Virus record (IMG/VR): IMGVR_UViG_3300028591_000173 | Location: 4,799-68,798 of that record | DNA length: 64,000 nt | DNA from: a virus | Reading direction: 5' to 3' (one strand) | Part shown: piece by piece, positions 1 through 64,000 of the stretch | How positions within the stretch are numbered: position 1 is the first letter of the stretch | Layout: every line of letters begins with the position of its first letter | Program-made: the position numbers and the translations under genes | The notes under the pieces: generated by a model | The model's input: only the letters and a program-made list of their open reading frames with translations | Told to the model about the DNA's origin: nothing | The model's database searches: none

Positions 1-19
1 TAAGGGGAGGTGACGCCAT

Positions 20-1114
20 ATGCTCGCGACAAAGCCAGGCAATGGCGGCCACGGCCTGGAAGTATATAACGTCGAGGACGGCAAGTACGCCCAGGTGTCA
101 TGCTCATTCAACGGGCAGCAGATAGACACGTGGGAGCAGTACAGGGACGCCATCCTCGCAAGCAACCCACAGTGGAAAAGCGCCTACGACGGCGACAAGA
201 ACGTCGCCGATCAGTTCGACGCGATGGTTCAGGATCAGCTGTATCCCGAGCTCGTGCAGGGCGAGGTCGACAGGCTGAATATGGAAGGCGAAAGCCAGAT
301 CAGATTCAGCTCCCCCGACGAAGCGGCGCTGAACATGCACAAGCTGTTCGGAAGCAAGCTGGTCGACAATTTGCTCGCCAACAACATCCTGAACAGCGAG
401 ATGATCTCGGTCAACCCGTATAAACCTGACTACAAAGTCAGCGTTTTGGCCGCCTGCATCCAGATGAACAGATATCCGGGCAACAACCGCATGAAACCGA
501 TTACGGCAAGCGATTACAGAGATCGCGCGCGGAACTTCCCAAGCATGAGCCTCGATTACGGAAGCGATGAGGACGATCTGAGAAGGTATCTGTCCGACGC
601 GAAGGAAATCCCGGTGACGAGGAACATGGGCATCGCGAGCGAAGCGGTTTGGAAGGAAGTCAAGAGAAGTTTCTGGGATCAGAATTCCCAAATCAACTCG
701 ACCCTATCGCGCGTCGGCGGGAAGAACTGCTCCTATTTCGGCTCGGTTTGCTATATGGCCACCGGCGGCTACGAATACGACGAAGGCGCCGCCCATACCA
801 TCAAGGGCATCGTGAAGATGGATGGCGTCAAATACACCTTTTGCCCTTATTCCAACAGGGGCGACGACATAGACGCTTTCAGGCAGGCGTTCGAGAGAAA
901 CAAACCCGCGATCGTCGGCAATTTGATCGGCAAACTGACCGAAGGCGGGAAAATGAGCGCGAGCCAGGCAGGGCAGATATGCGCTTCTTTGGAAAGGCAG
1001 ATCTCAAAAGACTGCGGCTTGTGCGCGATGATCATGGGTTTTGACGCGATAGCCGGCGAAGGATACCAATTCGATATCATAAACCCGAATATCGTCGACG
1101 TCGTTTACGATTAG
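20..1114 (+). CDS. hypothetical protein, candidate virion/ejected protein; N-terminal ATKPGNGG...GKY leader shared with the 1340..2362 product
   Basis: 364-aa ORF; SD aaggggagg 7 nt upstream; N-terminal 25 aa align with the next-but-one gene. Confidence 0.6.
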   Translation: MLATKPGNGGHGLEVYNVEDGKYAQVSCSFNGQQIDTWEQYRDAILASNPQWKSAYDGDKNVADQFDAMVQDQLYPELVQGEVDRLNMEGESQIRFSSPDEAALNMHKLFGSKLVDNLLANNILNSEMISVNPYKPDYKVSVLAACIQMNRYPGNNRMKPITASDYRDRARNFPSMSLDYGSDEDDLRRYLSDAKEIPVTRNMGIASEAVWKEVKRSFWDQNSQINSTLSRVGGKNCSYFGSVCYMATGGYEYDEGAAHTIKGIVKMDGVKYTFCPYSNRGDDIDAFRQAFERNKPAIVGNLIGKLTEGGKMSASQAGQICASLERQISKDCGLCAMIMGFDAIAGEGYQFDIINPNIVDVVYD

Positions 1115-1128
1115 CGGAGGCTGCGAGA

Positions 1129-1350
1129 ATGTTTGACGAACTGAAAAGAAGAACAATGGAACGCTTCCACATGACGGAAGAGGAATATTGGGAGAACATA
1201 GACATCTATAGGGACAATGTTTTGACGACCCATAAGATCCTGGATGAGATAGCCCAATACCTCGAAACCCACGACCCCAACGTTCTGAGCATCGAGGCGG
1301 AGAACAAAATAGCGAGGGATATGTTCGGAGGCTACAAATATGGCAACTAA
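1129..1350 (+). CDS. small hypothetical protein (73 aa)
   Basis: ORF with GGAGG upstream; stop overlaps next start. Confidence 0.45.
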   Translation: MFDELKRRTMERFHMTEEEYWENIDIYRDNVLTTHKILDEIAQYLETHDPNVLSIEAENKIARDMFGGYKYGN

Positions 1351-2362
1351 ACCAGGCGGCGGGAACCAGCAGGAAAGCTATGACCCGAATACCGGCAAAT
1401 ACGTCGCCAGCGGCGGCGAGGGCTACCAAGACGACAAGACCGGGCTCAAGAAATACCACAGCGGGTCGATGAAGTCCACCCAGGACATAATCGACGCGAT
1501 AACCAGCGGCGCCTACGGGCAGGATTTTTCCGATTACTATAACCAAGCGGACCCGCAGACCAGGCAGGAGATGATAGACTACGTCCATTCCGAGATGGAC
1601 AGCGCGAACACCCAAGGCGAGATCTCCCAAAGGTTCACGCCGATGGACTACAACGAATACAGGGACTTCCAGCGCCAGGCGATGGCCAGCTCAGGGCTCA
1701 CCCCGCAGGACTGGAGCGTCATAGACCATTACATCGGCACCGGATCGACCTCCTTCTACCTCAACACCGCGATGCGCCTCGGGTACGACGAGATGCTCAA
1801 GCAGTTCAAAGCCGTGAAGGGGTATGACCCGAACACGAACCCAGGCGATTACCTCTCCAGGGCGAACGTCGAGCTTTTCAGAAAGACGATGGAGAAGGCC
1901 ACGCATTCGTGCCACGCCCCGAGGAACATGCAGGTCGACAGGTACATCGGCACCGGCCCTCTCGTATCGTGGCTCAAGAACACGGGCGTCCTGGACGGCC
2001 TCCCGACCGAGAACAACGGCTGGCACGACAGGCTCGTGAAGGGCACGTACACCATGGACGACCTGGCCAACAGGCTGACGGCCCTCATCGGATCGGTGAT
2101 GCCGAAGGACGGGTCGTTCCTCAGCTTCTCCGCCTGCCCGAACCTGTCCCACATGAAAGGGAAGGTCGGGGCGACCAAGAAGGACATACTCATAAGGATA
2201 GACGTCCCGCAGGGGCAGGACATGCTCATCACGAGGAACACCCACGAGAGCGAGGGGATGTTCCCGAACGACATAGATTTCTTCGTGAAGGACGTCAAGG
2301 TCGAGCGCGACGGCGGGATCGGCACGGAAAGGGTGGTATTGTACTATGGAATCAGGAAATAA
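1340..2362 (+). CDS. putative ADP-ribosyltransferase-like protein (R ... S-x-S ... E-x-E motif order), with shared N-terminal leader
   Basis: 340-aa ORF; motifs DRYIGTG / FLSFSAC / HESEGMF in the order and spacing of R-S-E ARTs; internal YIGTG duplication. Confidence 0.5.
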   Translation: MATKPGGGNQQESYDPNTGKYVASGGEGYQDDKTGLKKYHSGSMKSTQDIIDAITSGAYGQDFSDYYNQADPQTRQEMIDYVHSEMDSANTQGEISQRFTPMDYNEYRDFQRQAMASSGLTPQDWSVIDHYIGTGSTSFYLNTAMRLGYDEMLKQFKAVKGYDPNTNPGDYLSRANVELFRKTMEKATHSCHAPRNMQVDRYIGTGPLVSWLKNTGVLDGLPTENNGWHDRLVKGTYTMDDLANRLTALIGSVMPKDGSFLSFSACPNLSHMKGKVGATKKDILIRIDVPQGQDMLITRNTHESEGMFPNDIDFFVKDVKVERDGGIGTERVVLYYGIRK

Positions 2363-2600
2363 CAGATACACCGAGAACATCGAGGGCGTCGACGGCGAGA
2401 TGGTCGGGAGGAAGATGATCGTCCCGAACTGCGCCAAGTGCGTGCATTCCGACGGGCTCAGGTGCGCCAAGATGAACGCGGCGAAGAACGATCTCGCCGA
2501 CCACGGGGTGGATATCTTCCATTGCCCGAGCTTCGAGGCCAAAAAAGACAAGCCGATGGTCGAGAGGGTGAAGACCATGGGCTTCTCATCGGGGGAATGA
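2346..2600 (+). CDS. small Cys-containing hypothetical protein
   Basis: 84-aa ORF overlapping upstream stop; CxxC...C...C. Confidence 0.4.
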   Translation: MESGNNRYTENIEGVDGEMVGRKMIVPNCAKCVHSDGLRCAKMNAAKNDLADHGVDIFHCPSFEAKKDKPMVERVKTMGFSSGE

Positions 2601-2705
2601 CGATGGGAAACGGGCAGACGATAGCAGGGGCGTCAAGATGCTCGACGAGAAAGGCTGATAAGCCTTTCAAAGCGAGATCGTTTACAAAAAAGTCAAAGAA
2701 ACATA

Positions 2706-2734
2706 TTGACAAATGATATTTCTAAGAGGATAAT
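2706..2734 (+). promoter_or_regulatory. sigma70-like promoter TTGACA-N17-GATAAT
   Basis: hexamers at 2706-2711 and 2729-2734; 150-bp intergenic region; SD+ATG at 2755. Confidence 0.55.
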
Positions 2735-2754
2735 TTCCTCGAAAGGAGCGCAAA

Positions 2755-3624
2755 ATGAACGAGAATCATTACCCAAAAGGAAGCTCAAAAGGCGGCCAAT
2801 TCGCGCCTAAAGACGGCGCCGCCGTCGCCAACGCGATGGGCCTCAGCGAGGCCGACCTGTCCTTTGACGTGCGGAAACAAGGGGAGATGGATTCCCGATA
2901 CGTGAAAGACTCGCTCCCGCCTTTGGCCTCCTATCCGCCTGAGATCAGGCAGACGGCGTCTGCCCTCCATGAGCAGTCGCTGGCCAACGAGGCCCCGATC
3001 ACCGAGGATATGAGAGGCATATCGAAGCTGATCGGCGGCGATATGGTCGGCCTTGACCATGTCGTGAAAAGCCCGGACAGCATCGCCCACAAGCTGCAGG
3101 AGAACATGGAATACTATGGGAACACCGCGCAGGAAGCCGTGGAGTGGTGCGACGACCTCATAAGGTACACCATCCTGTTCAACCCTGACGAGTTCGCCGG
3201 GAGCACCAACGATTTCATCGAGGCGCTGATGTCCCGCGGATACAAGGTCAGATACCTTCAGAACAGGTATCTCGCGTCCAAAAACGGCATGATGCAGGAA
3301 GGCTATAAGGACATAGGGCTGAAGCTCGTGTCCCCGAACGGCCACAAAGTCGAGGTTCAGTTCATGCTCCCGAAGATGTACGCGGCCAAGAACGGCCTGT
3401 CCATCGACGAGCATGGGAATTTCTTCCAAAGGGCGGACGGGATCATGTCGGGGCATGACTACTACGACATGCAGAAACAAGCCAAGATCGGCGACCTTCC
3501 CGACGATGAGAAGCAGGAAAGGCTGCGCTACCTCGATTACATGAACAGGACCATCTACAAAGACGTCGAGATACCCAACGGCGTCGAGAACATAAGGAGA
3601 GAGAATTACTATGGAAGAGAATGA
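2755..3624 (+). CDS. hypothetical protein (289 aa)
   Basis: ORF with SD aaaggag. Confidence 0.6.
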   Translation: MNENHYPKGSSKGGQFAPKDGAAVANAMGLSEADLSFDVRKQGEMDSRYVKDSLPPLASYPPEIRQTASALHEQSLANEAPITEDMRGISKLIGGDMVGLDHVVKSPDSIAHKLQENMEYYGNTAQEAVEWCDDLIRYTILFNPDEFAGSTNDFIEALMSRGYKVRYLQNRYLASKNGMMQEGYKDIGLKLVSPNGHKVEVQFMLPKMYAAKNGLSIDEHGNFFQRADGIMSGHDYYDMQKQAKIGDLPDDEKQERLRYLDYMNRTIYKDVEIPNGVENIRRENYYGRE

Positions 3625-3832
3625 GACCTATTGCCGCTTCGGCAACACGCTATTCAAGACCGATGCGGACGGAAACGACTTCTGGGTCAACCAGAAGTTC
3701 CACGACTCATGGCAGAGAGTGGAATTCGAGCGCGGGCCGCACCCAAGCGCAGGATATCCCATCCTCGACAGGGACGAGGCCCTCGAGTTCGCGAAAGGGC
3801 TCGGCATGAGCGAGGAGGCCTTCGGGGCATAA
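3611..3832 (+). CDS. small hypothetical protein
   Basis: 73-aa ORF, ATGA-type overlap. Confidence 0.45.
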   Translation: MEENETYCRFGNTLFKTDADGNDFWVNQKFHDSWQRVEFERGPHPSAGYPILDRDEALEFAKGLGMSEEAFGA

Positions 3833-3834
3833 GC

Positions 3835-4293
3835 ATGGCCGACGACAGAAACAAAAGATACATAGACGGCTACGACAGCGTCTACAAAGACGTCAGGGAA
3901 GGGCTCAAGAGAGGCGAGAAGAACGGCCACTGGATGTGGTTCATATTCCCGCAGGTGAAAGGGCTCGGCAAATCCCCGGTATCCGATTTCTACGCATTCG
4001 ACGGGATTGGGGACGCCAAGGCGTTCTACGCCAACTGGGGGCTCAGAAGGAGGCTCGTCAGCCTTTTCAGGATAGTCAACTCCTTCCCGGACAAGGCCTA
4101 TCTGACGAAATGCTTCGGCGAGACCGACTCCAAGAAGTTCCATTCGTGCGCGACCATATTCTATCTGGCCACCGGAAAACGCGTTTTCCGCAATTCGCTG
4201 GACAGGTTCTTCGGCGGGGCTTTGGACATAAAGACCGTGGACATACTCAGGGCGAGAAGCGAGTATAAGCCGGACGCTTTACCAAAGCGATAG
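3835..4293 (+). CDS. DUF1810-like small protein (motif HWMWFIFPQ); start trimmed to internal ATG
   Basis: ORF track 3631..4293; upstream part overlaps the preceding gene; ATG at 3835 follows stop 3830-3832. Confidence 0.5.
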   Translation: MADDRNKRYIDGYDSVYKDVREGLKRGEKNGHWMWFIFPQVKGLGKSPVSDFYAFDGIGDAKAFYANWGLRRRLVSLFRIVNSFPDKAYLTKCFGETDSKKFHSCATIFYLATGKRVFRNSLDRFFGGALDIKTVDILRARSEYKPDALPKR

Positions 4294-4318
4294 GCTTTGC
4301 TATCATTGTAAAGAGGTA

Positions 4319-4789
4319 ATGAAAATGAAGAAAGTTTTCGTAAGCATCCCATTGAAAGGGCGCTCGAAAGAGCAGATCCAGGACTCCCTGGACAAAATAA
4401 AAGCCGCGGTCGAAGGCCTTTTGGACGCGAAGGTCGAGATACTCCACCAGAAAGTCGAGGATCTCCCGGACTTCACCAAAGAGGACTCAGACGACAGCAT
4501 CGAGTTCATCGGCGAGGATCTCAAGCTGATGTCCGAGGCTGACTATTTCGCCACGGTCGAGCACAACTACGACTACAGGCATTGCTCCCTTGAGGAGGAC
4601 ATCTTCAGGAGATACAAAGACGACGAGTTCGGCAAGAACGACAAGATGTTCAGATTCTCCCTGAACATCATAGCCCCGGACGTCATCAAGAAGGAGAGAG
4701 AGCAGGCGGAGAAGCTCTGGAAGATGGAGTTCAAGGACTCCGGCTGCGAGGTCAGGGAAGACATCTCCGAGATGAACAACCGCGACTGA
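4319..4789 (+). CDS. hypothetical protein
   Basis: 156-aa ORF, SD gagg. Confidence 0.55.
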   Translation: MKMKKVFVSIPLKGRSKEQIQDSLDKIKAAVEGLLDAKVEILHQKVEDLPDFTKEDSDDSIEFIGEDLKLMSEADYFATVEHNYDYRHCSLEEDIFRRYKDDEFGKNDKMFRFSLNIIAPDVIKKEREQAEKLWKMEFKDSGCEVREDISEMNNRD

Positions 4790-4808
4790 CCATAGGGGGT
4801 AACCGAAG

Positions 4809-5522
4809 ATGGCATACATACCTTTCGACAAGATGAAATCCTTGCGTGAGGCCGCCAAGAAAGGCGACGAGCGCGCCAAGAAGATCCTGATCATGCAGAT
4901 GGACGGGACCGATTTCGGCCCATCCCTCGAGGAGTATTTCACCTCCCCTCAGCCCCAAGGGCAACCGAAGCCGCAACCAGCGGCCTCCCCGACGCCTGGG
5001 CACAAGATAGACGACCCGAAGCTCGCCAAATTCCTTGAGTACAACGGCGTGAGCGAGGGCGACCCGGACTACGAATCCACGATAGAGGCGTATTACCAGG
5101 AATTCCCGAAGGCCAGGCCGGCCGAGATGAAGGCGACCGAGAGCCATTCCGACCCAGGCGACGACGGGATAAACATCCCGAGCACCCCGGGCGACAGCGA
5201 GTCCATCTACGGCGACGAGGATGAGGACGACGCGCCTCAGGCCGCGACGGAGCAGAAGGACTGCATCGACTCCCTGATAGACAGCGAGTACGAGGCCATC
5301 AAGGAATACAACGAGGCCATATCCGATGTGATGAGAATGGACCTCGGCGACGCCGTCAAAAGAGGCATGATCGCCGACCTTGAGGAGATCCGCAAGGACG
5401 AGATGGAGCACGTCGACAAGCTCAAGAGGATGAAGGAATCCGTCAATAAGAAGGAAGAGAAGGCCGAAGAGGCCGCCCAGCCTTCCGAAAACATGCAGGA
5501 AACGCCACAAACCATCGAATGA
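4809..5522 (+). CDS. acidic low-complexity protein (Pro/Gln-rich linker, Asp/Glu-rich C-terminus)
   Basis: 237-aa ORF. Confidence 0.55.
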   Translation: MAYIPFDKMKSLREAAKKGDERAKKILIMQMDGTDFGPSLEEYFTSPQPQGQPKPQPAASPTPGHKIDDPKLAKFLEYNGVSEGDPDYESTIEAYYQEFPKARPAEMKATESHSDPGDDGINIPSTPGDSESIYGDEDEDDAPQAATEQKDCIDSLIDSEYEAIKEYNEAISDVMRMDLGDAVKRGMIADLEEIRKDEMEHVDKLKRMKESVNKKEEKAEEAAQPSENMQETPQTIE

Positions 5523-5534
5523 AAACCTTTTTTC

Positions 5535-5564
5535 TTGAAACATGTATGAAAAAAGCCTTAAAAT
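5535..5564 (+). promoter_or_regulatory. sigma70-like promoter TTGAAA-N18-TAAAAT
   Basis: hexamers 5535-5540 / 5559-5564 in intergenic region. Confidence 0.45.
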
Positions 5565-5614
5565 AGGGATGGTAAGGTAAGTTCCTACTTTACTGCGTTC
5601 TTTCTGTGGAAGGG

Positions 5615-5648
5615 CAAGGCGCTTTGCGCTTTGTCTTTTCTTTTTTTC
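5615..5648 (+). terminator. intrinsic terminator-like hairpin CAAGGCGC-TTT-GCGCTTTG + TCTTTTCTTTTTTTC
   Basis: 8-bp stem (one G:U) followed by T-rich tract. Confidence 0.45.
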
Positions 5649-5691
5649 ATTTTCATATTAAAATGAGGTCAAATGTAGCGGAGTGAGGAAT

Positions 5692-5952
5692 ATGAAGGTC
5701 GCATTGGATATCCGTAATATGTCGAAGCTGGTCAAGCCGTCCAGCAACGACGTCATCGTCTATGACGGCAAAGAATGGTATGTCACCACGAAAGAGGACA
5801 TACTCAAGGAAGCCAACGACCTGCTTTCCGAATGCAGGACGGAGCTTGCCAACGAGAAAGAGGCGAACCGCAGGTTCAGGGAACAGGTTTCCCAGGACAT
5901 GTCGGAGCTTACTGGCATGGTCAGATCGCTGCTTTCGCTAAAAGGAGAATGA
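5692..5952 (+). CDS. hypothetical protein; start moved to ATG 5692 (track start 5683 is GTG)
   Basis: SD GGAG/GAGG upstream of ATG 5692. Confidence 0.5.
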   Translation: MKVALDIRNMSKLVKPSSNDVIVYDGKEWYVTTKEDILKEANDLLSECRTELANEKEANRRFREQVSQDMSELTGMVRSLLSLKGE

Positions 5953-5954
5953 GA

Positions 5955-6953
5955 ATGAGAAGCGTTTCCAAGATTTTTCTGGCGACTCTGGGCCTGTTCG
6001 CCATAACGGGTTTCTCCGGAACCCCGAGCAAAGCGGGGGCCGAGCCGTTCATAGAGGCCCCGATGAGGCTGGAAGACCCGATCGATTCCGCGAGCGAGGC
6101 CATCAGCGAGCCTGAGCCGGCCGTTTCCTCCGAGGAAGAGCAGAAGCCTTGCAAGGTCACCATAGAGAAGGCCGAGCACGGGACGGTCAAAACGGACATC
6201 CTCGAGGGCGAGATCGGCGACATAGTCACCGTCACCGCCAAGCACGACCTGCTCTACACGGTCGATTTCGTCGCCGTGAACGGGGTCAGCCTGATCGAGG
6301 ACGAGGACATAAGCGGCAGATACCAGTTCGCGCTCGCCGAGGGCGAGAACGTCATAACCGCGAGATTCGTCGTGGACGAAGAGCTCTGCGGGGCCATGAC
6401 CGAGATAGTCAAGGAAGCCTCGGAGGGCGACTGGGAGAGCCTGTTCACCGTCGAGAACCTCCTGACCGTCATCAAATGGATCATGGACGGAGGCATCCTT
6501 GTCGCGATGGTCGCTTACTTCATAAAGGACAAGAAACTCGCCACCAAGATCGAGAAAGCCGTGACGGAGAAAGTGTCCAAAGCCGTCCCGGACGCCACGA
6601 AGCAGGCCGTTTTGGCTGAGACCAAGACCCTCATCGAGCCTATGTTCTCCCAATACATCCAAGACAGCGCGCTCGCCAGGCAGCTCATGTGCATCGTAGT
6701 CAAATGCATGGTCCTCATGCAGCAGAACACCCCTGAGGCGAAAGTCGCCATACTGAACGAGTTCGAGAAGCTCAAAGGCATCGTCGACCTGGATTCCATA
6801 GCGAACGTCAAGAAGTTCATAGAGGAAACCGTCGAGAAGCAGGCCAAAGCCTATCAGGACACGATCAAGAGGCTCAACAACATAGAGGCCCGCCATCAGG
6901 AAGCCGCAGCACCGGCCGAGGATGAGCCGAAGGACAACGGCACCCAGATCTGA
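5955..6953 (+). CDS. secreted/membrane protein: N-terminal signal peptide (MRSVSKIFLATLGLFAITGFSG), Ig-like beta domain, C-terminal TM helix
   Basis: track ORF 5775..6953 trimmed to ATG 5955 (SD AAAGGAG 7 nt upstream); the opposite-strand ORF 5760..6896 was rejected. Confidence 0.6.
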   Translation: MRSVSKIFLATLGLFAITGFSGTPSKAGAEPFIEAPMRLEDPIDSASEAISEPEPAVSSEEEQKPCKVTIEKAEHGTVKTDILEGEIGDIVTVTAKHDLLYTVDFVAVNGVSLIEDEDISGRYQFALAEGENVITARFVVDEELCGAMTEIVKEASEGDWESLFTVENLLTVIKWIMDGGILVAMVAYFIKDKKLATKIEKAVTEKVSKAVPDATKQAVLAETKTLIEPMFSQYIQDSALARQLMCIVVKCMVLMQQNTPEAKVAILNEFEKLKGIVDLDSIANVKKFIEETVEKQAKAYQDTIKRLNNIEARHQEAAAPAEDEPKDNGTQI

Positions 6954-6979
6954 TAAGGCACAGGAAGAAAGGACGCAAA

Positions 6980-7189
6980 ATGAACAAAAGAAACAAAATC
7001 ATCATCATAATGTCGATCGTATTCATCGTGTTGGCCATAGCCTTCCTCATAACGGGGTTCGCCTTGGCCGGCAACGATGTTCTCGCGTGGTTCGGCTCGA
7101 AATACGCGATGCTGTTCTACATAGTCTTCGGGGTCTATTTCCTCGTCATAATGTACTTCGTCGTAACGGATAGGATAAAGAAGATATGA
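6980..7189 (+). CDS. small membrane protein (2 TM)
   Basis: 69-aa hydrophobic ORF. Confidence 0.5.
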   Translation: MNKRNKIIIIMSIVFIVLAIAFLITGFALAGNDVLAWFGSKYAMLFYIVFGVYFLVIMYFVVTDRIKKI

Positions 7190-8172
7190 GCGCGGAGAGA
7201 GAAGAGAAGAGAAACCCCCTGAACCGAAAGGTTCTTCTCGGGGTGTCGGCGCTTGCCATCGGCGTCGCGCTGATAGCGGTATGCTCGTTCGTGCCGTTCA
7301 TAATCGACCCAAGCAGATGGATGACGGTCGAGTTCCTCACCGACGAGCTGATAATGGTCGCGATAGTCATATTCGCGATGATATCGGCCATGTTCATCGG
7401 GGAGGCGAGCAACGCGCAGGACGAGAGAAGCGCGCTGTCGAAGGCCAGGGTCGAGTTCTTCGGCTCGGTCAAGCCGATAAAAGACAGCATAAACTCCTTC
7501 TCCCAATGGGTGAAGAAAGTGCTCCAGCCAAGGGACATCCTCAGCATGAAGCAGAGGATAATGCGCCAGGCCGGGATAACCGATTACAGCATCCTCGACC
7601 TCGAGGACAGCGAGATCAAGGCGCTCGTCAAGCCGCAGAAATACGGCGACCGCTACTACAAGAGCATCACAAAAGACCAGATCAAGGTCGTCATCGACAT
7701 AAAACACGGGAAGTACAGGGTCAAGCCGGTCGAGCCGGGATACTACCTTTCCGCGAAGAACCTCGTCGACCCGAGGACCATAACCGAGAGATCCGGTCAG
7801 GAAGGCTGGAAAAAAGGCCTCTACCTCTTCAAGGAGGTTTTCTCGAGGATAATGTTCACGGTCATATCGGCGATGATATTCGCCTCCCTCATGAGGGACC
7901 TGACCGCCGAGGATGCCGACGTGGCCGCCGCATGGATCAAATTCATCTCAAGGCTCTGGGCGATGGTATCCAGCGCGTTCATGGGCTACATAACCGGGAC
8001 CAAGGTCAACGACATCGACGCCGAGTACATCGAGATGCGCGTGGCCGTCCACAAGATGTTCTTGCAGGACAAGGACTTCAAGCCGCTGGATGAGCAGGAA
8101 GAGGCCAAGCAGCAGTTCATAGACAGGGTCAAAGAGGAGAACGTCCTCATGATAGAAGACAGGAAGGAGTGA
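7186..8172 (+). CDS. membrane protein (N-terminal TM pair + later TM)
   Basis: 328-aa ORF, ATGA overlap. Confidence 0.6.
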   Translation: MSAEREEKRNPLNRKVLLGVSALAIGVALIAVCSFVPFIIDPSRWMTVEFLTDELIMVAIVIFAMISAMFIGEASNAQDERSALSKARVEFFGSVKPIKDSINSFSQWVKKVLQPRDILSMKQRIMRQAGITDYSILDLEDSEIKALVKPQKYGDRYYKSITKDQIKVVIDIKHGKYRVKPVEPGYYLSAKNLVDPRTITERSGQEGWKKGLYLFKEVFSRIMFTVISAMIFASLMRDLTAEDADVAAAWIKFISRLWAMVSSAFMGYITGTKVNDIDAEYIEMRVAVHKMFLQDKDFKPLDEQEEAKQQFIDRVKEENVLMIEDRKE

Positions 8173-8178
8173 CGGACA

Positions 8179-8721
8179 ATGGCAGAGGAAGAGAGAACAG
8201 AGAACGCCGGGAAAGAGGAAAAGAAGACGCTTTCGGGCTGGCTTGACGACCATCCGAAGTCGGTTTTCGCGACCAGGCTGGTTCTTTGGACCGTCTTCTC
8301 AGCCGTCCTCCCGTTCGCGTTCATAGCGTGGAGATACGGGATATTCACATCCGAATGCAAGATCAAGCTGACCGGGTGGGGATTCATAGCGATAGTCATC
8401 GCCATCGTGTTCCTGTCCACTTTGGTCGGATACCTTTACAAGCTCCTCAAGCCGGGCCTGGTCAAGCAGTGCATAACCGGGCTCCTGAGGATAACCCTCC
8501 CGCTCGTCGTGCTCACCCTTCTGGTGCACAGCATAGCCAACAGCATCAGGCTGTTCGAGCAGGCGCTCATATGCGTCACCGTGTGCGAGACCGTGGGGAT
8601 ACCGATCAACCCGTTCCCTGAGCTGATAGCGAAGGTCCAGAAAGAGGACGAGAACACGAAGGTGGAGACCACGATGGATCTCCTCTGGGACAAGTTCTTC
8701 AAGAGAAAGAAGGACGAATAG
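8179..8721 (+). CDS. polytopic membrane protein
   Basis: 180-aa ORF, 4 predicted TM. Confidence 0.6.
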   Translation: MAEEERTENAGKEEKKTLSGWLDDHPKSVFATRLVLWTVFSAVLPFAFIAWRYGIFTSECKIKLTGWGFIAIVIAIVFLSTLVGYLYKLLKPGLVKQCITGLLRITLPLVVLTLLVHSIANSIRLFEQALICVTVCETVGIPINPFPELIAKVQKEDENTKVETTMDLLWDKFFKRKKDE

Positions 8722-8723
8722 CC

Positions 8724-9131
8724 ATGCCGAGGATAAGCGACGACGACCTCAAAAGGCTCGCGGCCATCATCGAGCGGAAGATCATGGAGGAGTTCGGCGA
8801 CAGGCATCTGTCCGGCAACCTCATGAGCACGCTTGAGGTGACCTACGGGGCAGGGACGGTCGCGATATCCATACCGGCCGAGGTGTATAACTTCTACGAA
8901 TTCTTCAAGACCGGCGCGATAGTGCCGAGGGGGAAAGGGAGCTACGCCTCATCCCTGGACATAAGGGGAAGCGAGTACGTCGTCTATGACGACAAAGGAA
9001 AAAGGACGTTCAAAAGGCCGCGCAACCACGTGGGCTACGTCAACAGGATAATAAACGACTCGATCGCGGAATGGACCGCGTCGATGTCGGACCGATACGA
9101 ACAGATTTCGAAGACAGACACAGGAGAGTGA
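8724..9131 (+). CDS. hypothetical protein (tail module)
   Basis: 135-aa ORF. Confidence 0.55.
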   Translation: MPRISDDDLKRLAAIIERKIMEEFGDRHLSGNLMSTLEVTYGAGTVAISIPAEVYNFYEFFKTGAIVPRGKGSYASSLDIRGSEYVVYDDKGKRTFKRPRNHVGYVNRIINDSIAEWTASMSDRYEQISKTDTGE

Positions 9132-9137
9132 TGAGAG

Positions 9138-9968
9138 ATGCCGACAACGATCGAAGACCTTGACATAAAGCAGATAGTTATGGAGAAGATCGCCAGCGAG
9201 ATCCAGTCCATCCGCGAGCTCGACAGCGACACATACGGCAAATACAAAGTCACCATAACCAACGAGAGGCAGTTCCTCAGGGAAGACGAATTCGAGCACA
9301 ACACGATCTACCTGGTCGTGAAGTTCCTCGAGGGAAGCAAGGAATTCGGCCAGCAGAAGCAGCCGTTCTCCATAAACGCCATGAGCGAGCACAACGCTTT
9401 CGGCGTGTGCCAGAAGCTCATGATGGACTTCTCCGAGACCTACAACCTCATCTTCGAGTTCAGCAACGCGGAATACACCCTCAGGCAGACTATGACCACG
9501 CCGTCGGCGGTGAGCAACTTCAACGAGGTCTACGCGGGATTCCGCTCGGTTTTCTATATGTCGGGGACGTTCCTGATCGGCATCAACTCCAACCCGATAA
9601 CCGGCATAACGGTCAAGGACGCTGGCGGCCTCAACGAGGAGATAAGGTTCCTCACCGCGCAGTGGACGTTCGAGGCGCAGCCGGACTCCCAGCCTTTCTA
9701 CGGGACGAACGACTTCAACAGGACGGTGGCGAAATCGGCGGCTCTGTCCGTGGGATTCACCATGTACGCGGTGAACACCGATTTCTTCAACGGGGTCATG
9801 GACCTCATATTCAACAAAGACAACAGAGCGGACATAAACAAGACGTACACGCTCTCCATATCGTTCAAGAGCGGGAACGCCTACGAGGTTCCGATGAAGC
9901 TCCTTAGCGTCAGCGGGGCACAGCAGATCAGGGATTTCCCTGCCTGCACCTTCACATTCATGAGGTGA
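9138..9968 (+). CDS. putative virion structural protein (possible tail tube/major tail)
   Basis: 276-aa ORF, beta-rich, just upstream of the giant tail protein. Confidence 0.5.
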   Translation: MPTTIEDLDIKQIVMEKIASEIQSIRELDSDTYGKYKVTITNERQFLREDEFEHNTIYLVVKFLEGSKEFGQQKQPFSINAMSEHNAFGVCQKLMMDFSETYNLIFEFSNAEYTLRQTMTTPSAVSNFNEVYAGFRSVFYMSGTFLIGINSNPITGITVKDAGGLNEEIRFLTAQWTFEAQPDSQPFYGTNDFNRTVAKSAALSVGFTMYAVNTDFFNGVMDLIFNKDNRADINKTYTLSISFKSGNAYEVPMKLLSVSGAQQIRDFPACTFTFMR

Positions 9969-9974
9969 TGAGAG

Positions 9975-10478
9975 ATGGCATCGGATGAGAGAAAGATAAC
10001 CATAGAGCTCAAAGCGATCGGGACGGACGATTCCGAGGACGACGGGAACGGGAAAGACGAGGACAAGAAAGAGAAAGCCGCGAAGAACGCCTTGAAAAGC
10101 TCCCTCAAGCAAATGGGGAAGTTCGCGGTCAGGCAAGCCACCACCCAGATGCTTTTCGAATTCGAGAGATACACCACCCTGTCCGAGAACTACAAATTCG
10201 AGGTGATGATAGGCAACGCCCAGACCGCATTGAAGAAAACCATGGCCCTGGGATCGTCCCTGATAAACGGGGCGGCTACGGGGATGATCATCGGAGGCCC
10301 GGCCGGAGCGGCCATCGGCGCTTTCGTCGGAGCCGCCGAATTCGCGGTCACTGAGGGCCTCTCCCTTTGGAGGCAGTACAGGCAGCAGGATCTTCAGCTG
10401 GCCACGGACGACAGGACGGCCTCTTATGCCAGATCGAGGCTCGGCCTCATAGACAACGGAAGGGGGACTCAGAACTGA
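9975..10478 (+). CDS. hypothetical protein with Gly/Ala-rich hydrophobic C-terminal segment
   Basis: 167-aa ORF. Confidence 0.5.
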   Translation: MASDERKITIELKAIGTDDSEDDGNGKDEDKKEKAAKNALKSSLKQMGKFAVRQATTQMLFEFERYTTLSENYKFEVMIGNAQTALKKTMALGSSLINGAATGMIIGGPAGAAIGAFVGAAEFAVTEGLSLWRQYRQQDLQLATDDRTASYARSRLGLIDNGRGTQN

Positions 10479-10479
10479 C

Positions 10480-13400
10480 ATGAAGCTGAAATGCAGGATA
10501 AACGGCGTCGATTACGACATAGTTCAGGGCGCCACTTTCACGGACAATTTCAACGAGACGCTCGACAGCGCCACCATTTGCCTCGACCAGGTCCGGAAAA
10601 TAGACGGCGTCAGGCAATACGACGACGTTTTCATATGGAACGCCGATGAGTCGTTCGACGGATACGGCGGCCCCAGGGACATAGCGGAGCTGGACGGCGG
10701 GATCACCGTCGGAGGCGACAAACATATCACAGACGCGTGGACCGATGTCTATCTCTCGAGCGGGGGGCTCACCATAGAGGACAAGGGCGCCTATTTCGAG
10801 CTGTCCGGACGGATATGCCAGATATGGTCCTGCATCTTCTACGGGTACACCGACCAGAACGAGGACGAATGCAGGTACAGAGGCGTGAGAATGGACGTCA
10901 CGGCCGGTTTCGTCATGAATGAGGGCCTGAGCCAAACGGAGCACAACGAGAGCGGATTCAGGATAGAAGCCGCCGACGGAAGGGCCCACGGCGGGATCGA
11001 TTCCGAGATAATCCTCACGAACGGGACGCATTCATTCGCGTGCTCCTACTCCCCAGACACGCAGTCCTTCACCGTGGACAAATGGCAGGGGCCGACCCTC
11101 ATCAAATGGCTGCAGAGCTCAGCGGTCGGGTATCAGGTCGACGGCATGAACAAAACCTTCGACATACAGGTCCATGCGGACGACTTCTCAGGCGACGGAA
11201 TCGTCGATTTCAGCATAGAGATCGTCTACAGAGGCAGGACATACACATTCACGATGACCGGCATCGAGGACGTCGACGAATGGACGAAAGTGGTCACTTT
11301 CGAGAACCCTGACCTAGGCAGTCTGGGCATCACCTTCGTCAGCGGCCAAAACGGGGGATGGAACTCGGAAGGCCTGGAGAACAGGGAACCGACCGCCACC
11401 GACCCTTCCGGGATACTCAGGGCGACGGATGGCATGTCCATATCGAACCTGATGGGCGTGAGGGACGGGACCAAAAAGCTCCCGACTTTCTACAAGCATC
11501 TCCTCTTCGACAAATTCCCGGAGGAGCAGGTCGGGCTTGAGACGGGGCTCTACAAGTGCGCCATCGACCTTTTCAGCGAGACGAAGAGGCTTGAGAAGAT
11601 ACCGCTTCCGAACATATCCATAACCCAGTCCCTCGTGCAGGAGAAGAAAAGATCCTGCTGGTTCTACATGAAGGAATACGTCGAGGCCTTCTCTCCTAAA
11701 TACAAGAAAGTCTCGAACAGGAGCGGGCATAAATGGAGATACGTGAGCAAATACTATCTCAGCGAGAGCGGGACGGACCGCGACGGCCTGATAGCCAACC
11801 TCAAGGAGATCTTCGACAGCGTCATATGCCCTGAGATGTCGATGACCAACCCAAGCCTGAAGGATCTGCTCGCGCAGATAATGAGGGTCAAGGACATGAT
11901 CCCCGTGGTCAAGGACGATGTCATATACGGCCTCGACATAAGCCATACGGTCGGGGATTTCGATAGGACGAACGCCAATTTCGTCAGAGGGTCGCTCAGC
12001 AGCGACGATTTCGCCACGGACGCGAGAAGGGAGCACAGCAACGCCCTATCGCAGGAGAATTCGGCCCACATGGTCGAGTACCTCGGGTTCAGGTCGCCCA
12101 ACAGCGTCTTCCTAACGCTCGACCAGCTCACGTTGGAGACAAGGTTCCCGATATACAAGATAAACAGCATCAAGATGTGCTATTACAAGGAAGCCGAGCT
12201 CGTGCCTGCGGCGGGAAGCAGCCTGCCAAGGGTCAAGAAATACTTCCTCTGCAAACAGGACATCACCCCTCTCATACTGCAGAACACCGTAAGGAACACG
12301 CTCAGCACGAACTGGGATAGCTTTCTGAGCGGCAGGCCGGTGGATACCCCCCACGATTTCTCGAACATGGATTACACGGACTTCGACGGCAATAAGGTCA
12401 CCATGGATTTCGCCAAGCAGTTCAAGATATGCACGATCGGATACGACATCGGCAGCAACAAGCTGATGGGCTGGGGCGCCAAATACCAGTATCTCAACGT
12501 GCTTTGGTTCAAGGCGGAATGCTCCTACATAGAGAACATAGTCAACCTCGTCGACGCGATAAACCCATACGGCCTGACCAACCCCCTTCAGCTCAAAGGC
12601 GGAGAGGGATATGAGGGCGTGACCGTACCCGGCGGGATAATGCACATCATGCCGCTTGACGGGGATCAGGACCTTCTCGGGCAGAATCCCGACGAGAACA
12701 TCGCGAAGAAGATAAAATCCATCGTGTTCGAGGTGGATTACGACGCCATGTACAGCGGCGCCATAATGCATGGCAAAGAGAACATAGACAGGGACGACAT
12801 AGTCACCGTCGACAACTGCAGCGCGGCCCTGACCGTCCTTGAGAGCGACGGGCTTTTCGAGCGCGAGAAGATGGACCGCATCGGCAACAAGATCTTCAAG
12901 ATGACGGCCAGATACGACGAGGACAACGGCGGGGCCGACCCAAGCAAGGTCCAGAAGGTCGGAACCTACGACAAAGAGACCGATTCCATAATCTACTCAA
13001 GGGAATACCAGATCTACGACAACGCCATACTCGCCAACTACGAATCCACCAGCGAATACGTCCTGAAGAACTACTTCACCACGGTGTGGGCCAAATACAG
13101 GACGTACAGCCTCATGCCCTATGGCGAGAGCATAAGAAGGGCCGAGAACGTCAGGAAGTTCCTCCTTCTCAGCAAAGAGAAAGCGTATTACGAGAACGAG
13201 GGCAGGGGCGATGAGATGCTTTTCGGCGACGCCGAGACGGCGAAGCAGTTCCTCAGCTTCGTCACCCCAAGCGAACTGGACAAGGAAAGCGGGACGGTGA
13301 GGCACGACGAGAAGATCAACTGCGGGTATTTCGTCTTCTACACAAGGGAAGACGGGAACGAGAACACGGGGATCTACCTCAGCGACGTCAACGCGTTCGC

Positions 13401-15597
13401 GAGCGGGACGTCGCTCTGCTTCAACATAGCCACGTACGACAACATATCCGGCGGAAGCTACATAGACGAGATGACCGCCGACCTCAAGCCAGCGTTCAAC
13501 GCGGACGACCTCCTTGACTACAAAACCACCCAGTCGTGGTGGAACATGGTCGGATCGACCGACGACGCGTTCGTGAAGAACGTCGGATTCAGCGTATGCC
13601 ATCTGGACAAAGAGGCGTATTTCCACGATTACCTGATCCCGAACCCGACCGTCCTGAGGTTCTACGGGGAAGCGTACCTCAAGCTCCCGAAGGCGATCAA
13701 CGCATCCGATTTCCTTCAGAGCAGCAGCATGTCGATAGGCGTGTCCAAAAAACCGCTATGCAAAGACAACAAAGAGATAATCGACATGACGATGCAGTTC
13801 GACTACCTCGCGGAGAACAGGGACGAGGTGGTCGTCTCGCCGTGGATGAGCAAGCTGAATGACCTGATAGGCCATTACGACAAATTCGACAGGGACGGCT
13901 CGCTGAAGACCGATTACGTCGGCGGGGTGAGCATAACCTGCTTCGCCTACGACAGCAAACCCAGATTCGGGATCCCCGCCAGGCTCCATAAAGCGGTCAT
14001 GAAGATCAAAGCGAGCGATTTCGCGACCCTTGAGCCCGACGATCCTTTCATGCTTGCCGATATCGGCGCTTCCTTCAATGTGCCCAAAACTCCTTTCTCT
14101 CAATATTCGTGGTCAAGCTACGAGGCGAACGGAAAAGGGACCCTTTCCCTGAACAAAGTCACGTCCGTGGACACCCAAAGCATGAGCGTCAGCGTAAGCG
14201 CGGCGTTCAGCGGCGGCTACCAGCTCCGGATCAACAAGATAATGAAGGGCGACATAAGCTCGTCCATATCCTTCTCGCGCACGTTCGCCATCGAATTCAG
14301 AAGGACGGCGGTCTCGAACGAGGGCGGCGAGACATACTATTACCTCGAAGGCGACATCCCGGCCGAGATCGTCGACGTCAACCTCCGCGAGGCGAACGAG
14401 AGCGACATGCCTTATAACGTCCCGGCCCATTACTGCGTCTTCCAGGAAGGCTCAGACGACCCGACAGAGCTGAGGGAAGCGAATTCCTCGGTGGCCTACG
14501 CATCGGTCTCGGCCGAATCGGTCAAAGTCAGATCGTTCGCCAAGAACATGTTCGTCGTGGCCTCATCCGCCAAAGCGGACAGGAGGCTCGAATACACCAT
14601 GTACAGATACGACGCCGAGTCCGACCCGGCGGTCAACACGTTCCCAGAAGACTTCTTCGTGGACGCCGAGGCCTCGGTGGAGAACATCTTCTCGGCCTTC
14701 GAGGACGAATCCGGGGCGGTCGGGATCTACGTCAACCCGTCCAGATACAGAAACAACCAGAACATACCGTTCGCGGTCCGCTCCCTGCAGTATTACTACA
14801 GAGACGACAACGGGACGATGCACTTCGTCTTCGGCGTGAACCTGCCCGATATATCGCGGAACGACGTCGTCTACGACCCGTTCAGCATATATCTCTCCGC
14901 CGTATCGAAGCGCTGCATGGATGTCTTCGACGAGAGCCACCTCGTGGTCGGCAGAGCCAAGAACGCCCTGCTCGACCCCGATCAATGCTTCTCCGACCAA
15001 TACTACGAGCCGGTCGGGCGCGTCCCGTCGGCCTACCAGAAGGCGAAATACCTCGAGTCAGACGGGCGCCAGATCATCCACATCGACGGCGCCGACGTGA
15101 GCGACGATACCGCCATCGAATGCGAATTCATGGCATCGGGGTCCGCCGACCCGACCGAATGCATGTTCGGCAGATGGGGCGCGGACGGACTCGTCATGAT
15201 GCGCGGTGAGAACGGGCTCATCCTCCGCAGGTCGGCGAGGGACTCCTCGCTGAGCACCAACCCGGTGGCGATCGACGAGGGCAGGAGATACCTGGCTAAG
15301 GCCGATTCGAACGGGCTCTCGCTGAACGGCATCCAAGTCTCGTGGTTCCACGGCGCAGCGTACAGGATGGATCCGACCCGCGGCATCGACGCGTTCGGGG
15401 CAAGCCTTGACGGGAACATGCTCGGCAAGGGCTTCGTCGGCAGGATATACGGGATGAAAGTGTATCAGGCGGGGGCTTTGGCCCACGACCTCGTGCCATG
15501 CGTCAGGAGATCGGACGGCAGACCGGGCCTGTACGACGCGGTCACGGAGACGTTCCACGCCAACACCGGCGCAGGCGATCTCAAATACGGATTCTAG
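10480..15597 (+). CDS. giant tail/virion protein (1705 aa); candidate central tail spike / host-recognition protein
   Basis: single uninterrupted ORF; not helical like a tape-measure protein; followed by fiber genes. Confidence 0.75.
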   Translation: MKLKCRINGVDYDIVQGATFTDNFNETLDSATICLDQVRKIDGVRQYDDVFIWNADESFDGYGGPRDIAELDGGITVGGDKHITDAWTDVYLSSGGLTIEDKGAYFELSGRICQIWSCIFYGYTDQNEDECRYRGVRMDVTAGFVMNEGLSQTEHNESGFRIEAADGRAHGGIDSEIILTNGTHSFACSYSPDTQSFTVDKWQGPTLIKWLQSSAVGYQVDGMNKTFDIQVHADDFSGDGIVDFSIEIVYRGRTYTFTMTGIEDVDEWTKVVTFENPDLGSLGITFVSGQNGGWNSEGLENREPTATDPSGILRATDGMSISNLMGVRDGTKKLPTFYKHLLFDKFPEEQVGLETGLYKCAIDLFSETKRLEKIPLPNISITQSLVQEKKRSCWFYMKEYVEAFSPKYKKVSNRSGHKWRYVSKYYLSESGTDRDGLIANLKEIFDSVICPEMSMTNPSLKDLLAQIMRVKDMIPVVKDDVIYGLDISHTVGDFDRTNANFVRGSLSSDDFATDARREHSNALSQENSAHMVEYLGFRSPNSVFLTLDQLTLETRFPIYKINSIKMCYYKEAELVPAAGSSLPRVKKYFLCKQDITPLILQNTVRNTLSTNWDSFLSGRPVDTPHDFSNMDYTDFDGNKVTMDFAKQFKICTIGYDIGSNKLMGWGAKYQYLNVLWFKAECSYIENIVNLVDAINPYGLTNPLQLKGGEGYEGVTVPGGIMHIMPLDGDQDLLGQNPDENIAKKIKSIVFEVDYDAMYSGAIMHGKENIDRDDIVTVDNCSAALTVLESDGLFEREKMDRIGNKIFKMTARYDEDNGGADPSKVQKVGTYDKETDSIIYSREYQIYDNAILANYESTSEYVLKNYFTTVWAKYRTYSLMPYGESIRRAENVRKFLLLSKEKAYYENEGRGDEMLFGDAETAKQFLSFVTPSELDKESGTVRHDEKINCGYFVFYTREDGNENTGIYLSDVNAFASGTSLCFNIATYDNISGGSYIDEMTADLKPAFNADDLLDYKTTQSWWNMVGSTDDAFVKNVGFSVCHLDKEAYFHDYLIPNPTVLRFYGEAYLKLPKAINASDFLQSSSMSIGVSKKPLCKDNKEIIDMTMQFDYLAENRDEVVVSPWMSKLNDLIGHYDKFDRDGSLKTDYVGGVSITCFAYDSKPRFGIPARLHKAVMKIKASDFATLEPDDPFMLADIGASFNVPKTPFSQYSWSSYEANGKGTLSLNKVTSVDTQSMSVSVSAAFSGGYQLRINKIMKGDISSSISFSRTFAIEFRRTAVSNEGGETYYYLEGDIPAEIVDVNLREANESDMPYNVPAHYCVFQEGSDDPTELREANSSVAYASVSAESVKVRSFAKNMFVVASSAKADRRLEYTMYRYDAESDPAVNTFPEDFFVDAEASVENIFSAFEDESGAVGIYVNPSRYRNNQNIPFAVRSLQYYYRDDNGTMHFVFGVNLPDISRNDVVYDPFSIYLSAVSKRCMDVFDESHLVVGRAKNALLDPDQCFSDQYYEPVGRVPSAYQKAKYLESDGRQIIHIDGADVSDDTAIECEFMASGSADPTECMFGRWGADGLVMMRGENGLILRRSARDSSLSTNPVAIDEGRRYLAKADSNGLSLNGIQVSWFHGAAYRMDPTRGIDAFGASLDGNMLGKGFVGRIYGMKVYQAGALAHDLVPCVRRSDGRPGLYDAVTETFHANTGAGDLKYGF

Positions 15598-15610
15598 GAG
15601 GAAAGACACG

Positions 15611-15988
15611 ATGGGCATAGACATATTCCAGTCAAGAAGGGGCTACGACGAATACTGCAGGTGGTGGTCCCGCGACGAGAGCGAGGAGCTCGATGACGCC
15701 GAGCTCGTCATGAAAAGGGTCCAGACGGGCTCATTCATGGCGAAGGAGGCCGCCCCGGAGCGCACTAGGACATCGGTGACGGTCGACTCATTCATGCACA
15801 GGCAGACGACGGTGACGATAAAATCGCCTGATGATCTGACGGGCATGAAGGCCAACGACCTGGTCGAATACCTCGGCGAGAGATGGATAGTCACGAACGT
15901 GCAGAAGGTCAAATCCAGGAAGCAGAACGCCAGGTACGCGAAGGACGGCTACTGCTCCCATTTCTGGTACGTGGACCTAAGGAGATAG
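15611..15988 (+). CDS. hypothetical protein
   Basis: 125-aa ORF, SD ggaggaaag. Confidence 0.5.
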   Translation: MGIDIFQSRRGYDEYCRWWSRDESEELDDAELVMKRVQTGSFMAKEAAPERTRTSVTVDSFMHRQTTVTIKSPDDLTGMKANDLVEYLGERWIVTNVQKVKSRKQNARYAKDGYCSHFWYVDLRR

Positions 15989-16047
15989 TTTCCGCTTTGC
16001 ATTCGCGCGCGAATACTTTAAAATGAGAATGACAATGAGGTGATTTC

Positions 16048-17403
16048 ATGTGGATTTGGTTAGACAGCACCGGAAAGGTTAAGCAATACCTGATGCATGG
16101 TCCGTCCCCGGTCGTCGGGGAGACCGATTTCCAGATTTTCGCGCATTTCGAGGGGCTCGATTACGAGCTTTTCGATTCGGCCACCATAAAATTCAGGAAG
16201 CCGGACAGGCAGGGGAATGCCTACCCAACTCTGTTCATGAGGAAGGTGAATCTGCCATTCTACCCGCTTCCGGAAGACACGGACAACGCCTATTTCGAGA
16301 TCAACCACGATGGCGGGTATCAGGGATTCCTTTTCGATTTCTCCAAGTTCACCTCGGACGACGAGGTCGTGAGGCTGCTTGACACGCCAGGCGTGTGGCA
16401 GGCCACGATAACCTGCCTCAGCGCACCGACGAAGACGAATGTCTCCGGCCTGATAACCTTCACCGTCGGCGCATCCGCGTCGGATTCCGAAGATCAGACC
16501 GAATTGGCGCTCGACCAGATACTCGAGAACCTCATCCTCTCGGCGATGATACTCAAGAAGAACAGCAACGCATACCTCAGGGTTTCGCCGACTTTCGTGG
16601 ATGACGCCACCGTCGGCACCCTCGATCCGAATATGTATTCCGTGGGCTCGGTCGTCTACGACACGACGAGGAAGAGCTTCTACAAGATCCTGACCGTCAC
16701 GACCGACGAGGTGCTGGGGACGACCCGCGCGACGTACGAGAAGGCGTACAGATCGGTCAAGGTATGCGAAGCCGACTCGAATACGACCATGGAGGAGGCA
16801 TACGCGCAGAACGACGGCGATCTCGCCGTGTTCAAGACGCCGAACGGCGGGTCCGTCATCGCCTCGTTCTATGAGGACGGGGTGCAGAAGATAGGCTTCG
16901 AGGCCGTGGAATTCCTCACCGGGAACAGATACGCGGGATCCGGGTTCAGGGACCACGCATTCCTCAGCCAACTGAACGCGGACAACATGACCGTCACGCC
17001 GCTGAGCGTCCTCGCAAGGGACGTCGACAACATACACAGGCTCGCGCCGCCATACGTCGCCTCGAACGCGTACGTGGCGGATGACATAGTCCTCCATGAC
17101 GGGACGTTCTACCGCTGCGTGAACGTCAACGGCACCACAGGGACGTGGACGGCCGCCGACTGGGCTGAGCTCGACCTCAACTACATAATGGGCAGAACCA
17201 GGGTGGACGAGGAGCTCGACGTCAACAGCCATCAGCCGATATCGAACCGGGCCGTCACTTTGGCGCTCAGGGGGAAAGTCGACAAGACGACGAAGGTCAA
17301 CAACCATGGGTTGGACCAGGACGTCAACCTGATCCCAGACGATCTGGGCATGGAAAGGGTGAGCAATTCGGACATAGACGATCTGTTCGGTCCGAACGAA
17401 TAA
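16048..17403 (+). CDS. tail/baseplate protein with C-terminal CBM5/12-like carbohydrate-binding motif (YVADDIV..GTFYRC...WTAADWAEL)
   Basis: 451-aa ORF; aromatic W/Y pattern of chitin-binding-type domains. Confidence 0.6.
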   Translation: MWIWLDSTGKVKQYLMHGPSPVVGETDFQIFAHFEGLDYELFDSATIKFRKPDRQGNAYPTLFMRKVNLPFYPLPEDTDNAYFEINHDGGYQGFLFDFSKFTSDDEVVRLLDTPGVWQATITCLSAPTKTNVSGLITFTVGASASDSEDQTELALDQILENLILSAMILKKNSNAYLRVSPTFVDDATVGTLDPNMYSVGSVVYDTTRKSFYKILTVTTDEVLGTTRATYEKAYRSVKVCEADSNTTMEEAYAQNDGDLAVFKTPNGGSVIASFYEDGVQKIGFEAVEFLTGNRYAGSGFRDHAFLSQLNADNMTVTPLSVLARDVDNIHRLAPPYVASNAYVADDIVLHDGTFYRCVNVNGTTGTWTAADWAELDLNYIMGRTRVDEELDVNSHQPISNRAVTLALRGKVDKTTKVNNHGLDQDVNLIPDDLGMERVSNSDIDDLFGPNE

Positions 17404-17437
17404 AAACCAACAAGGCAAGGCAAGGAGAGAAAAAAAG

Positions 17438-18493
17438 ATGTCTAGTTATCTGGATTTAAGCGGTCTGTCCCGATATGACGGGAAGATCAAGGCGCTCATA
17501 ACGGCCGAGGCGACCGCCAGGGCCAACGCCGACAGCGCGCTCAGCAGCAGGGTGAGCACGCTTGAGAACGCGGGGTATATCACGAAAGGCGCGAGCAACC
17601 TCGACTACTACTACACGAAGACGCAGTCGGACAGCCGCTACTACGACAAGGCGACGGTGGACGGGTTCATCGCCACGCTGAGCGGCAAGCTCGACATCAA
17701 CGTCGTGACAAAACAAGAATGGCTTGATACCTACGAAGAGCATCCGGACACCTATTACGGTACGGGCGTCTACCTCGTTCCGCAGAACGAAGGCCAAGAT
17801 GTAGGCCCCCACGACGCCTATGACGAGTACATATCCGCCAGATCGGGAACGTCCCCTAACTATACCTACAGATGGGAGAAACTCGGCGACACCAACCCAA
17901 GCCTCAGCGGTTACGTCCCGAATACCAGGACCGTCAACGGCCACGCTTTGTCGAGCAACGTCACCGTCACAAAGGCCGACGTCGGCCTCGGCGACACCGC
18001 CAACGGCGCCCAGGTCAACGTCCTGGAAGGCGTTCAGCTCAACGGGACGGATCTCACCATAACCGGCAAGAAGGTCAACATAAACCTTTCCTCATACGCC
18101 ACCCAGTCCTGGGTCACCTCGGGATACGTCGCCAAGGAAAGCGGGAAAGGCCTGTCCACGAACGATTTCACCAACGCTTACGAGATGGCGCTCCGCAACG
18201 CGTTGGACCCGAATACCGGAAAGGGCGTCGCGTCCGTGGTTTGGGTCAGTGATAATTTCCTTACATTAGACGGATGGGATCCATATCAGACCAAGCTCAA
18301 CGGCATCGCCGCCGGAGCCCAGGTCAACGTCATAGAGGTCATCAAGGTCAATGGCAACGCGGTCTCAGTGACCTCGCCTAAGACCGTCAGCCTCACCATC
18401 CCGACCAAGACGAGCGATCTCACCAATGACAGCGGGTTCATCACCGGCGTCACGTCCATAACCAACTCGGAGATAGACGCGCTGTTCGCGTAA
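17438..18493 (+). CDS. tail fiber protein (repeated YYxK / GLSTNDFT / AGAQVNV fiber-type motifs)
   Basis: 351-aa ORF. Confidence 0.7.
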   Translation: MSSYLDLSGLSRYDGKIKALITAEATARANADSALSSRVSTLENAGYITKGASNLDYYYTKTQSDSRYYDKATVDGFIATLSGKLDINVVTKQEWLDTYEEHPDTYYGTGVYLVPQNEGQDVGPHDAYDEYISARSGTSPNYTYRWEKLGDTNPSLSGYVPNTRTVNGHALSSNVTVTKADVGLGDTANGAQVNVLEGVQLNGTDLTITGKKVNINLSSYATQSWVTSGYVAKESGKGLSTNDFTNAYEMALRNALDPNTGKGVASVVWVSDNFLTLDGWDPYQTKLNGIAAGAQVNVIEVIKVNGNAVSVTSPKTVSLTIPTKTSDLTNDSGFITGVTSITNSEIDALFA

Positions 18494-18512
18494 AAGGAAA
18501 GGAGGGCAGTCG

Positions 18513-19064
18513 ATGCCTAAGTATTTAGACGACGCTGGCCTGGCCTATTTCCTCAGCAAGTGCGGCGGCAAGTTCCAGGCCAAGCTGATCAGCGGAACGA
18601 ACATAAAGACCATCAACGGCCAGTCCATACTTGGGTCGGGCAACCTCACGATAAGCGGTGGGGCGACTACCCGCTTATACCGACACGAGGTAAGGATCCA
18701 ATGCCAATGGGCTGGAAGCTCATACACCTTCTTGGAGATGACCTTCTATTCGACAAGCGTATATCCTATCGAGGATTTCGGCGATTTCCTTGATGTGGTT
18801 TTCTCAAGAGGCAATGCGGTCTATACGATTCCTGTCACGCTCTTCAATGTGTATAACGGAGCGGTCACGGAAGTGAAGCACCTTTTGTCATATGCCGTTT
18901 CTTACAGTAATGGCATTTTGGGCTTCAATTATGACCACAACTCCATAACCGATGGCGTTGGCGGAATCCAAGCGACTTCAAGTGGCGCAAGCATGGCTCA
19001 TTACTACACCGACATATACAGCTCGAATGTGAACTACGTCCAAGATGACGTGACGGAGGTTTGA
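18513..19064 (+). CDS. fiber-associated protein (lower-GC segment)
   Basis: 183-aa ORF, SD aaggaaaggaggg. Confidence 0.55.
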   Translation: MPKYLDDAGLAYFLSKCGGKFQAKLISGTNIKTINGQSILGSGNLTISGGATTRLYRHEVRIQCQWAGSSYTFLEMTFYSTSVYPIEDFGDFLDVVFSRGNAVYTIPVTLFNVYNGAVTEVKHLLSYAVSYSNGILGFNYDHNSITDGVGGIQATSSGASMAHYYTDIYSSNVNYVQDDVTEV

Positions 19065-19396
19065 TGATGACGTACCATTATTACAAAAAGGGTGACAACT
19101 ACATAGTCACAAAAAACCCTCTTGTTGAGCCGCTTCCGATCGGCTTCACGAAAGTCTCGAAAACCGCCTATGAGAAGCATCTTGCCCAAGGGAAAGCGGA
19201 GAGAGACAGGATGAAGGCAAGCGATTCTTACCTAAAAACAAAGGAGATCGCCCAACTCAAAAACCAGCTCTCAGCCACTGACTACAAGGCCATCAAATAC
19301 GCCGAAGGGGCCATCTCTGAGGAGGATTACGCGCCCATCAAAGCCCAACGCCAGCAATGGCGCGACAGGATAAATGAGCTGGAATCCGATGAATGA
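19061..19396 (+). CDS. small tail-fiber-associated protein (XkdX/XkdW-like pattern TDYKAIKYAEGAISEEDY)
   Basis: 111-aa ORF. Confidence 0.45.
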   Translation: MMMTYHYYKKGDNYIVTKNPLVEPLPIGFTKVSKTAYEKHLAQGKAERDRMKASDSYLKTKEIAQLKNQLSATDYKAIKYAEGAISEEDYAPIKAQRQQWRDRINELESDE

Positions 19397-19838
19397 CATA
19401 AAAAGCCGTCTTGAAAGAGCGGGGTTCAGATTCTCGCAAGAGATTCCAAGGAAAGCCTCGTTCATAATGCAGGACGGCTCTTTTTTGGATATGAGGGGGC
19501 TTTCCCACTCGGATCTGGAAGGGGTCTTCCTGGCGAACGGGATAACGGCGTCGGGCAGGGATAACCTCCTTCGCGGATACGGGGCCATACAGGTGAACGA
19601 CGGCACATATGAGATGCAATACGAATGCGCATATGCTCGCCTCCCCGATTCCATAACCCAGGCGCAGGGCGAATCGCTCCTCCGTTGGCTGGACCGCCTC
19701 ATGACGGACTGCCGCAAGGCGGAGGTGACCGTGGCGTTCAGGGGAAAACTGTCCGTCATCCCGCTGCTTTGCAAAAAAAGCCCCGACGGGGCTCTGCCTG
19801 ATGATATAATAAAGGATATAAGGAGGGAAAACCGATGA
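19389..19838 (+). CDS. hypothetical protein (start ambiguous: 19374 or 19389)
   Basis: ORF track 19374..19838. Confidence 0.45.
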   Translation: MNDIKSRLERAGFRFSQEIPRKASFIMQDGSFLDMRGLSHSDLEGVFLANGITASGRDNLLRGYGAIQVNDGTYEMQYECAYARLPDSITQAQGESLLRWLDRLMTDCRKAEVTVAFRGKLSVIPLLCKKSPDGALPDDIIKDIRRENR

Positions 19839-20278
19839 ATTTCGAGCCTAAATTCGTGACGGTCGACGACTTCAAGAACTACTGGGGCAAGGATCTCAGA
19901 TCCATGCTCAAAGACGAGGACAACCCGTCCAACGGGCCGTCCGCTTTCCTTGCGCGCACCGAGAGCGAGATGAAGCGCTACATCGACCACAACACGTTCA
20001 GGAGATTCAGATACGAGGATCTCCGCGGCGAGCAGCTCGACGCGTTCAGGGAGGCCATACTCCTTCAGGCGATGTACAAGATCAGGAACGGCGAGATAGG
20101 CATGGACAGCGGCTACGACACCGAGCATGGCATCGTGGCGAAGAGGTCCGAGCTCGTCGAGATCACCCTGTGCCAAGACGCGATAAACGTCCTGTCCAAC
20201 GCGGGCCTGTGGAACCTGGTCATGAAGAACCGCCCGAGGAAGTTCGGCGGCGGGTTCATACCGGGCGATTTCTCCTAA
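19835..20278 (+). CDS. hypothetical protein
   Basis: 147-aa ORF, SD aaggaggg. Confidence 0.55.
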   Translation: MNFEPKFVTVDDFKNYWGKDLRSMLKDEDNPSNGPSAFLARTESEMKRYIDHNTFRRFRYEDLRGEQLDAFREAILLQAMYKIRNGEIGMDSGYDTEHGIVAKRSELVEITLCQDAINVLSNAGLWNLVMKNRPRKFGGGFIPGDFS

Positions 20279-20298
20279 TGACGGAATAACGTGCTCAT

Positions 20299-20326
20299 AC
20301 CCGGTCGGATATGGCCGGGTTTTCTT
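20299..20326 (+). terminator. intrinsic terminator ACCCGG-loop-CCGGGT + TTTTCTT
   Basis: hairpin + T tract directly after the tail module. Confidence 0.5.
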
Positions 20327-20357
20327 ATCGGGAATTAAAACAAATTAAGATTTTTTC

Positions 20358-20387
20358 TTGACAAACATCAAATAAGTCAAATAAAAT
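20358..20387 (+). promoter_or_regulatory. sigma70-like promoter TTGACA-N18-TAAAAT
   Basis: hexamers 20358-20363 / 20382-20387 upstream of the HTH gene. Confidence 0.55.
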
Positions 20388-20413
20388 GGTGTGCGAAAGG
20401 AGAATATTCCAAA

Positions 20414-20665
20414 ATGTCAAATAATCTGGCTAAGTTCCGCGGGAAGCATGGCCTCACGCAGGAAAAGCTCGGGAAGAGGCTCGGCATCTCAAAGGCCGGC
20501 GTCAGCTACTACGAGAAGCACAGGCTCAGCCCTGAGCTCGCGGTGAAATGCGCCGACGTCCTCGGCGAGAACCCATTCGCCCTGCTCGGGACCGACGCCC
20601 TCGCGGCCATCCCAACCACCGAGGACGACAAGCAGATCCTCATCGAGATGATAGAGGGCTTATAG
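20414..20665 (+). CDS. XRE-family HTH transcriptional regulator (Cro/cI-like)
   Basis: HGLTQEKLGKRLGISKAGVSYYE helix-turn-helix. Confidence 0.7.
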   Translation: MSNNLAKFRGKHGLTQEKLGKRLGISKAGVSYYEKHRLSPELAVKCADVLGENPFALLGTDALAAIPTTEDDKQILIEMIEGL

Positions 20666-20666
20666 C

Positions 20667-21062
20667 ATGCTGACCAAAAAAGGGATAAACAAGCGCGTCG
20701 ACGACCTGAACACGGATGTGAAGAAGCTCACCGACCTCATCATCACCGACAGGGTCAAGAGGCTTGAGGAGACGGAAAGGCTCTACAACGAGCAGACCGC
20801 GCTCCTGTCGAACGTCAGGCTCAGGGTCAAAAGCGCCAGGATCGTCAAAGGCGACGACGGCGTGAGCAGGCTCGTCGTGACGTATCAGCTCCCAGTGGTC
20901 TCGGTCGCCCTCGACGAGAGCGGGAAACCGAGCGAGAAGGATCCGATGTTCTACTCGATCAACGCATTGGGCCTGGTCGGGCAGAGCGACTACGAAACCA
21001 TCTCAAGGGCTCTGGGCGACGCTGAGAAAGCGGCCATCGTCGATAACACAAATAAGAAATAG
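20667..21062 (+). CDS. hypothetical protein
   Basis: 131-aa ORF. Confidence 0.55.
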   Translation: MLTKKGINKRVDDLNTDVKKLTDLIITDRVKRLEETERLYNEQTALLSNVRLRVKSARIVKGDDGVSRLVVTYQLPVVSVALDESGKPSEKDPMFYSINALGLVGQSDYETISRALGDAEKAAIVDNTNKK

Positions 21063-21065
21063 TGT

Positions 21066-21094
21066 TTGATTTATATTATGAAAAACGCTATAAT
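21066..21094 (+). promoter_or_regulatory. sigma70-like promoter TTGATT-N17-TATAAT
   Basis: perfect -10 at 21089-21094. Confidence 0.6.
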
Positions 21095-21124
21095 CAAATC
21101 GTAAGTTGGAGGAAAGGAACACCG

Positions 21125-21319
21125 ATGTCTTTTGCAGAGAGACTGAAAAACTTACGGAAAGAACGCAATATGTCCATCAAGGAATTGTCGGACGTCTCGG
21201 GTCTTTCGGCTGTGCAGATAAGCAATTATGAGCATGGGCACAACGTGCCTAACGCCATAAACGCCAACCGCCTGGCCGCGGCCCTCGGATGCGCCTACGA
21301 CGAGCTGATGGGCCGTTAG
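21125..21319 (+). CDS. XRE-family HTH regulator (64 aa); start trimmed to ATG 21125
   Basis: SD ggaggaaagg; ERLKNLRKERNMSIKELSDVSGLSAVQISNYEHG. Confidence 0.65.
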   Translation: MSFAERLKNLRKERNMSIKELSDVSGLSAVQISNYEHGHNVPNAINANRLAAALGCAYDELMGR

Positions 21320-21332
21320 GAAGGAACGCAGC

Positions 21333-22163
21333 ATGGAACTGACCAACGAAAACTACCACAGCATCGAAGCCCGATCCGAGTACATGGGCTATTCCCAATT
21401 CAAGGATTTCCTCGACTGCGAGAAGAAAGGCCTGGCAAGGGTCAAAGGGGAGCTCGAGGACGAATCGTCCCCGGCATTGCTCTTCGGAAGCTATGTCGAC
21501 AACTACTTCAGCAAAGAGATCCCGATGGAGGAATTCAAGGCGAAGCATCAGGAGATGTTCAAGAAAGACGGCACATTCAAATCCGATTTCAAGAACATCG
21601 AGCCGGTGATAGCCGCGATAGAGGGCGACAAGCTCCTGTCGAAATACCTCGGAGGCGAGCACCAGGTCATCATGACCGGCACGATAGCGGGCGTGAAATT
21701 CAAGATCAAGATAGACGCCTATCACCGCGACAAGGCGATAGTCGACCAGAAGATCATGAAGGACATGTCAAGCGTGTGGGTCGAGGTGACCGACGAAGAC
21801 GGGGAGAAACGCAACGTCAGGATGGATTTCATCAAGGCGTGGCGATACGACCTCGAGGGCGCCATCTATCAGGAGATAGAGCGCCAGTGGAACGTAAAGC
21901 ATGGAGGGGAGGACAGAAAACTCCCGTTCATACTCGCCGTCACCACGAAAGAGGATGTGCCCGACAAGGCACTCATCAAAATCGACCAGGATATCCTGGA
22001 CGCGGCATTGGCGGAAGTCGTCGAGAAGGCCCCTAGGTTCGACGCGATAAAACGCGGCGAGATAGAGCCGAAAGGATGCGGCTCCTGCGATGTCTGCAGG
22101 AAGGGGAAGATGCTCACGGGCGTGTTCTCCTACAAAAAGCTATTCCATATGGAGGAGGACTGA
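21333..22163 (+). CDS. PD-(D/E)XK nuclease, Cas4/RecB-like exonuclease with C-terminal Cys cluster
   Basis: IDAYHRD ... VDQKIMK core; GCGSCDVC ... C cluster. Confidence 0.65.
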   Translation: MELTNENYHSIEARSEYMGYSQFKDFLDCEKKGLARVKGELEDESSPALLFGSYVDNYFSKEIPMEEFKAKHQEMFKKDGTFKSDFKNIEPVIAAIEGDKLLSKYLGGEHQVIMTGTIAGVKFKIKIDAYHRDKAIVDQKIMKDMSSVWVEVTDEDGEKRNVRMDFIKAWRYDLEGAIYQEIERQWNVKHGGEDRKLPFILAVTTKEDVPDKALIKIDQDILDAALAEVVEKAPRFDAIKRGEIEPKGCGSCDVCRKGKMLTGVFSYKKLFHMEED

Positions 22164-22165
22164 AA

Positions 22166-22648
22166 ATGGCAGAGCACAAACACTGGCGCAATTACACTGA
22201 CCTGACCTATCTCCGCGCCGAGCTCCTCAACCCTGGGGAGAAAAGGGTCCTGACGATCAAAGACGTCGTCATGGAAAAGGTCAAAGGAGAAGGAGGGGCG
22301 GAAGACACCAAACCCGTTCTCTATTTCTACGAAGACTCCCTCCCGATGTGCGTCAACAGCACCAACGGGAAGATCATAGAGTCGCTCTATGGGACGGGCA
22401 TGATGGACGAATGGGTCGGCAAGAAGATCCAGATCTTCGCCACCAAGACGAAAGTCGGCGGCGTCCCGACGCCATGCATCAGGGTCGAAAAGACCATCCC
22501 GACCGCGAACGAGCCGAAATACCTCTGCTCGGTCTGCAAGAAGGAGATCTCCAAAGACCTCTATGAGAAGAGCGTCAAACACTACGGCAAGGCATTCTGC
22601 AGCAAGGAGTGCCACGAAGCCGACGAGAACGGCGAGCAGGTCCTATAA
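22166..22648 (+). CDS. hypothetical protein with C-terminal C-x2-C-x20-C-x3-C (TRASH/MYM-like) zinc finger
   Basis: track ORF 22076 trimmed to ATG 22166 after stop 22163. Confidence 0.55.
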   Translation: MAEHKHWRNYTDLTYLRAELLNPGEKRVLTIKDVVMEKVKGEGGAEDTKPVLYFYEDSLPMCVNSTNGKIIESLYGTGMMDEWVGKKIQIFATKTKVGGVPTPCIRVEKTIPTANEPKYLCSVCKKEISKDLYEKSVKHYGKAFCSKECHEADENGEQVL

Positions 22649-22708
22649 GGCCTGAGCCGGTCTCCAAAAAAACAAAAAAAACGAAAGCCAACGGAGGAAA
22701 AAAAGAAA

Positions 22709-23251
22709 ATGGCAGAAGAAAACAACAGCGAAGTCGTCTTCGGACGAGACAAGAAATCGGAAGCGCCGCAGGAGGACTTCCCCCTTATCGACGAAGGGTC
22801 TTATGAGGTCGTTTTGGAAGACGTCGAGGAAAAGAAATCGGCTAAGGGCTACGAATACCTCAAGCTCAGATTCTGCATCCGAACCGATGTCGAGCAGAAC
22901 TTCAAAAACAGAAAGCTGTGGTACACCATCTTCAAGAGAGACGGCGACAAAGCCTACAACTTCAACGCGTTCAACGAGCTCATCCTGACTCAGGAAGGGA
23001 CCCCTAATTACAAGGATCACTTCGGACCTGAGAACATCAAGGAAGAGATCATTCAGTACGTCATCGGCCTTCATATGAGAGTCGATGTCGGCATCGAGCT
23101 CAACAAAGCGACGAGCAAGGACGACAACGTCATCGTGGCCGGCACGTTCGCACCGTCCATCTGGGATGCCAGCCATCCTAAGACGGCCGCCGCGGACCCA
23201 AATCCGAACACAGCGCCTATCGACGACGTTTCCGACGATCTCCCGTTCTAA
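22709..23251 (+). CDS. putative ssDNA-binding protein (DUF669-like) with SSB-type acidic C-terminal tail DDVSDDLPF
   Basis: 180-aa ORF; C-terminal D-rich ...PF tail. Confidence 0.55.
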   Translation: MAEENNSEVVFGRDKKSEAPQEDFPLIDEGSYEVVLEDVEEKKSAKGYEYLKLRFCIRTDVEQNFKNRKLWYTIFKRDGDKAYNFNAFNELILTQEGTPNYKDHFGPENIKEEIIQYVIGLHMRVDVGIELNKATSKDDNVIVAGTFAPSIWDASHPKTAAADPNPNTAPIDDVSDDLPF

Positions 23252-23259
23252 GCGATGCG

Positions 23260-23287
23260 GGGAGGCTTAGCCGCCTCCCTCTTATAT
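23260..23287 (+). terminator. hairpin GGGAGGC-TTAGCC-GCCTCCC + TCTTATAT (weak U tract)
   Basis: 7-bp GC stem right after the SSB stop. Confidence 0.4.
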
Positions 23288-23417
23288 GGAAGCGATCCGC
23301 CGCACTCCTTTTCACAAACGAATCATCCGACTTACGAGCGGCGGATGGCAGCCCAAAGCTGCGCGCTTCCTCCAACCAAAGACACGCGGTGCGGTTCAGG
23401 CCGCATCGCTTTTCTCT

Positions 23418-23494
23418 CGGGACGTAGCACAGCTTGGTAGTGCGCCTGGTTCGGGACCAGGAGGTCGTGGGTTCGAATCCCATCGTTCCGACCA
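23418..23494 (+). tRNA. tRNA-Pro(CGG): tRNA-Pro (anticodon CGG)
   Basis: hand-folded cloverleaf: C1-G72, D arm GCAC/GTGC, anticodon loop TTCGGGA, T loop TTCGAAT, A73, CCA. Confidence 0.75.
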
Positions 23495-23524
23495 ATTCGA
23501 ATATGCAAAAATAAAATGAAATGC

Positions 23525-23554
23525 TTGACTATTGATAACAAACAATGGTAAAGT
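23525..23554 (+). promoter_or_regulatory. promoter-like TTGACT-N18-TAAAGT inside the tRNA array
   Basis: hexamers 23525-23530 / 23549-23554. Confidence 0.35.
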
Positions 23555-23593
23555 GATCGTGCTGAGGGGAAATCCTCGGCGAAAACCTGTCAT

Positions 23594-23668
23594 CGCGGGG
23601 TGGAGCAGCGGTAGCTCACTAGGTTCATACCCTAGAGGCCGTGGGTCCGAGTCCCACCCCCGCAACCA
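23594..23668 (+). tRNA. tRNA-Met(CAT): tRNA-Met (anticodon CAT), initiator-like C1:A72 mismatch
   Basis: acceptor CGCGGGG/CCCCGCA, anticodon loop TTCATAC, T loop TCCGAGT, CCA. Confidence 0.7.
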
Positions 23669-23669
23669 T

Positions 23670-23743
23670 GCCGCAGTAGTATAGTGGCAGTACCTCTGCT
23701 TCCCAAGCAGATGGCGCGGGTCCGATTCCCGTCTGCGGCTCCA
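23670..23743 (+). tRNA. tRNA-Gly(CCC): tRNA-Gly (anticodon CCC)
   Basis: acceptor GCCGCAG/CTGCGGC, U73, anticodon loop TTCCCAA, CCA. Confidence 0.75.
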
Positions 23744-23763
23744 ACCGAAAACCAAAGAAACAC

Positions 23764-23839
23764 GCCCACTTAGCTCAGAGGATAGAGCGACGACCTCCTA
23801 AGTCGTAGGCCGAGGGTTCGAGTCCTTCAGCGGGCGCCA
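23764..23839 (+). tRNA. tRNA-Arg(CCT): tRNA-Arg (anticodon CCT)
   Basis: TAGCTCAG D region, anticodon loop CTCCTAA, T loop TTCGAGT, CCA; one A:C mismatch in acceptor. Confidence 0.7.
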
Positions 23840-24052
23840 AAAAAGAAACTCAAGCCGCCAAAACAAACCACCAATTCACCACCTAAGCGCAAGGTCTTTG
23901 TAAGAGTGGGCGGCGTGTAGGGGTTAGGGCTGTAAACTCCCTAACCCTCAACCTAAGGACATAAGGCGCCTATTATAAACGACCAGTTCCGGAAAATTTT
24001 CTTTCAAAACTGACGAAAGGGGAGGGGACAACCGGGGCGCCGCCATCATAAT

Positions 24053-24127
24053 TGGGGTATAGCCAAGCGGTAAGGCTCCGGACTCTGAATCCGGGATGCG
24101 CTGGTCCGATCCCAGCTACCCCAACCA
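24053..24127 (+). tRNA. tRNA-Gln(CTG): tRNA-Gln (anticodon CTG)
   Basis: U1-A72, 3-bp D stem as in bacterial tRNA-Gln, anticodon loop CTCTGAA, CCA. Confidence 0.75.
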
Positions 24128-24133
24128 TTTGAT

Positions 24134-24210
24134 GCCTGGGTAACCGAACTGGCATAGGTACTGGCCTCAGAAGCTAGGTTTTGCGGGTCCGAATCCCGCC
24201 CTGGGCACCA
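24134..24210 (+). tRNA. tRNA-Leu?(CAG): tRNA with anticodon CAG (Leu by anticodon) but type-I architecture (5-nt variable loop), A73
   Basis: acceptor GCCTGGG/CCTGGGC (two G:U), anticodon stem CTGGC/GCTAG, loop CTCAGAA, T arm GCGGG-TCCGAAT-CCCGC, CCA. Confidence 0.55.
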
Positions 24211-24256
24211 TCAAAAGGTTGTAATCGGCCCCGTCGGGCCATTATGATAGATATGC

Positions 24257-24332
24257 GCCTGATTAGCTCAGCGGTCAGAGCAGCCGCCTCGTAAGCGGCA
24301 GGTCGGAGGTTTGATTCCTTCATCAGGCACCA
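24257..24332 (+). tRNA. tRNA-Thr(CGT): tRNA-Thr (anticodon CGT)
   Basis: acceptor GCCTGAT/ATCAGGC, TAGCTCAG, anticodon loop CTCGTAA, CCA. Confidence 0.75.
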
Positions 24333-24340
24333 CACAGGAT

Positions 24341-24414
24341 GGGGGCGTAGTTAAGCGGGATAATATCGGTTCCGCAGACCGAAGCCAGGGGTTCGACCCC
24401 CCTCGCCTCCACCA
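24341..24414 (+). tRNA. tRNA-Ala(CGC): tRNA-Ala (anticodon CGC) with G3:U70; unusual C33
   Basis: acceptor GGGGGCG/CGCCTCC, anticodon stem TCGGT/ACCGA, loop TCCGCAG, CCA. Confidence 0.55.
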
Positions 24415-24449
24415 ACACAGAACACATCCTACATCAAAGGAAAGAACGC

Positions 24450-26984
24450 ATGGCAACAATTCAAGAACTGGAAAAAAGGTATGAATCCATACCTCTTGAG
24501 ATCAAGAAGACCCGCAGATGGGTTGGCTACAGAGTCGAGGAAAGAGGCGGAAAGCAGACGAAAGTCCCTTATGACGCGATCTTCGGCAAATGGGCGAAAA
24601 GCAATGACCCGTCCACATGGACGACATTCAGCCTAGCCATCTCAGGCGCGGTGAAATACGGATTCGACGGCATCGGGTTCATGCTCGGCAAAGACACCGA
24701 GACCGACACCCATTACCTCGGGATAGACCTGGACAACCACGACGAGCCCGATTTCCAGGAGATCGCGAAGGATTTCATCGATACCCTCAACTCATATACC
24801 GAATATTCCCACAGCGGGAAAGGCATACATATCATATGCAAAGGCAAGAAGCCCGTCGGAAGATGCCGCAAAGCGAACATCGAGATGTACGACAACGGGC
24901 GCTTTTTCACCATGACCGGGAAAGTCATAAAGAACCTCCCAATAGCGCAAAGGGACCAAGAGGTCTACTCGCTATGGGAGAAATACATAGAGGACAAAGA
25001 CCATCCGCTCGAGCTCAACAACGCGTTCGCGGACGATGGAGTCGTGGTCTTCGGCAAGAGCTACAGGGCGGTCACGATAGAGAAGGACCCTCTCTCGGCG
25101 AACATGAGCGACCATGACCTCATGGACAAGATCCGCAACAGCCGATATGGGCAGGAATTCAACGCTTTGTACAACGGCGACATGAGCGCCTACGGCAACG
25201 ACCACAGCAAAGCGGATTTCGCCCTGTGCAAGATCCTCGCGTTCTGGACGGGATGTGACAGGGTTCAGATGGACAGGATATTCAGAGGAAGCGCGCTCAT
25301 CCGCGAGAAATGGGACCAAAAGAGGAGTGAGACCAACAGGAACGGCGTCACCCTCAGCGCGGGCACATTCGGGAGCCAGACCATAGAATACGCCATAGCC
25401 ACCCAGAAGGACGTGTACAGGCCCGTCAAGGAAAGGAACGTCGTCGTGGAGAACACGGGGGCGACCCTCGAGCCGACCACCGACGTGGTGGAGTTCGACG
25501 ACAAGATGGACCCGATCATCCCCGTCAAGAAGATATTCAAGACATACCCGCTCAACGACACAGGCAACGCGGAGAGATTCTACGACTATTTCGGCGAGTG
25601 GTTCAAATTCAACAAGGAAAGCAACGGGTTCATGTTCTGGAACGGGAAGACCTGGACCAAGGACATGAAAGGCTGTGTGAGGAAATACGCGAACAAGCTC
25701 ATAGACATACTCAAAGACGAGGTGAAGAGCACCGAGGAGAGAATAGAGAAGGAGAATGATCCGGACGAGGCCGACACGCTCAAATCCGTCCTCAAGGCGC
25801 AATTAGACAATGTAAAAAGAGTGTCGAATAAAGCCGGCAAGGACGCGATGCTGAGCGAGTTGCACGACCTCCACGACCTGCCTGTCGTGAACAGCGAATT
25901 CGACACGCAGGACTACCTCCTCAACACCGACAGCGGGGTATTCGACCTGCGTGACGGCACGAGGCTTCCGTTCGACAAGAAGCTCATGCTCTCCAAGAAC
26001 ACGAACTGCAAAGTGGATTTCGATACCCCGACTGTGTGGCTCAAGTTCCTCCGCGACATATTCAAGCGCCCCGATTCCAAAGAGACCGAGGAGCTCATCG
26101 AGACCATTCAGATGGCTTTGGGCGAATCGCTTACGGGAAGGACCAACAAAGAGCACCTTTACATCCTCTATGGGAACGGCAGCAACGGAAAATCCACATT
26201 CATCAAGGTCGTCAACGACGTGTTCGGCGATTACGGCACGTCGGTCAACAGCGACCTGCTCGTCCAGAGCAACAGCTCAAGCCAGGCCAACGAATTCTCA
26301 TTGTCGGCCCTGCTTGGGGCGAGAATGGTGTCCACGAGCGAGACCGCCGAGGGCAAGAAGCTCGACGAGGTCATCATCAAGAAGATGCTCGGCGGCGAGA
26401 AGATAAACGCCCAGTTCAAATACGGGCAGCCATTCTCGTTCATGCCATCGTTCAGCCCTTGGATGTCGACCAACAACAAGCCTATCATCCGCGCGACGGA
26501 TTTCGGCACGTGGCGAAGGATCTTCTTCGTCCCGTTCCTCAATACCTTCACGGAGCAGACGAAAGACGTGGAGATGCCTAAGAAACTCGCCGCCGAGGCG
26601 CCTAAGATCCTCGGCTGGATGATAAAGGGCGCGATGCGCCTCCACAACGAATTCAAGGACAAACTCCCGAAGCCGAAATGCCTCGAGGAGGCTCTCAGCG
26701 ACTACAAGAAGGAACTGGACGTCATCGTCGCGTTCCTCAACGACCGCTGCATCCGATTCCCGACGATGTCCATATCGGCATCCGTCCTCTATCAGGAATA
26801 CAAGGAATGGGCCAAGAACAACAACGAATACCTGTTCAGCGAGAGCAGATTCAAGCAGGAGATACCTAAGAAAGGCTACAAACTCCACAAAGACATCAAC
26901 AAAGGCTGGGTGTACGTAGGCCTCAAGCTCGCGAAAGACGAGCGAGGGGTCATATTCGGAAGGAACAGCGAACCTCTATGCTAA
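24450..26984 (+). CDS. DNA primase-helicase: N-terminal prim-pol domain + D5-like SF3 helicase (Walker A GNGSNGKST)
   Basis: 844-aa ORF; prim-pol motifs DLD / SGKGIH; P-loop and Walker B. Confidence 0.8.
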   Translation: MATIQELEKRYESIPLEIKKTRRWVGYRVEERGGKQTKVPYDAIFGKWAKSNDPSTWTTFSLAISGAVKYGFDGIGFMLGKDTETDTHYLGIDLDNHDEPDFQEIAKDFIDTLNSYTEYSHSGKGIHIICKGKKPVGRCRKANIEMYDNGRFFTMTGKVIKNLPIAQRDQEVYSLWEKYIEDKDHPLELNNAFADDGVVVFGKSYRAVTIEKDPLSANMSDHDLMDKIRNSRYGQEFNALYNGDMSAYGNDHSKADFALCKILAFWTGCDRVQMDRIFRGSALIREKWDQKRSETNRNGVTLSAGTFGSQTIEYAIATQKDVYRPVKERNVVVENTGATLEPTTDVVEFDDKMDPIIPVKKIFKTYPLNDTGNAERFYDYFGEWFKFNKESNGFMFWNGKTWTKDMKGCVRKYANKLIDILKDEVKSTEERIEKENDPDEADTLKSVLKAQLDNVKRVSNKAGKDAMLSELHDLHDLPVVNSEFDTQDYLLNTDSGVFDLRDGTRLPFDKKLMLSKNTNCKVDFDTPTVWLKFLRDIFKRPDSKETEELIETIQMALGESLTGRTNKEHLYILYGNGSNGKSTFIKVVNDVFGDYGTSVNSDLLVQSNSSSQANEFSLSALLGARMVSTSETAEGKKLDEVIIKKMLGGEKINAQFKYGQPFSFMPSFSPWMSTNNKPIIRATDFGTWRRIFFVPFLNTFTEQTKDVEMPKKLAAEAPKILGWMIKGAMRLHNEFKDKLPKPKCLEEALSDYKKELDVIVAFLNDRCIRFPTMSISASVLYQEYKEWAKNNNEYLFSESRFKQEIPKKGYKLHKDINKGWVYVGLKLAKDERGVIFGRNSEPLC

Positions 26985-28300
26985 GGGACTATCAGCAGGA
27001 TATGTACGACAGGATAAGGGAATCGCTCAAGACGCACCAAGGCGTCTGCGCGGTCCTTCCCTGCCGAGCCGGCAAGACCTACATAATGGACGAGATATGC
27101 GAAAGCGCCCACAGAAAGGGCAAAAGCGTGCTCGTCATGGCCCACAGGAGGCTTCTCCTCGCCCAGCATGCCAAGATCATAGCCAACGCCCGCCTCGAGA
27201 GCGTGTTCACCGAGGTGAACCATCTCGGCGAGAACGGCCCGGTCGACCTGATCATAATCGATGAGGGCCACATCAGCGGGGCCGATTCGTACAGAAAGGT
27301 GTGCGATTTCTACGGGTGCAAGCGCATCCTGTTCACCGCCACCGCGAAACGCCTGGACAACAAGCCCCTGTCGCTCGCCGACGAGATACTCAACGGCATA
27401 AGCGCGGACGAGCTGATCGAGCGCGGCCTCATATCGAGATACGAGCTCTACGCCCCGAAGCTCGACATAGACCTCAAGAAGGTCAGCATGAGCGGGGCGG
27501 ACTTCAACAACGAGCAGCTTGGCGAGGTCATGCTCGACAGGAAGATCTACGGCGACATCATAAAGTACTACCGCGAATTGGCGGACGGCAAGCAGGCCAT
27601 AGCCTACTGCACCAACGTCAAGCACAGCCAGTCGATATGCCAGCTCTTCAACGACAACGGGATACCCGCGATCCACATCGACGCAAGCACCCCCGAGAAG
27701 AAGCGTGAGGAGGCGATGGCCGAGTACAAAGCTGGCAAGTACGCCGTCCTCTGCAACTGCAACCTCATCAGCGAGGGGATAACCCTCCCTGAGTGCGAGT
27801 GCTGCATGCTCCTCAGGCCGACGCAGTCCGAGACGCTCTACATCCAGCAGGCCTGCAGATGCCTCACCCCGGCTCCCGACAAAACGGCCATCATAATCGA
27901 TTTCGTGGGGAACTGCTACGCGCATGGCACCCCGACCGAGAAGAGGGTCTACACGCTCGATCCGAGCGCCCAGAGGGTCAAGAACCCGAGCAGGGAGCCC
28001 GAGGTCGTCGTGAGGGAATGCTCGAACTGCCTCAGGGTATACAAAGGCAACGGCCCGATATGCCCATACTGCGGATTCGACAACAAGAAGACGAAGAGGC
28101 AGATCGAGGAGGACAAGAAAGCCGAGCTTGAGAGGATCGAGGAGCTCGAGAGGAAGAACAAGAAGAAAGAGCAGGGGATGGCCAAAACCTACGAGGAATT
28201 GGTCGAACTGGCCAAGAAAAGAGGCTATAAGAACCCCCGCGGATGGGCGTGGTACGCCTGGAACGGGAGGAAAACCGTCACCTTCGGGAAGAAAAAATAA
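26978..28300 (+). CDS. SF2 DEAD/DEAH-box helicase with C-terminal zinc ribbon
   Basis: motif I LPCRAGKT, motif II IIIDEGH, motif III TAT; CxxC...CxxC. Confidence 0.75.
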   Translation: MLRDYQQDMYDRIRESLKTHQGVCAVLPCRAGKTYIMDEICESAHRKGKSVLVMAHRRLLLAQHAKIIANARLESVFTEVNHLGENGPVDLIIIDEGHISGADSYRKVCDFYGCKRILFTATAKRLDNKPLSLADEILNGISADELIERGLISRYELYAPKLDIDLKKVSMSGADFNNEQLGEVMLDRKIYGDIIKYYRELADGKQAIAYCTNVKHSQSICQLFNDNGIPAIHIDASTPEKKREEAMAEYKAGKYAVLCNCNLISEGITLPECECCMLLRPTQSETLYIQQACRCLTPAPDKTAIIIDFVGNCYAHGTPTEKRVYTLDPSAQRVKNPSREPEVVVRECSNCLRVYKGNGPICPYCGFDNKKTKRQIEEDKKAELERIEELERKNKKKEQGMAKTYEELVELAKKRGYKNPRGWAWYAWNGRKTVTFGKKK

Positions 28301-28312
28301 GGAGAACCTGAA

Positions 28313-28783
28313 ATGGAAATGAACAGAACTAAATTCATCAAGATACTGGATTCGCTGTCTCAGCACGCATTCAGCGTAAAGATCGGGGAGGAGGAGTTCA
28401 ACACGTACAGCCCCCTCTTCAAAAAGCATCTGGATAAGTCGATCGAGATCATCAAGGCGCATGACGAGGAGTGGAAGAAAGAGCAGGAAGCGAAGCCTCT
28501 CCTATGGGTCTTCATCAAGGAGCTGCAGAGGACGACGCCGGGGCATTATACCTTCAAGATCGGAGGCGGCGAGAACGAGCTCACCTTCAAAGACACCCAG
28601 CTCCCCTTCTTCGCGGGAAGCAAGCTGATGGAGGAGAACGTCGCCGTCTCGAGCAAAATCGTGAAGACGAAGCAAGGCTGGTACGGGAACCAGGCCCAAT
28701 ACGACTACCCGGAATACGAATGCACGATCGTCATAGACGACGCGGGGAAATACGACAATGTCAAGCGTGAAGCCACCGAATAA
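28313..28783 (+). CDS. hypothetical protein
   Basis: 156-aa ORF. Confidence 0.5.
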   Translation: MEMNRTKFIKILDSLSQHAFSVKIGEEEFNTYSPLFKKHLDKSIEIIKAHDEEWKKEQEAKPLLWVFIKELQRTTPGHYTFKIGGGENELTFKDTQLPFFAGSKLMEENVAVSSKIVKTKQGWYGNQAQYDYPEYECTIVIDDAGKYDNVKREATE

Positions 28784-29111
28784 GCTCGAGCACGACGTCC
28801 AGAATGAGATAAGGCTGTGGTGCGGGGAGCACGACATCCTCGCCATACGCCACAACGTCGGGAAATTCAGGGCCCTCAACAATCCTGAGAGGATAGTGGA
28901 CGCCGGCCCGCCGCCGGGCTGGCCCGACCTCGAGCTCATCGACAACAACGGCCACTCCATCTACTGCGAATGCAAGACGAAGGGCGGAAGGGTCAGAGAA
29001 GACCAGAAGAAGGTCCACGCGGTGCTGAGGGCAAGGGGCAAGATCGTCATCGTCCCGAAGAGCCTCGAGGAGTTCATCAAGGAGATAAGCAAGTATGAAT
29101 GGTTCAAATAA
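28758..29111 (+). CDS. VRR-NUC domain nuclease (PD-(D/E)XK)
   Basis: GWPDLEL ... CECKT ... Q motif. Confidence 0.65.
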   Translation: MSSVKPPNKLEHDVQNEIRLWCGEHDILAIRHNVGKFRALNNPERIVDAGPPPGWPDLELIDNNGHSIYCECKTKGGRVREDQKKVHAVLRARGKIVIVPKSLEEFIKEISKYEWFK

Positions 29112-29403
29112 CAGCATAGTGTTCGGGAAGACCACCATCGCGAACGCCAAGATCAAATTCACCCAGTCCGGCATAGGCGAGGACGGGTCCATGTCTGTGC
29201 AGATCGGGTTCGAGCTGCCTGAGGGCAAGACGGCCCTGACGGGCAAATTCGCCTTCGACTGCGCCAAGACCAAGGATATCCTGAACGTCCTCGAGCTGAG
29301 GAACTGGGAGGAGCTCCCGAAGAAATACGCGAGGGTCGAGATCGTCGGCGGGAAGGTCGTCGCGGTCGGCAACATCCTCAACGAAAGATGGGTGAGGCTG
29401 TGA
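29095..29403 (+). CDS. hypothetical protein
   Basis: 102-aa ORF. Confidence 0.5.
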   Translation: MNGSNNSIVFGKTTIANAKIKFTQSGIGEDGSMSVQIGFELPEGKTALTGKFAFDCAKTKDILNVLELRNWEELPKKYARVEIVGGKVVAVGNILNERWVRL

Positions 29404-29834
29404 AAGACGAGCTGAACCGATGCGGCATATTCCTTCAGGACGTCTTCATGCTGGACTACTACGGCATAAAGACGTTCTTCCAGGTATGCGGCACGACGAA
29501 GGAGACCGTATTCCTCATCGAGCTAGCCGTCAGGGAGACGGAGCAGGGCGTGATGATCAGGGTGCCTATGAAACCATCCAGGAAGCCACGTGTCATCCTC
29601 AGGGACAACACCCCGACGAAAAGCAGGTACGAGGTCACCCCGGCGAAGCTCAACGGAAAGGATTATTGGCTTCCGATACGCATAGATCCGGGCGACCCGC
29701 TCAACAGCGAGGCGAAGAGGTACGAATCGGACCCAATATGCGGATACGCGTACGCGATTCCTATTAAAGATGTGCTGAATAAGTACTGGGAAAAGCCGAA
29801 AGACAACAGAAAGCCCAAGGCTAATTGGGCATAA
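29388..29834 (+). CDS. hypothetical protein
   Basis: 148-aa ORF. Confidence 0.5.
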   Translation: MGEAVKDELNRCGIFLQDVFMLDYYGIKTFFQVCGTTKETVFLIELAVRETEQGVMIRVPMKPSRKPRVILRDNTPTKSRYEVTPAKLNGKDYWLPIRIDPGDPLNSEAKRYESDPICGYAYAIPIKDVLNKYWEKPKDNRKPKANWA

Positions 29835-29894
29835 AATAACAAAAATCAAAAAAACTTCTTGACAAGTATCAAACGAAAGAGGGAGAATGTAGCC

Positions 29895-30071
29895 ATGAAG
29901 AAAGAGAACAGAATGCTAATCGTCAACATCGGGATCGCGATAGTGCTCGCCGCCGACATCATCTTCTGCGCGACGAAACCGAATCCGGCGACCATCTCGA
30001 TGGTCGTAATGTCGGCCACGGCGTTGGGGATAGGCCTGTATCTCGATCTCAAAGGGAGAAAAAAACGATGA
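29895..30071 (+). CDS. small membrane protein (2 TM), start trimmed to ATG 29895
   Basis: SD gagggag; hydrophobic 58 aa. Confidence 0.45.
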   Translation: MKKENRMLIVNIGIAIVLAADIIFCATKPNPATISMVVMSATALGIGLYLDLKGRKKR

Positions 30072-30400
30072 AGTACGGAGATTACAGGGACGAGCTTCTA
30101 ACCGATGAGGAGATATCCAAACTTCCTGACATGGAGTTCGAATCGGAGAAAGAGGCGAACAAATTCGGGTTCGACCATTTCATCAGCATGCCGAGAGGGT
30201 GGAACGCCTTCCGAAAGAAAAACGGGAAATACGCTTTCAGCTGGTGGAAGCTCACCCACCCCTGGGAAGACGGAATGTGCCCCATGAAAACGCCCAAAGC
30301 CTACGAAAGAATGGGAAAATCGGCGATTTGCCAAAAAAACCCATGCAAATATTGCGATGAGGCATGGAAATGCCCTTACAACAAGGAGAGAACAAAATGA
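30068..30400 (+). CDS. hypothetical protein with C-terminal Cys cluster
   Basis: 110-aa ORF. Confidence 0.5.
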   Translation: MKYGDYRDELLTDEEISKLPDMEFESEKEANKFGFDHFISMPRGWNAFRKKNGKYAFSWWKLTHPWEDGMCPMKTPKAYERMGKSAICQKNPCKYCDEAWKCPYNKERTK

Positions 30401-31164
30401 AGAAAGAAAAGAAAATCTACGCAGCCTCGACCGAATTGGTCCACATCGACATCAATGAGATCTTAGGACACTGCAAAGAGCCTGAATACTGGGAGAGGGA
30501 ATGGACCGTCTTCAAATGCAAGGACTTCGACATCGTGTGGCATCTCACATGGATCAACGTCAGATCAAGAACCTTATCCTCGCGTATCCGCCTCGATTAC
30601 CATGGCAAGAGGAGATGCTGCGGATGGGACTGGAAATTCGACATCTCAAGGGAAGTCGACCTCAAAGATATCCCGCTCAGCCACGAGGAATACAGCCAGG
30701 AGAATTTCGAGAGAAACCTCATTAGCTGCATCATGAAGGCCATCGGCAACCTCGAGAGAAGCATAACGATGGGTACATATGACTACGAGCAGGCCAAATC
30801 GCTCGAGGAGAGCGAGAAGGAAAGGCTTGAGGAGATCGCCATCGCGTTCCTTGACTCCGAGAACGTCAAAAACGAGAGCATCAGGGATGCCTATATCGAG
30901 AAATACGTCAGCGACAACTCCAATTTCAGCTATTGCAAAGCCATCGTCGACGGAGCCGAGAGAAAGTTCTATCCATGCGTCAGGCTATTGGTCTGCAGCT
31001 GGTTCGGCGACGAGAAAGGCTTCAACAAGGAGAAGAACCTCCTCGCGGAAGGCGACAAGAGCAAGGAGAAGATCATCTTCAAGATCTGGAAATCCAGGAA
31101 AAAGCTCGAAAGCCAGAAGTGGCGCGACGAGATGGAGGACAACCTCGAGTCGATCCAAGGCTAG
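30397..31164 (+). CDS. hypothetical protein, start trimmed to ATG 30397
   Basis: SD ggagag 8 nt upstream. Confidence 0.5.
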   Translation: MKKEKKIYAASTELVHIDINEILGHCKEPEYWEREWTVFKCKDFDIVWHLTWINVRSRTLSSRIRLDYHGKRRCCGWDWKFDISREVDLKDIPLSHEEYSQENFERNLISCIMKAIGNLERSITMGTYDYEQAKSLEESEKERLEEIAIAFLDSENVKNESIRDAYIEKYVSDNSNFSYCKAIVDGAERKFYPCVRLLVCSWFGDEKGFNKEKNLLAEGDKSKEKIIFKIWKSRKKLESQKWRDEMEDNLESIQG

Positions 31165-31237
31165 AGGAAAGGGTGATAGGCAGGCTGCCCCATAAAGGCC
31201 TATGCCACCCATCGGGAGAGTTATCCGGTGGGATTAT

Positions 31238-31314
31238 GCTCCATTAGCTCAGCGGTCCAGAGCGGGCGCCTTATAAGCGCTAGGTCGGCGGTTCGAACCC
31301 GTCATGGAGCACCA
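31238..31314 (+). tRNA. tRNA-Ile(TAT): tRNA-Ile (anticodon TAT, reads AUA)
   Basis: acceptor GCTCCAT/ATGGAGC, TAGCTCAGCGG, anticodon loop CTTATAA, T loop TTCGAAC, A73, CCA. Confidence 0.7.
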
Positions 31315-31319
31315 AAAAA

Positions 31320-31440
31320 CGCTGCAAAAGACAGAGCTGGTGCATTTGGTAAAAGTCAGTTCCCAGAGAGTAAGAGCCCCTCGTCAAGCAAACTGATATG
31401 CTAGAGAGGCCAAGGCGGTTCGATTCCGCAAGCAGCACCT
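31320..31440 (+). ncRNA. tRNA-like element: T arm GGCGG-TTCGATT-CCGCA + acceptor-like GCTGC/GCAGC, with ~40 extra nt; degenerate or insertion-containing tRNA?
   Basis: T-loop consensus at 31419-31425; 5' GCTGC (31321) complementary to 3' GCAGC (31433-31437); no clean cloverleaf. Confidence 0.25.
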
Positions 31441-31474
31441 ACAGAAAGTCATTCGCACAACAAGGAGGAAAAGA

Positions 31475-32608
31475 ATGATCAGAGCAATTTTATTCGCGGT
31501 ATTCATCGTGCTCATGCTCGCCGCGATCGCCGTAGCAGCCTACGGCGGATGGAAGTGGTACGCATCGCTTGAGGAGGAACCGAAGAAGAAGACCTACGGG
31601 TTCTACGAGCCTGGCGTAAAGCCGGAAGAAGCCCCAAAGAAACCTAAGAAAGGCCTCTTCGTGGCAGGCTTGTTCGCCTTCATCGCGTCCGTCGCCCTCA
31701 CCGTATTCGTGCCGGGCAGCGTCCATCAGGTCGACACAGGAACAGTGGCCGTCGTAAGGCATCTCGGCAAAATCGTCGACATGAGGCAGCCGGGAACCTA
31801 TTTCGACTTCTACATGACGAACCATTACGAGACCTACGACACCAAGGTCCAGCAGGTCGAGATCGTCACCGCCGCGTATTCCCGCGACGGGCAGACGATG
31901 GAGCTTGAGGTCTTCCTTCAGTACAAGGTTCAGAGCGACCATATCATGGACATCGCCACCCAGTACGGAAGCCTCGACGCATTGCAGTCCCGCATCGAGA
32001 CGCAGACCATCGAGAAGACCAAAGCGGTCATGTCCAGCGACATCGCCATGAACATCATCCAAAACAGACCGCAGTTCTCCAATGACGTCAGCGAGGCTGT
32101 CAGAGCCGGCATCTCAGATGACTACTTCGTCGATGTCAAAGACGTCGTCCTCACCAACATCGATTTCACAGATGAATTCGAGCGCTCAGTCGAGGCCAAG
32201 GTCATCGCCGAGCAGGAAAAGCAAGCCGCCGAGACCAGAGCCAACGCAGAGGCGGAAGTCGCCAGGATCAAAGCCGAGGCGGAGAAGACCGTCGCGCAGA
32301 TCGAGGCGGAGAAGAGGGTCATCGAGGCCGAAGCCGATGCCGAGGTCGTGAGAATCGCCGCCGAGGCTGAGGCGAAAGCCGCCGTCGCCAAGATCGTCGA
32401 GCTTGCCAAGACCATCGGGTTCAACGTCATCGAGAACGAGGATGGATACGTCATCGAGTTCGACGCGATCCACACCGAGCAGATGTTCAGGGAAGCCGTC
32501 GAGGAATACCTCGAATACCTCGCTTATCTCGAGAAATGGAACGGCGAGCTCCCACAGGTCGTCTCAGGCGACGATGCCGTAAGCATCATCATCCCGAACG
32601 GCAACTAA
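31475..32608 (+). CDS. SPFH/band-7 (HflK/C-, prohibitin-like) membrane protein with coiled-coil Ala/Glu-rich region
   Basis: N-terminal TM pair; VDTGTVAVVRHLGKIVD...PGTYF SPFH core; AEAEAKAA repeats. Confidence 0.75.
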   Translation: MIRAILFAVFIVLMLAAIAVAAYGGWKWYASLEEEPKKKTYGFYEPGVKPEEAPKKPKKGLFVAGLFAFIASVALTVFVPGSVHQVDTGTVAVVRHLGKIVDMRQPGTYFDFYMTNHYETYDTKVQQVEIVTAAYSRDGQTMELEVFLQYKVQSDHIMDIATQYGSLDALQSRIETQTIEKTKAVMSSDIAMNIIQNRPQFSNDVSEAVRAGISDDYFVDVKDVVLTNIDFTDEFERSVEAKVIAEQEKQAAETRANAEAEVARIKAEAEKTVAQIEAEKRVIEAEADAEVVRIAAEAEAKAAVAKIVELAKTIGFNVIENEDGYVIEFDAIHTEQMFREAVEEYLEYLAYLEKWNGELPQVVSGDDAVSIIIPNGN

Positions 32609-32621
32609 AAAACAAAAAACG

Positions 32622-32644
32622 GAGCGGGGCATCCCGCTCTTTAT
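32622..32644 (+). terminator. intrinsic terminator GAGCGGG-GCAT-CCCGCTC + TTTAT
   Basis: 7-bp GC stem directly after the SPFH stop. Confidence 0.5.
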
Positions 32645-32727
32645 GGGCCCATGGTTCAAAGGCAGAACGGGCGGCAAAGACCGTCAGACCCGCGTTCGAT
32701 CCGCGGTGGACCCAACTGAAAAAAGAT

Positions 32728-32961
32728 ATGAGAAAGAACGAACGAACGACAAGCAGGATGGAACCGCCCGTCGGAAGGAAAGGCATCCCTGAGATCCGCT
32801 ACAGGATAATCTACAGGAGCCGTTCCGCAGGCAAAATCAAGACGATGGAGGCGACCAAACGCACCATCATGGGGAAAATAGTCGTCATCCGGAAAAAAGG
32901 ATATGCCATAGACGACATAGAGGTATATCAGCCAAAGGAGGGAAAGAACGATGTTCGATGA
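32728..32961 (+). CDS. small basic protein (uncertain)
   Basis: internal ATG of ORF 32536..32961; no clear SD. Confidence 0.3.
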   Translation: MRKNERTTSRMEPPVGRKGIPEIRYRIIYRSRSAGKIKTMEATKRTIMGKIVVIRKKGYAIDDIEVYQPKEGKNDVR

Positions 32962-33202
32962 AAAGAAAAACGAAAAGGATATCTGGGACTTCAAGTCATT
33001 GACCAAAGAGGAGATCCTGGAGCAGGTCAAAAGCGTCAAAAAAGACAGCGCGCGCAATTTGATGGGATGCCTTGAAAGCTGGTACAACCCATATTTCGCC
33101 ATCAGGGAGGCATTCGGCATCGAAACCCTGGAGAAAATGGGCGTCGATGAGCTCAGGGATCTCCTCAAATTGGCAAGCGTCGTCGGGGAAGGGCTCTATT
33201 GA
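32951..33202 (+). CDS. hypothetical protein
   Basis: 83-aa ORF, SD aggaggg. Confidence 0.5.
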   Translation: MFDEKKNEKDIWDFKSLTKEEILEQVKSVKKDSARNLMGCLESWYNPYFAIREAFGIETLEKMGVDELRDLLKLASVVGEGLY

Positions 33203-33203
33203 T

Positions 33204-33941
33204 ATGATATTCAAGATAGACAGAGACCCGAACGACACCGGGCGCGCCATGTTCCTCTCGGACGAGATCGAGATAAAGCCAGGCATCACGTGCATAGTGG
33301 GATGCAACGGCTCAGGCAAGACCACGCTGATGGACCATATCAGGCACCACCTCACCAGAGTCCGCCATGCCAAGGACGTCGGCGAGATCAACCCGTTCAA
33401 GGGCATATTCGGCATGAAAGACGAGGAAACCGACGAGCTCGTGTTCGCATTCGACAAAAACGAGGAATATGCGACCAGCGAGCAAGACGGCATCATGGGC
33501 AGGCTGTGCAGGTACATGGAATCCACGGGCGAGGGCATCATCTCCCGCCTGGGGCATGGCATACCCCTCCTCGGGAAAGCGTTCGGCGACAAGAGGAACG
33601 AAGGCAAGAAAGCCTATCTGTTCCTCGACGACCTCGACGCAGGCACGAGCATAGACATGATCTCCGAGATAAAGGAAACGCTCGGATTCATAGCTCAAAA
33701 CGCCAAAGAACACGGGATCGAATGCCATATAATCGTCTCGGCGAATTCGTATGAGATGTGCAGAGGTGTGAGATGCGTCGACGCGAACACGTTCGAGGAA
33801 TGGAGGTTCGACGATTACGAAGGATACAGAAAACTGGTCCTGGACAGCAGAAAAAGAAAGGAAAAGGCGATTATCCAAGCCGAAAAGCGTATCATAAAGG
33901 GTGAAAAGAAACGGAAACCCAAGGAGAGGAAGCATGAATAA
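33204..33941 (+). CDS. ABC/AAA_21-type P-loop ATPase (Walker A GCNGSGKT, Walker B LFLDDLD)
   Basis: track ORF 33072 trimmed to ATG 33204 after stop 33202. Confidence 0.6.
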   Translation: MIFKIDRDPNDTGRAMFLSDEIEIKPGITCIVGCNGSGKTTLMDHIRHHLTRVRHAKDVGEINPFKGIFGMKDEETDELVFAFDKNEEYATSEQDGIMGRLCRYMESTGEGIISRLGHGIPLLGKAFGDKRNEGKKAYLFLDDLDAGTSIDMISEIKETLGFIAQNAKEHGIECHIIVSANSYEMCRGVRCVDANTFEEWRFDDYEGYRKLVLDSRKRKEKAIIQAEKRIIKGEKKRKPKERKHE

Positions 33942-34428
33942 GATTCTTATATTAGAGACCAAGAGATGCGACACAAGAGCCCTTCCCAAAGGCGAGAAGC
34001 TCAAGGAAGAGGACGTCAGGATCGACACCAAGAGGCATATCTACGCCGTTATCGAGGCCTATAAAGCCCTGACCGAGCATGGCGTGGAGCAGGCCAAGAA
34101 ACACGACCACACCAAGCTCGAAGACCTCAAAGGGTTCACCGATGCGCTCAACACCAGGGCGGTCGGGGCTGAATTCAAGAAGCACCCATGGTGGAAGAAG
34201 CACATGACCGAGAGGCACCACCTCAACGACAGCGTCCCGGACGACGTCAACCTCCTCGATGTGCTCGAGATGGTATGCGACTGCGTCTGCGCCGGCATGG
34301 CCAGGACGGGGGAGGTCTATCCGGTCGAGATCAAGCCCGAGGTGCTCAAGAAAGCGGTGGCCAACACCGCCGAGCTCCTGAAGAAGAACATCAAGGTCGC
34401 CAAGCGCAAGGAAGGGACAGGCCGTTAA
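33934..34428 (+). CDS. hypothetical protein
   Basis: SD aaggagagg; 164 aa. Confidence 0.5.
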   Translation: MNKILILETKRCDTRALPKGEKLKEEDVRIDTKRHIYAVIEAYKALTEHGVEQAKKHDHTKLEDLKGFTDALNTRAVGAEFKKHPWWKKHMTERHHLNDSVPDDVNLLDVLEMVCDCVCAGMARTGEVYPVEIKPEVLKKAVANTAELLKKNIKVAKRKEGTGR

Positions 34429-34496
34429 CGAGCGTTCCGACGGGCCCATGATGGGGCGCTGTCGTGGATAAAAAACAAAGAAAGGAATCCAAAAAG

Positions 34497-34847
34497 ATGG
34501 AAAAGAAAATCAAGGTATTCATCAGCCAGCCGATGAACGGAAAACCGGGCTGGGAGATCGAGAAAGTGCGCGAGGAACTCATCGAATTCGCCAAAACAAA
34601 AGTAGGCGACAACATCGAAGTCATCGATAGCTACTTCAAAGGCGCGCCACACGAGGCAAAACCGCTCTGGTTCCTTGGCAAATCATTTGAATTGCTCTCA
34701 ACCGCCGACGTCGCCATCTTCGCGAAAGGATGGAATGAGACCAGGGGCTGCATGATGGAACACAAAGCCTGCGAAGCCTACGGAATCAAGGCCTATGAGT
34801 ATGGAAACCCGGTCCAGCAAGGCAACATCGGTAAAGTGCTTGCATGA
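34497..34847 (+). CDS. DUF4406 / nucleoside 2-deoxyribosyltransferase-like protein (motif GWNETRGCMMEHKACEAYG)
   Basis: track ORF 34464 (GTG) trimmed to ATG 34497. Confidence 0.5.
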   Translation: MEKKIKVFISQPMNGKPGWEIEKVREELIEFAKTKVGDNIEVIDSYFKGAPHEAKPLWFLGKSFELLSTADVAIFAKGWNETRGCMMEHKACEAYGIKAYEYGNPVQQGNIGKVLA

Positions 34848-34863
34848 GGATAGGGACCAGCAA

Positions 34864-35316
34864 ATGAAGAAAGAGCACACCTACAAGATCATGCACAAGT
34901 ACCTCAAGAGGCCACAGCTCCTCGAGAGGTTCGGATTCGCGCCATTCACCGACGAAAACGGCGAGACCGTCATAGCGAAGCCCCTCAGGCTGCCGCTAGA
35001 CTGCGGGATAGTCAAGAACACCAAGAGGCTGTTCGAGGTCTTCCGCAGGGACGCGACCGACGAGGAGAAGGCCGAGGATTTCAAGGATTTCCGATTCAAC
35101 GAGGACGGCACCGTCGTGGTCACGCCCGAGATGGAGAAGGAATGGACGGAATGCCAGCTTTGCTTCTATCCGGAAGGGGTCGGCAAGAACCAGCTCTTCA
35201 TAAACGCCCCGGACCACAACCAGTACTTCAACAAGCTGGTCCTGGACGAGTGCGCGAAGGCCGACGTCGAGACGCTCCTCGCCAACAAGGTCATATACAA
35301 GTCGCTCGTGAGATGA
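34864..35316 (+). CDS. hypothetical protein
   Basis: internal ATG of ORF 34795..35316. Confidence 0.45.
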   Translation: MKKEHTYKIMHKYLKRPQLLERFGFAPFTDENGETVIAKPLRLPLDCGIVKNTKRLFEVFRRDATDEEKAEDFKDFRFNEDGTVVVTPEMEKEWTECQLCFYPEGVGKNQLFINAPDHNQYFNKLVLDECAKADVETLLANKVIYKSLVR

Positions 35317-35324
35317 CGATCCAA

Positions 35325-35366
35325 GGGCCGTTTCCAGCCGAAAGTTGGAAAACCGGCCCTTTTTTT
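35325..35366 (+). terminator. strong intrinsic terminator: GGGCCG...TTTCCA-loop-TGGAAA...CGGCCC + TTTTTTT
   Basis: long GC-rich hairpin followed by a 7-T tract. Confidence 0.8.
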
Positions 35367-35399
35367 GCTATCATATTCCCATAGGCAGGAAGACGCGCA

Positions 35400-36947
35400 G
35401 TGAGGACCGACATTTTCACAGAAGAGAACGGCGTAAGGGACTTCGACGTACAGAAGATATTCGGCAAAGGCTACAACAACGGCCTCTTTTTCAATTTCAA
35501 GGGGAGATACCGCTTCTATGTCGGCTCCCGTTCGTCCAAGAAATCCCAGAACATGCTTGGGTATGAGCCGATACTCAAGATCCTCTCCGACCCGAGGAGG
35601 AACATCGTCATGTGCCGTCAGAACGATGTCGACAACAAGAATTCCACGTACGCGAACCTCATAAAATGCATAGAGGATCTGGGCCTCACATCCGAATTCG
35701 CCATAAGGAAGCAGCCGCTTGAGATCGAATACAAGAGGACCGGGCAGATGATAGTCTTCAAAGGCCTCAACAACCCTACCAGCATCACCTCGTCCAAATT
35801 CCCGCATGGCGAGCTTACGGACATCTACATAGAAGAGGCCTACGAATGCCAGAATTATGACGATTTCCTCAAGCTCGACGGCTCCCTCCGCGTCAGCGGC
35901 GAGCTTGCCAAGGAGATAGGCATACAGATAACCTGCGTCATGAACCCATGGTCCCCGGACCATTGGATCTTCACCGAGATATTCAGGGGAAGGCTCGAGC
36001 CGACCGAGGAATACATGGAGACCCACAAATACGACGATTACAGGGACGACGACTACGTCGGGCCTTTCGGCAAGGGCCTCTACCTCCACCAGTCCAACTA
36101 CAAGATCAACGAATTCAGGGACAGGGAGAGCTGGGATCCCGCGGCCGAGCAGATGAAGAAGAGGTCGCCTGAGCTCTACAAGCCGAACTTCCTCGGGCTT
36201 TTCGGGGCCACCACCGGCCTCGCCTACCCGGAATTCTCCACGGCCTGCTACGTCACCGCCCAGGAAGTCATGTCCATGACCGACATAACCGAATTCGCCA
36301 TAGGCATCGACACCGGCCTCTCAAACGGCGAGGGCAAGAAGATAACCATAAAGAAGGGCGAGGACCCGGACCTGAAGATTCGCTCCGCCACGACCATGTC
36401 GCTCGTGGGCGTCACGAGGGATTTCGGCAAGGTCATCGTCGTCGACGAGTACTTCCACTCGAACGACATGTCCTCCAACCAGACCAACACCGACAACAGG
36501 GAGAGCCTGAAGCACCCTGAGCTCATAAAGCAGTGCATCCTCTACATATCGAAGTGGATCGACAAGTACGGGAGGAACCAGACCAAGGGCAACCTGCTCA
36601 TGAAAGGCACGATAAACGTCTACGTGGACAACGCCGACATAGCCACCATACAGGGCCTCGAGATGGAGCTCAGAAGGGTGGGCCTGTTCAACGTCAACGT
36701 GATGGGCTGCACCAAGAAGAGCATCCAGACCCGCGTCGACTTCACGAGGATCCTGATGAGCTACGACTCGTTCAAGATATGCGCCGAGAACTGCCCGAAC
36801 GGCATCAGGGAGTACAAGGCCGCGAGGAAAGGCGAGAAAGGCGAGCCGAGGGCCCCTGGCAACGACCACTACATCGACAGCTGCGACTATGCGTGGGCCC
36901 CATTCTGCACAGAGCTGACCCTCTGGAAATCGTTCAAGGAGCATTAG
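35400..36947 (+). CDS. terL: terminase large subunit (ATPase + nuclease)
   Basis: 515 aa; deviant Walker A VGSRSSKKS, Walker B DIYIEEAYE, nuclease motifs GIDTG / VDEYFH; GTG start with SD aggaag. Confidence 0.75.
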   Translation: MRTDIFTEENGVRDFDVQKIFGKGYNNGLFFNFKGRYRFYVGSRSSKKSQNMLGYEPILKILSDPRRNIVMCRQNDVDNKNSTYANLIKCIEDLGLTSEFAIRKQPLEIEYKRTGQMIVFKGLNNPTSITSSKFPHGELTDIYIEEAYECQNYDDFLKLDGSLRVSGELAKEIGIQITCVMNPWSPDHWIFTEIFRGRLEPTEEYMETHKYDDYRDDDYVGPFGKGLYLHQSNYKINEFRDRESWDPAAEQMKKRSPELYKPNFLGLFGATTGLAYPEFSTACYVTAQEVMSMTDITEFAIGIDTGLSNGEGKKITIKKGEDPDLKIRSATTMSLVGVTRDFGKVIVVDEYFHSNDMSSNQTNTDNRESLKHPELIKQCILYISKWIDKYGRNQTKGNLLMKGTINVYVDNADIATIQGLEMELRRVGLFNVNVMGCTKKSIQTRVDFTRILMSYDSFKICAENCPNGIREYKAARKGEKGEPRAPGNDHYIDSCDYAWAPFCTELTLWKSFKEH

Positions 36948-36977
36948 GATAGGATACGCGTCCTATCCTTTTTTTTA
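36946..36977 (+). terminator. intrinsic terminator AGGATAGGA-loop-TCCTATCCT + TTTTTTTT
   Basis: 9-bp perfect stem + 8-T tract. Confidence 0.8.
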
Positions 36978-37000
36978 TTATAAAAAGTGTTAATTGGCAC

Positions 37001-37030
37001 TTGACTTTTCATATCGTTCATGAGTAGAAT
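37001..37030 (+). promoter_or_regulatory. sigma70-like promoter TTGACT-N18-TAGAAT
   Basis: hexamers 37001-37006 / 37025-37030. Confidence 0.55.
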
Positions 37031-37060
37031 ATCGGAGAAGAACGAAGAAGGGGGAGACCA

Positions 37061-37267
37061 ATGGGCAACACGATCGACAAAAACAAGCTATTGAGCCATC
37101 TCTCGAAGAAACTGGAAGACCTCCGCAACGAGCGCATCATGCACCTCGAGAGGGGGATGGACAGATTCGTCGAGCAATGCGACGCCGAGATAACCGCGTA
37201 TTCGGAGATGAAGGCGGCGGTCATAAAAGGCGAATTCGACGCAACGGAGGAGGAAAGCGGATCATGA
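37061..37267 (+). CDS. hypothetical protein
   Basis: 68-aa ORF, SD gggggag. Confidence 0.5.
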   Translation: MGNTIDKNKLLSHLSKKLEDLRNERIMHLERGMDRFVEQCDAEITAYSEMKAAVIKGEFDATEEESGS

Positions 37268-37686
37268 TGAGGATATCCGAATATCTCAGCCAAAACCCGC
37301 TCTGGAAGGCCAAAATGCGCCTGAGCAGCCTCCATATGGACCTCGAGACGATGCCGAAAGACACCCCGATCTACATCGCCGGGACCTTCGGGCCGCAGGG
37401 GAAAAGAACCCTCAAAAAGCTCCTTGAGAAAAACGGCTTCACAGCCGTCAAGGGGTATTATGACACCCATAAGGAGGCCATCGACGACGCCGGGAGGATC
37501 ATGACCTTGATCAAGAAGTCCGGGAAGGAATACACGGAGGCGGATTTCAAGGCCGCCTACTGGAAGCGCCTGGACAAAAGGGACGCCTACTACAAAGAGG
37601 AATACGCGAAGAACGGGATCGTCGTGGATTTCGGGCAAAGGACGCTCCGACAGATCCGCGAAGAGCTGAAGGAGATGCCAATATGA
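37264..37686 (+). CDS. hypothetical protein
   Basis: internal ATG of ORF 37177. Confidence 0.5.
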   Translation: MMRISEYLSQNPLWKAKMRLSSLHMDLETMPKDTPIYIAGTFGPQGKRTLKKLLEKNGFTAVKGYYDTHKEAIDDAGRIMTLIKKSGKEYTEADFKAAYWKRLDKRDAYYKEEYAKNGIVVDFGQRTLRQIREELKEMPI

Positions 37687-37970
37687 ACGAAAAAATCGAA
37701 AAATCCCCGACAAATCCCACGTCGATTCGCCCAAAAGAGGTCTTCTGCGAATTCAGGGAAGGCGAGCCCGTCATCTATCAGAATGGGCCGATCTTCCAGC
37801 TTGGGATAGTCAAGCGCGTGTGCGGAGGGGACGAATACTTCGTCTGGTACCATTCCGGCGACACCGCCGCAAAGACCCACGCAAGGCATCTCCGCAAGAT
37901 CAACAACCAATACGCATTCCATATCATCCGGCTTGACCCGGACGGAAACGAGAGGAGGGCTTCGGAATGA
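37683..37970 (+). CDS. hypothetical protein
   Basis: 95-aa ORF. Confidence 0.5.
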   Translation: MNEKIEKSPTNPTSIRPKEVFCEFREGEPVIYQNGPIFQLGIVKRVCGGDEYFVWYHSGDTAAKTHARHLRKINNQYAFHIIRLDPDGNERRASE

Positions 37971-38254
37971 AGATCCACGAACTTAAGATACTCGACAAAT
38001 ACGCCGCGGAGGTCGCGCTCGGCAGAAAACGCTTCGAGCTAAGGAAAGACGACCGCGGATATGAGGTCGGCGACCTCATCCATTTCAACGTCATAGCGGA
38101 CAAACCCGATCCGACCTTGGACGCATGCGTCTTCACGCTCATGAACTCAGGCAACCTATACAGGATAACCTACATCCTCAGGGACGTCCCGCAATACGGT
38201 CTCGCCGAAGGCTATTGCATATTCGGCATCGAGAAGCTCGTGCCGGAGCGATAG
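37967..38254 (+). CDS. ASCH/DUF3850-like (PUA-fold) protein
   Basis: MKIHELKI...GRKRFELRKDDR...GDLI pattern. Confidence 0.55.
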   Translation: MKIHELKILDKYAAEVALGRKRFELRKDDRGYEVGDLIHFNVIADKPDPTLDACVFTLMNSGNLYRITYILRDVPQYGLAEGYCIFGIEKLVPER

Positions 38255-38266
38255 GAGGGCCGCGCG

Positions 38267-38416
38267 ATGGAAAAGAAGGGGCCGATCTGCAACGACTGCA
38301 TGCATTTCTCGCCGTATTTCGGGGTGTGCAGGGACAAGCGCAACAAAGGCAACAGGCGCGGCGACGAGACGGCCTGCAGCCGCTTCGTCAGCGCGTGCCG
38401 CAAGGAGGCGAAGTGA
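38267..38416 (+). CDS. small Cys-rich (zinc-ribbon-like) protein, 49 aa, not in ORF track
   Basis: SD ggaggg 7 nt upstream; CxxC ... C ... C ... C. Confidence 0.35.
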   Translation: MEKKGPICNDCMHFSPYFGVCRDKRNKGNRRGDETACSRFVSACRKEAK

Positions 38417-38526
38417 TGGGCTGGGATATCCTCGGGATATGGCAGCTCGCGTTCATAATGGCCGCCATCCTGTTCCTGATAGGGATCGGACTGGGCATGG
38501 CCGCGAAAGGAAAAAGAAGGAAATGA
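38416..38526 (+). CDS. 36-aa single-TM peptide
   Basis: SD aaggagg 8 nt upstream; ATG overlaps previous TGA. Confidence 0.3.
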   Translation: MGWDILGIWQLAFIMAAILFLIGIGLGMAAKGKRRK

Positions 38527-38828
38527 AGGGAAGAAACACATTCCGCTGGATATCGGGCATCGTGGCGATGGCCATGGTGTTCGTGGTTTACTTCGTGGGG
38601 TGCCAATTCGGCTATCTCATGGGAAGGGCCTACGCAAAGGAATCCGCATACAGCGACGACAACATAGAAGTCACAGTCGCCCTTTACGAGATGGACTACG
38701 GGAAGAAAGTCAACGAGGCCATATTCGGGGACGACATCCTCTATCTCGTGCTCGAAGACGGGACGGTGGCGACGTTCGTCCTGAAAGAGGTCGACAAATG
38801 CCGGTTCGAATGGGTGATGAACGGATGA
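38523..38828 (+). CDS. membrane-anchored hypothetical protein
   Basis: N-terminal TM. Confidence 0.5.
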   Translation: MKGRNTFRWISGIVAMAMVFVVYFVGCQFGYLMGRAYAKESAYSDDNIEVTVALYEMDYGKKVNEAIFGDDILYLVLEDGTVATFVLKEVDKCRFEWVMNG

Positions 38829-39187
38829 ACGGGATCACATACCTATTGGTCCGCCACAGAGGGAACCGCTATTCCATCTATTCCCCGGACACATACGGGG
38901 CGGACACCTGGGGCATGAACACCCAGGAAGACCTCATATTCAAGAGGAAGCATTGGTACGCGACCTACTGGAGGGGAGGGAGCTTCGAACTCGACATCGA
39001 CGACTACGAAGAGGAAACCAGGCTCAACGTCGTCCTCGAGAGCAATAACCCCTCTAGCGTGTTCACATATCTAATAAAACACCGCGCCAGAGCCGAGAAT
39101 ATCGAAAACATCAGAAAGGACATCGATAAGATACAGGAAGACTGGAAGAAGATCGACGAATGGGCGAAAGGAGGCTCCCAGGAATGA
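38825..39187 (+). CDS. hypothetical protein
   Basis: internal ATG of ORF 38600. Confidence 0.5.
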   Translation: MNGITYLLVRHRGNRYSIYSPDTYGADTWGMNTQEDLIFKRKHWYATYWRGGSFELDIDDYEEETRLNVVLESNNPSSVFTYLIKHRARAENIENIRKDIDKIQEDWKKIDEWAKGGSQE

Positions 39188-39474
39188 CCAAGGAAGAAGA
39201 GCTGTTCAAGGCGCTGAGCCAAAAAGGCAAGATGGAGACCCTCATGGCCGACGCGGCGCTCCACACGGCGGTCGCCATGTGCATGACCGCGGCGTCGATG
39301 GCATGCGAGAAGCTGTCCGCCGACCTAGCCGCGGGGAAGACCACGCCAGCCGACGCGATGAGATCGGCAGGCCATCTCTTCGCCCTCGTCTGCGAGGAAA
39401 GCAGGAAGAAGATGGAAGACATACTCAACGAAGCCAGATCCATGATGGACGAAGGCAAAGAGAACGAAGCATAG
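39184..39474 (+). CDS. hypothetical protein
   Basis: SD aaggagg. Confidence 0.5.
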   Translation: MTKEEELFKALSQKGKMETLMADAALHTAVAMCMTAASMACEKLSADLAAGKTTPADAMRSAGHLFALVCEESRKKMEDILNEARSMMDEGKENEA

Positions 39475-39487
39475 GAGGAAAACCCAT

Positions 39488-39757
39488 ATGAAGAAAGCAA
39501 AAACATTGATCGCGCTGACCGCGATGGCCACGCTCCTCGCCGGATGCGGCTGGAGCAACAAGCAGATATTCGACTTCGACCAGAAGTTCGAGAAAGTCCA
39601 CGTGTTCGCCACGGGGCACTGCTACAGCATCGAGAGCTGGACCGATTACGAGGACGGCGACCAGATCCAGGTCAAGATCGAGGGGAAGGGCACATGCCTG
39701 TTCCACTCGAGCCAGATCGCCCTCATCGCGGACAAATGCCCGTTCTGTGACAGATAG
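39488..39757 (+). CDS. lipoprotein (signal peptide + lipobox LLAGC)
   Basis: MKKAKTLIALTAMATLLAGC. Confidence 0.6.
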   Translation: MKKAKTLIALTAMATLLAGCGWSNKQIFDFDQKFEKVHVFATGHCYSIESWTDYEDGDQIQVKIEGKGTCLFHSSQIALIADKCPFCDR

Positions 39758-39768
39758 GAGGGGCAGGC

Positions 39769-40098
39769 ATGGAAGAGAAAAGAAGATCCATCAAGGACGT
39801 GGTCCGGGAGCTCAGAGGCAGCGAAGACAGCGTGATGATCTCCGACGCGACTAAAGCCGTACTCGGGGGCATCGCCCTGATAGCTGAGAGATCGCCGTCG
39901 CTGAAAAGGCTGAAAGAGCTCGACGTCAAACTCTATAACAGCGTCGTCAACACCGTATTCATGACGACGGTCGTCAACCTTGCCGCGATAGGCAAGACCG
40001 AGGAAGAGGCGAAAAAGCTCATCGGCGAGATAGCGGCCTCCGACGGCGCGGTGGTCGAGGCCGGAATGGTCAAGTGCGTCGACATCAGCGACGCCTAG
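39769..40098 (+). CDS. hypothetical protein
   Basis: SD aggagggg. Confidence 0.5.
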   Translation: MEEKRRSIKDVVRELRGSEDSVMISDATKAVLGGIALIAERSPSLKRLKELDVKLYNSVVNTVFMTTVVNLAAIGKTEEEAKKLIGEIAASDGAVVEAGMVKCVDISDA

Positions 40099-40113
40099 AA
40101 GGGAGAAAAAGCA

Positions 40114-40419
40114 ATGGCAAAGAAAGCAAAAGCGAAGAAAAAATTGGAGAACGAGGTCATCAACCCGTTCACCGAAGAACAGTCGAAAGTCATCGGCAAC
40201 GTCGTGGGTCAGGCGATCCACGCCGCGGTGTGTCTGGCCTACAGAGGCATGTCGGCGCTCATGGACGAGGCCGCCAAAGGGATGGCCACGGGCCAGCTCA
40301 ACGCGCTCCAGGCGTTCGGCATGGTCTCGATGAAGCTCCACGTATTGGGAGACCTTGAGGCCAAGGAGGCCGGGTTCTCGCTGACCGAGGAGAAAGCCGG
40401 GGAGCAGCCGAAGAAATGA
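40114..40419 (+). CDS. hypothetical protein
   Basis: ORF. Confidence 0.5.
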   Translation: MAKKAKAKKKLENEVINPFTEEQSKVIGNVVGQAIHAAVCLAYRGMSALMDEAAKGMATGQLNALQAFGMVSMKLHVLGDLEAKEAGFSLTEEKAGEQPKK

Positions 40420-40682
40420 GCAGATACGAGCCAAAGCGCAAAGAGATCCTGAAAAAAGGCGAAGACGGGTTCGCGTATCTCGACCTCGAACACGTCGGGT
40501 ACAGGACCGTCGGCGAAGCCATAAGAGACATCCAAAAGCACAAAATCGAGAATTGGGTGATCGTGAGGAACGCCAGTGGGCTCTATGACATCTGCGCCAA
40601 ACCCGACACCGGCGGCGAAAGCCTCACCGAAACCCTGAAAAGCGTAATAGAGGGAATCAGATCGGGGAAACACCGACAATGA
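40416..40682 (+). CDS. hypothetical protein
   Basis: ORF. Confidence 0.5.
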   Translation: MSRYEPKRKEILKKGEDGFAYLDLEHVGYRTVGEAIRDIQKHKIENWVIVRNASGLYDICAKPDTGGESLTETLKSVIEGIRSGKHRQ

Positions 40683-41005
40683 AACGCAAGAAAACGTTCG
40701 AGGTCCCCGACGTGGAAGACTTCGAGAGGATAGTGCTCATGTCGATATTCTCCGAGATGATGTTCAAAGCGAGGAAAGGCCGCGAGGCGGAATTCGACTC
40801 ACTGGTTGCCAGCGCATGCAACGCAATGTTCGAAGCGGAGGTCATGGCCTTCATGATGGGGGCGAATCTGCTCCCCAAACCGAACACCGCGGGCGACTTC
40901 ATAAGCGCGTCGCGGTTCTACTTGGCGTGCATCGTGCCGAATCGGCGCACGATAATAACGGTGGCCACGCTGCCGGAGAACCATAAGGAGGAAAACAAAA
41001 AATGA
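40679..41005 (+). CDS. hypothetical protein
   Basis: ORF. Confidence 0.5.
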   Translation: MKRKKTFEVPDVEDFERIVLMSIFSEMMFKARKGREAEFDSLVASACNAMFEAEVMAFMMGANLLPKPNTAGDFISASRFYLACIVPNRRTIITVATLPENHKEENKK

Positions 41006-41346
41006 GCAAACTTGATTTAGACGACGATTTATTAGCCATCATCACGAAAATGAGCGAGGGAAACCCAGGATGCATAACATTCCTCATGGAAGTGATGAAG
41101 AATGTGGATCAGTTCAGATTCATCGAGATGGTCCTGAGGCTTGACAAGGCGGAGCTGTACGGAAGCCATATCTATATGCTATGGAACGACTGCTGCGACA
41201 GGGACCTTGACAAGACCATCGAAATGATTACGAACATAAAAAACGACGATGAGCTCCGCTCCTATGTCATCGATCGCGGCTATGGGAAAAAATACGAGCA
41301 GCAGAAGAGCCCAAAACCCGAGCTCTTCGAGGAGGAAGCGAAATGA
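41002..41346 (+). CDS. hypothetical protein
   Basis: ORF. Confidence 0.5.
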   Translation: MSKLDLDDDLLAIITKMSEGNPGCITFLMEVMKNVDQFRFIEMVLRLDKAELYGSHIYMLWNDCCDRDLDKTIEMITNIKNDDELRSYVIDRGYGKKYEQQKSPKPELFEEEAK

Positions 41347-41744
41347 GCAGACTCACGACCAGAATGAGCATCATGGGGCGCAAGCACGACATCGAGGGCG
41401 GCCAAGCGTACCATTGGAAGGAAAAGCTCAAAGGCTATGACTATTCACTCATAGAAGAAGTTGTGGATAAGTTAGGCGATTTGGAGGATATAGAGGAAGA
41501 GATGGGCTGTCCCATCGAAGTCCTATTCAAAGCCATGAAGCAGGGCTTATTCTACAAAGGATACTCCGGCGATATTAAGGAATTCATGCCGGATGGCTCG
41601 CAATTCATAGCTCCTGATCTGCCTAATGAGGGACTTTTGCTCCTTCACGTAAGCGCCTATGAAGACTGCATCATCATCGAGAAGGGCCTTGCTTTGAACG
41701 GTTACGGAACGGAATGGGCTCTGACCAAGGAGGAACTGCAATGA
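41343..41744 (+). CDS. paralog family A member (C-terminal GYGTEWALTKEELQ)
   Basis: full-length similarity to 51977..52330. Confidence 0.55.
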   Translation: MSRLTTRMSIMGRKHDIEGGQAYHWKEKLKGYDYSLIEEVVDKLGDLEDIEEEMGCPIEVLFKAMKQGLFYKGYSGDIKEFMPDGSQFIAPDLPNEGLLLLHVSAYEDCIIIEKGLALNGYGTEWALTKEELQ

Positions 41745-42130
41745 ACCGCCATAAATTAGAGCCGGCGCATACCCCGCCCCTCGGCACTGTGGAAGACGTC
41801 GAGGCCGTATTCGATAAATACGGCGTCAAGGACCTCAAGGACCTGGACGAGAGGCTCGGCATCTACCAGGCCCTCGCCGACCATGACTACACCGCCGTAG
41901 ACAAGCCCGCCTACGAGGCCATGATGGAGGACATCAAGCGCCTGAGGAGGAAATCCAAGGCCTGCGACATCCTCATCAAAATCGCCTATGAGCACTTCGA
42001 ATGGCACGCGGGGATGAATGCGGTCAAACTCCCCGACAGAACCATCGAATTGGAGGCCGACGATTACGATGCGCTCCGCAAAGAGGTCCTGAGATACTGG
42101 ACGAAGCTGGGCAAGGAGGGTAAGAGATGA
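41741..42130 (+). CDS. hypothetical protein
   Basis: internal ATG of ORF 41714. Confidence 0.5.
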   Translation: MNRHKLEPAHTPPLGTVEDVEAVFDKYGVKDLKDLDERLGIYQALADHDYTAVDKPAYEAMMEDIKRLRRKSKACDILIKIAYEHFEWHAGMNAVKLPDRTIELEADDYDALRKEVLRYWTKLGKEGKR

Positions 42131-42705
42131 CCTATTACGTGGTGAAGGTCGTGGCCCATGGAATCACGATGTATATGACCGATGTCGAGGAAAACGAAGG
42201 CCCTTCCTTCAAAAGCTTTACGATCGGGTACAGCTCGCGTCTGAAAAACGCCAAGAGGTTCGACAAATACCTCGACGCGCTCGAGAGATGCGGCAGGGGC
42301 GACGTCGTCGCGATGGTCGAGGACGGGACCGTCACCGACATGGAATTCAGGCTCGGCGACGTGCGCGTCTATCTCGTCCCGATGCTCCCGGAAGGCGTCG
42401 TGATGGAGACCTTCAAGGAAGACAGGGGAGACACGCTCATCCAGTATACGTTCACGGAATCCGAGTGGCTGGCCGTAAAACGCGACAAAGCCGCGTCGGA
42501 GCATTACAGGAAACACATTGCCGCATACGCGAGAAGCAAAGGGATCGAGTCATACCATCTGCATAAGGTGGAGACGAACTCCCGCGGCGCGTTCGATCTC
42601 CTGAGAAAGCAGGGAGAAGGGGAATGCGTGGAGATCTTCAGGATGTCCGAAGAGGACATAATCGCCTCCGGGATCCTGAGATGCCTCACTCCCAAAAAAT
42701 CCTAA
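42127..42705 (+). CDS. hypothetical protein
   Basis: 192-aa ORF. Confidence 0.55.
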   Translation: MTYYVVKVVAHGITMYMTDVEENEGPSFKSFTIGYSSRLKNAKRFDKYLDALERCGRGDVVAMVEDGTVTDMEFRLGDVRVYLVPMLPEGVVMETFKEDRGDTLIQYTFTESEWLAVKRDKAASEHYRKHIAAYARSKGIESYHLHKVETNSRGAFDLLRKQGEGECVEIFRMSEEDIIASGILRCLTPKKS

Positions 42706-42758
42706 AATCCCCGGCAAAACCGCATTATTTTCCGAAAAGAAAGGAGGGCAAAGACCCT

Positions 42759-43007
42759 ATGAGAAAGAAAAAAGACAGACCAAAGAGGCTGACTAGGAAG
42801 GAGTTCCTGACCGGCTGCGAGTACGCCCTGAACCCATGGGCGTCGGGCAACGAGGCCCAGGACAAGCTCGGTCCGATAGAGGACATCGAGGACGAGCTCG
42901 GCATAGACGCCGCGAAGTTCCTCAGATGGGTCCGCAACAACCCGGACAGGCCGATATCCGGCACCGTCTCCGGGCTGATCTCCGCGTTCAGGGGGAAGGC
43001 ATTATGA
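42759..43007 (+). CDS. hypothetical protein
   Basis: SD aaggaggg; internal ATG of ORF 42624. Confidence 0.5.
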   Translation: MRKKKDRPKRLTRKEFLTGCEYALNPWASGNEAQDKLGPIEDIEDELGIDAAKFLRWVRNNPDRPISGTVSGLISAFRGKAL

Positions 43008-43408
43008 GGGAAAGCGTCAGAAAATCGCTCATGGCAGCCTCGTTCGTGGCCGCGATAACCCTGCCCCTCCTCGCGATATGCGGGGCCGCCATCGGGGTCC
43101 GCGCCTCCCACAACTCGGAGAGATCGCTCACCCCGGTCGGCTGGTGCGTCGAGGCGGTGGCCGGCAGAATCGGCACCGACCCCGAAGGCATGCCATACAC
43201 CTATTCCATGATAGAAGGCACGCGCGGGGAGGATTCGGCGGGCTACGCCATCACCGCCTACGCGGCGGGGGCCAAGTCCGACTGGATCTGCCACGTCGAG
43301 TGCCGGACGGACGACTTCTGGTACAGGATGGCCACGTTCGGGGTGAGCTGGGAGAACACCCTATTCAGGGCCGATGAGGTCGCGTCCCTGACTTGCAAGC
43401 GCGTCTAG
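43004..43408 (+). CDS. lipoprotein (lipobox LLAIC)
   Basis: MRESVRKSLMAASFVAAITLPLLAIC. Confidence 0.55.
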   Translation: MRESVRKSLMAASFVAAITLPLLAICGAAIGVRASHNSERSLTPVGWCVEAVAGRIGTDPEGMPYTYSMIEGTRGEDSAGYAITAYAAGAKSDWICHVECRTDDFWYRMATFGVSWENTLFRADEVASLTCKRV

Positions 43409-43482
43409 GGTGTGCCATAATGGGATCCCCAGGTTATCCCCCACCCGTCCTATGCGGGATGGGCATCTGAAAGGGCTGCGCC

Positions 43483-43506
43483 GAGAGCGCGGCTCTTTTT
43501 TGTTTG
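43483..43506 (+). terminator. hairpin GAGAGC-GCG-GCTCTT + TTTTTGTTTG
   Basis: short stem, strong T tract. Confidence 0.45.
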
Positions 43507-43531
43507 CTTTATCATAATTCCAAAAAAACGC

Positions 43532-43560
43532 TTGACTTATATGAATGGAAGAGCGAAAAT
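43532..43560 (+). promoter_or_regulatory. promoter-like TTGACT-N17-GAAAAT
   Basis: weaker -10. Confidence 0.35.
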
Positions 43561-43595
43561 GTCACCGAACCGAAAAAGGAGAAACCGAAATCACA

Positions 43596-43805
43596 ATGAA
43601 AGACGAGAACAAGCAAAGCATCGACAGCCGCGTCGCCATCTATCTCAATGACGACAAGACCTATACGGTCCGCAGAGCCGATAAGGGCTGGACCATACAA
43701 AGCGGCATCAAGACGCCGGATGAGGCGCTCGCCATCAAGAGAGCGTACGTCTTCGGATACATCGACGGCAGAGAGGAAACCAAGGAGGAGCCGAAACAAC
43801 AATGA
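43596..43805 (+). CDS. hypothetical protein
   Basis: internal ATG of ORF 43545. Confidence 0.45.
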   Translation: MKDENKQSIDSRVAIYLNDDKTYTVRRADKGWTIQSGIKTPDEALAIKRAYVFGYIDGREETKEEPKQQ

Positions 43806-44467
43806 ACGAGAATTACGAAAGGGCGATAGCCTTAGCCGAGAGGCTTAAAAACGAGGGGTGGGCCATCCACTCCATCGACGTCGACAAGAGAGAAGTCAAC
43901 ATCAGCAAATACTACGCGAGCCTATCAGTGTGGTTCAGCGTCGAGAGCGAATACCGCGTCAAGATCAGCATCAAAGACGCCTATGAGAGCGAACATTACA
44001 GATACGCCGAATCAGACGAAAACGGCTTCATCGAGACCATCGTCAAGATGCTCAAAGAGTTCAGCCACGACAACTTCCGGCTCGTCACCGTCAACAGATA
44101 CGGCAAGAGCTGGGACGGGCATGACAGATACGAGTTTCGCTATTGCTCAGACGGCTCCTCGCTGATCAAGTCGCTGGTCGACGACCACTACGACAAGTCA
44201 TTGGACAGGGAGAACATATTCTCGCTCGAGAGACACGAGACGCAATACCCGAACCCATTGATGAAACTCATCGTCGAGAGGGTCAGCGGAGTGCCTGACG
44301 AGCTCAGGGACCATTACTTGCTCAAAGAGAGCACGATCATCTTCAAATGCTCCCACATCGAGTACAGGGACAACGGGCAAGGCAAACCTTCCCAAGAGGA
44401 AAGAGAGAGAAGGACCTACTACGCCTTGGTCGACTTCACCCAAAACAAGAACGAAAGAAGAGGATGA
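43802..44467 (+). CDS. hypothetical protein
   Basis: 221-aa ORF. Confidence 0.55.
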   Translation: MNENYERAIALAERLKNEGWAIHSIDVDKREVNISKYYASLSVWFSVESEYRVKISIKDAYESEHYRYAESDENGFIETIVKMLKEFSHDNFRLVTVNRYGKSWDGHDRYEFRYCSDGSSLIKSLVDDHYDKSLDRENIFSLERHETQYPNPLMKLIVERVSGVPDELRDHYLLKESTIIFKCSHIEYRDNGQGKPSQEERERRTYYALVDFTQNKNERRG

Positions 44468-44481
44468 GGAGGAAAACGCGA

Positions 44482-45282
44482 ATGGATGAATTCCACAGAA
44501 GGCTGAACATAGCCAACGAAGGCAAGAAAAGGGTCGCCGACGAGGTGATGAGATTCAACAAGCCCGACACCCTCGTGATCGACCTCGGGGCGGGGACATG
44601 CGTCATAGAGCGCCTTCTCCTTGAGCGCGGGTTCAAAGGGTCGGCATACGCCGTGGACCGGCAGGGGAGCGCCCCTGACTGGATGGCATCCGCCCCCGGC
44701 TTCCTATTCGTGAAAGGCGACATCATAGACAGATTCGCCCCGCTCATGGGCAAGCTCCGCAGGAAAGGCAAGGGCCAGCACGTCGTGTTCGTCCTGTCCG
44801 CCATCCTGCACGAGATGAAGAAAGAGGACAGGGAGGACCTCGCCGCCCTAATCAGGATCGCGTCAAGGCACACCGAGGCGAGGGTCCACCTCATCGTGAG
44901 GGAGGCCGTATACGGCCCGAGCATCGGCTACAGCCCGGAGATCGACGACATCGCCGTCACGAGCAACATCGCCGGATTCGAGAGGAAATGGCTCGAATAC
45001 TCCAAGCTCCACAGATACGAATGGACGCAGGACGTCCTATTCGCCAATTTCTGCTTCGCCCTGTCATACGGCGCCGAGTCGTGGGCCAGGGAGCGCAAGG
45101 AAGGCAGATACACCCTGAGCGAGACCGACCTGCGGGACTTCGTCAGGGCCTGCGGCTGCCACGTCGATGCGGAATGGTCCGAGAAGGATCCGCTCTACGA
45201 GGCGACGCTCCCGTTCGGGCTCTTCGAGGCCCTGCCATACACGAGCAGGGGGTTCGTATGCCACGAAGGAGAGGCACTATGA
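44482..45282 (+). CDS. class I SAM-dependent methyltransferase (motif I VIDLGAGTC)
   Basis: SD gaggagg 9 nt upstream of ATG 44482. Confidence 0.55.
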   Translation: MDEFHRRLNIANEGKKRVADEVMRFNKPDTLVIDLGAGTCVIERLLLERGFKGSAYAVDRQGSAPDWMASAPGFLFVKGDIIDRFAPLMGKLRRKGKGQHVVFVLSAILHEMKKEDREDLAALIRIASRHTEARVHLIVREAVYGPSIGYSPEIDDIAVTSNIAGFERKWLEYSKLHRYEWTQDVLFANFCFALSYGAESWARERKEGRYTLSETDLRDFVRACGCHVDAEWSEKDPLYEATLPFGLFEALPYTSRGFVCHEGEAL

Positions 45283-45641
45283 GTTACGTCAGGACCAAAG
45301 ACGGAAGGCTCTTCGAAGTCTTGAGAAGCGACGGAGAGAACGTTTTCGTCAAGGATTACGATTACGACAACGACGACTGGTACACAAGAACCATAAAATC
45401 GCGCGACGTCAGGCAAGCCGACTCCATCGAGAGGCTCTGCGACGAGTTCGTCGTGCTGGAATACGGGATCGAAAGCGGCGTTCTGTACGGCAGAAGCCAA
45501 TACATCATCCTTGAGGACGCGATAGCCTCGCAGACGTCGACACACAAATGCTCGTATGAGATCTACGGCGCGGTTTGGACGGACAATGGGCTTATCTACA
45601 GAGCCAAGATGAACGAGAAAGGGGAGTTTGAGCTATTATGA
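45279..45641 (+). CDS. paralog family B member (SIERLCDEF ... NEKGEFELL)
   Basis: SD ggagagg. Confidence 0.55.
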   Translation: MSYVRTKDGRLFEVLRSDGENVFVKDYDYDNDDWYTRTIKSRDVRQADSIERLCDEFVVLEYGIESGVLYGRSQYIILEDAIASQTSTHKCSYEIYGAVWTDNGLIYRAKMNEKGEFELL

Positions 45642-45913
45642 CTAAAGGTTTAAAGGCGCTAGGGAGAATCAGGGTCTTCATGAGCCAGAACTGCAAACAT
45701 TGGAAACAGGATATCGGATATGTCGAGGAAGAGCTCAAAGACGGCGCGAAATGCAGAAAAGCCCTTGAGATCATCAAGAACGCGTTAAAAGAAATGGGGC
45801 TTGAATATATTATCAGCAGCGAAACCATGCTCCTTCATGGTGATGACTTCGAAAGAGAATATAAATGCAAATCAGCAGAAGAATTCGATTTACTCAAGGA
45901 GGCGTTGGGATGA
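45638..45913 (+). CDS. hypothetical protein (lower-GC)
   Basis: 91-aa ORF. Confidence 0.5.
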   Translation: MTKGLKALGRIRVFMSQNCKHWKQDIGYVEEELKDGAKCRKALEIIKNALKEMGLEYIISSETMLLHGDDFEREYKCKSAEEFDLLKEALG

Positions 45914-46128
45914 GCAAGAAATCAATAATCAGCATACAAGATAGCGATAGTGAGCTGTGGGATAAAGCCAAAAAGCAAGGCTACATTTGGGTGAAAACCG
46001 AGAGTGGCTTCATCACCAAAGACGAAATGAGCAATTACGCTAAGCTCACAAGCGCATGGTATGGGGTTTTCCCCTCGCAAAAAACCTACGGCAAGACCTG
46101 GGCCCTCACGAAGGAGGAGCTGGAATGA
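45910..46128 (+). CDS. paralog family A member (C-terminal TYGKTWALTKEELE)
   Basis: internal ATG of ORF 45865. Confidence 0.5.
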   Translation: MSKKSIISIQDSDSELWDKAKKQGYIWVKTESGFITKDEMSNYAKLTSAWYGVFPSQKTYGKTWALTKEELE

Positions 46129-46448
46129 GCGCAGAATCGTTCACGTTCGGCGCGAACTGGCTCGGCCCTATGTTCACAGTGTCGCTGAATCCCAGTCCCA
46201 AAGCGAGGTTTGTCGACAAGTATTTCAGAACGCCAGACGGCGAAACATGCTGCGTGTCGTTCGAAGAAAGCACATGGCTTCTGGCGCAAGATCACCCAGA
46301 GATAGCCAAGACGATACGAGAGCTCGAAAGAGAGCATCTGCGTTCGCTCACTGGATCGGAGGTTGGCAACCAGCTAATAAAGATAAGGGCTCCACGAAAA
46401 GTGTTCGAGAGACTCAAAGAATATAATAGGGAGGATCATAGGAAATGA
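46125..46448 (+). CDS. hypothetical protein
   Basis: internal ATG of ORF 46056. Confidence 0.5.
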   Translation: MSAESFTFGANWLGPMFTVSLNPSPKARFVDKYFRTPDGETCCVSFEESTWLLAQDHPEIAKTIRELEREHLRSLTGSEVGNQLIKIRAPRKVFERLKEYNREDHRK

Positions 46449-46684
46449 GCGCATTGGAATACCTTATGGCTTACGGAAGATTCAGGGACGAAACGGACCA
46501 TTGCTCCGACTGCGAGCACCGCGACGCCTGCGACATAGCCGATCAGACGAGCTTCTGCGAGGACTGCAAAGACTTCGGCGACTGCGGCATACTGAAGACC
46601 TGCGAGAAGGGCGAATACGTGGAGTGCAACAACGGATTCGAGCCGAAATACGACGACGGATACGATGAGGAGGAATCGGAATGA
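46445..46684 (+). CDS. Cys-rich acidic small protein
   Basis: 79 aa, about 10 Cys. Confidence 0.5.
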   Translation: MSALEYLMAYGRFRDETDHCSDCEHRDACDIADQTSFCEDCKDFGDCGILKTCEKGEYVECNNGFEPKYDDGYDEEESE

Positions 46685-47073
46685 GCTGTGACAAAGGTTT
46701 TGCGATAAACATAAGCGGCCACGAGTACCGCGTCGTCTGCGAACGCGCCGTCTTCAGGAAAACCGGCGGATTCGACATGGCGCTTCTCATCCGGGTCTTC
46801 GCCGACGGCAAAAAGACGGAGCTGAAGGAAATCGACGGCTACGCCAAAGAGAAGATAAGCGACTACATCGAGAACACCATCAACGGGCAGGACACGCTCT
46901 ATTGGGATCCCGATGGGACGAACAGGCACCTGGACAAGGCTAGGATGCCCACGCAGAAATCGAAAGGCAAGGCTTCTTTCTCCGGGTATTTGAAGAGATT
47001 CTATTCAAACCATTCCCTGAATGCCGGCAAGAAGAAGCGCGTCATCGTCTCGGCGGGAAGGGTCATTTTCTGA
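46681..47073 (+). CDS. hypothetical protein
   Basis: ORF. Confidence 0.5.
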   Translation: MSCDKGFAINISGHEYRVVCERAVFRKTGGFDMALLIRVFADGKKTELKEIDGYAKEKISDYIENTINGQDTLYWDPDGTNRHLDKARMPTQKSKGKASFSGYLKRFYSNHSLNAGKKKRVIVSAGRVIF

Positions 47074-47084
47074 GGAGATCTACT

Positions 47085-47324
47085 ATGAGCTTTAATCAAC
47101 TTGACATTATCACCGTTCCTACTAAGTCTAGCCCAAAGTTGGGTCAGCTGATGGAATACCTTAAAGGTATCGAACATGAGTGCAGACGTACCATCAACAA
47201 ATACGGAATAGCCATTGTGGAGATGAAGATCTATGACAAATGGCATATCATCTATGACTGGGTTTGGAGTCCTATGAATAATCTGACTTATGTCTATTAT
47301 TTCAAAGAAGGGAGCGAAGAATGA
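47085..47324 (+). CDS. hypothetical protein (AT-richer)
   Basis: ORF. Confidence 0.5.
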   Translation: MSFNQLDIITVPTKSSPKLGQLMEYLKGIEHECRRTINKYGIAIVEMKIYDKWHIIYDWVWSPMNNLTYVYYFKEGSEE

Positions 47325-47506
47325 ATAAGCGCCTTAGGACAGGGAAAACCGTCCGCCTGAAAGACACGAGGGACAACAGGATCTACAAATGCGTGGCTTA
47401 TCGCATAAGCAGGAAAAACTACTGCTATCTATGCGCCGATGAGCATCACAGGCCCATCGCTTTTTACCAATACGAGATAGACAAAGGAGATTTCAAGCTG
47501 CTATGA
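47321..47506 (+). CDS. small hypothetical protein
   Basis: ORF. Confidence 0.45.
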   Translation: MNKRLRTGKTVRLKDTRDNRIYKCVAYRISRKNYCYLCADEHHRPIAFYQYEIDKGDFKLL

Positions 47507-47880
47507 ACAAGAAAGAGAAAGCGTTGCTTGACAAGGCAATTCCCTACGACTACAGAAACCCGAAGCCGATGAAGATCTTCTATCTCCTCAACACCCACAG
47601 GCGATACAGGGGGTTCTGGGGCAAGAACGGATACAACAACGTCATCGTGATCGGCACGTACTGGGAAGAGGGCATGGAAGACGAGGTCTTCTACAGGTTC
47701 GACGACTGCAAGGAAAGGGACCTGGTGGAGGTCTTCGTCCAAAAGCATATGTCCGTCGTCAAGCTCGACATCGACGGCAAGTACGACACCATGCGGCTCT
47801 GCCTCGACGAGAGGGTCTTCGTCCCTGAGTACAACCTATCGAACTTCGTCATCCATACGAACGGGGAGGATGGGAAATGA
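47503..47880 (+). CDS. hypothetical protein
   Basis: ORF. Confidence 0.5.
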   Translation: MNKKEKALLDKAIPYDYRNPKPMKIFYLLNTHRRYRGFWGKNGYNNVIVIGTYWEEGMEDEVFYRFDDCKERDLVEVFVQKHMSVVKLDIDGKYDTMRLCLDERVFVPEYNLSNFVIHTNGEDGK

Positions 47881-48077
47881 AGGCAAGCGTATGCAGGAAT
47901 TGCGAGCATTGCAAAAAGCGTTGCTGGGTGCAAAGATACAAGCCTGTTGGGTATCACGCCATCGGCATGGCTCACGCTTACGGGTATTGCTCCGCGCACG
48001 AAAAACGCTGCTCAGAGATAAGCGAATGCGCTGATTTCGAGCAAAAAATACTTTTGATGAATGGAAAGGAGTTATAA
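47877..48077 (+). CDS. Cys-rich small protein
   Basis: 66 aa, CxxCxxC. Confidence 0.5.
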   Translation: MKASVCRNCEHCKKRCWVQRYKPVGYHAIGMAHAYGYCSAHEKRCSEISECADFEQKILLMNGKEL

Positions 48078-48079
48078 AG

Positions 48080-49042
48080 ATGAAGAAAGAATACTTTGAG
48101 AAGATCATCGCCTCCATATGCGACTGCGGCATCAGCAGCGAGAAAATCGAGGAAGCGTTGGTCGACGTCATCCAGCTGGCCGAGAAGAACGGGGACAGGG
48201 AAGTCGCCGAAATCGTCCGCAAGAGAAAGGAGAGCTCCGGCAGGTGCTTCTCCTATGAGGTGACGAGGAAAGACGACTATGGCGGCTATCAGTTCATGCG
48301 CCTCGAGCAGAAGCCCAGCAAACCGCTCATCCTTCCTTTTGGCATCAAGAACGACATCAACAACGCGATAAAAGGCATCAAGAAGAAAGTCGGGATCAAC
48401 CGCGTCATCTTGATCGGAAAACCAGGGACAGGGAAGACAGAAGCGGCGCATCTCTTGGCGGAAAGGCTTGACGCCCACTTCTTCACCATCAACTGCGTCC
48501 AGCTCATCGATTCCAAACTGGGGGAAACGCCCAAGAACATTGTCAAGGTTTTCGAGACCATCAGCCATGCCGACAGACCTACATTGTTCTTCTTCGACGA
48601 GGTGGACAGCATAATCAACAACCGAACCAACTCAAAAGACGTGGAAGAAATGGCCAGAACCGTCACCGCGTTCATGAGAGGGCTTGACCTCACGGAAGAC
48701 AACCCAAACGCAGTCGTCGTGTGCGCCACCAACCTGAACAAGAAACTAGACCAAGCATTGCTTCGCAGGTTCGACATCGAGATAGACATAAGCGACTACG
48801 ACGGAGAGACCTTGGACCGCATCGCCGCCCACTACGTCGATGGCTATTACGGCCCCGGCGCTTACGAAAACGGGGACACGAAAGCGATCAAGGATTACTT
48901 GCGGGAATCCCAGAAGACGATAACCCCCGCCGACATCAGGCTGGCCGCCAAAAGGGCATACGCGTTCGGCTCGGGCGACAGGTTCGACAAATGGTTGCTA
49001 TTGAAGGAGCTCAGAAAAGAGGCGGAAAGGAAAAACCGATGA
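48080..49042 (+). CDS. AAA+ ATPase (classic clade: Walker A GKPGTGKT, Walker B LFFFDEVD, Arg finger ALLRRFD)
   Basis: 320-aa ORF. Confidence 0.75.
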   Translation: MKKEYFEKIIASICDCGISSEKIEEALVDVIQLAEKNGDREVAEIVRKRKESSGRCFSYEVTRKDDYGGYQFMRLEQKPSKPLILPFGIKNDINNAIKGIKKKVGINRVILIGKPGTGKTEAAHLLAERLDAHFFTINCVQLIDSKLGETPKNIVKVFETISHADRPTLFFFDEVDSIINNRTNSKDVEEMARTVTAFMRGLDLTEDNPNAVVVCATNLNKKLDQALLRRFDIEIDISDYDGETLDRIAAHYVDGYYGPGAYENGDTKAIKDYLRESQKTITPADIRLAAKRAYAFGSGDRFDKWLLLKELRKEAERKNR

Positions 49043-49227
49043 GGCAAAGCACGATCTTAACCAGCGAGAAGATAATCGTGAACGGAGTCGAGCTGCCACC
49101 CCTCCCGAACGGCGCGGGATTCACGAACTGCTCCGTCGTGGACAACAGGGTCTTCGTCAACGGCTATGAGCTCAGGAACGGGAAGTGGAAGAAGACGCTC
49201 AGGGCATTGTGGCATAAGCTGTTCTAG
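49039..49227 (+). CDS. small hypothetical protein
   Basis: internal ATG of ORF 48721. Confidence 0.4.
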   Translation: MRQSTILTSEKIIVNGVELPPLPNGAGFTNCSVVDNRVFVNGYELRNGKWKKTLRALWHKLF

Positions 49228-49259
49228 CCCGAAAAACATAAAGAAGTAAAAAAAATTTC

Positions 49260-49289
49260 TTGACCTTTTCATATTTTACATACTAAAAT
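49260..49289 (+). promoter_or_regulatory. sigma70-like promoter TTGACC-N18-TAAAAT
   Basis: hexamers 49260-49265 / 49284-49289. Confidence 0.55.
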
Positions 49290-49319
49290 GTGTACACATA
49301 GAAAAGGGAGGATCCTCAT

Positions 49320-49574
49320 ATGAGAAGAATCACACTGACCGACGGGCAGGCCGAATTGCTCGAAAAGCTCCTCGAACGCGAGATGGACGAGGAATGGCTC
49401 TACCAGATGGACGGATTCAGGGACCCGGCGCACTACAAAGACGTGCTCGGCCTCTACAAAGCCATCCAGCCAAAGCCAAGGAACCTAATCGACGCCCTGA
49501 CCATCGAAGGGCTGACGTCCGATAGGGACAGGGATCTCGCCGAGATCGTCGGAGGGCAGGCCAAATGTTCGTGA
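49320..49574 (+). CDS. hypothetical protein
   Basis: SD aagggagg. Confidence 0.5.
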   Translation: MRRITLTDGQAELLEKLLEREMDEEWLYQMDGFRDPAHYKDVLGLYKAIQPKPRNLIDALTIEGLTSDRDRDLAEIVGGQAKCS

Positions 49575-49714
49575 TAAAAAGCAAAATCGACTACCAGGAA
49601 TACGGCGGATTCGCCACAAAGAAAGAGGCCCGGGCCCGCATACGCGAGCTAAAGAGGTTCGACCGCGAGCAGGGCAACCCCTTCGACGAGGGGTACTTCA
49701 TCGAGGAGGAATGA
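49565..49714 (+). CDS. 49-aa hypothetical protein not in ORF track
   Basis: ATG 49565, fills the gap to 49716. Confidence 0.3.
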   Translation: MFVIKSKIDYQEYGGFATKKEARARIRELKRFDREQGNPFDEGYFIEEE

Positions 49715-49715
49715 G

Positions 49716-49922
49716 ATGAGCCTGAAAGGCATCATGCTGGCCGACGCGATGCTCTCGCTGATGGCCGGGGGCGACCTGCCCTACAAAGAGAGCCCGTACC
49801 TTGCGGCCCCAGCCGACCGAAGATGGAAGGAAAAGAGGCCGAAGGACGGGAAACCGAAGACTAGAGCCGTCTATTACTACGACGAGAAAGGCAACCTGAG
49901 AAGGAAGAAGGAGAAGCTATGA
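49716..49922 (+). CDS. hypothetical protein
   Basis: ORF. Confidence 0.45.
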   Translation: MSLKGIMLADAMLSLMAGGDLPYKESPYLAAPADRRWKEKRPKDGKPKTRAVYYYDEKGNLRRKKEKL

Positions 49923-50293
49923 GATACATCAGAACCGAAAACGGAAAAATCTACGATACCATAGAAGATAAAAGAATAAGGCTTGGACGCAATGATGAGA
50001 CACACGAAATTACCTTCTACCTTTGTGGGGTGAGCGCGTTTTCACCCCATGTTGTCCTAGACGTTATCGACCAAGCCGACACAGTCGACGAGCTCTGCGA
50101 CTGCTACCTCGAGGACTGCGGAAGAGGCGTACCGGCCATAATCACAAAGACGATGTGGGTGGATTTCCACATGGAAAAAGCCTTTAGAGGAGAGACCGCA
50201 TTCTACGCCTGCATAGTCAAGAGAGACGAAAAAGGCACCCATATAAACCCGGTCGCCAAGCTCAACGAAAAGATGGGGTGGGACCTATTATGA
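49919..50293 (+). CDS. paralog family B member (VDELCDCY ... NEKMGWDLL)
   Basis: ORF. Confidence 0.5.
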   Translation: MRYIRTENGKIYDTIEDKRIRLGRNDETHEITFYLCGVSAFSPHVVLDVIDQADTVDELCDCYLEDCGRGVPAIITKTMWVDFHMEKAFRGETAFYACIVKRDEKGTHINPVAKLNEKMGWDLL

Positions 50294-50481
50294 GCAAAGG
50301 CACCAAGGTCTGGTACAGATGGCCGAACGGGCAGATGCAGCGCGTCTACATCTACGAGGACTTCCATATAAAAGGCGAGATATGCCACCGGGGTTCCAGC
50401 GGGCATAGGAGCTTCGTGCTCAAAGACGGCGAGTACGGGAAAAACTGGGCATACACCAAGAAGGATTTCAGGGAGGAATGA
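50290..50481 (+). CDS. small protein with degenerate family A tail (EYGKNWAYTKKDFREE)
   Basis: internal ATG. Confidence 0.45.
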   Translation: MSKGTKVWYRWPNGQMQRVYIYEDFHIKGEICHRGSSGHRSFVLKDGEYGKNWAYTKKDFREE

Positions 50482-50483
50482 GG

Positions 50484-50891
50484 ATGATCGACGGAAAGAA
50501 GGCATTCATAGCGCTAGGCACATGCGTGCTGGCCAAATCCAAGAAATACAACGACGACTCGGCCCGCATCAGACCAAAGGGCGAGGAACGCGATTACTCC
50601 CCCAAAGAGCTGGCGGGGATCGTTCTCGAGGACCTTGAGAGAGGCGAGGGCAACGACAAGATCGGCATAAGCCTCACCAAAGCGGCCAAAGCCATCGACG
50701 CAGGATATATCTGGTTCAAGGAAGAGGGTCGCGAGCCGGAAGAGGCAGAGGTTCTGAGCCTCCTTCGCGGCACTCTCTTCTCGAAGGGCTGGCGCATAGA
50801 GTGCTGCGACATCGACTTCAAGCTGCGCGCGTTTCCCCTTAACGAATACGGCAAGACATGGGCCCTTACGAAGAAGGAGCTGGAGAGATGA
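50484..50891 (+). CDS. paralog family A member (C-terminal EYGKTWALTKKELER)
   Basis: SD ggagg. Confidence 0.5.
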   Translation: MIDGKKAFIALGTCVLAKSKKYNDDSARIRPKGEERDYSPKELAGIVLEDLERGEGNDKIGISLTKAAKAIDAGYIWFKEEGREPEEAEVLSLLRGTLFSKGWRIECCDIDFKLRAFPLNEYGKTWALTKKELER

Positions 50892-51403
50892 GCGAGATAA
50901 AGATAAAAAACAGCCGAGGCCTCATGAGAAGGGTCTACGGCCTCAGCCCCTCGGTCGAGGAGGCCATCGAGAGATTCGCCTCCACAAGCGAGGAGAACCG
51001 CCTCACCATAGAGGAAGCCAAAAGGCTCATCAAAGGGCAGGGCTACGTCAGGACCAAAAGCAGGATCTACAGGCTGGCCAGCCTCAAAGACGGGAAAGCC
51101 CTCGTCTGGAAAGGCTACGAGCTTGTCTGCATCAAAGAGAGCAGCATCCTCAGGAAGGCGGCTTCCATCGAGGAATTGTGCGATGAGTTCGTCCTTTATG
51201 ACCCCTATCCCGACCAACACGAATATTTGGTCAAAATATCAAAGATAAACGGTAAGGTCTATTATGAGTTCCTGACCGGGACGAACAAGAACAGATTCGA
51301 CTGGCAAAGCGGCAGGGAGAGGATCTACGGCGCGATCTGGACCGAAAAGGGCCTCATCTACGTCGCCGCGCTCACCGAGAAAGGAGGCTTCGAGCCGCTA
51401 TGA
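50888..51403 (+). CDS. paralog family B member (SIEELCDEF ... TEKGGFEPL)
   Basis: internal ATG of ORF 50858. Confidence 0.55.
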   Translation: MSEIKIKNSRGLMRRVYGLSPSVEEAIERFASTSEENRLTIEEAKRLIKGQGYVRTKSRIYRLASLKDGKALVWKGYELVCIKESSILRKAASIEELCDEFVLYDPYPDQHEYLVKISKINGKVYYEFLTGTNKNRFDWQSGRERIYGAIWTEKGLIYVAALTEKGGFEPL

Positions 51404-51729
51404 AAGAAGAGATGGAATACGTCCACCACCCGTTGGAGCAGGCTGTGCACAGCCTCGCCTGCCTGGCCACCCCCATCACCAGGATGCCGGGCCTCGTGGA
51501 CAACCTATACAAAGACGCCGAAGAGCAGATCGGGGCGCTCATGAAAGAGCACAAAGCCCTTGGGATCATCAAGAAACACGCAAGAGATATAAAACACTTC
51601 AAATACCTTCTCTACATGGCCAAATATTGGGAGGAGAACGAAATCGAGGTGACGGAAGAGCTTCTATACAATTACGATTTCCCGTATACCGTCGACGAGT
51701 TCAACCTCCTGAAGGAGGAACTGAAATAA
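51400..51729 (+). CDS. hypothetical protein
   Basis: ORF. Confidence 0.5.
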   Translation: MKEEMEYVHHPLEQAVHSLACLATPITRMPGLVDNLYKDAEEQIGALMKEHKALGIIKKHARDIKHFKYLLYMAKYWEENEIEVTEELLYNYDFPYTVDEFNLLKEELK

Positions 51730-51980
51730 TGCCGATAAAACACTGGGCCTTGGGGAGCGCCCGCAGCAAAACCCCCATGCGAATGAGCATCACCATGTCC
51801 AAGCAGACCGACCTGATGGAAAAGGTCGCGGCCAAGCTGGCCGAGGCAGGCATGGAGATCGCCAGGGAAACCCCGGACACGCAGTTTTTCGTCCTGAAAG
51901 ACGAGAACGAGCCGCATATGTGCGTGTCGGCCACGCTTAGGATCATCATCAAGCCAAGGAAGGAGTACATCACGAGATGA
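51729..51980 (+). CDS. hypothetical protein
   Basis: internal ATG of ORF 51627. Confidence 0.45.
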   Translation: MPIKHWALGSARSKTPMRMSITMSKQTDLMEKVAAKLAEAGMEIARETPDTQFFVLKDENEPHMCVSATLRIIIKPRKEYITR

Positions 51981-52330
51981 GAGAAAGAATAACCGAGAAA
52001 ACGAACGGCCATTGGTCTTACAACATAGACCAGGATTTCAGCGAAGACGACGCCGGCGGCTATGGCATCAACTTCGGCTCCCACACGCTGGAGAGCGCGG
52101 TCGAGAAACTTGGCAAGCTGGAGGACTTCGAGGATAAGTTCGACTTCCCCCTCGAAATCCTGCTGAAGGCTTTGACGGAAGGCATCTACGACAAGCGAAG
52201 ATACTACATCGGAAGCTGCATCAGCCTAAGCAACGGGAACATCGGATTATACATCGGCGACCTGGACAGGCTGTTCCTATTCAAGGATTACGGCGAAACC
52301 TGGGCCGCAACAAAGGAGGAACTGGAATGA
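51977..52330 (+). CDS. paralog family A member (C-terminal DYGETWAATKEELE)
   Basis: ORF. Confidence 0.5.
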   Translation: MRERITEKTNGHWSYNIDQDFSEDDAGGYGINFGSHTLESAVEKLGKLEDFEDKFDFPLEILLKALTEGIYDKRRYYIGSCISLSNGNIGLYIGDLDRLFLFKDYGETWAATKEELE

Positions 52331-52515
52331 GAAACGGGCGATTCATGGACGTCACCGAGGCCTACGACGAGATGCTGAACGCGTTCGGAAGGCTCAGGAA
52401 GAACAGCGACCTCGCGATCATGTGCGTGGACGGCAGGTTCGTCCTGGTCAACACCAAAGGCAACAGATTCAGCGTCGTCAAAGAGCTCAAGAAGGTGGGG
52501 GAATGCCACCTATGA
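52327..52515 (+). CDS. small hypothetical protein
   Basis: ORF. Confidence 0.45.
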   Translation: MRNGRFMDVTEAYDEMLNAFGRLRKNSDLAIMCVDGRFVLVNTKGNRFSVVKELKKVGECHL

Positions 52516-52721
52516 GCCTGTGGGAGGAGTTCGAGCTCTCCGAGGACAGGGCCAAGGAGCTCAGGCTCGACGGGCTCAATGAGCCGACCGAGAAAGACTG
52601 CCTCTTCCTGATGTGCTTCATGACCTTCGGCGGGATATGCAGCGAGGAAGAGGTGAGGAAGATAGCCGACATAGCGTACGGCGCGTACGAAAGGAAACGC
52701 CATAAGGAGGAAACGAGATGA
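52512..52721 (+). CDS. small hypothetical protein
   Basis: internal ATG of ORF 52422. Confidence 0.45.
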   Translation: MSLWEEFELSEDRAKELRLDGLNEPTEKDCLFLMCFMTFGGICSEEEVRKIADIAYGAYERKRHKEETR

Positions 52722-52972
52722 GAATCGAGACGAAATTCAATTTAGGCGACAAGTTATACTTCGTCAGGGAGAACAGAATCAACGAAGGAACCGTCAGCGG
52801 GATCGAGATAGACGTCGGCAAAACGAACAAGAAGAAAATCGTGACGGACCTCTCATACCGCGTCTGGAACGGCTCTTCCATGACGATGATCTCCGAGTCA
52901 AGGGCCTTCGCCACGATCGACGAGCTCACAGCGAGCCTCGTCGGCGAGTACAGAAAGGGGGCCAAGCGATGA
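52718..52972 (+). CDS. hypothetical protein
   Basis: ORF. Confidence 0.5.
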   Translation: MRIETKFNLGDKLYFVRENRINEGTVSGIEIDVGKTNKKKIVTDLSYRVWNGSSMTMISESRAFATIDELTASLVGEYRKGAKR

Positions 52973-53337
52973 GCTACAGGCTGGAGAAGATCATAGCCCC
53001 GGACTGCGTCACCCATGGCAGGCCCCGCAAGAGCTTCGAGGAGGCATACAACGAATACCTTTTCGAGGATACGTGGACATCCTCGGCGACCGTCTACCTC
53101 CAAGAGAAGAGGGACGGGGAATGGGTCACCCTCTCAAAGCCCGAGATAGCGAGGCTCTGCCGCAAGGTCAGCGAGCGCGGCGAGATCTCCATCGCCACCG
53201 CCGGCTACACCTACACATTCAGGCTGCCGAAGAAGGTCGAGGTCCCGAGCGACCTCGGCGGGTGGCAGGCCCTCGCATACGTCCTCCTGTCCCTCCTATG
53301 CGACAAGATGGAAACCGAGCCAAGGGAGGGGTTCTGA
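52969..53337 (+). CDS. hypothetical protein
   Basis: ORF. Confidence 0.5.
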   Translation: MSYRLEKIIAPDCVTHGRPRKSFEEAYNEYLFEDTWTSSATVYLQEKRDGEWVTLSKPEIARLCRKVSERGEISIATAGYTYTFRLPKKVEVPSDLGGWQALAYVLLSLLCDKMETEPREGF

Positions 53338-53339
53338 CG

Positions 53340-53636
53340 ATGAGATACGCGAGGATGAGGGACGGCTCGATCATTGAGAGGAAAGCCGGGAACTACGCCA
53401 TCCCAAACCCAGAGGATATCGTCAGGGAATCCGACGACCTGGAGAGCCTCTTCGACGGGATCATATTCAAGGACACCTGCGCGAACAGGCTCCGCTTCGT
53501 CGACATAAACGCCGCGTGGGACATCCTCGGGGCCGCCCTGTTCAAAGAGACCGTAAGGGGATACGTCGAGACCGAGGAGGGCCTCAGGTACGCCGCGAGG
53601 CTCAGCCCAAGCGGGGAAGGGTGGGAGCTGCTATGA
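53340..53636 (+). CDS. family B-like small protein (MRYARMRDG ... GEGWELL)
   Basis: SD gggagggg. Confidence 0.5.
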   Translation: MRYARMRDGSIIERKAGNYAIPNPEDIVRESDDLESLFDGIIFKDTCANRLRFVDINAAWDILGAALFKETVRGYVETEEGLRYAARLSPSGEGWELL

Positions 53637-54373
53637 GGCGCATAATGCTGGCGATGAGCCCGGAACGGGCCAAGCTCGCCCTTGAGGGGAGGCTGAAGGA
53701 CGAGATCCGCAAGACATTCCCGAAATGCGAATTGCCCTGCGAGGTGTTCATATACGTGACGAAGGGGGAGGACATCCTCATCGCGTATGAGGACTATGAC
53801 TACGATAGTATGAGTTACTATAGCCCTGAATACGCACTCATACCGAAAACCCTCTTCGCCAAGAAACCCAGCAAAGACGATGAGGATTACAGCCTCTACG
53901 AAAGCGAGCGCGATGCCTACAGATACTACAAGAACGATTTTGACAAGACGCAGCACGACCATGAGTGGAAGCTCAACGGCAAAGTGGTTGCCAAGTTCAC
54001 CTTAAACAAAGTCGGTGAAATACATAACTTCCCATATGGGTACGAAATGTTTGTGAGCAATGCAGACATTAGAAGAGAAGGAGAAATTTGCCAAAAAGCC
54101 TGCCTAACAAGCGACGAACTTAGAGAATATCTTCCTTGTGACAAAGAAAGATATGGCTACGCTTGGCATATCGACAACCTTGTGATCTTCGACGAGCCGA
54201 AAGAGCTGAAAGACTTCGTCGGATTCGGCACCCCGACATACGAGCAGACCAGATCGCTCGTCGAGCTGTCCGGCAAGCCTTATTCCAAAGAGACCTACAG
54301 AGAGCATTGCGAGCGTTTCGGATACACTCTCAAGAGACCGCCTCAGTCGTGGCAGTACGTGGAGGAGATATAG
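53633..54373 (+). CDS. hypothetical protein, possible ASCH-like N-terminus; contains a low-GC internal segment
   Basis: internal ATG of ORF 53516. Confidence 0.5.
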   Translation: MRRIMLAMSPERAKLALEGRLKDEIRKTFPKCELPCEVFIYVTKGEDILIAYEDYDYDSMSYYSPEYALIPKTLFAKKPSKDDEDYSLYESERDAYRYYKNDFDKTQHDHEWKLNGKVVAKFTLNKVGEIHNFPYGYEMFVSNADIRREGEICQKACLTSDELREYLPCDKERYGYAWHIDNLVIFDEPKELKDFVGFGTPTYEQTRSLVELSGKPYSKETYREHCERFGYTLKRPPQSWQYVEEI

Positions 54374-54374
54374 C

Positions 54375-54842
54375 ATGGGGACATACACATACCTGAGATT
54401 CTCCGGCCAGCTCAAAAGGGAGCACGCCAAGGAGATAAAGAAACTGTTCGACATGGGCCAACCGACCGTCGTGGATTCCGAGGGCAAGAACGAGTGGGAG
54501 CTCTTCGCCGAGAGGCACGATTTCGCGAAGCATCTCGCGAGCCTCCCCCGCGCGACCCAGATCCCGTTCGGGGCGATAACCGCGTACAACAGGGACAAGG
54601 CCGGGACCGACGACGCGTTCAGCAACGTGTTCTTCGGGGACGATGAGCAAGCCTGGGCGTTCCAATGCGACCTCAAGGACTACGACGGGGAGATCGAGGC
54701 GTTCCTGACCGAGGTCGCCCCGGAGATATGCGAGAGGTTCGTGGCCGAGGAGTGGCTCGAGGAATGCGATTTCCCGATAGTGCATGCGTACAACCTCGGG
54801 GGATACCTCAACGAGATAAAACGGAAAGGAGCCAAACCATGA
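54375..54842 (+). CDS. hypothetical protein
   Basis: ORF. Confidence 0.5.
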   Translation: MGTYTYLRFSGQLKREHAKEIKKLFDMGQPTVVDSEGKNEWELFAERHDFAKHLASLPRATQIPFGAITAYNRDKAGTDDAFSNVFFGDDEQAWAFQCDLKDYDGEIEAFLTEVAPEICERFVAEEWLEECDFPIVHAYNLGGYLNEIKRKGAKP

Positions 54843-55129
54843 CCGAAGAGGAATACCTGAGGCAACGCGAAGCCAGGATCGAGGGGATAAAGGAAAGATT
54901 CCCGTTCGTCCGCTCGATATGCATCGACGGGGACCCGTATATCGTGACCGCCTGGTTCATATTCGGCGGGAAGTGCCACTACGGCTCGCTCGAGCAGCTT
55001 GAGGGATACTGCGCCGAATGCAGGGACGCGCTCATGAGGGCGCTGTTCCCGGAGGCCGACGGGCATCGCGATGAGATCGTCGTGGCCCCGCTTGCCGAGA
55101 CAGACAGAAAGGAAAAACGAAAACCATGA
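54839..55129 (+). CDS. hypothetical protein
   Basis: internal ATG of ORF 54665. Confidence 0.5.
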   Translation: MTEEEYLRQREARIEGIKERFPFVRSICIDGDPYIVTAWFIFGGKCHYGSLEQLEGYCAECRDALMRALFPEADGHRDEIVVAPLAETDRKEKRKP

Positions 55130-55332
55130 AAGACATAGCCATAGAGAGAACCGCGCCGACCGGGCTGGCCGACACCGTCAGATGCAAGGTCATCGACTTC
55201 GGGCTCGCCGCATGCTGCGGGAGCGCCGCCGTATCGGACCTCCTCAAATACGAGTTCGGCGAGGACTACGCCGACCAGCAAGTCAACCTCATGTCGCCGA
55301 AGGCCGGCACGCTCATCCCCGATCCGGAATAG
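55126..55332 (+). CDS. small hypothetical protein
   Basis: ORF. Confidence 0.45.
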   Translation: MKDIAIERTAPTGLADTVRCKVIDFGLAACCGSAAVSDLLKYEFGEDYADQQVNLMSPKAGTLIPDPE

Positions 55333-55657
55333 GCGCCTTGCCTTAAACCGCGTCGGACCGCCCCATCATACCCTGTTTCGGGCAGGCATATATCATATCT
55401 TAGATAGATATATGCGGACCCCCCGGACGGCCCTTCCCAGAGATTTCCTGTATTTACTAATACCTCATTATAATAATAATAATAATTATTATAATAGAGG
55501 TATTGGTAATCCGGGCGATTTCTTCATTCTTATCTTTTTCCCCTATTGTACGCATAATAGGAAAGCAAGAGACAAAATATTAGTACAATAGGGAAAAAAC
55601 GTAAGATTCAACTTCCCGAAGGGCTGATTTATATATAAATCACTTGAAAAAAAACAA
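55333..55657. repeat. AT-rich non-coding region with nested inverted repeats and an (AAT)5 tract; candidate ori / packaging or regulatory hub
   Basis: CCCTATTGTAC...GTACAATAGGG 11-bp perfect IR; AATACCTCATTATAAT-(AAT)n-ATTATAATAGAGGTATT IR; CATATATCATATCT/AGATAGATATATG IR. Confidence 0.5.
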
Positions 55658-56194
55658 ATGAAACGCCAAACTTATGTTATGGAACCGAGAATGAGATACC
55701 TGAGCTCGACCGAGTCGTTCGAGATGGACGCGCCGGACCCGCTCGACCCGTCCGCATGGATACGCATACGGCTCACCGACCTCGACCTGATCAACCTCAT
55801 CGGGTCGGATTTCGCGTCCAAACCAGAAGGCATCGACGACGACTCGTTCAGGGGCGCCAGGCTGCTCTGGGAGGGGTGGTTCCTCTCGCCGAGGGCGCTC
55901 ACCCTGGCCAAACGCAGGGCCCACCTGAGGAGGCTCGGGCGCGCCGAATCGGCATGGCTCGCGCTCAGACCCAGGAAACGCGCCCCGAAGAAACCCCGTC
56001 AGGCCGACCCGGAGAGGATCGCGTACCTGAGGGAGAACCGCCTCGCGATAGAGGACAGCTGCGCCAGGCATGGATGGATCGACGAGTTCCTCGCCCTCAT
56101 GAGGGACCTCGAGCCGGGCATCCGCAGGGCCGAGGCGATGGGGCGCTGGAAGGAGGCCCGATCACGCGTGGGTGTTGCAAAGGCGCGCCCATAA
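55658..56194 (+). CDS. hypothetical basic protein (start uncertain)
   Basis: 178-aa ORF, no clear SD. Confidence 0.45.
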   Translation: MKRQTYVMEPRMRYLSSTESFEMDAPDPLDPSAWIRIRLTDLDLINLIGSDFASKPEGIDDDSFRGARLLWEGWFLSPRALTLAKRRAHLRRLGRAESAWLALRPRKRAPKKPRQADPERIAYLRENRLAIEDSCARHGWIDEFLALMRDLEPGIRRAEAMGRWKEARSRVGVAKARP

Positions 56195-56227
56195 GCGCTA
56201 TAATCGGGTGAGAAAGCGGAGAACGGC

Positions 56228-56590
56228 ATGGGAAACAGCATCTTGGAATCATATCAGCTCACCGTCGAGAGGTTCGAGGCGGCCATAGCCGTCGGCAGGA
56301 CCAGGCCGCAGATACTCTCCATGTTCCATAAGACCCCGGACGAGATGGACAAGTGGTGCAGGGAGACCTACGGCCACGACTTCAAGACCGTCGAGGAATG
56401 GGTCAGGCAATGCACCATAGACGAATACCTCCATCTCGTGAGGGACCTGGGCATGGGCGGGAACGCCAGCGCCCTGGCCATAATAGACAAGGCGATACAG
56501 AAGGACGAGTCCGCGGGCACCGTCGCGATCAGGTTCGTGGCGAGCGGCGTCAAGCCGACCGGGGACGACGACAAGGAAGACGATGGATAG
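56228..56590 (+). CDS. hypothetical protein (possible small terminase/HTH-like; unproven)
   Basis: SD aagcggagaacgg. Confidence 0.5.
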   Translation: MGNSILESYQLTVERFEAAIAVGRTRPQILSMFHKTPDEMDKWCRETYGHDFKTVEEWVRQCTIDEYLHLVRDLGMGGNASALAIIDKAIQKDESAGTVAIRFVASGVKPTGDDDKEDDG

Positions 56591-57257
56591 CGCGACGATC
56601 ATAGCCGGGGCGGCCAGGCAGGAGGCCCGCGGAAGGGCCAGCGCCGCGGCGCAGAGGAAAAAAGCCGATGCGATGGACAGATCGATGGGGGGCGGGATTA
56701 GCCAAAAATTTTTCATTTCGGGCCATGTGTACCTATACATCGTGTCCATAGACGACACACCCATATCCCGGGACGACTTCAGGCGCCTCGATCCACGCAT
56801 ACGCGGGACACGTGGGCGCTATTCCTTACAATACATACCCGCGGGGTCGCCCAGGCGCAACCCGAGGTTCCCATACCTGATCGGGCAGGACCTGGTCCGC
56901 ATCCGCGTGACCGTCTCCGGGCCGAGGCACTGGGGGGCGCTCTGCAAACGCATCCCCGAGCTGGACTGGGTCAGGAGGAACTCCACGATGACGGACGCGA
57001 TGTTCGCCATAGCCAAGAAGCACCCGGGCCTGGTCCTCAGGTTCGGCATAGACTTCCCGAAGTACTGCGGCAAGATCGAGTCCGCCGCGGAACGGCTCGG
57101 GATAGACATAGACCACAAGCCCCTGGTCACGTACCAGTGGGGGTCGGATGCCCCTGTGCCCGAGAAGGGCGCCGAGGCGGCCAAGAGGACCAAAGCCGAT
57201 TACCTTAGGGAGATAGAGCTGGCCGCATCCGAGTCGGCCGGGGAGGAGGAGATCTGA
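56583..57257 (+). CDS. hypothetical protein
   Basis: 224-aa ORF. Confidence 0.5.
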   Translation: MDSATIIAGAARQEARGRASAAAQRKKADAMDRSMGGGISQKFFISGHVYLYIVSIDDTPISRDDFRRLDPRIRGTRGRYSLQYIPAGSPRRNPRFPYLIGQDLVRIRVTVSGPRHWGALCKRIPELDWVRRNSTMTDAMFAIAKKHPGLVLRFGIDFPKYCGKIESAAERLGIDIDHKPLVTYQWGSDAPVPEKGAEAAKRTKADYLREIELAASESAGEEEI

Positions 57258-57258
57258 C

Positions 57259-58896
57259 ATGTCCATAACCGTGCAGGAATACATCAGGAAGAAAGCCCTT
57301 GGGCTGGTCGGCCTCATAGAGACGCCGATCGACCCGCGGGTCCGCGAGGAGAGGCTGACGTTCGTCAACAACATCAACGAGGACATCCAGAACAAGCTCC
57401 ACGAGTACTGCGTCTGGTACGGCGGGGACTCAGAGGAGATCCTGAACTACTACAGCAGGGCGCAGGTCCTCGATTTCAACTACGACCCGATCTACAACAG
57501 GAACAAGAAGTCCTACTTCTGGGCGGTCAGCGCCGTCGAGCAGGACATAAAGAGGACCCACTCAGGGCAGCCGAGGAACATCGTCGACACATTGGTCAAC
57601 ATAGTCGGCATCCCGAGGATAAGCGTCGGGTCCGGCGACAAGCTGAAGAAGCTCGACGGGAGGCTTCAGGAGATCCTCAGGGAGAACCACTTCACGAGGA
57701 TGGTCATGCAGCAGGCCAGGCCGATGACGTTCGTCGAGGGCTGGGGCGCATGGAAGATCAACTGGGACAAAGAGATATCGGACTGCCCGATACTGCTCTA
57801 CTACCGCGCCGACGCGGTCGATTTCGTGTATTCGTCCGGCAGGCTCAGGGCGATCATATACAAAGACTATTTCCAGGACGAGAACCGCAAGGACTACGTC
57901 CTGTTCGAGATACGCAGGAGGGACGGCAAGGACCTCGTCATCGAGAAGGAGCTCTTCAGGATGACGCCCGCCTCCGATCTGCTCACCCCGGTGAAGCTGG
58001 AATCGCTCCCTCAGCTGAAGGACGTCAGAAAGACGATCAGGGTCAGCAACTACAAGGGGTTCCTCGGATATCCGTGCATAATATACGAGGACAGCAACGC
58101 GGACACCTACGGCAGATCGATATTCACCGGCAAGATAGACCTGTTCGACGACCTCGACCAGTGCCTGTCCCAGTCGGCCAATACCGTGCGCAGATCCACC
58201 ACGCTGGAGTACTTCGACACGATGTACCTCGAGAAGGACGAGAAGACCGGCATGCCTAAGATGCCTCACGCCTTCGACAGGAAGTACGTCGCGTTCAAGG
58301 GCTTCAGGGGAGGCGACGGGCAGTCCGGCACGACCGGCCCTGTCACCGTAACCCAGCCTAAGCTCGACATCGCGCAGTACAGCGAGGAGGCCACGGCCAT
58401 ATTGCTCCAGATCATATCGGGCATCATGTCGCCGGCCACCCTCGGCATAGACATCGCCAAGAAGGACAACGCCCAGGCGCAGCGCGAGAAGGAGAAGGTC
58501 ACGATCTTCACCAGGAACACCGTCAAGGACGAGGAAGGCGAGACCTTCAGGAGGGTCGCGAACGACCTTCTGATCGCCGATGAGATGATGAGGACCAACG
58601 AGTGCACCTGCCATAACTACGACATCTCGGTCACGTACGACGAGTTCGCCGACTCCTCATTCGAGAACAAGCTCGAATCCGTGCTGGGAGGCTGGAGGGA
58701 AGGCCTGATCAGCGACGAGACGGCCGTCGACTACCTCTACGGCAAGAGCTGGTCCAAGGAGAGGAAGGACGAGGAGCTCGCCAGGATAAAGGCCAAGCGC
58801 GAGGAGTCCGAGAAGGATCCGTTCGCCCAGGGCGCCTATGGCGAGATGGGCGCGGAGAACCCTCACAACGATGCTCTCGAGGACGTTGAGATATAG
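57259..58896 (+). CDS. portal protein (SPP1 gp6-like), acidic C-terminus
   Basis: 545 aa; size and acidic tail; followed by a head-morphogenesis-like gene. Confidence 0.6.
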   Translation: MSITVQEYIRKKALGLVGLIETPIDPRVREERLTFVNNINEDIQNKLHEYCVWYGGDSEEILNYYSRAQVLDFNYDPIYNRNKKSYFWAVSAVEQDIKRTHSGQPRNIVDTLVNIVGIPRISVGSGDKLKKLDGRLQEILRENHFTRMVMQQARPMTFVEGWGAWKINWDKEISDCPILLYYRADAVDFVYSSGRLRAIIYKDYFQDENRKDYVLFEIRRRDGKDLVIEKELFRMTPASDLLTPVKLESLPQLKDVRKTIRVSNYKGFLGYPCIIYEDSNADTYGRSIFTGKIDLFDDLDQCLSQSANTVRRSTTLEYFDTMYLEKDEKTGMPKMPHAFDRKYVAFKGFRGGDGQSGTTGPVTVTQPKLDIAQYSEEATAILLQIISGIMSPATLGIDIAKKDNAQAQREKEKVTIFTRNTVKDEEGETFRRVANDLLIADEMMRTNECTCHNYDISVTYDEFADSSFENKLESVLGGWREGLISDETAVDYLYGKSWSKERKDEELARIKAKREESEKDPFAQGAYGEMGAENPHNDALEDVEI

Positions 58897-59731
58897 GATA
58901 TCCTGGCCCCTGGTCAGATGCGCGGCAGCGATATGCCGCGTTTTCTCGTCGGGGCATGGCAGGCAGCCTGCGCTGAAGGCTATCCGTGCTGAGATCTCAG
59001 GGCTGCCCGATCGGGCGCCGCTCACCAGGGACGAATGCTCCAGGGCGTGGCGGATCGCGTCGGGGCTCCAGAGGGAGCTGACCAGAAAGGCCGACCGCTA
59101 TCTGATGTCGGATCATGACCGTGCTGAGGCGGCCTACCTGGCGTTCAGGGATCTGATGCCGGGGATGATGAGGGCCATCGGGGAGCTCTCAAGGGACGCC
59201 GACTCCAGGATAAGGCTCGAGAGGGCCGAGAGGATCGCGTCCAGGGGGATCCTGTACCTGTGCTCATCCCACGCAGGATGCGCCGAAGGCCACCTGGAAT
59301 ACCAGGGGAGGCTCTACGTGAGCTCGCACTGGAGGGAGAGGTGCCGCGACGCCAGGCTCAGGAAGAGGCTTGCCAAGATGATCAGGGACAGGCATATCAG
59401 GACGGTCGAGTGGGCGATGGGCGCGCCGGCGTACCTGCTGACCAGGCCGAACTGCCGCCACAGGATGGTGAGGGTCCCGATCGAGGAGGCCCTGGGCTCC
59501 ACCGTGCGGAAGATGCTGAGGAGGAGGGATCTCATCCAGACCGACCCCGAAGAACCGGCTTGGGCCGGGGAGATCAGGAGGAAGAGGGCCCAGCTCAGGA
59601 TACTCCGATTCCTCCAGGGGGCCCTACCGTGCTCCGCTTTGGATGGGGACATAAGGAAGCTCAGCCGATCCATAAGGAAAACGGCCGCCAGGCATAAGCC
59701 TGACGACCGAGTCCCGAACCCCGCGGCATGA
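58871..59731 (+). CDS. putative minor head / head morphogenesis protein (Arg-rich)
   Basis: internal ATG of ORF 58838; position after portal. Confidence 0.4.
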   Translation: MLSRTLRYRISWPLVRCAAAICRVFSSGHGRQPALKAIRAEISGLPDRAPLTRDECSRAWRIASGLQRELTRKADRYLMSDHDRAEAAYLAFRDLMPGMMRAIGELSRDADSRIRLERAERIASRGILYLCSSHAGCAEGHLEYQGRLYVSSHWRERCRDARLRKRLAKMIRDRHIRTVEWAMGAPAYLLTRPNCRHRMVRVPIEEALGSTVRKMLRRRDLIQTDPEEPAWAGEIRRKRAQLRILRFLQGALPCSALDGDIRKLSRSIRKTAARHKPDDRVPNPAA

Positions 59732-59889
59732 TATGGATTTTTTGGTAAGGTAATGTTTGGCAAGAAAAGTGAGGTTTCCGCCGCGGGTATGCGATGCCGG
59801 TTTGGGCCGGCGGATCGTATCCTCTGAGTGAGGTGGGGAGGTTAGGGGCCTCCCCTCGTATTGTATTATGCTTGACTTATGTTAATTTG

Positions 59890-60135
59890 TCAAGCGTTTT
59901 CTTTTATTGCTGACAAGAAGCTGACTGGGACGAGCGATAGGATCCTCTCCCTGACGATGAAGTCGAGCATGAAGTTGCCCTTCTTCCCGGATTTCCTCTC
60001 CGGTCGGACCGAGGCGAACCTGATCCCCCTCTTCGTCTCAAGGCCCTCGATCTTCCCGATGAAGTAGCCTTGGCCCTTCTGATCCCAGGCCTTGACGGTC
60101 TGGCCTTTCGTGAACTTGTTTTTGGTATCCTTCAT
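59890..60135 (-). CDS. hypothetical protein
   Basis: SD aaggagg upstream of ATG at 60135. Confidence 0.5.
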   Translation of the reverse strand: MKDTKNKFTKGQTVKAWDQKGQGYFIGKIEGLETKRGIRFASVRPERKSGKKGNFMLDFIVRERILSLVPVSFLSAIKENA

Positions 60136-60205
60136 ATGCGGATCCTCCTTTTCGCAAGCTCATTCTAGCCTATTGATTATCATAAGTCAAGAGGTTTTTT
60201 TGATT

Positions 60206-60394
60206 TTAGATCATATAATCGTATTTTTTCTTGATCCTGCCCAACATCCTGGCGGCTTTCTTCCAGAACATCGAGCTTTTCCTGACGGGTTTCCCCACGA
60301 CTGGGTCGGCGAAGACGTGGAATCTCCCTGTGAACGTGTCCAGGTCGATGCCGCTTGAGCCGTTGCGGCCTGAGCTCCTGTAGATCTTCATCAT
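60206..60394 (-). CDS. small hypothetical protein
   Basis: ORF. Confidence 0.4.
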   Translation of the reverse strand: MMKIYRSSGRNGSSGIDLDTFTGRFHVFADPVVGKPVRKSSMFWKKAARMLGRIKKKYDYMI

Positions 60395-60588
60395 CTGCGT
60401 TTCCTCTTCCCGAGGGGGATCGCGAAGGATTCCTTGGCCTTGCTGAGCTCCTTGGCCTTGTTCAGGCTCTCAAGCTCTTTCCTGAACGCCGCGTACCTGG
60501 CGCATCCGTCGTGGCAGGCGGCATGCCTGTCCTCGCAGCCTTTGCATGGGGACATCAGCCCCCCGTTCCATCCGAATCCTGTGATCAT
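60391..60588 (-). CDS. Cys-rich small protein (CxxC...CxxxC)
   Basis: ORF. Confidence 0.45.
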   Translation of the reverse strand: MITGFGWNGGLMSPCKGCEDRHAACHDGCARYAAFRKELESLNKAKELSKAKESFAIPLGKRKRR

Positions 60589-60746
60589 CTTCCGGCTCCT
60601 CTCAGCGCCATCACCGCTTTGTTCATTATCTCGTTCATGCTCTTCTTGGTCCTCTTCGACCTGGTTCTCACGTACGCGTCCAGCTCAGGGGTGAGGTTGA
60701 CTGTGATGGATCTGCTCGCGTACGTGGCCTTGCCGTGCCGGCTCAT
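60585..60746 (-). CDS. ribbon-helix-helix (CopG/Arc-like) DNA-binding protein, 53 aa, not in ORF track
   Basis: MSRHGKATYASRSITVNLTPELDAYVRTRSKRTKKSMNEIMNKAVMAL; ATGA overlaps on both sides. Confidence 0.5.
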   Translation of the reverse strand: MSRHGKATYASRSITVNLTPELDAYVRTRSKRTKKSMNEIMNKAVMALRGAGR

Positions 60747-60943
60747 AGGTCCTCCTTCATCCTGATCAGCTCCGATGCGGAAAGCCCGAAGGCCCTCCTG
60801 AGCTTGTCCCAGGTCGATCGGCTGCCGCCGGATCTCCCGTTTTCGATGAGACAGTAGTTCGCGGTCGTGATCCCCAACCGTGCTGCCATCTCCCTCTGGG
60901 TGAGATCATGCCTGACCCTGAGTACTTTGAGTTCGGTCCTCAT
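60743..60943 (-). CDS. XRE-family HTH regulator
   Basis: LTQREMAARLGITTANYCLIENG. Confidence 0.65.
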   Translation of the reverse strand: MRTELKVLRVRHDLTQREMAARLGITTANYCLIENGRSGGSRSTWDKLRRAFGLSASELIRMKEDL

Positions 60944-61320
60944 GCCGCTTTCTCCCTCAGGTAGACGAAGATCGTCCCCTCTCTGACGCAGGCTTTCAGG
61001 CTGGCCCTGATCCTAAGCTCCCTGAACGCCTTCCTGATGACCGCCTCGACGGTGAGCCTCTCGTAAGGCTTCATGAAATCGATCCCGAAGACGTCGTAGG
61101 CCGGCGTCTCGATCTTCGGCCTCTCGTCCCCCCAGTACCAGAATATGACGACGTGGCTTGGGAACCCTTTCCGGATCTGCTTGCGCCTGACCGCCAGGAA
61201 AGCCCCCTCGCCGGCCAGCGCGACCCAGAACGCCTCAGGCGCCTTCTCGCTGAGCTCAGCGTCCTTGAGCTCCCTCGGGAACCTCTCTATCCCCATGTCT
61301 TTGATCTTTGCGTTCTCCAT
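60940..61320 (-). CDS. hypothetical protein, first gene of the - strand operon
   Basis: 126-aa ORF. Confidence 0.5.
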   Translation of the reverse strand: MENAKIKDMGIERFPRELKDAELSEKAPEAFWVALAGEGAFLAVRRKQIRKGFPSHVVIFWYWGDERPKIETPAYDVFGIDFMKPYERLTVEAVIRKAFRELRIRASLKACVREGTIFVYLREKAA

Positions 61321-61349
61321 ATTTATATACCTCTTTCTGTGTATGCCTT

Positions 61350-61379
61350 ATTCTATCGCCTATCATATGTAAATGTCAA
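61350..61379 (-). promoter_or_regulatory. sigma70-like promoter (- strand) TTGACA-N18-TAGAAT
   Basis: reverse complement of 61374-61379 / 61350-61355. Confidence 0.5.
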
Positions 61380-61408
61380 TAAAAAAATTATCGATGTTGA
61401 TCGGGACC

Positions 61409-61422
61409 CCCCTTACCGTGCT
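61409..61422. repeat. copy 1 of conserved motif CCCCTTACCGTGCT, flanked by GATCGGG direct repeats
   Basis: exact 14/15 match to the other copies. Confidence 0.7.
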
Positions 61423-61434
61423 CCGATCGGGCGC

Positions 61435-61458
61435 AAAAAGAAAAGGGGCCGAAGCCCC
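61435..61458 (-). terminator. intrinsic terminator (- strand) GGGGC-TTCG-GCCCC + TTTTCTTTTT
   Basis: 8 nt after the stop of 61466..62080. Confidence 0.7.
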
Positions 61459-61465
61459 GATCCGG

Positions 61466-62080
61466 TCAGTGCTGCCTGAAGTAGACCGACTGCCCTTTCT
61501 CCAGGGACCAGCAAGCCAGGCATTCGGGGCAATGCCCCCCGCATGGGATGGCCAGGTCCGGGATGTCCGGGTTGAGCTCGCCTTTCCTGAAGAGCACATA
61601 CGCGACCGGCAGCCTGTAAGGGTTGTCGACCCGGAATGACTTGCTCCAGGCGCTGAAGACGATTCTCAGGTTCTTGGGAATCCTGCCGCCGCGGCCTAAG
61701 TAGCCGTTGACGATGCCGAACTTCTTCGTGAAGCATAGGAACTTGACGCCCGGGCAGGCTTTCGCGACCTTCACCATCCCGAGGAAGTACGCGTCGTCGA
61801 CTATGTCCCCGACCGCATGCCAGCGGAAGTACTTATAGGAGACGAGCGAATCATTGAGGAATGAGACGATGTCGCCGAAGTACGCGTCGGAGTCCGCCAT
61901 ATAGCGCTCATAGTTGTGCCTGTGGGACTCCTGGACGTTCCTGAATAGGAAGTTGCCCCTCTTGCCGTAGCAGAGGCGCGCGCAGGGCGCGTCTTCCCTG
62001 CAGCTCATCTGGGGAGGCAGCGACACGCTTGGTATCTGCGAGCCCAGCTTCGAATTTGTCATTGAGATGTTGATTTCCAT
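61466..62080 (-). CDS. Cys-rich hypothetical protein (cassette 1); possibly DUF5131/Gp37-Gp68-like
   Basis: 204-aa ORF; SCREDAPCARLCYG and CGGHCPECLAC clusters. Confidence 0.55.
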   Translation of the reverse strand: MEINISMTNSKLGSQIPSVSLPPQMSCREDAPCARLCYGKRGNFLFRNVQESHRHNYERYMADSDAYFGDIVSFLNDSLVSYKYFRWHAVGDIVDDAYFLGMVKVAKACPGVKFLCFTKKFGIVNGYLGRGGRIPKNLRIVFSAWSKSFRVDNPYRLPVAYVLFRKGELNPDIPDLAIPCGGHCPECLACWSLEKGQSVYFRQH

Positions 62081-62099
62081 TTTCTTAACCTCTGACTAT

Positions 62100-62127
62100 A
62101 TATTACACTTACATACGCATATGTCAA
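62100..62127 (-). promoter_or_regulatory. promoter (- strand) TTGACA-N16-TAATAT
   Basis: reverse complement of 62122-62127 / 62100-62105. Confidence 0.45.
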
Positions 62128-62160
62128 GTAAATCTTTTGACGAATTTCATCTGATCACGA

Positions 62161-62203
62161 TGCACGGGCCTGGGAATCCGGATCCAGATGGGTTACCGTG
62201 CTG
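62161..62203. repeat. copy 2: inverted repeat TGCACGG...TTACCGTGCTG
   Basis: motif at 62193-62203. Confidence 0.65.
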
Positions 62204-62217
62204 CGATCGGGAGGCAT

Positions 62218-62243
62218 AAAAAAAGAGGCGGGTGATCCGCCTC
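62218..62243 (-). terminator. intrinsic terminator (- strand) GAGGCGG-ATCAC-CCGCCTC + TTTTTTT
   Basis: 17 nt after the stop of 62260..62523. Confidence 0.75.
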
Positions 62244-62259
62244 GATGCGACGCTGTCCG

Positions 62260-62523
62260 TCAGTCCTCGTCTTCCAGGAGCTCAGGCTCGCAGCCGGCTT
62301 TGTCGATGAGCCATTCCTTGAATGCCTCGTCAGGCGCGTCCGCGTCCTTGGTCAGCTCCCTGTATGCCTTGAGAAGGTCGACGGGGGTGTAGAAGTTGTC
62401 GTCGTAGGAGATGGCTTTGCTCTCGCCTTGGTAGTTCGCCATCACCCACATGCAATGCTCCTGTGAGTTGAAGAGCTCGACGTATGCGTCGCAGTAGTGG
62501 TTTTCGGTGTTCGGTTCTCTCAT
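62260..62523 (-). CDS. hypothetical acidic protein (cassette 2), start trimmed to ATG 62523
   Basis: SD aaggagg 7 nt upstream; the upstream part of track ORF 62260..62607 contains the promoter. Confidence 0.5.
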   Translation of the reverse strand: MREPNTENHYCDAYVELFNSQEHCMWVMANYQGESKAISYDDNFYTPVDLLKAYRELTKDADAPDEAFKEWLIDKAGCEPELLEDED

Positions 62524-62548
62524 ATACGAACCTCCTTTTCTATACCAT

Positions 62549-62577
62549 ATGTTAGCATCTCCTATGATATATGTCAA
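62549..62577 (-). promoter_or_regulatory. promoter (- strand) TTGACA-N17-TAACAT
   Basis: CCTATTGACATAT conserved with the 63303..63331 promoter. Confidence 0.55.
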
Positions 62578-62620
62578 TAGGTTTATTTGACTTTTATTAA
62601 CTTTCATCCAGATCAGATCG

Positions 62621-62665
62621 GAGCACGGAGGATCATCTGATGCCTGTCATCCCCTTACCGTGCTG
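62621..62665. repeat. copy 3: inverted repeat GAGCACGG-(22 nt)-CCCCTTACCGTGCTG
   Basis: motif 62651-62665. Confidence 0.7.
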
Positions 62666-62678
62666 GCTTTGGGCGCAT

Positions 62679-62710
62679 AAAAAAAAGAGGCAGAGCTAGC
62701 TGTCTGCCTC
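62679..62710 (-). terminator. intrinsic terminator (- strand) GAGGCAGA..TCTGCCTC + TTTTTTTT
   Basis: 10 nt after the stop of 62720..63274. Confidence 0.75.
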
Positions 62711-62719
62711 CCCTCCTTC

Positions 62720-63274
62720 CTAATCGCCTATAACCCAGAGGTAGTCTTCGGTCTGATTCCTTCTGTGAGGATTCAGGACGACGCTGACCAAGTCGTCTTT
62801 GTCGTAGTCGGGGTTCTCGATGATTCTGCCTTCGGAATCCTGCCCGGCTTCCTGAATCGACTGGGTGTCGTTCGTCACGCATTCCCCGTCTTTGTAGAGG
62901 AGATGCTCGCTGAACGCCATACCCGTCTCTTCGCTGAAGGCCTCGATTTCGCATCCCTTCGAGAGCTCTTTCAGGGTGGTTCCCATAAAGATGTCCGGGT
63001 GGTCGGTCTTCAGAAGGTCGTAGTAGGTGAGCTCGCCCTCGCACATACAGACATACAGGCTCCAAGCGCAGTACCCACTGACGAATTGGGTGAAGGTCCC
63101 GTCCCCGTTGTCGTGGACTTCATCGGCGTTCGCCTCGAAGACTCTCTGAAGGTGCTTGTGGGCCGGTTTGCCCTCACCGTAGTTGTAGTCGGCTTTCAGG
63201 CACTCAAGCACATTCTTGATGATGTTTTTGTCGCTACTTCTGATTTTCATCTCGTAGTCGCAGTAGTTCGGCAT
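62720..63274 (-). CDS. hypothetical Cys-containing protein (cassette 3), start trimmed to ATG 63274
   Basis: SD aaggaggg 8 nt upstream. Confidence 0.5.
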   Translation of the reverse strand: MPNYCDYEMKIRSSDKNIIKNVLECLKADYNYGEGKPAHKHLQRVFEANADEVHDNGDGTFTQFVSGYCAWSLYVCMCEGELTYYDLLKTDHPDIFMGTTLKELSKGCEIEAFSEETGMAFSEHLLYKDGECVTNDTQSIQEAGQDSEGRIIENPDYDKDDLVSVVLNPHRRNQTEDYLWVIGD

Positions 63275-63302
63275 ATCTATGCCCTCCTTTTCTTGTTGCC
63301 TT

Positions 63303-63331
63303 AATATTAAACCTATATAGGGCATATGTCA
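63303..63331 (-). promoter_or_regulatory. promoter (- strand) TTGACA-N17-TAATAT
   Basis: reverse complement of 63326-63331 / 63303-63308. Confidence 0.55.
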
Positions 63332-63374
63332 ATAGGGAATTAAGACTTTTATTAATTTTCTTATGAGCTCAGGA

Positions 63375-63419
63375 CAGCACGGGGCATGATCATCCGGATC
63401 GGATCCCCTTACCGTGCTG
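63375..63419. repeat. copy 4: inverted repeat CAGCACGGGG-(20 nt)-CCCCTTACCGTGCTG
   Basis: motif 63405-63419; spacer contains TGATCA / TCCGGA / GGATCC palindromes. Confidence 0.7.
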
Positions 63420-63440
63420 GCACATCGCCGGCGCGGCATG

Positions 63441-63466
63441 AAAAAAAGCGCCCTCGTTGGGGCGCT
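63441..63466 (-). terminator. intrinsic terminator (- strand) AGCGCCC-CAACGA-GGGCGCT + TTTTTTT
   Basis: 16 nt after the stop of 63482..63730. Confidence 0.75.
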
Positions 63467-63481
63467 CGCGAGAACCCTCGC

Positions 63482-63730
63482 TTAGAGGGTCTCGACTTTG
63501 AGCTTGGCTTCGAGTTGCTCGTAGACGGCTTTGGTGACGACGATGTCGGTTCCGCCCTCGAGGACGATTTTGTAGTTGCTCTCGTTCTCTTCGGTTCTCA
63601 CCTCGTTGCCATTCTCGTCGAAGAGTTTGGTAGGCTTGAGCTTGAGTTCCTTGACGGCGACGATTTTGTTGGTGTCGATGAGGGCGTCGGTTTCCTCGTG
63701 TTTGTGGTTGAGACGTTTGATTTTAAGCAT
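63482..63730 (-). CDS. hypothetical protein (cassette 4)
   Basis: 82-aa ORF, SD gagg. Confidence 0.5.
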   Translation of the reverse strand: MLKIKRLNHKHEETDALIDTNKIVAVKELKLKPTKLFDENGNEVRTEENESNYKIVLEGGTDIVVTKAVYEQLEAKLKVETL

Positions 63731-63800
63731 TGTTTTTTTCCTCGCTTTCTTTTTTTTGATTTAGGGGGAAGAGGTCTCTTTTTCTTCCCCCTATGCCTAT

Positions 63801-63829
63801 ATATTAAACTTATATATGGGACTTGTCAA
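63801..63829 (-). promoter_or_regulatory. promoter (- strand) TTGACA-N17-TAATAT, followed by a 5'-UTR hairpin GGGGGAAGA...TCTTCCCCC (63754-63791)
   Basis: reverse complement of 63824-63829 / 63801-63806. Confidence 0.5.
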
Positions 63830-63842
63830 CAACTTTTTAGAT

Positions 63843-64000
63843 TTATTTTATGTTCCTCACTTTGATGAGGTCTACGAGCATTCCACTCTTGTTGCGTTTC
63901 TCAATGAAAATGCATGCGTGTGGGACATTCTCAGGGACTTTGAAATGTTTTCCAAAGGCGAAAGCAGTCGCGTCAGCGTAGCTATAGAAAAAGCCTTTTT
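63843..64000 (-). CDS. partial CDS (C-terminal about 52 aa; start beyond window), cassette 5
   Basis: open frame to window edge, ends ...LIKVRNIK*. Confidence 0.35.
   Translation of the reverse strand, partial: KGFFYSYADATAFAFGKHFKVPENVPHACIFIEKRNKSGMLVDLIKVRNIK

Follow-up and report, generated by a model that had tools for sequence, protein, structure and literature searches.

Family A genes in an array between terminase and portal

We analyzed a window of 64,000 nucleotides (positions 4,799 to 68,798 of the IMG/VR virus record IMGVR_UViG_3300028591_000173) from a GC-rich phage. Between the genes for the large terminase (TerL) and the portal, a gene list with SD sites shows a hyperplastic array of about 52 tightly packed small genes on the + strand (37061..54842). 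The original prediction placed in this region five diverged copies of a small-protein family with a common C-terminal tail. These five open reading frames, starting at 41343, 45910, 50290, 50484, and 51977, are real, with coordinates, + strand, and translations all as quoted, and we found them to be a true paralogous family, here called family A. Every family A copy of the window lies in the array, where only 2 of the 46 other genes have a Pfam match.

The window genes were scored with a family A profile built from unrelated metagenomic members outside this phage, which placed the genes A1, A4, A3, and A2 and one further gene in the metagenomic family. A1 (41343..41744, + strand, 133 amino acids [aa]; profile E value of 1e-26, 47 homologues) is full-length, with an N-terminal module (N-module) in codons 1 to 42, a linker in codons 43 to 69 (41469-41549), a variable middle in codons 70 to 118, and the tail from 41703. 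A4 (51977..52330, + strand, 117 aa; profile E value of 8e-19) is also full-length, with an N-module of its own and a short middle. A1 and A4 had been said to align over their whole length; the likeness holds for the linker and the tail (BLASTP E value of 4e-9) but not for the 36 N-terminal residues or the middles, and the alignment spans a 37-residue gap. A3 (50484..50891, + strand, 135 aa; profile E value of 6e-9) consists of a divergent linker, LEDLERGEGNDKIGISLTKAAKAIDAG, a middle, and the tail, and of its two candidate starts, 50484 and the ATG at 50478, the former agrees better with the spacing from the SD. A2 (45910..46128, + strand, 72 aa) matches the profile with its C-terminal half only (E value of 3e-6, profile positions 55 to 110); lacking the N-module and the first helix, it is composed of the second helix of the linker, a short middle segment, and the tail. 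As proposed, A2 and A3 have GYIW(V/F)K in common in addition to the tail (BLASTP E value of 1e-6). A5 (50290..50481, + strand, 63 aa) is a beta-rich segment followed by a degenerate tail, YGKNWAYTKKDF; judged by a profile E value of just 0.03 over the tail alone, with the motif present, it appears to be the weakest member. A sixth gene, which was not on the original list, is an N-half-only member of 82 aa (42759..43007, + strand; profile E value of 4e-7, profile positions 2 to 45) with the RLT motif, an N-module, and KLGPIEDIEDELGID but neither barrel nor tail.

In the window, the codons for the KEEL(E) end of the tail double as the ribosome-binding site and the ATGA start of the gene that follows. 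The last codons of the A1 tail (41703..41744, + strand), AAGGAGGAACTGCAATGA, provide the SD, the spacer, and the ATG of the gene at 41741. Those of A2 (46087..46128, + strand), AAGGAGGAGCTGGAATGA, provide the SD and ATGA start of the gene at 46125, and those of A4 (52289..52330, + strand), AAGGAGGAACTGGAATGA, do the same for the gene at 52327. In the A5 tail (50434..50481, + strand), AGGGAGGAATGAGGATG contains the SD for A3 at 50484, and in the A3 tail (50847..50891, + strand), AAGAAGGAGCTGGAGAGATGA contains the SD and ATGA start of a gene at 50888 that belongs to a second family, B. The family B copies are B1 (45279..45641, + strand) and the genes at 49919-50293, 50888-51403, and 53340-53636; a third family, C, comprises C1 (45638..45913, + strand) and the genes at 41741-42130 and 51400-51729. 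Two runs of window genes have the order B-C-A (45279-46128 and 50888-52330), and in other phages B is often directly upstream of A.

Layout and predicted fold

Family A proteins share one order of parts: MxRLTxK, a variable N-module of 20 to 40 aa, the invariant linker KLGxLEDIEEELGIDLITLFKALKNG, a variable middle of 27 to 160 aa, and the invariant tail KDYGKTWALTKEELE. At the N terminus, R3, L4, and T5 are invariant at ≥90%. AlphaFold gave the same fold for two proteins with unrelated middles, namely, two helices followed by a five-stranded barrel formed by the middle and the tail and resembling, at the level of prediction, Tudor/SH3-like small beta-barrels. For A1, the mean pLDDT was 81, with about 90 across residues 40 to 133, and the extreme N terminus of family A has low confidence (about 50 to 70). 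In the models, the tail makes up a 3-10 turn, the final strand, and a helix that caps the barrel. It is the best-predicted part of the fold in the two independent models (pLDDT of 92 to 96).

The tail had also been considered as a shared degradation or interaction tag, and structure prediction of the C-terminal module had been proposed as a check; the models show it folded, with a defined strand and helix. It is seen only together with the barrel. In 229 proteins it lies 4 to 15 residues from the C terminus, with 0 to 11 more residues after EELE in the nonfused proteins, and in 8 tandem fusions it is internal. Going by these predictions, the tail does not look like the disordered, exposed, free C terminus of a degradation or adaptor tag, and the models together with the eight fusions argue against a free C-terminal degradation or targeting signal. 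Known counterparts of such tags are SspB-type adaptors and ssrA-like sequences. A degradation or adaptor tag read by the AAA ATPase of the array was rejected: this ATPase is unmatched by any gene in the 20-kb locus of a related phage, L001, and the tail is predicted to be folded and can be internal. The tail thus appears to be built into the fold and to act as a recombination joint rather than as a free tag. Many charged residues of tail and linker are invariant and may together make up a common surface for interaction.

Exchange of segments between genes and phages

N-modules and middles assort independently, and comparison with two close relatives places the DNA breakpoints within the linker and at the tail. 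Compared with its L001 ortholog, A1 has 88% nucleotide identity over 41341-41532, none over 41533-41714, and identity again from 41715; the middle segment (41533..41714, + strand) is replaced in L001 by unrelated sequence. Core genes near A1 have 85 to 99% protein identity to L001, and the gene content of the array past 45.3 kb is unlike that of L001. A cassette of A1 running from linker to tail (41484..41735, + strand) has 92% nucleotide identity to positions 6106-6357 of another related phage, L021, where it stands behind an unrelated N-module and at another array position, with no similarity on either flank. The N-half-only gene at 42759-43007 is 98.8% identical to its L001 counterpart and is therefore maintained. 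Copy numbers, which were to be compared across relatives, differ even between close ones: the window has five copies plus the N-half gene, L001 has three plus the N-half gene, and the related L005 has five.

The idea of a diversifying family thus stands insofar as the nonconserved parts change extremely fast, but they do so mainly by wholesale segment swaps rather than by point substitution. As neither middles nor N-modules can be aligned, a dN/dS value for the copies would have no meaning; we used codon identity at conserved residues instead. Where copies have the same residue, they also have the same codon in 43 of 78 cases (a tally of pair counts), near what codon usage alone predicts, so the residues have been kept while the DNA drifted. 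Synonymous sites of the tail are saturated, and conservation therefore acts on the protein. With regard to diversity-generating retroelements, the variable parts show whole-segment replacement, not adenine-specific substitution, and no reverse transcriptase was found among the gene products scanned in the window, a scan that covered 1-37 kb and 55-64 kb in part.

Distribution, alternatives, and proposed role

Clustering of family A at 90% identity gives at least 5,598 clusters, and clustering at 50% identity gives at least 2,717. The family is found only in metagenomic phage contigs, with up to five or six copies in each related phage. It is very large, unnamed, and uncharacterized, and its proteins, 100 to 140 aa long, are encoded by uncultured phages of Firmicutes from gut and rumen. 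We did not find it in Pfam, PHROGs, NCBIfam, PDB sequences, or 50,697 GenBank phages. For the five window proteins, no Pfam-A match came near its curated threshold (the best was A1, with an E value of 0.012 and 16 bits versus a 26-bit cutoff), and PHROGs v4 gave nothing below an E value of 0.08. When 51 diverse members were searched against Pfam-A, PHROGs v4, and NCBIfam 20, at most one member matched any one family, with E values of ≥0.0015. Megablast of the region against GenBank phages found no cultured relatives, and tblastn of a typical A member and two B members against the same phages found no hits. An exact look-up of the A1 protein likewise found no record of it. A GTDB scan gave 12 loci, all on contigs of metagenome-assembled genomes, and identified no isolate host or prophage. 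LoVEphage, a 71-kb temperate Bacteroides phage (PMC8525569), was ruled out as the source clade, and a literature search for the family A motif strings found none.

Could the tails merely resemble each other by chance? All that favors this is the general E/K richness of protein ends in the array, which is due to embedded SD sites. The pattern YG..W..TK has exactly five matches in the six-frame translation of the window, each 1 to 4 residues ahead of a stop, versus a mean of 0.01 expected from mononucleotide shuffles and 0.002 from residue shuffles of the open reading frames. With the significant profile matches of the window copies and the same tail in thousands of homologues, compositional likeness among unrelated small open reading frames is refuted and practically negligible as an explanation. 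It is also very improbable that the tail is kept for DNA or RNA reasons, that is, as a ribosome-binding site with translational coupling to the next gene or through recent gene conversion. In all five window copies, KEEL(E) and the stop are encoded by AAGGAGGAnCTGnAATGA or an equivalent, with SD, spacer, and overlapping start, but this could account for the last 4 to 5 residues only and gives no role to the YGKTWALT stretch. Moreover, AAG and GAG are preferred codons of this genome anyway, and low-GC relatives (about 30% GC) retain KEELE in the protein, often with 1 to 11 further residues after it. Since codon identity between copies is at chance level, there was no recent conversion, and the codon comparisons rule out gene conversion or other conservation at the DNA level. 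DNA or RNA reasons are thus largely refuted as the main cause. What is left of them is an additional constraint that acts locally, at the last codons. Equally doubtful is a DNA-binding winged helix of the Xis/AlpA/HTH_17 type with an enlarged wing, in which ELGIDLITLFKALKNG would be the helix-turn-helix and G..W.L...EL the wing strand and last helix. Likeness to HTH_17 by eye and a compatible order of helices and strands make this a lead only, and no HTH_17, Xis, or AlpA profile matched family A over helix-turn-helix plus wing.

Two further readings give the invariant parts a function in assembly or targeting. Linker and tail could be subunit interfaces, with complexes of A and the neighbor-encoded B (and C) as the functional unit. 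This agrees with the repeated B-C-A order and with the build of B and C, in which variable segments likewise alternate with invariant joints. Of 82 A genes, 37 have a B gene within 3 kb, and for 11 to 13 of the 82 a B stop overlaps the A start (ATGA); among 46 A-carrying contigs B is present in 21 and C in 17. We nevertheless regard such complexes as unlikely: for about half of the A genes, no B could be detected within 10 kb, fusions of A with B were not seen, and adjacency may reflect the abundance of all three families in the same arrays. Alternatively, the conserved ends (MxRLTxK, the tail, or both) might be signals that direct a varied set of small effectors to the capsid, from which they would be injected along with the DNA. 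The same logic is known from the T-even internal proteins, a diverse defense-countering set with only a conserved targeting sequence in common, in which IPI*, at least, acts against a restriction enzyme of the host (PMC3012670). The invariance and low model confidence of the extreme N terminus and the position of the array between terminase and portal would fit. Against this, about 50 conserved residues that are predicted to be folded far exceed the size of a signal peptide, the tail can be internal, and terminator/promoter-like pairs suggest operons apart from the head genes; we consider capsid targeting quite improbable.

The T-even internal proteins IPI, IPII, IPIII, and their polymorphic relatives are, like family A, small and highly diverse phage accessory proteins with several copies per genome, a complement that varies between close relatives, and a short invariant peptide in an otherwise variable sequence. 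However, they share only the N-terminal capsid-targeting sequence, whereas family A has three invariant blocks, together about 50 residues, which lie in the predicted fold on either side of two segments that are swapped independently of each other. No relation in sequence or fold between the two was found. In T4-type hyperplastic regions, whole genes are moved by PeSLs, DNA cassettes of promoter and stem-loop that lie between genes (PMC2839356). As with family A, the region is rich in small nonessential genes, and short conserved repeats are recombination points that reshuffle its content between close relatives (PMC2839356). Family A joints, in contrast, are inside genes, are conserved in peptide sequence despite drift of the DNA, and reshuffle protein segments. 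Tad2-like (PF11195) Thoeris anti-defense proteins occur in the same arrays as family A and have no sequence relation to it. In one phage (L009), a Tad2-like gene lies 1.8 kb downstream of an A gene, and in another (L040), a family A unit continues without a stop codon into a Tad2-like domain (E value of 3e-23). This fusion is unique among 424 matches, and the nearest A relatives end at the tail; as it occurs on one contig only, we rejected it as a recurrent "Rosetta stone" and take it to show neighborhood only.

The explanation that we favor, with some reserve, is a shuffled modular phage family in which the tail is both a fold part and a crossover joint. Each protein would be made of three invariant peptides, MxRLTxK, the two-helix linker, and the C-terminal KDYGKTWALTKEELE, bracketing two swappable segments. 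A middle of any sequence would form the five-stranded Tudor/SH3-like barrel, to which the tail would supply a 3-10 turn, the closing strand, and the capping helix, so that it would belong to the fold and not hang free. Being invariant, linker and tail would also be the crossover points at which paralogues, and likewise different phages, trade N-modules and middles, giving many combinations. The SD and ATGA sites in the KEEL(E) codons would add a second, local constraint but would not be what causes the conservation. The invariant charged parts may be a constant handle for a common partner, with the variable barrel and N-module as specificity-determining heads. The proteins would then be accessory host-interaction factors for takeover or counter-defense, encoded in a hyperplastic array with host-type promoters. 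Such a role, which the original prediction had raised, is suggested by just the location in a hyperplastic accessory array and the Tad2-like neighbors in the two other phages.

Thousands of "hypothetical" gut virome proteins belong to this one family, which now has a domain map, a predicted fold, and an evolutionary rule of invariant joints with independently assorting segments. This makes a defined target of what was dark matter, and heads can be swapped on the constant scaffold to probe binding. The same build in B and C suggests a general route of accessory-gene diversification in these phages. Speculatively, and with rather low probability, A, B, and C together might be a recombination-driven repertoire, in which binding modules recombine freely at invariant joints into a combinatorial library of counter-defense or takeover binders. 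If so, each lineage of a major clade of uncultured gut Firmicutes phages would carry different heads on a constant handle. If the heads recognize targets in host defense or takeover, many new inhibitors could be drawn from the family. It would also be one of the few examples of protein-domain shuffling whose joints are legible straight from sequence.

A large family of small phage proteins

Five plus-strand ORFs of the window's small-gene array, A1 (41343-41744), A2 (45910-46128), A3 (50484-50891), A4 (51977-52330), and A5 (50290-50481), had been proposed to be paralogs sharing a conserved C-terminal tail. All five were located in the array, with translations matching those originally quoted, and the shared tail was confirmed: in six-frame translation the pattern YG..W..TK occurs five times, each 1 to 4 residues before a stop codon. 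Nucleotide shuffles gave an expectation of 0.01 and residue shuffles within ORFs one of 0.002, so a merely compositional likeness is contradicted and chance was rejected as the source of the tail. BLASTP links A1 with A4 (E 4e-9) and A2 with A3 (E 1e-6), and a short helix, KA.K.G(Y/I).W.K, lies ahead of the variable part in all five. Family A is a real, very large, and unnamed family of paralogs.

A1 has 47 metagenomic homologs. Searched against 1.84 billion proteins, the profile made from them retrieved 2,717 representatives (50% identity), of which 1,383 had E ≤ 1e-10, and a second family A profile yielded 5,598 or more clusters at 90% identity. Among the members listed in two family A searches, all but one come from metagenome assemblies only, no precomputed Pfam domain is given for any of them, and the sole source name is "hypothetical protein." The window's family A proteins and 51 diverse members had no match in Pfam, PHROGs, NCBIfam, or PDB sequences, tblastn of 50,697 GenBank phage records found none, and membership in any named family was not demonstrable. 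The 185,579 GTDB species genomes hold only 12 loci, all on MAG contigs of 2 to 77 kb, from bins of Clostridia, Bacilli, or Erysipelotrichaceae, plus one Ruminobacter. IMG/VR holds at least 35 loci, on contigs of 9 to 161 kb with mostly 26 to 35% GC; a GC-rich branch is formed by the window phage, at 55% GC, together with two related metagenomic viral contigs, L001 and L021. The window terminase is only ~25 to 30% identical to that of any cultured phage. Copy number, which the original prediction suggested checking across related phages, varies: five plus the weak member A5 in the window, five within 20 kb in L005, four each in L001 and L042, three each in L036 and L045, and a single copy at many loci.

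Invariant joints and shuffled segments

Alignments resolve three near-invariant blocks with two unalignable blocks between them: an N-terminal MxRLTxK, a variable N-module, the linker KLGxLEDIEEELGIDLITLFKALKNG, a variable middle of 27 to 161 residues (median, 45), and the tail KDYGKTWALTKEELE. Among the window copies, which dissect this plan naturally, A1 and A4 are complete. A3 has a divergent linker, A2 lacks everything before the second linker helix and retains only that helix, the middle, and the tail, and A5 retains a beta-rich segment and a degenerate tail. The gene at 42759-43007 comprises the N-terminal half only; its 98.8% identity to the corresponding gene of L001 indicates that it is maintained. 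A tail without a middle was never seen. Some members (L017 9734-10243, L050 9809-10396, and the metagenomic proteins P0022 and P0028) have an extra helical insert between KLGxLED and IEEELGIDL; since the insert splits the linker, the linker itself consists of two separable halves.

Among 244 family A proteins cut at the invariant blocks, a sample picked by profile score so that counts illustrate the pattern and not frequencies, 556 pairs combine unrelated middles with N-modules of at least 75% identity, and 208 pairs combine unrelated N-modules with middles of at least 55% identity. Clustering gave 178 combinations of 116 N-types with 131 middle types; one N-type occurs with 23 different middles and one middle with 9 N-types. 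At the DNA level, two cases concern the window itself. L001, whose core genes have 85 to 99% protein identity to those of the window, carries an A1 ortholog with 88% nucleotide identity through codon 63 and none over codons 64 to 124, resuming at the tail W. L021 has 77 to 93% nucleotide identity to the window over 42.4-45.6 kb, and a gene elsewhere in its array has an unrelated N-module followed by 92% identity to A1 that starts at codon 48, within LEDIEEE, continues to the tail, and stops with the gene. These breakpoints therefore place crossovers within the linker and at the tail. The two variable segments assort independently, with breakpoints in the joints.

Family B, a second paralogous small-protein family of the array (45279-45641, 49919-50293, 50888-51403, and 53340-53636), is clearly of the same build, with invariant joints around variable segments (MKYIRTKDGxIY, variable, QADTIEELCDEFV, variable, IYGAIWTDKGLIYVAKMNEKGELELL), and has no Pfam, PHROG, or GenBank-phage match. 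Family C, a third paralogous family (41741-42130, 45638-45913, and 51400-51729; motif KALEIIK ... EEFDLLKEAL or, more generally, KALxIIK followed by an (E/D)EF(D/N)LLKE(A/E)L tail), appears to share it. Many unrelated viral contigs have family B immediately upstream of family A, the two genes overlapping at ATGA, and a B-gene stop overlaps the start of 11 to 13 of 82 A genes. Among 46 A-carrying contigs, 21 have family B and 17 family C, and the order B-C-A occurs twice in the window (45279-46128 and 50888-52330). At 4811-5014 of L021, a 67-amino-acid gene combines the tail of family C (...AVEELCDESDLLKEALE) with a family B N-terminal half and is apparently a recombinant formed at a short shared E-E-F/D motif.

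Predicted fold and constraints on the joints

AlphaFold2 models were obtained for A1 (pLDDT 81; ~90 over residues 40 to 133) and for P0093, a metagenomic member with a middle unrelated to A1's (pLDDT 87; pTM 0.77). Both have the same order of elements: a low-confidence N-terminal region (pLDDT ~50 to 70), helices of 20 and then 10 residues, five strands, a 3-10 turn, a short final strand, and a helix of four residues. The predicted fold is two helices and a Tudor/SH3-like barrel closed by the tail. The tail, which has the highest confidence within the P0093 model, is there modeled as a 3-10 turn (FKD), Y, a G-K-T turn, a strand (WA), and an N-cap and helix (T-KEEL). It probably packs against the linker, judging from the order of secondary structure and the hydrophobic pattern (L..L..I...L in helix 1; Y, W, L, and L in the tail). 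The tail had also been suggested to be a degradation tag. The motif lies 4 to 15 residues from the C terminus in 229 family proteins, and 8 tandem A-A fusions have it at an internal position, where it continues into the following unit; these internal tails and the high model confidence argue against a degron or a peptide dependent on a free C terminus.

Over the ten pairs of window tails, 78 identical residue positions are degenerate, and the codon is shared in 43 (55%; summed per-pair counts), where codon usage alone predicts ~0.35 to 0.66 per residue. Between paralogs of one phage (L001, L005, or the window phage), the linker and tail DNA shows just ~60 to 75% identity, and less against the divergent linker of A3, with no sign of recent gene conversion. 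As judged from these comparisons, tail and linker residues are under strong purifying selection and are conserved at the protein level. The last codons of all five window copies, AAGGAGGAnCTGnAATGA or equivalent, supply the Shine-Dalgarno sequence and spacer for the next gene and include its overlapping start. In the window phage this dual use places a genuine second constraint on the final four or five tail residues. It does not account for YGKTWALT, and low-GC relatives (~30% GC) retain KEELE, often with further residues after it; DNA-level explanations were largely rejected as the main cause of tail conservation.

The small-gene array and a proposed role

Tail and head-morphogenesis genes occupy 1-20 kb of the window, followed by a tRNA cluster (23.4-24.4 kb), a D5/NrS-1-type primase with helicase (24.4-28.3 kb), the large terminase (Terminase_3, E 7e-29; 35400-36947), and the portal (phrog_533, E 2e-52; 57259-58896). 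The cluster (23418-24414) has eight tRNAs, seven with wobble C anticodons (CGG, CCC, CCT, CTG, CAG, CGT, and CGC), which would read G-ending codons, and one for Met; a tRNA-Ile(TAT) lies at 31238-31314 and an odd tRNA call with a two-base anticodon at 32644-32716. In most tailed phages the terminase and portal genes adjoin closely. Here ~18 kb of small accessory genes separates them, which is an unusual arrangement.

The array comprises ~52 tightly packed small genes on the plus strand (37.1-54.8 kb). Nearly all have a strong Shine-Dalgarno sequence embedded in the 3' end of the gene before them, and many have ATGA stop/start overlaps. Two of the array's three short intergenic gaps (36946-37030 and 43469-43560) contain terminator-like stems with T-runs and, after them, sigma-70-like promoters; the third has a promoter-like site (49260-49289). 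These signals suggest three operons, with a promoter count not above the shuffled expectation. Pfam matches were found in only 2 of the 46 other array genes, an AAA ATPase and an ASCH-related DUF3850 gene (37967-38254). A 246-amino-acid protein (53633-54373) without a Pfam match looks ASCH-like from its sequence, and its cluster is present in 18 of the 46 A-carrying contigs. Because array content beyond 45.3 kb differs between the window and L001, the array is a hyperplastic region.

One family A unit, at L040 9971-10621 (IMGVR_UViG_3300045988_178329), runs without a stop into a Tad2-like Thoeris anti-defense domain (PF11195, E 3e-23), with an internal Shine-Dalgarno sequence and ATG before the Tad2 part; its close A relatives end at the tail. 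A second Tad2-like ORF (L009 12127-12420) lies 1.8 kb after an A gene. As no further A-Tad2 fusion was found among 424 matches, the fusion counts as neighborhood evidence only.

A winged-helix regulator reading of family A was not supported. The many invariant charged residues of the linker and tail would form a constant interaction surface, a handle on which the variable barrel and N-module would be specificity heads, and family A proteins may be accessory host-interaction or counter-defense factors. Two rival readings of the joints are less probable: the conserved ends could be targeting signals like those of T-even internal proteins, in which a conserved targeting peptide is found on diverse anti-restriction effectors (PMC3012670), or the linker and tail could be subunit interfaces with family B or C. 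These internal proteins and the PeSL-mediated shuffling of T4-type hyperplastic regions (PMC2839356) are the nearest analogs in logic. Unlike in both T4-type systems, the joints of family A lie within genes and are conserved as peptides despite drift of their DNA, and protein parts are shuffled, not whole genes. We place family A among the modular accessory genes of phage hyperplastic regions, where it is noteworthy for its size, its complete absence of annotation, and its unusually legible shuffling architecture.

Follow-up and report, generated by a model that had tools for sequence, protein, structure and literature searches.

An undescribed and very large family of small proteins, built of conserved blocks and hypervariable segments, in a viral gene array

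The window analysed here is a 64,000 nt stretch of viral DNA (IMG/VR record IMGVR_UViG_3300028591_000173, positions 4,799 to 68,798). It contains an array in which most genes carry an ATGA start/stop overlap and an embedded ribosome-binding site. Five ORFs of this array had been predicted, from the sequence, to form a second paralogous family (family B) that is interleaved with another (family A) in a mosaic of recurrent modules. All five begin with ATG, have a Shine-Dalgarno-like sequence upstream and are genuine ORFs. They are listed in Table 1 together with their neighbours, and the four accepted as family B are labelled B1 to B4.

Table 1. Genes and sites of the window discussed in the text
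Feature	Position	Strand	Evidence
Family A member, outside the originally predicted span	41343..41744	+	External family A HMM, E 1.1e-17
Partial family A copy	near 42760-43007		External family A HMM
Terminator-like hairpin, then promoter-like site	43469..43560	+	Consensus matches only
B1, family B, 120 aa	45279..45641	+	External HMM, E 1.7e-33; hhalign 99.9%
Family C member, coupled downstream of B1	45638..45913	+	External family C HMM, E 1.9e-13; ATGA overlap
Family A member completing the B1-C-A cassette	45910..46128	+	External family A HMM, E 1.9e-07
Non-member ORF	47321..47506	+	HMM E 2.5; hhalign 1.3%
Promoter-like site, 92-nt gap before the B3/B2/B4 unit	49260..49289	+	10/12 consensus match only
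B3, divergent family B member, 124 aa	49919..50293	+	External HMM, E 5.4e-14; hhalign 98.0%
Short family A member, next gene after B3	50290..50481	+	HMM E 0.0012; ATGA overlap
Family A member directly upstream of B2	50478..50891	+	External family A HMM, E 1.6e-11
B2, family B, 171 aa	50888..51403	+	External HMM, E 3.2e-29; hhalign 100%
Family C member, coupled downstream of B2	51400..51729	+	External family C HMM, E 4.6e-08; ATGA overlap
Family A member closing the B2-C-x-A cassette	51977..52330	+	External family A HMM, E 8.5e-19
B4, most divergent member, 98 aa	53340..53636	+	External HMM, E 6e-07; hhalign 94.9%
ASCH-like protein (phrog_3136), coupled downstream of B4	53633..54373	+	phrog_3136, E 9.5e-17

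B1 and B2 match each other by blastp (E 3e-17 pairwise; 7e-14 against the window proteome), while B3 and B4 have no detectable blastp match within that proteome. An HMM that drew on 43 external members only, all window sequences being left out, was searched against all six-frame ORFs of the window and recovered B1 to B4, the best match after these having an E-value of 2.3. The profile alignments of the four proteins are full-length and include the N-terminal and central blocks. By these profiles B1 to B4 are members of one family, so that the predicted homology of B1 and B2 and the more distant membership of B3 and B4 are both confirmed, also by profile–profile comparison (hhalign), the kind of check that had been proposed. 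The fifth ORF, 47321–47506, which had been included for its ...FKLL ending, does not belong, with only 15 columns aligned by hhalign. It closes with AAA GGA GAT TTC AAG CTG CTA TGA, a Shine-Dalgarno sequence and an ATGA overlap, and its ending (...KGDFKLL) is explained by this embedded ribosome-binding site and start/stop overlap. Shared gene-end motifs of this kind can mimic homology. The predicted family therefore holds for four of the five ORFs, and its start, core and C-terminal motifs correspond to three conserved blocks of a wider family, the C-terminal one being partly forced by the ribosome-binding site and ATGA.

The family domain of B2 comprises residues 51–171, and the 50 aa that precede it at the N-terminus also occur in P0005 and in the copy of a related phage, L001. 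B4 is without the conserved Cys and Trp, and a homolog search with it returned one close cluster only. By its consensus matches, the 43469–43560 region is the probable start of the transcription unit holding B1; overall, promoter- and terminator-like matches do not exceed the counts in shuffled controls.

Beyond the window, family B comprises 2,169 clusters at 50% identity (E ≤ 1e-3) and 5,336 at 90% identity, almost all of them metagenomic. The proteins are small (about 100–160 aa) and acidic (median pI 5.0). They come from uncultured phages and prophages, mostly assigned to MAGs of Firmicutes (Clostridia, Bacilli, Erysipelotrichaceae), and outside uncultured phages of the gut and rumen the family is apparently absent. 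When the window copies and 38–47 family members were compared with Pfam-A, PHROGs and NCBIfam, counting hits common to several members at E ≤ 0.01, no family was found and the matches were scattered single-member hits. A sequence-profile search of the PDB gave only a spurious match to the TOR1 FATC domain (E 1.2). Searches by tblastn of 50,697 GenBank phages with a family B member and a hand-made consensus gave no match, even with E-values up to 10 allowed, nor did those with family A and C members; a portal protein used as positive control found 12 records in the same collection. A megablast search of the 44–54 kb region against the phage collection was likewise empty. YopX, a small protein rich in beta structure that is common in Firmicutes phages, was rejected as an identity for family B, which matches neither the Pfam model (PF09643) nor the solved YopX structure. 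No mention of the family's motif strings was found in a literature search, and a keyword search gave only a review of polymorphic toxins (PMC3482391). Family B is thus undescribed and very large, and with more than 5,000 clusters lacking a match in Pfam, PHROGs, NCBIfam, the PDB or GenBank phages it represents a sizeable piece of unannotated phage sequence.

Alignments of family B show three near-invariant blocks, MKYIRTKDG (an N-terminal hairpin), QADTIEELCDEF (a central acidic turn) and YGAIWTDKGLIYVAKMNEKGELELL (a C-terminal three-stranded block). Between them lie two hypervariable segments, V1 and V2, and about half of each protein is invariant. V1 (15–73 aa) and V2 (22–68 aa) are unalignable between members, a diversity that is inflated in this sample because most sequences are representatives of 50%-identity clusters. 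Structure prediction, also among the checks originally proposed, gave a confident AlphaFold2 model for B1 (pLDDT 93.8), which is all-beta, with ten strands arranged as 5+5 and with V1 and V2 structured. A second model (P0045, pLDDT 73) has the same order of secondary-structure elements and was left out of the fold searches. The B1 model has no full-length structural match in the PDB or BFVD. Its SH3-like matches cover about 45 residues at 10–20% identity, and protein-binding SH3 domains are matched just as well. The modelled fold probably consists of two SH3-like barrels.

Comparison with relatives indicates how the variable segments are exchanged. Pairs of family B proteins have V1 only in common in 66 cases, V2 only in 37, and both in 6, showing that V1 and V2 reassort independently, with crossovers in the conserved blocks. 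The N-terminal half of B1 is 82% identical (amino acids) to the copy in L001 and 38% to that in a second related phage, L002, while its C-terminal half is 34% identical to the L001 copy and 78% to the L002 copy. The blastn matches to the two phages overlap at 45414–45452. As judged from these alignments, B1 is a chimera, L001-like in its N-terminal and L002-like in its C-terminal half, joined in the middle block. In B2, the 5′ part is 90% identical in nucleotides to its L001 ortholog and the C block 77%, with an unrelated V2 between them; B2 also shares an identical V1 (100%) with P0024, the V2 of which is unrelated. On this comparison the V2 of B2 is a replacement. The B3 slot differs from that of the third L001 copy, with junctions at gene boundaries. 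B4 is 93% identical to its L001 ortholog, so that not every family B copy is fast-evolving.

Up to six family B copies occur within 20 kb. Co-resident copies have only the conserved blocks in common, and none of 43 co-resident pairs exceeds 60% identity over at least 80 residues. Direct repeats in the 37–56.5 kb region are confined to these blocks (65–86% identity). Recent duplication or gene conversion of the window copies was rejected, given that three of them have their own L001 counterpart, that no co-resident pair is close, and that long or near-exact repeats are absent. A diversity-generating retroelement target was also rejected, as such repeats are missing and V1 and V2 vary in length and cannot be aligned; no reverse transcriptase was seen among 30 larger window proteins scanned against PHROGs (ten also against Pfam).

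The link of family B to the following gene is visible at the codon level. Of 48 family B genes, 45 end in NTA-TGA, and the Gly codon of the K-G-E motif is GGA or GGG in 47, compared with 4/48 and 16/48 at other conserved Gly positions (Fisher p 4e-21 and 4e-12, respectively). This bias shows that the genes are translationally coupled to the next one, by a Shine-Dalgarno sequence within their own K-G-E codons and by the ATGA overlap. In 66 related loci, with genes called by a crude custom caller, 42 occurrences of family C and 22 of family A fall within three genes after B, against just 11 and 3, respectively, in the two positions that precede it. The order B, then C, then A, often followed by the ASCH-like gene, is conserved across dozens of contigs. 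The phrog_3136 family lies near B in 24 loci; a relative gives a weak ASCH match (E 0.059). Replication and recombination genes, DNA methyltransferases, integrases and terminase are also found nearby, placing family B in an early/middle accessory region. Comparisons of B with A, B with C, and A with C by hhalign found no relationship, and a kinship of their 'YGAIW' and 'YGKTW' motifs was rejected on this basis. The predicted interleaving with family A is nonetheless real, since external HMMs place family A members among the B copies and the succession of B and C or A recurs in the related loci. The mosaic of recurrent modules is likewise supported for the four ORFs, the B-C-A order being seen beyond the window.

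The likeliest role of family B is that of a binding protein, diversified in its specificity, in the accessory region of the phage. It has no homolog of known function, and a role in binding or counter-defence is proposed purely from its architecture and genomic position. The best explanation, offered tentatively, is an invariant framework carrying exchangeable V1 and V2 cassettes. The central block would connect two small SH3-like barrels, with one half of each barrel invariant and the other variable. A conserved partner would dock on the invariant face, candidates being the C and A proteins translated together with B, or a host machine that is itself conserved. The V1 and V2 cassettes would determine which target is bound, so that a phage would possess a set of different binders for host takeover or counter-defence.

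A nucleic-acid-binding regulator, probably of RNA, is an unlikely but not negligible alternative. Its KOW/SH3/Tudor-like barrels, with the ASCH-like (PUA-like) protein, would target transcripts, or else the machinery of transcription and translation, in an early-to-late switch. However, a median pI of 5.0 and an acidic most conserved surface block (EELCDEF) are poorly suited to binding nucleic acid alone, and a single conserved target does not call for several co-resident copies with unrelated V segments. The structural matches that suggest such barrels are also short, and as good to protein-binding SH3 domains. Somewhat less probable again is a moron, expressed from the prophage for defence or superinfection exclusion and diversifying on behalf of the lysogen against competing phages. 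An integrase gene stands immediately before B in five loci and overlaps it at the start/stop codons, and some members lie in contigs binned with bacterial MAGs; hypervariability would suit any arms race. Yet B is mostly found, in the window as elsewhere, inside long co-directional arrays of small genes beside replication and recombination genes, and not at a prophage end.

The blocks might instead be mainly DNA-level recombination linkers of a selfish shuffling cassette, encoding a protein of little function. Both the conserved blocks of B and the KALEIIK block of the gene after it do contain crossover points, and gene-sized replacements have their junctions at ATGA overlaps. In the C block of 48 distinct genes, however, codon positions 1 and 2 are nearly fixed while third positions have 1–1.75 bits of entropy, and mean nucleotide identity is just 73%. 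Across phages of 26–54% GC, the amino acids of the blocks are fixed and synonymous positions are free. This pattern shows the blocks to be held by selection acting on protein and not on DNA. Reading frames are also intact in all four window copies, and among the copies of related loci only L061 looks split in two, all of which makes the linker explanation very improbable. That the likeness of the four ORFs is due to chance, or only to shared constraints at gene ends, has virtually no probability left: the last 7–8 residues are partly forced by the embedded Shine-Dalgarno and ATGA and recur in unrelated genes such as 47321–47506, but the external HMM matches (E 2e-33 to 6e-7) extend over full-length alignments with the N-terminal and central blocks.

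The combination of constant and diversified parts has parallels elsewhere. Mosaics of phage receptor-binding proteins consist of constant and variable parts exchanged by recombination, as in B. Polymorphic toxin/immunity systems (PMC3482391) also join a constant part to variable parts exchanged at conserved junctions, with several divergent copies per genome. Unlike both, B is small (about 110 aa), has two internal cassettes in place of one C-terminal tip, and lies in the early/middle phage region and not among tail genes; no toxin, immunity or trafficking Pfam domain was found in B, and none in the A and C genes beside it. In the modular theory of lambdoid and dairy phages, conserved 'linker' or boundary sequences have been proposed to serve module exchange. 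As there, short conserved stretches in B form the junctions between otherwise unrelated segments, but those of B lie inside coding sequence and are kept as amino acids with free synonymous sites, and are therefore not primarily conserved as DNA. The SH3-like, KOW and Tudor barrels (retroviral integrase C-terminal domain, NusG/Spt5 KOW, spectrin SH3) have no sequence relationship to B, and nothing in them corresponds to its three invariant blocks or its two exchangeable segments. The ASCH-domain accessory genes known from Firmicutes phages (PF04266, PHROG 3136) are recurrent neighbours of B in the same co-directional array; they encode a different protein with no similarity to B, and the link is one of synteny only.

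A bolder and rather doubtful extension of the binding-protein proposal is that B, C and A together form a phage-encoded system of combinatorial specificity. New V1 × V2 combinations against host or rival-phage targets would keep arising as phages recombine with one another, and possibly as co-resident copies do so, the blocks serving both as framework and as crossover points. If this is true, viruses of gut and rumen Firmicutes would possess, in the B-C-A system, a counterpart at the protein level to antigenic-variation cassettes. Family B offers a tractable model for the way in which phages diversify small binding proteins, and is a candidate source of new host-takeover and counter-defence factors.

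Four open reading frames of the window (B1 to B4) form a real paralogous set of small phage proteins, family B. The homology of B1 and B2 put forward in the original prediction is borne out by blastp (E 3e-17 for the pair, 7e-14 in a search of the window proteome). B3 and B4, described there as more distant members, are too divergent for blastp detection against the window proteome, and outside relatives were therefore gathered. An HMM made solely from 43 outside members was searched against the ORFs in all six frames of the window and recovered B1 (E 1.7e-33), B2 (3.2e-29), B3 (5.4e-14) and B4 (6e-07), the following match being at E 2.3, and found no further family B member. Alignment to family B by hhalign gave probabilities of 99.9, 100, 98.0 and 94.9%, respectively. 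A fifth ORF that had been proposed as a member is not one (HMM E 2.5; hhalign probability 1.3%). All five are genuine ORFs, with an ATG start and a Shine-Dalgarno-like sequence upstream.

The ending of the rejected ORF, AAA GGA GAT TTC AAG CTG CTA TGA, reflects a constraint shared with family B genes without homology. At 35 of the 51 gene junctions in the 37–55 kb region (37061–55332), stop and start codons overlap as ATGA, and an AAGGAG-like Shine-Dalgarno lies 6–11 nt upstream, within the 3'-terminal codons of the preceding gene. In family B it is encoded by the K-G-E codons. The Gly codon is GGA or GGG in 47 of 48 distinct family B genes, compared with only 4/48 and 16/48 at two other conserved Gly positions (Fisher p 4e-21 and 4e-12), and 45 of the 48 end in NTA-TGA, showing that family B genes are translationally coupled. 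Because of the ATGA overlap, codon two of the following gene has to start with A, which gives rise to the M-K/R/S starts. Overlap and embedded signal together bias C-terminal peptides to K-E-E or K-G-E; residue two is likewise biased to K, R, S, T or N. An embedded Shine-Dalgarno combined with the ATGA constraint can imitate homology at gene ends.

Genes within six positions of B were clustered, and two unnamed neighbour families, A (the family A of the original prediction; MRLT...KLGQLEDIEDELGIDL...YGKTWALTKEELE) and C (MSKELEAL...KALEIIK...EEYDLLKEVLL), were then separated by motif-seeded HMMs. With gene calls in related loci taken from a simple purpose-made caller, the three positions after B held 42 C and 22 A genes, and the two positions before it 11 C and 3 A. 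Family C is the commonest gene following B in these loci, and 24 loci have an ASCH-like protein (phrog_3136) near B, before or after it. HMMs made without window and L001 sequences (L001 being a related contig) detected two C genes and six A-type ORFs in the window, giving the cassettes B1-C-A, B3-A-A-B2-C-x-A and B4-ASCH-like. The predicted interleaving of B with family A therefore stands, and the synteny of B with C, A and the ASCH-like gene is conserved. Families A, B and C are unrelated to one another and have no Pfam match. Larger flanking genes encode helicases, exonucleases, DnaD-like loaders, DNA methyltransferases, integrases and terminases; the setting is an early/middle accessory region of a phage. 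As alternatives to the role proposed below, family B could be RNA-binding or regulatory, acting with the ASCH-like partner, or could have a prophage defence role.

Features of the window discussed in the text
Feature	Position (nt)	Remarks
tRNA genes	23418-24414, 31238-31314, 32644-32716	Three spans jointly: eight-tRNA cluster, separate tRNA-Ile(tat) and an odd ARAGORN call
Terminase large subunit	35400-36947	
A-type ORF	42567-43004	Central motif KLGPIEDIEDELGID; outside HMM E 1.5e-07; without the usual YGKTWALTKEELE ending; possibly an A copy that is truncated or has diverged
266-aa protein	44482-45282	Directly upstream of B1; 'VIDLGAGTC' resembles motif I of SAM-dependent methyltransferases; no Pfam or PHROGs match at E<=1e-3
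B1	45279-45641	+ strand
Family C members	45638-45913, 51400-51729	Directly downstream of B1 and B2
79-aa protein	46445-46684	Acidic, Cys-rich; 88% nt identical to the L002 gene two positions after its B
Segment without L001 counterpart	46689-49048	
Rejected family B candidate	47321-47506	In segment 46689-49048
AAA+ ATPase	48080-49042	PF00004, phrog_3757; in segment 46689-49048
B3	49919-50293	+ strand
B2	50888-51403	+ strand
B2 N-terminal extension	50888-51037	B2 residues 1-50
B4	53340-53636	+ strand
ASCH-like protein, then phrog_4438 protein	53633-54373, 54375-54842	After B4; ASCH-like is phrog_3136
Portal protein	57259-58896	
Small-gene block	59890-63274	Opposite strand; begins right after the gene following portal

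The window has the appearance of a phage genome. Nearly all genes lie on the + strand until about 59.7 kb, and an exonuclease, SSB, primase and helicase (21–28 kb) are found downstream of structural genes. Small genes fill the stretch of about 20 kb from terminase to portal, an unusual position for such an array; these number about 52, are closely packed, and apparently form three or more operons. Promoter and terminator matches in the window are consensus matches only, with overall counts not above shuffled controls. The clustered tRNA genes are Pro, Met, Gly, Arg, Gln, Leu, Thr and Ala, and the odd ARAGORN call has a two-base anticodon. In the opposite-strand block, only two genes have PHROGs matches, both weak and of unknown function. 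The best portal matches among GenBank phages were to Streptococcus, Anaerostipes, Solobacterium and Clostridium phages, every one below 31% identity, which makes this an uncultured phage distantly related to those of Firmicutes. L001 (75.8 kb) has the terminase, small-gene array and portal arranged as in the window, and matches it at 82–95% nt identity in blocks broken by replaced segments, until just short of the portal gene. In place of 46689–49048 it carries other genes, including a weak HNH match.

At least two family B copies occurred within 20 kb in 16 of 66 fetched loci (counting L061, whose two matches look like a split gene), with six copies in one. None of 43 co-resident pairs exceeded 60% identity over at least 80 residues. 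The L001 counterparts of B1, B2 and B4 share 51, 60 and 93% identity, so the copies are old and have diverged at very different rates. A repeat search of 37–56.5 kb found only the conserved blocks recurring (65–86% nt identity), so nothing there points to a recent duplication, to gene conversion or to a retroelement template.

Family B is very large and undescribed. A homolog search from B1 returned 20 proteins, an exhaustive profile search 2,169 clusters (50% identity, E<=1e-3), and a profile search of a 90%-identity collection 5,336 clusters (E<=1e-5). Members with listed sources are metagenomic, mostly singleton clusters where sizes are shown, and carry no functional name or Pfam domain. 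Several records are bovine or ruminal, and labels of MAG matches are Firmicutes, Clostridia, Bacilli, Erysipelotrichaceae, Acutalibacteraceae and one Bacteroidales bin. Searching 50,697 GenBank phage records by tblastn gave no match for B, A or C, and a full-text literature search for the motif strings retrieved no paper.

Three family B alignments (A1–A3) display three near-invariant blocks: MKYIRTKDG opens the protein at its very N-terminus, QADTIEELCDEF is central, and YGAIWTDKGLIYVAKMNEKGELELL closes the protein at its very C-terminus. Between the blocks lie V1 (15–73 aa, median 32) and V2 (22–68 aa, median 34), segments not alignable among most members. Some members carry an additional fused module at the N-terminus, namely the B2 extension (…SVEEAIERFASTSEENRLTIEEAKRL…), which also occurs in the L001 ortholog and the outside protein P0005. 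The AlphaFold2 model of B1 (alignment A1) is all-beta and confident (pLDDT 93.8, pTM 0.82). A short turn or helix at the central block divides its strands into two sets of five, the second of which is accompanied by one helix; the model of a second member has its elements in the same order but is less confident (pLDDT 73). The B1 model suggests a pair of small SH3-like barrels that meet at the central block, with V1 and V2 predicted to be ordered strands and not loops or disordered linkers. Foldseek with the B1 model found no match below E 0.001 in PDB and BFVD. In C block codons, positions 1 and 2 are fixed and position 3 varies freely (1–1.75 bits at four-fold sites) across contigs spanning 26–54% GC; selection on the protein therefore maintains the blocks. 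Family B as a purely DNA-level shuffling element is contradicted by these free synonymous sites.

V1 and V2 are two structured cassettes that recombine independently. Pairs drawn from 192 members share V1 alone in 66 cases, V2 alone in 37 and both segments in just 6, the sample consisting of cluster representatives, which exaggerates V diversity. Some pairs, such as B2 and the outside protein P0024, have 100% identical V1 and unrelated V2. At the amino-acid level, B1 is in its N-half closer to the L001 copy (82% identity) than to the copy of L002, a bovine-metagenome phage unrelated to the window (38%); its C-half shows the opposite pattern, with 34% identity to L001 and 78% to L002. The two DNA matches overlap at 45414–45452, within the central block, and the L002 match runs past the B1 boundary into the following gene, where it stops at the conserved KALEIIK block. 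The 79-aa Cys-rich protein, similar to the L002 gene near B, therefore travels with the B-C cassette. Between B2 and its L001 ortholog, nt identity is 90% as far as the central block, V2 is unrelated, and the C block matches at 77%. The third L001 copy sits in a slot next to, and distinct from, that of B3, and the junctions there coincide with gene boundaries. In the proposed role of family B, the invariant face would contact a conserved partner and the V1/V2 cassettes would set target specificity, in what may be host takeover or counter-defence.

What the first reader, a model, noticed from the sequence alone, without database searches (positions are those of the whole stretch)
61350..64000. 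Array of five or more autonomous promoter-ORF-terminator cassettes on the minus strand
From 61.4 kb to the window edge, each small - strand ORF (61466..62080, 62260..62523, 62720..63274, 63482..63730, partial 63843..) has its own transcription signals. Each has a sigma70 promoter with nearly identical -35 context (CCTATTGACATATG; -10 TAATAT/TAACAT), a strong SD, and its own GC hairpin plus T-tract terminator 8-17 nt past the stop. Unit-by-unit insulation of unrelated small proteins, opposite to the main transcription direction and next to the morphogenesis genes, is the architecture of a moron or anti-defence cargo island. The repeated promoter suggests the cassettes are added or exchanged as modules.
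Basis: seen in the sequence. Interest (0 to 1): 0.8.

Follow-up and report, generated by a model that had tools for sequence, protein, structure and literature searches.

The report
Phage gene-cassette array with 7-base boundary
The small genes at the window edge are the end of a 13.7-kb block of about twenty self-contained promoter-gene-terminator cassettes in an uncultured 77.6-kb phage, and nearly every cassette is bounded by the same 7-base sequence (CCGTGCT), where related phages have gained, lost or swapped cassettes.

Summary
Four complete minus-strand ORFs in 61350-64000 each have a near-consensus sigma-70 promoter, an SD and a hairpin+T terminator; the partial fifth ORF has no terminator.

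It is the tail of a larger structure. I closed the genome (77,646 bp) with identical public contigs. The array spans about 59.75-73.6 kb. It holds all 20 strong minus-strand sigma-70 promoters and sits between the portal/adjacent late gene and the scaffold/major-head genes.

It lies between terminator and next promoter in 72 of 74 long spacers across six relatives (portal identity 62-80%, GC 34-55%). It occurs once in the other 58.6 kb of the window. Its orientation flips part-way along the array.

In three close relatives, cassette insertions, deletions, replacements and one translocation have junctions at the heptamer: 41 of 110 alignment ends lie within 5 nt, against 4.8 expected.

Best reading: a probable early-gene region built like T4 PeSL cassettes, in an unrelated phage of probable Firmicutes hosts, with a dedicated boundary sequence. 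"Exchanged as modules" is supported. "Moron/anti-defence island" is not: the proteins match Api92/DUF1281, GP88 and HTH families or nothing. How the heptamer acts is unresolved.

The parts
63843..64000 (-). 3' part of a 74-aa cassette ORF (complete in L014 9664-9888); no terminator of its own
63801..63829 (-). sigma-70-type promoter (TTGACA-17-TAATAT) of the 82-aa cassette, followed by a 5'-UTR hairpin at 63791-63764
63482..63730 (-). 82-aa ORF; homologues in 5 of 6 relatives; confident all-beta plus C-terminal helix model with weak LytTR/Sac7d/RemA-like similarity
63439..63467 (-). intrinsic terminator (8-bp stem plus T7)
63376..63418 (-). boundary element: AGCACGG-N29-CCGTGCT inverted pair (heptamers at 63412-63418 and 63376-63382)
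63304..63332 (-). promoter (TTGACA-17-TAATAT) of the 184-aa cassette
62720..63274 (-). 184-aa ORF, Api92/DUF1281-like fold, phrog_2715
62679..62710 (-). intrinsic terminator (GAGGCAGA/TCTGCCTC plus T8)
   Evidence: read from sequence
62622..62664 (-). boundary element: AGCACGG-N29-CCGTGCT inverted pair (heptamers at 62658-62664 and 62622-62628)
62549..62577 (-). promoter (TTGACA-17-TAACAT, with TG) of the 87-aa cassette
62260..62523 (-). 87-aa ORF with no family match; absent from relative L028
62218..62243 (-). intrinsic terminator
62196..62202 (+). boundary heptamer CCGTGCT (AGCACGG on the cassette strand); its partner arm is degenerate (CCCGTGCA)
62100..62127 (-). promoter (TTGACA-16-TAATAT) of the GP88 cassette
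61466..62080 (-). 204-aa ORF, Pfam GP88 (PF17338)
61437..61458 (-). intrinsic terminator (GGGGC/GCCCC plus T-tract)
61416..61422 (+). boundary heptamer CCGTGCT (single copy)
61350..61379 (-). promoter (TTGACA-18-TAGAAT) of the 5-gene operon
60206..61320 (-). operon of 126, 66 (HTH_31/HTH_3), 53, 65 and 62 aa with overlapping stops and starts
59890..60190 (-). promoter (60190-60162) plus 81-aa ORF (60135-59890), the last protein cassette
59680..59893 (-). promoter (59893-59865), about 180 nt of structured non-coding sequence, and terminator (59709-59682): candidate small RNA cassette at the convergence with the late genes
58679..59633 (+). four further CCGTGCT copies (58679, 58984, 59119, 59627), all in one orientation, inside the 3' end of the portal gene and the next late gene

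Best explanation
The finding is the promoter-distal end of a hyperplastic region, probably the early region, of an uncultured ~77.6-kb tailed phage of probable Firmicutes hosts. The region is 13.7 kb on the minus strand (window ~59.75 kb to 9.6 kb beyond the window edge).

How it is built. It consists of about 20 insulated modules. Each has an AT-rich UP-like tract, a near-consensus sigma-70 promoter, an SD, one or a few small and mostly orphan ORFs (in some modules no ORF at all), and an intrinsic terminator.

How it works (inferred). Host RNA polymerase would fire all modules at infection. The terminators would keep expression of each module independent and stop read-through into the convergent head genes.

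The boundary (shown). Each module is delimited by a short conserved boundary: terminator T-tract, 10-50 nt, then the invariant heptamer CCGTGCT or its complement. Cassette insertions, deletions, replacements and a translocation among close relatives have their junctions at or beside this heptamer.

Mechanism of exchange (inferred). I take this to be short-homology recombination between boundary sequences of co-infecting or intracellular relatives, as proposed for T4 PeSLs. Each exchange then delivers a ready-to-express gene. What recognises the heptamer, and why its orientation flips along the array, is not established.
For: Anatomy:
- Window ORFs, promoters and terminators.
- L014 is 100% identical to the window over 10,519 nt and extends it.
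- The circle closes at 77,646 bp.
- 20 strong promoters on the minus strand all lie in 59,893-73,601; only 6 are scattered on the plus strand. The tool scan gives 35 promoter-like sites against 10.5 +/- 3.1 in shuffles.

Heptamer:
- 36 copies lie in 58.7-72.0 kb and 1 elsewhere in the genome.
- L018 has 22 copies against 0.6 expected.
- Only the 7-mer carries information; there is no second element at fixed spacing.
- 72 of 74 long spacers in six phages have it, and 0 of 5 short spacers do.

Exchange at the heptamer:
- Nucleotide-level junctions are shown. One example is a 132-aa cassette flanked only by a CCGTGCT direct repeat. Another is a 60-bp deletion exactly between two copies.
- 41 of 110 HSP ends lie within 5 nt of a copy, against 4.8 expected and a maximum of 16 in 2000 randomisations.

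Hyperplasticity: 2-10 of 26 array genes are detectable in relatives whose late genes are all conserved.

Precedent: PeSL papers PMC2839356 and PMC4122927.
Against: - Timing of expression is inferred from promoter consensus only; there are no transcript data.
- Host and lifestyle are unknown, and about 40 small ORFs were not scanned.
- Junction statistics come from four closely related contigs (L014, L015, L027, L028). HSP ends are not independent events; there are about 10 distinct events.
- Some junctions are not at the heptamer: two in the -10/SD region, one in a T-tract, and the L028 deletion inside two ORFs.
- Seven bases are too few for ordinary homologous recombination. The model therefore needs the flanking 20-30 nt of imperfect homology, a relaxed phage recombinase, or a dedicated enzyme.
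- Simple boundary-homology does not explain the orientation switch.
- It also does not explain the copies inside the portal gene, or the scarcity elsewhere (1 copy against about 7.5 expected).
Confidence: 0.7

Rival explanations
1. One reading: a moron or anti-defence cargo island. On this view the cassettes are accessory genes inserted next to the head genes that counter host defence or benefit a lysogen.
For: - Each unit has its own promoter and terminator.
- The block interrupts the head module, lying between the portal/next late gene and the scaffold/major head genes.
- Content is highly variable and mostly orphan. Early orphan genes of lytic phages often include anti-defence genes (general knowledge).
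Against: - No match to any anti-defence, Acr, toxin or defence family.
- The block holds all strong minus-strand sigma-70 promoters of the genome and several HTH regulators, so it looks like the core early region rather than add-ons.
- No integrase or other lysogeny gene was seen in the products that have Pfam or PHROG results.
Confidence: 0.25
2. CCGTGCT is the binding site of a regulator, phage or host, that controls every early promoter, for example for early shut-off. On this view the junctions coincide with it only because every viable cassette must carry one.
For: - Position relative to the gene start is fairly constant: the last copy lies a median 114 nt before the ATG, IQR 101-127, which I estimate as roughly -85 to -95 from the transcription start.
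- The motif is identical in phages of 34-55% GC, which argues for a phage-encoded reader.
- The array encodes HTH proteins and a family-conserved 82-aa protein with a weak LytTR/RemA-like fold.
Against: - The site is a single asymmetric 7-mer with no partner half-site.
- Its orientation relative to the promoter flips along the array.
- Copies occur inside the portal gene, far from any promoter.
- Junctions fall exactly at the motif edge in about 8 independent junctions, which selection for mere presence does not predict.
Confidence: 0.2
3. CCGTGCT (or AGCACGG) is a Chi-like signal for the host AddAB/RecBCD enzyme. On this view it is clustered to protect the DNA or to stimulate recombination, as in the Chi-rich lambdoid phages LLS and MD8.
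For: - The motif is short and asymmetric, strongly clustered and strand-polar.
- There is precedent for 20-32 oriented, terminally clustered Chi sites in phages (PMC12315714).
- A 3' end that terminates at Chi could give junctions at the motif (inference).
Against: - The same heptamer is kept in phages of 34% and 55% GC, which probably infect different genera. From my own knowledge of published Chi sequences, not checked in a paper here, known Chi differs between Firmicutes genera.
- There are two opposed groups rather than one orientation.
- The motif is scarce in the rest of the genome, which Chi does not predict.
- The phage has its own PD-(D/E)XK exonuclease (DUF3799) and a DUF669 protein.
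- The genome ends are unknown.
Confidence: 0.12
4. The heptamers are polar sites of a phage-encoded DNA transaction. This could be a site-specific nick or recombinase core, or a replication-fork barrier arranged as two opposed groups like a Ter trap. Breaks or stalled forks at the sites would then make them recombination hotspots.
For: - There are two opposed orientation groups with a switch 5.4-8.8 kb past the portal start in this phage and at a similar distance in the relatives, with Mann-Whitney p of 1e-5 to 0.08 across the six.
- Copies extend into the portal gene, using fixed codons.
- The motif is scarce elsewhere.
- It is conserved across the whole family.
- Junctions fall exactly at the motif.
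Against: - No recombinase, HUH nuclease or Tus/RTP-like protein was identified.
- There is no hairpin signal around the motif.
- There is no GC-skew switch inside the array.
- Seven bases is short for known sites of these kinds.
Confidence: 0.15
5. The pattern is an artefact of chance or of metagenome assembly.
For: All related sequences are metagenome contigs.
Against: - The motif is in the window itself.
- Identical sequence was recovered from independent samples and assemblers.
- A 7-mer is far below any assembly k-mer length.
- Enrichment is 22 copies against 0.6 expected in L018.
Confidence: 0.02

Closest known systems
PeSL (promoter-early stem-loop) regulatory cassettes of T4-type phages (Arbiol et al. 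2010, PMC2839356; Comeau et al. 2014, PMC4122927)
   Same: - Dense repeats of a strong sigma-70-like promoter with an AT-rich upstream tract plus a terminator stem-loop.
- They sit in hyperplastic regions in front of orphan genes.
- Indels and replacements between close relatives have their ends in the repeats.
- Each moved gene carries its own transcription signals.
   Different: - The phage lineage is unrelated: the portal is under 31% identical to any phage in INPHARED, and the nearest are phages of Firmicutes.
- The stem-loop is a separate canonical terminator upstream of the promoter rather than overlapping it.
- The conserved crossover point is an invariant 7-mer between terminator and promoter, not the ~100-bp promoter motif.
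- The 7-mer is strand-polar, flips orientation along the array, is kept across 34-55% GC genomes and is nearly absent from the rest of the genome.
- The cassettes form one block of 13.7 kb rather than several hyperplastic regions.
Integron gene cassettes and attC sites
   Same: - A tandem array of small, mostly orphan genes.
- Each unit ends in a recombination site whose only conserved parts are 7-base cores.
- Cassette boundaries fall at the core.
- Some sites here are inverted pairs (AGCACGG-N29-31-CCGTGCT).
- ORF-less cassettes exist.
   Different: - No integrase was found.
- Most sites are single heptamers with no inverted partner, and there is no hairpin signal.
- Every cassette has its own promoter and terminator.
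- Site orientation is not uniform.
Short conserved boundary (linker) sequences proposed for phage mosaicism, as summarised in PMC3029335
   Same: Short conserved intergenic sequences at module junctions that could guide recombination.
   Different: [quoted passage not shown] Here one is present at 72 of 74 long spacers and is used repeatedly.
Terminally clustered, oriented Chi sites in lambdoid phages LLS and MD8 (PMC12315714)
   Same: Dozens of copies of a short asymmetric motif, clustered in one part of a phage genome with strong orientation bias.
   Different: - Here there are two opposed groups.
- The motif sits at cassette boundaries.
- It is conserved across phages of very different GC content.
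- The host Chi is unknown.
Morons of temperate phages
   Same: A gene with its own promoter and terminator placed among late genes.
   Different: About 20 in tandem form the genome's main sigma-70 transcription block. No lysogeny functions were found.

Membership tests
PeSL cassettes (T4-type) | Strong sigma-70-like promoter with an AT-rich tract upstream of the -35 | tested here: met
   21 sites with 10-12 of 12 matches on the cassette strand of L014 1-14100 and none on the other strand. AT-rich tracts are visible in every spacer.
PeSL cassettes (T4-type) | Stem-loop acting as terminator or attenuator within the same composite element | tested here: met
   A hairpin+T follows each cassette. 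It lies about 100-150 nt upstream of the promoter rather than overlapping it as in most PeSL classes.
PeSL cassettes (T4-type) | Concentrated in hyperplastic regions, in front of orphan genes | tested here: met
   Only 5 of 26 array products hit Pfam. 2-10 of 26 are shared with relatives.
PeSL cassettes (T4-type) | Indel and replacement junctions between close relatives lie in the elements | tested here: met
PeSL cassettes (T4-type) | Belongs to T4-like myoviruses | tested here: not met
   The best portal matches in INPHARED are at 24-31% identity, to Streptococcus, Anaerostipes, Clostridium and Solobacterium phages of 33-41 kb plus unnamed metagenome phages.
PeSL cassettes (T4-type) | Excised cassette mini-circles | not testable with these tools
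   Needs PCR or reads from infected cells.
Integron | IntI-type tyrosine recombinase next to the array | tested here: inconclusive
   No Phage_integrase hit among the products with Pfam or PHROG results. About 40 small ORFs in 28-57 kb were not scanned.
Integron | attC: imperfect inverted repeat that folds, with a 7-base core and inverse core | tested here: not met
   Inverted pairs occur only in part of the array. Most spacers in L018-L020 have one heptamer. Mean folding z is about 0 around the motif.
Integron | Promoterless cassettes read from a common promoter | tested here: not met
   Each cassette has its own promoter.
Integron | Cassette boundaries at the core site | tested here: met
Chi site | Short asymmetric motif with orientation bias relative to DNA ends or replication | tested here: inconclusive
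   The motif is polar but in two opposed groups. The genome ends and the origin are unknown, and no skew switch was seen.
Chi site | Same motif over-represented and skewed in the host chromosome and recognised by host AddAB/RecBCD | not testable with these tools
   The host is unknown.
Moron | Own promoter and terminator | tested here: met
Moron | Carried by a temperate phage and expressed from the prophage | tested here: inconclusive
   No integrase or prophage context was found in the products and contigs examined. The contigs are phage-sized (70-78 kb) and one assembles as a circle. Expression was not testable.
Known anti-defence proteins (Acr, Ocr/Ard, Tad, Gad and similar) | Sequence or fold match of the cassette proteins | tested here: not met
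   [not shown]

The most novel reading that the evidence does not exclude
CCGTGCT is the target of a dedicated, strand-polar, phage-encoded DNA transaction: a site-specific nick, a recombinase core or a polar fork barrier. This would turn the early region into an integron-like gene-capture platform for ready-to-express cassettes. It would be a purpose-built mechanism for phage mosaicism, shared by a large family of uncultured phages of probable Firmicutes hosts.
Probability: 0.3. Interest if true: 0.9.

Novelty: new variant of a known kind. Interest (0 to 1): 0.75.

Why it matters
How phage genomes become mosaic is an old open question. [quoted passage not shown] The other is random illegitimate joining followed by selection. 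[quoted passage not shown]

Here a single invariant 7-mer sits at 72 of 74 long spacers in six phages of a family for which more than 1,300 portal homologues were found. It coincides with real insertion, deletion, replacement and translocation junctions. That makes the question directly testable: mutate the heptamers and score cassette exchange in mixed infection.

The motif's polarity switch, its presence inside the portal gene and its scarcity elsewhere suggest an active DNA-level signal whose reader is unknown.

In practical terms, the array marks a rich source of orphan, probably early proteins and of promoter-terminator-bounded non-coding RNAs. It also defines natural safe sites for inserting genes into such phages.

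Tried and rejected
- DNA search of the array against INPHARED phages: no match.
- Peptide-pattern scans of IMG/VR with the 297-aa and 184-aa proteins: nothing.
- Exact 15-mer scan of IMG/VR: 13 single hits, not examined further; one copy per contig is what chance would give.
- Rfam on the window, L014 and L018-L020: only tRNAs, and nothing for the promoter-terminator-bounded non-coding units. These units are not homologous between distant relatives.
- A second conserved element at fixed spacing from the heptamer (promoter or dimer-site idea): none.
- Secondary words in the spacers (TGATC, CCTGA, GGATG and others) are only moderately enriched. GATC density is ordinary.
- Hairpin context of the heptamer (attC- or HUH-like idea): mean z about 0. 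The inverted pairs in the window fold only modestly, z -2.4 to -0.3.
- GC/AT-skew switch inside the array as a sign of an origin or terminus: none.
- Homologue of L018's Sigma70_r4 + alpha-CTD protein at the matching window position: none.
- Recombinase search among the larger plus-strand ORFs: none.
- One look-up was wasted: no record for window 43802-44467.
- The literature holds no paper with either heptamer as a word and no description of integron-like phage early arrays.
- The host could not be identified, so the Chi hypothesis could not be tested on a host chromosome.

Full report
**1. The observation**

- The consensus scan finds 9 promoter-like sites in 59500-64000 against 2.8 +/- 1.9 in shuffles, all on the minus strand.
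- One lies in front of each ORF: first hexamers at 63829, 63332, 62577, 62127 and 61379. Further sites lie at 60190 and 59893.
- Hairpin+T terminators follow the 82-, 184-, 87- and 204-aa ORFs, 7-16 nt after the stop (the one after the 184-aa ORF was read).
- The partial ORF at the window edge has no terminator.
- The "nearly identical -35 context" is exact for one promoter and near-exact for a second.
This is a conserved block after each T-tract that ends in AGCACGGTAAGGGG. In two spacers an inverted CCGTGCT follows about 30 nt later.

**2. The array is much larger than the window shows**

An exact look-up of the 82-aa protein returned contig L014. It is 100% identical to the window over 10,519 nt and extends it by 9,730 nt. 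A look-up of the first window ORF returned L024, from a 77,787-bp contig.
- The three pieces close into a 77,646-bp circle. The extra 141 nt is my reading of the assembler's k-mer overlap.
- The minus-strand block runs from about 59,750 to 73,600 and is the only minus-strand block in the genome.
- All 20 minus-strand sites with at least 10 of 12 promoter matches lie inside it. The plus strand has 6 scattered ones.
- The tool scan of L014 1-14100 gives 35 promoter-like sites against 10.5 +/- 3.1 expected. All 21 of the best sites are on the cassette strand.
- On one side lie the portal and the next late gene. On the other lie a scaffold-like protein and the major head protein. The block therefore splits the head module.
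- Elsewhere the genome encodes primase, helicase and terminase, ten tRNAs, a DUF3799 PD-(D/E)XK exonuclease and a DUF669 protein.
- No integrase was seen among the products that have Pfam or PHROG results.
- The portal has more than 1,300 metagenomic homologues, on contigs of up to 70-78 kb. No phage in INPHARED exceeds 31% identity, and the nearest are phages of Firmicutes.
- I infer that this is the region read by host RNA polymerase at the start of infection. This rests on promoter consensus only.

**3. The heptamer**

Counts and position:
- CCGTGCT occurs 25 times on the cassette strand between L014 1765 and 11103, all in spacers. AGCACGG occurs in the portal-proximal spacers.
- In the closed genome there are 36 copies in 58.7-72.0 kb and one elsewhere. 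In the window, 11 of 12 copies lie in 58,679-63,418. For the remaining 58.6 kb about 7.5 would be expected.
- Only the seven bases carry information. There is no second element at fixed distance.

Conservation in relatives:
- Five more distant relatives were fetched through portal homologues: L018-L022, with portal identity 62-80% and GC 34-55%.
- All have the same minus-strand array after the portal.
- In all of them the same heptamer sits between terminator and promoter, while its flanks are unrelated.
- L018 has 22 copies against 0.6 expected.
- Over the six phages, 72 of 74 spacers of 120 nt or more carry at least one copy, and none of 5 short spacers does. The first copy lies a median 63 nt after the stop. 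The last lies a median 114 nt before the next ATG.

Orientation:
- Going from the portal into the array, copies read CCGTGCT on the plus strand, then come as inverted pairs, then read CCGTGCT on the minus strand.
- Mann-Whitney p is 1.4e-5, 1.6e-5, 2.6e-4 and 2.5e-3 in four phages, and 0.04 and 0.08 in the two where pairs dominate.

Copies inside the portal gene sit at conserved residues and use fixed codons (TAC CGT GCT; xCC GTG CTx), even in 34%-GC genomes.

**4. Cassettes turn over at the heptamer**

Three close relatives (L015, L027, L028; about 87-99% nucleotide identity in shared parts) differ from the window genome by roughly ten events. At nucleotide level:
- A 132-aa cassette in L027 is flanked by nothing in common except a direct repeat of CCGTGCT.
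- A 54-aa DUF4314 cassette is inserted at the copy at L014 1979.
- A 60-bp unit is deleted exactly between two copies (L014 7684 and 7744).
- Two replacements resume homology at a copy (L014 3237 and 5612), while their other ends lie in the -10/SD region.
- The L015 replacement ends 8 nt after a copy on one side and in a T-tract on the other.
- In L028 the 99-aa cassette has moved, with both ends at copies, and new 135- and 160-aa cassettes appear.

Of 110 alignment ends among the four contigs, 28 fall inside a copy and 41 within 5 nt. Random positions give 4.8, with a maximum of 16 in 2000 trials. These ends are not independent, but the distinct junctions listed above number about eight.

One event inside the finding's own coordinates is not motif-mediated. 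L028 lacks window 61654-63058, which removes the 87-aa cassette and fuses the 184-aa and GP88 ORFs.

At larger distance, 2-10 of the 26 array genes are detectable in the roughly 10 kb of array sampled from each relative, and in different order. All five flanking late genes are conserved in five of the six relatives and four in the sixth.

**5. What the proteins are**
- The 204-aa protein is GP88 (PF17338) and the 66-aa protein is an HTH.
- PADLOC gives nothing beyond the HTH.
- Nothing supports or excludes an anti-defence role.

**6. Mechanism**

Shown:
- the modular anatomy;
- the near-universal heptamer at the 3' boundary of each module;
- its conservation and polarity;
- its coincidence with junctions.

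Inferred:
- Early expression by host polymerase, and insulation by the terminators.
- Exchange by recombination between boundary sequences. In the window the conserved composite is about 30-44 nt (family D1). That could be enough for a relaxed phage recombinase.

This is the PeSL model with a sharper crossover point.

It does not explain the orientation switch, the portal-gene copies or the scarcity elsewhere. These point to an additional DNA-level role.
- A regulator site is hard to reconcile with a single asymmetric 7-mer whose orientation flips.
- Host Chi (precedent) is hard to reconcile with identity across 34-55% GC phages and with two opposed groups.
- A phage-encoded polar nick, recombination or fork-barrier site fits more of the facts but has no identified enzyme. 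It also has no hairpin support and no skew support.

**7. Comparison and verdict**

The structure works like PeSL cassettes but is not a member of that T4-specific set. It shares the 7-base-core and cassette-boundary logic of integrons but fails their other defining features.

I rate it a new variant of a known kind. The moron/anti-defence label is unproven.

Noticed in passing
window 59680-59893 (-): A consensus promoter (TTGACA-17-CATAAT) is followed by about 180 nt with no ORF and a strong terminator that overlaps the 3' end of the convergent late gene. The RNA folds far better than shuffles (-78.3 kcal/mol, z -5.8). It is conserved at 96-97% in three close relatives and has no Rfam match. 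It is a candidate small RNA.
   Followed up: partly
L014 3009-3215 and 4003-4300 (beyond the window edge); L018 ~17240-17710 (-); L020 ~13520-13980 (-): Heptamer-bounded cassettes that have a perfect sigma-70 promoter and a terminator but no ORF (about 180-480 nt). They have no Rfam match and are not homologous between distant relatives. They may be phage non-coding RNAs carried as cassettes.
   Followed up: partly
L024 6275-8936, with window 57259-59731: The 13.7-kb minus-strand array lies between the portal/next late gene and the scaffold-like and major head genes. The head module is therefore split by the array. The terminase lies 20 kb upstream of the portal (35400-36947).
   Followed up: partly
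window 58679-58685 and the matching positions of the L018-L022 portal genes: CCGTGCT copies inside the portal gene sit at conserved residues (YRA, xVL) and keep GC-rich codons even in 34%-GC relatives. None occur in the 10 kb upstream of the portal in those relatives.
   Followed up: yes
window 63764-63791 (-): A G5/C5 hairpin (GGGGGAAGA...TCTTCCCCC) lies immediately downstream of the promoter at 63829, in the 5' leader of the 82-aa gene, and is followed by an A-rich tract. It could be a leader structure or an attenuator.
   Followed up: no
L014 5719-5910 (-) and 901-1056 (-); L018 16418-16645 (+): Single small genes are oriented against the rest of the array, each with its own promoter and terminator. 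These are inverted cassettes.
   Followed up: no
L028 10001-10393 (matches window 61654-63058, which L028 lacks): A relative carries a deletion from inside the 184-aa ORF to inside the GP88 ORF. This gives a 130-aa fusion ORF and removes the 87-aa cassette. The junction is not at a heptamer.
   Followed up: partly
window 23418-24414, 31238-31314, 32644-32716: Nine tRNA genes are present: a cluster of eight (Pro, Met, Gly, Arg, Gln, Leu, Thr, Ala) and an isolated Ile(tat). Most have C-starting anticodons. ARAGORN also calls a tRNA-like sequence with a 2-base anticodon at 32644.
   Followed up: no
L018 7057-7902: A relative encodes a 281-aa protein with Sigma70_r4 and RNA polymerase alpha-CTD domains about 2 kb upstream of its portal. 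The window ORF at the matching position (53516-54373) is unrelated.
   Followed up: partly
window 10480-15597 (+): A 1705-aa ORF has no PHROG or Pfam match.
   Followed up: no
[not shown]
   Followed up: partly
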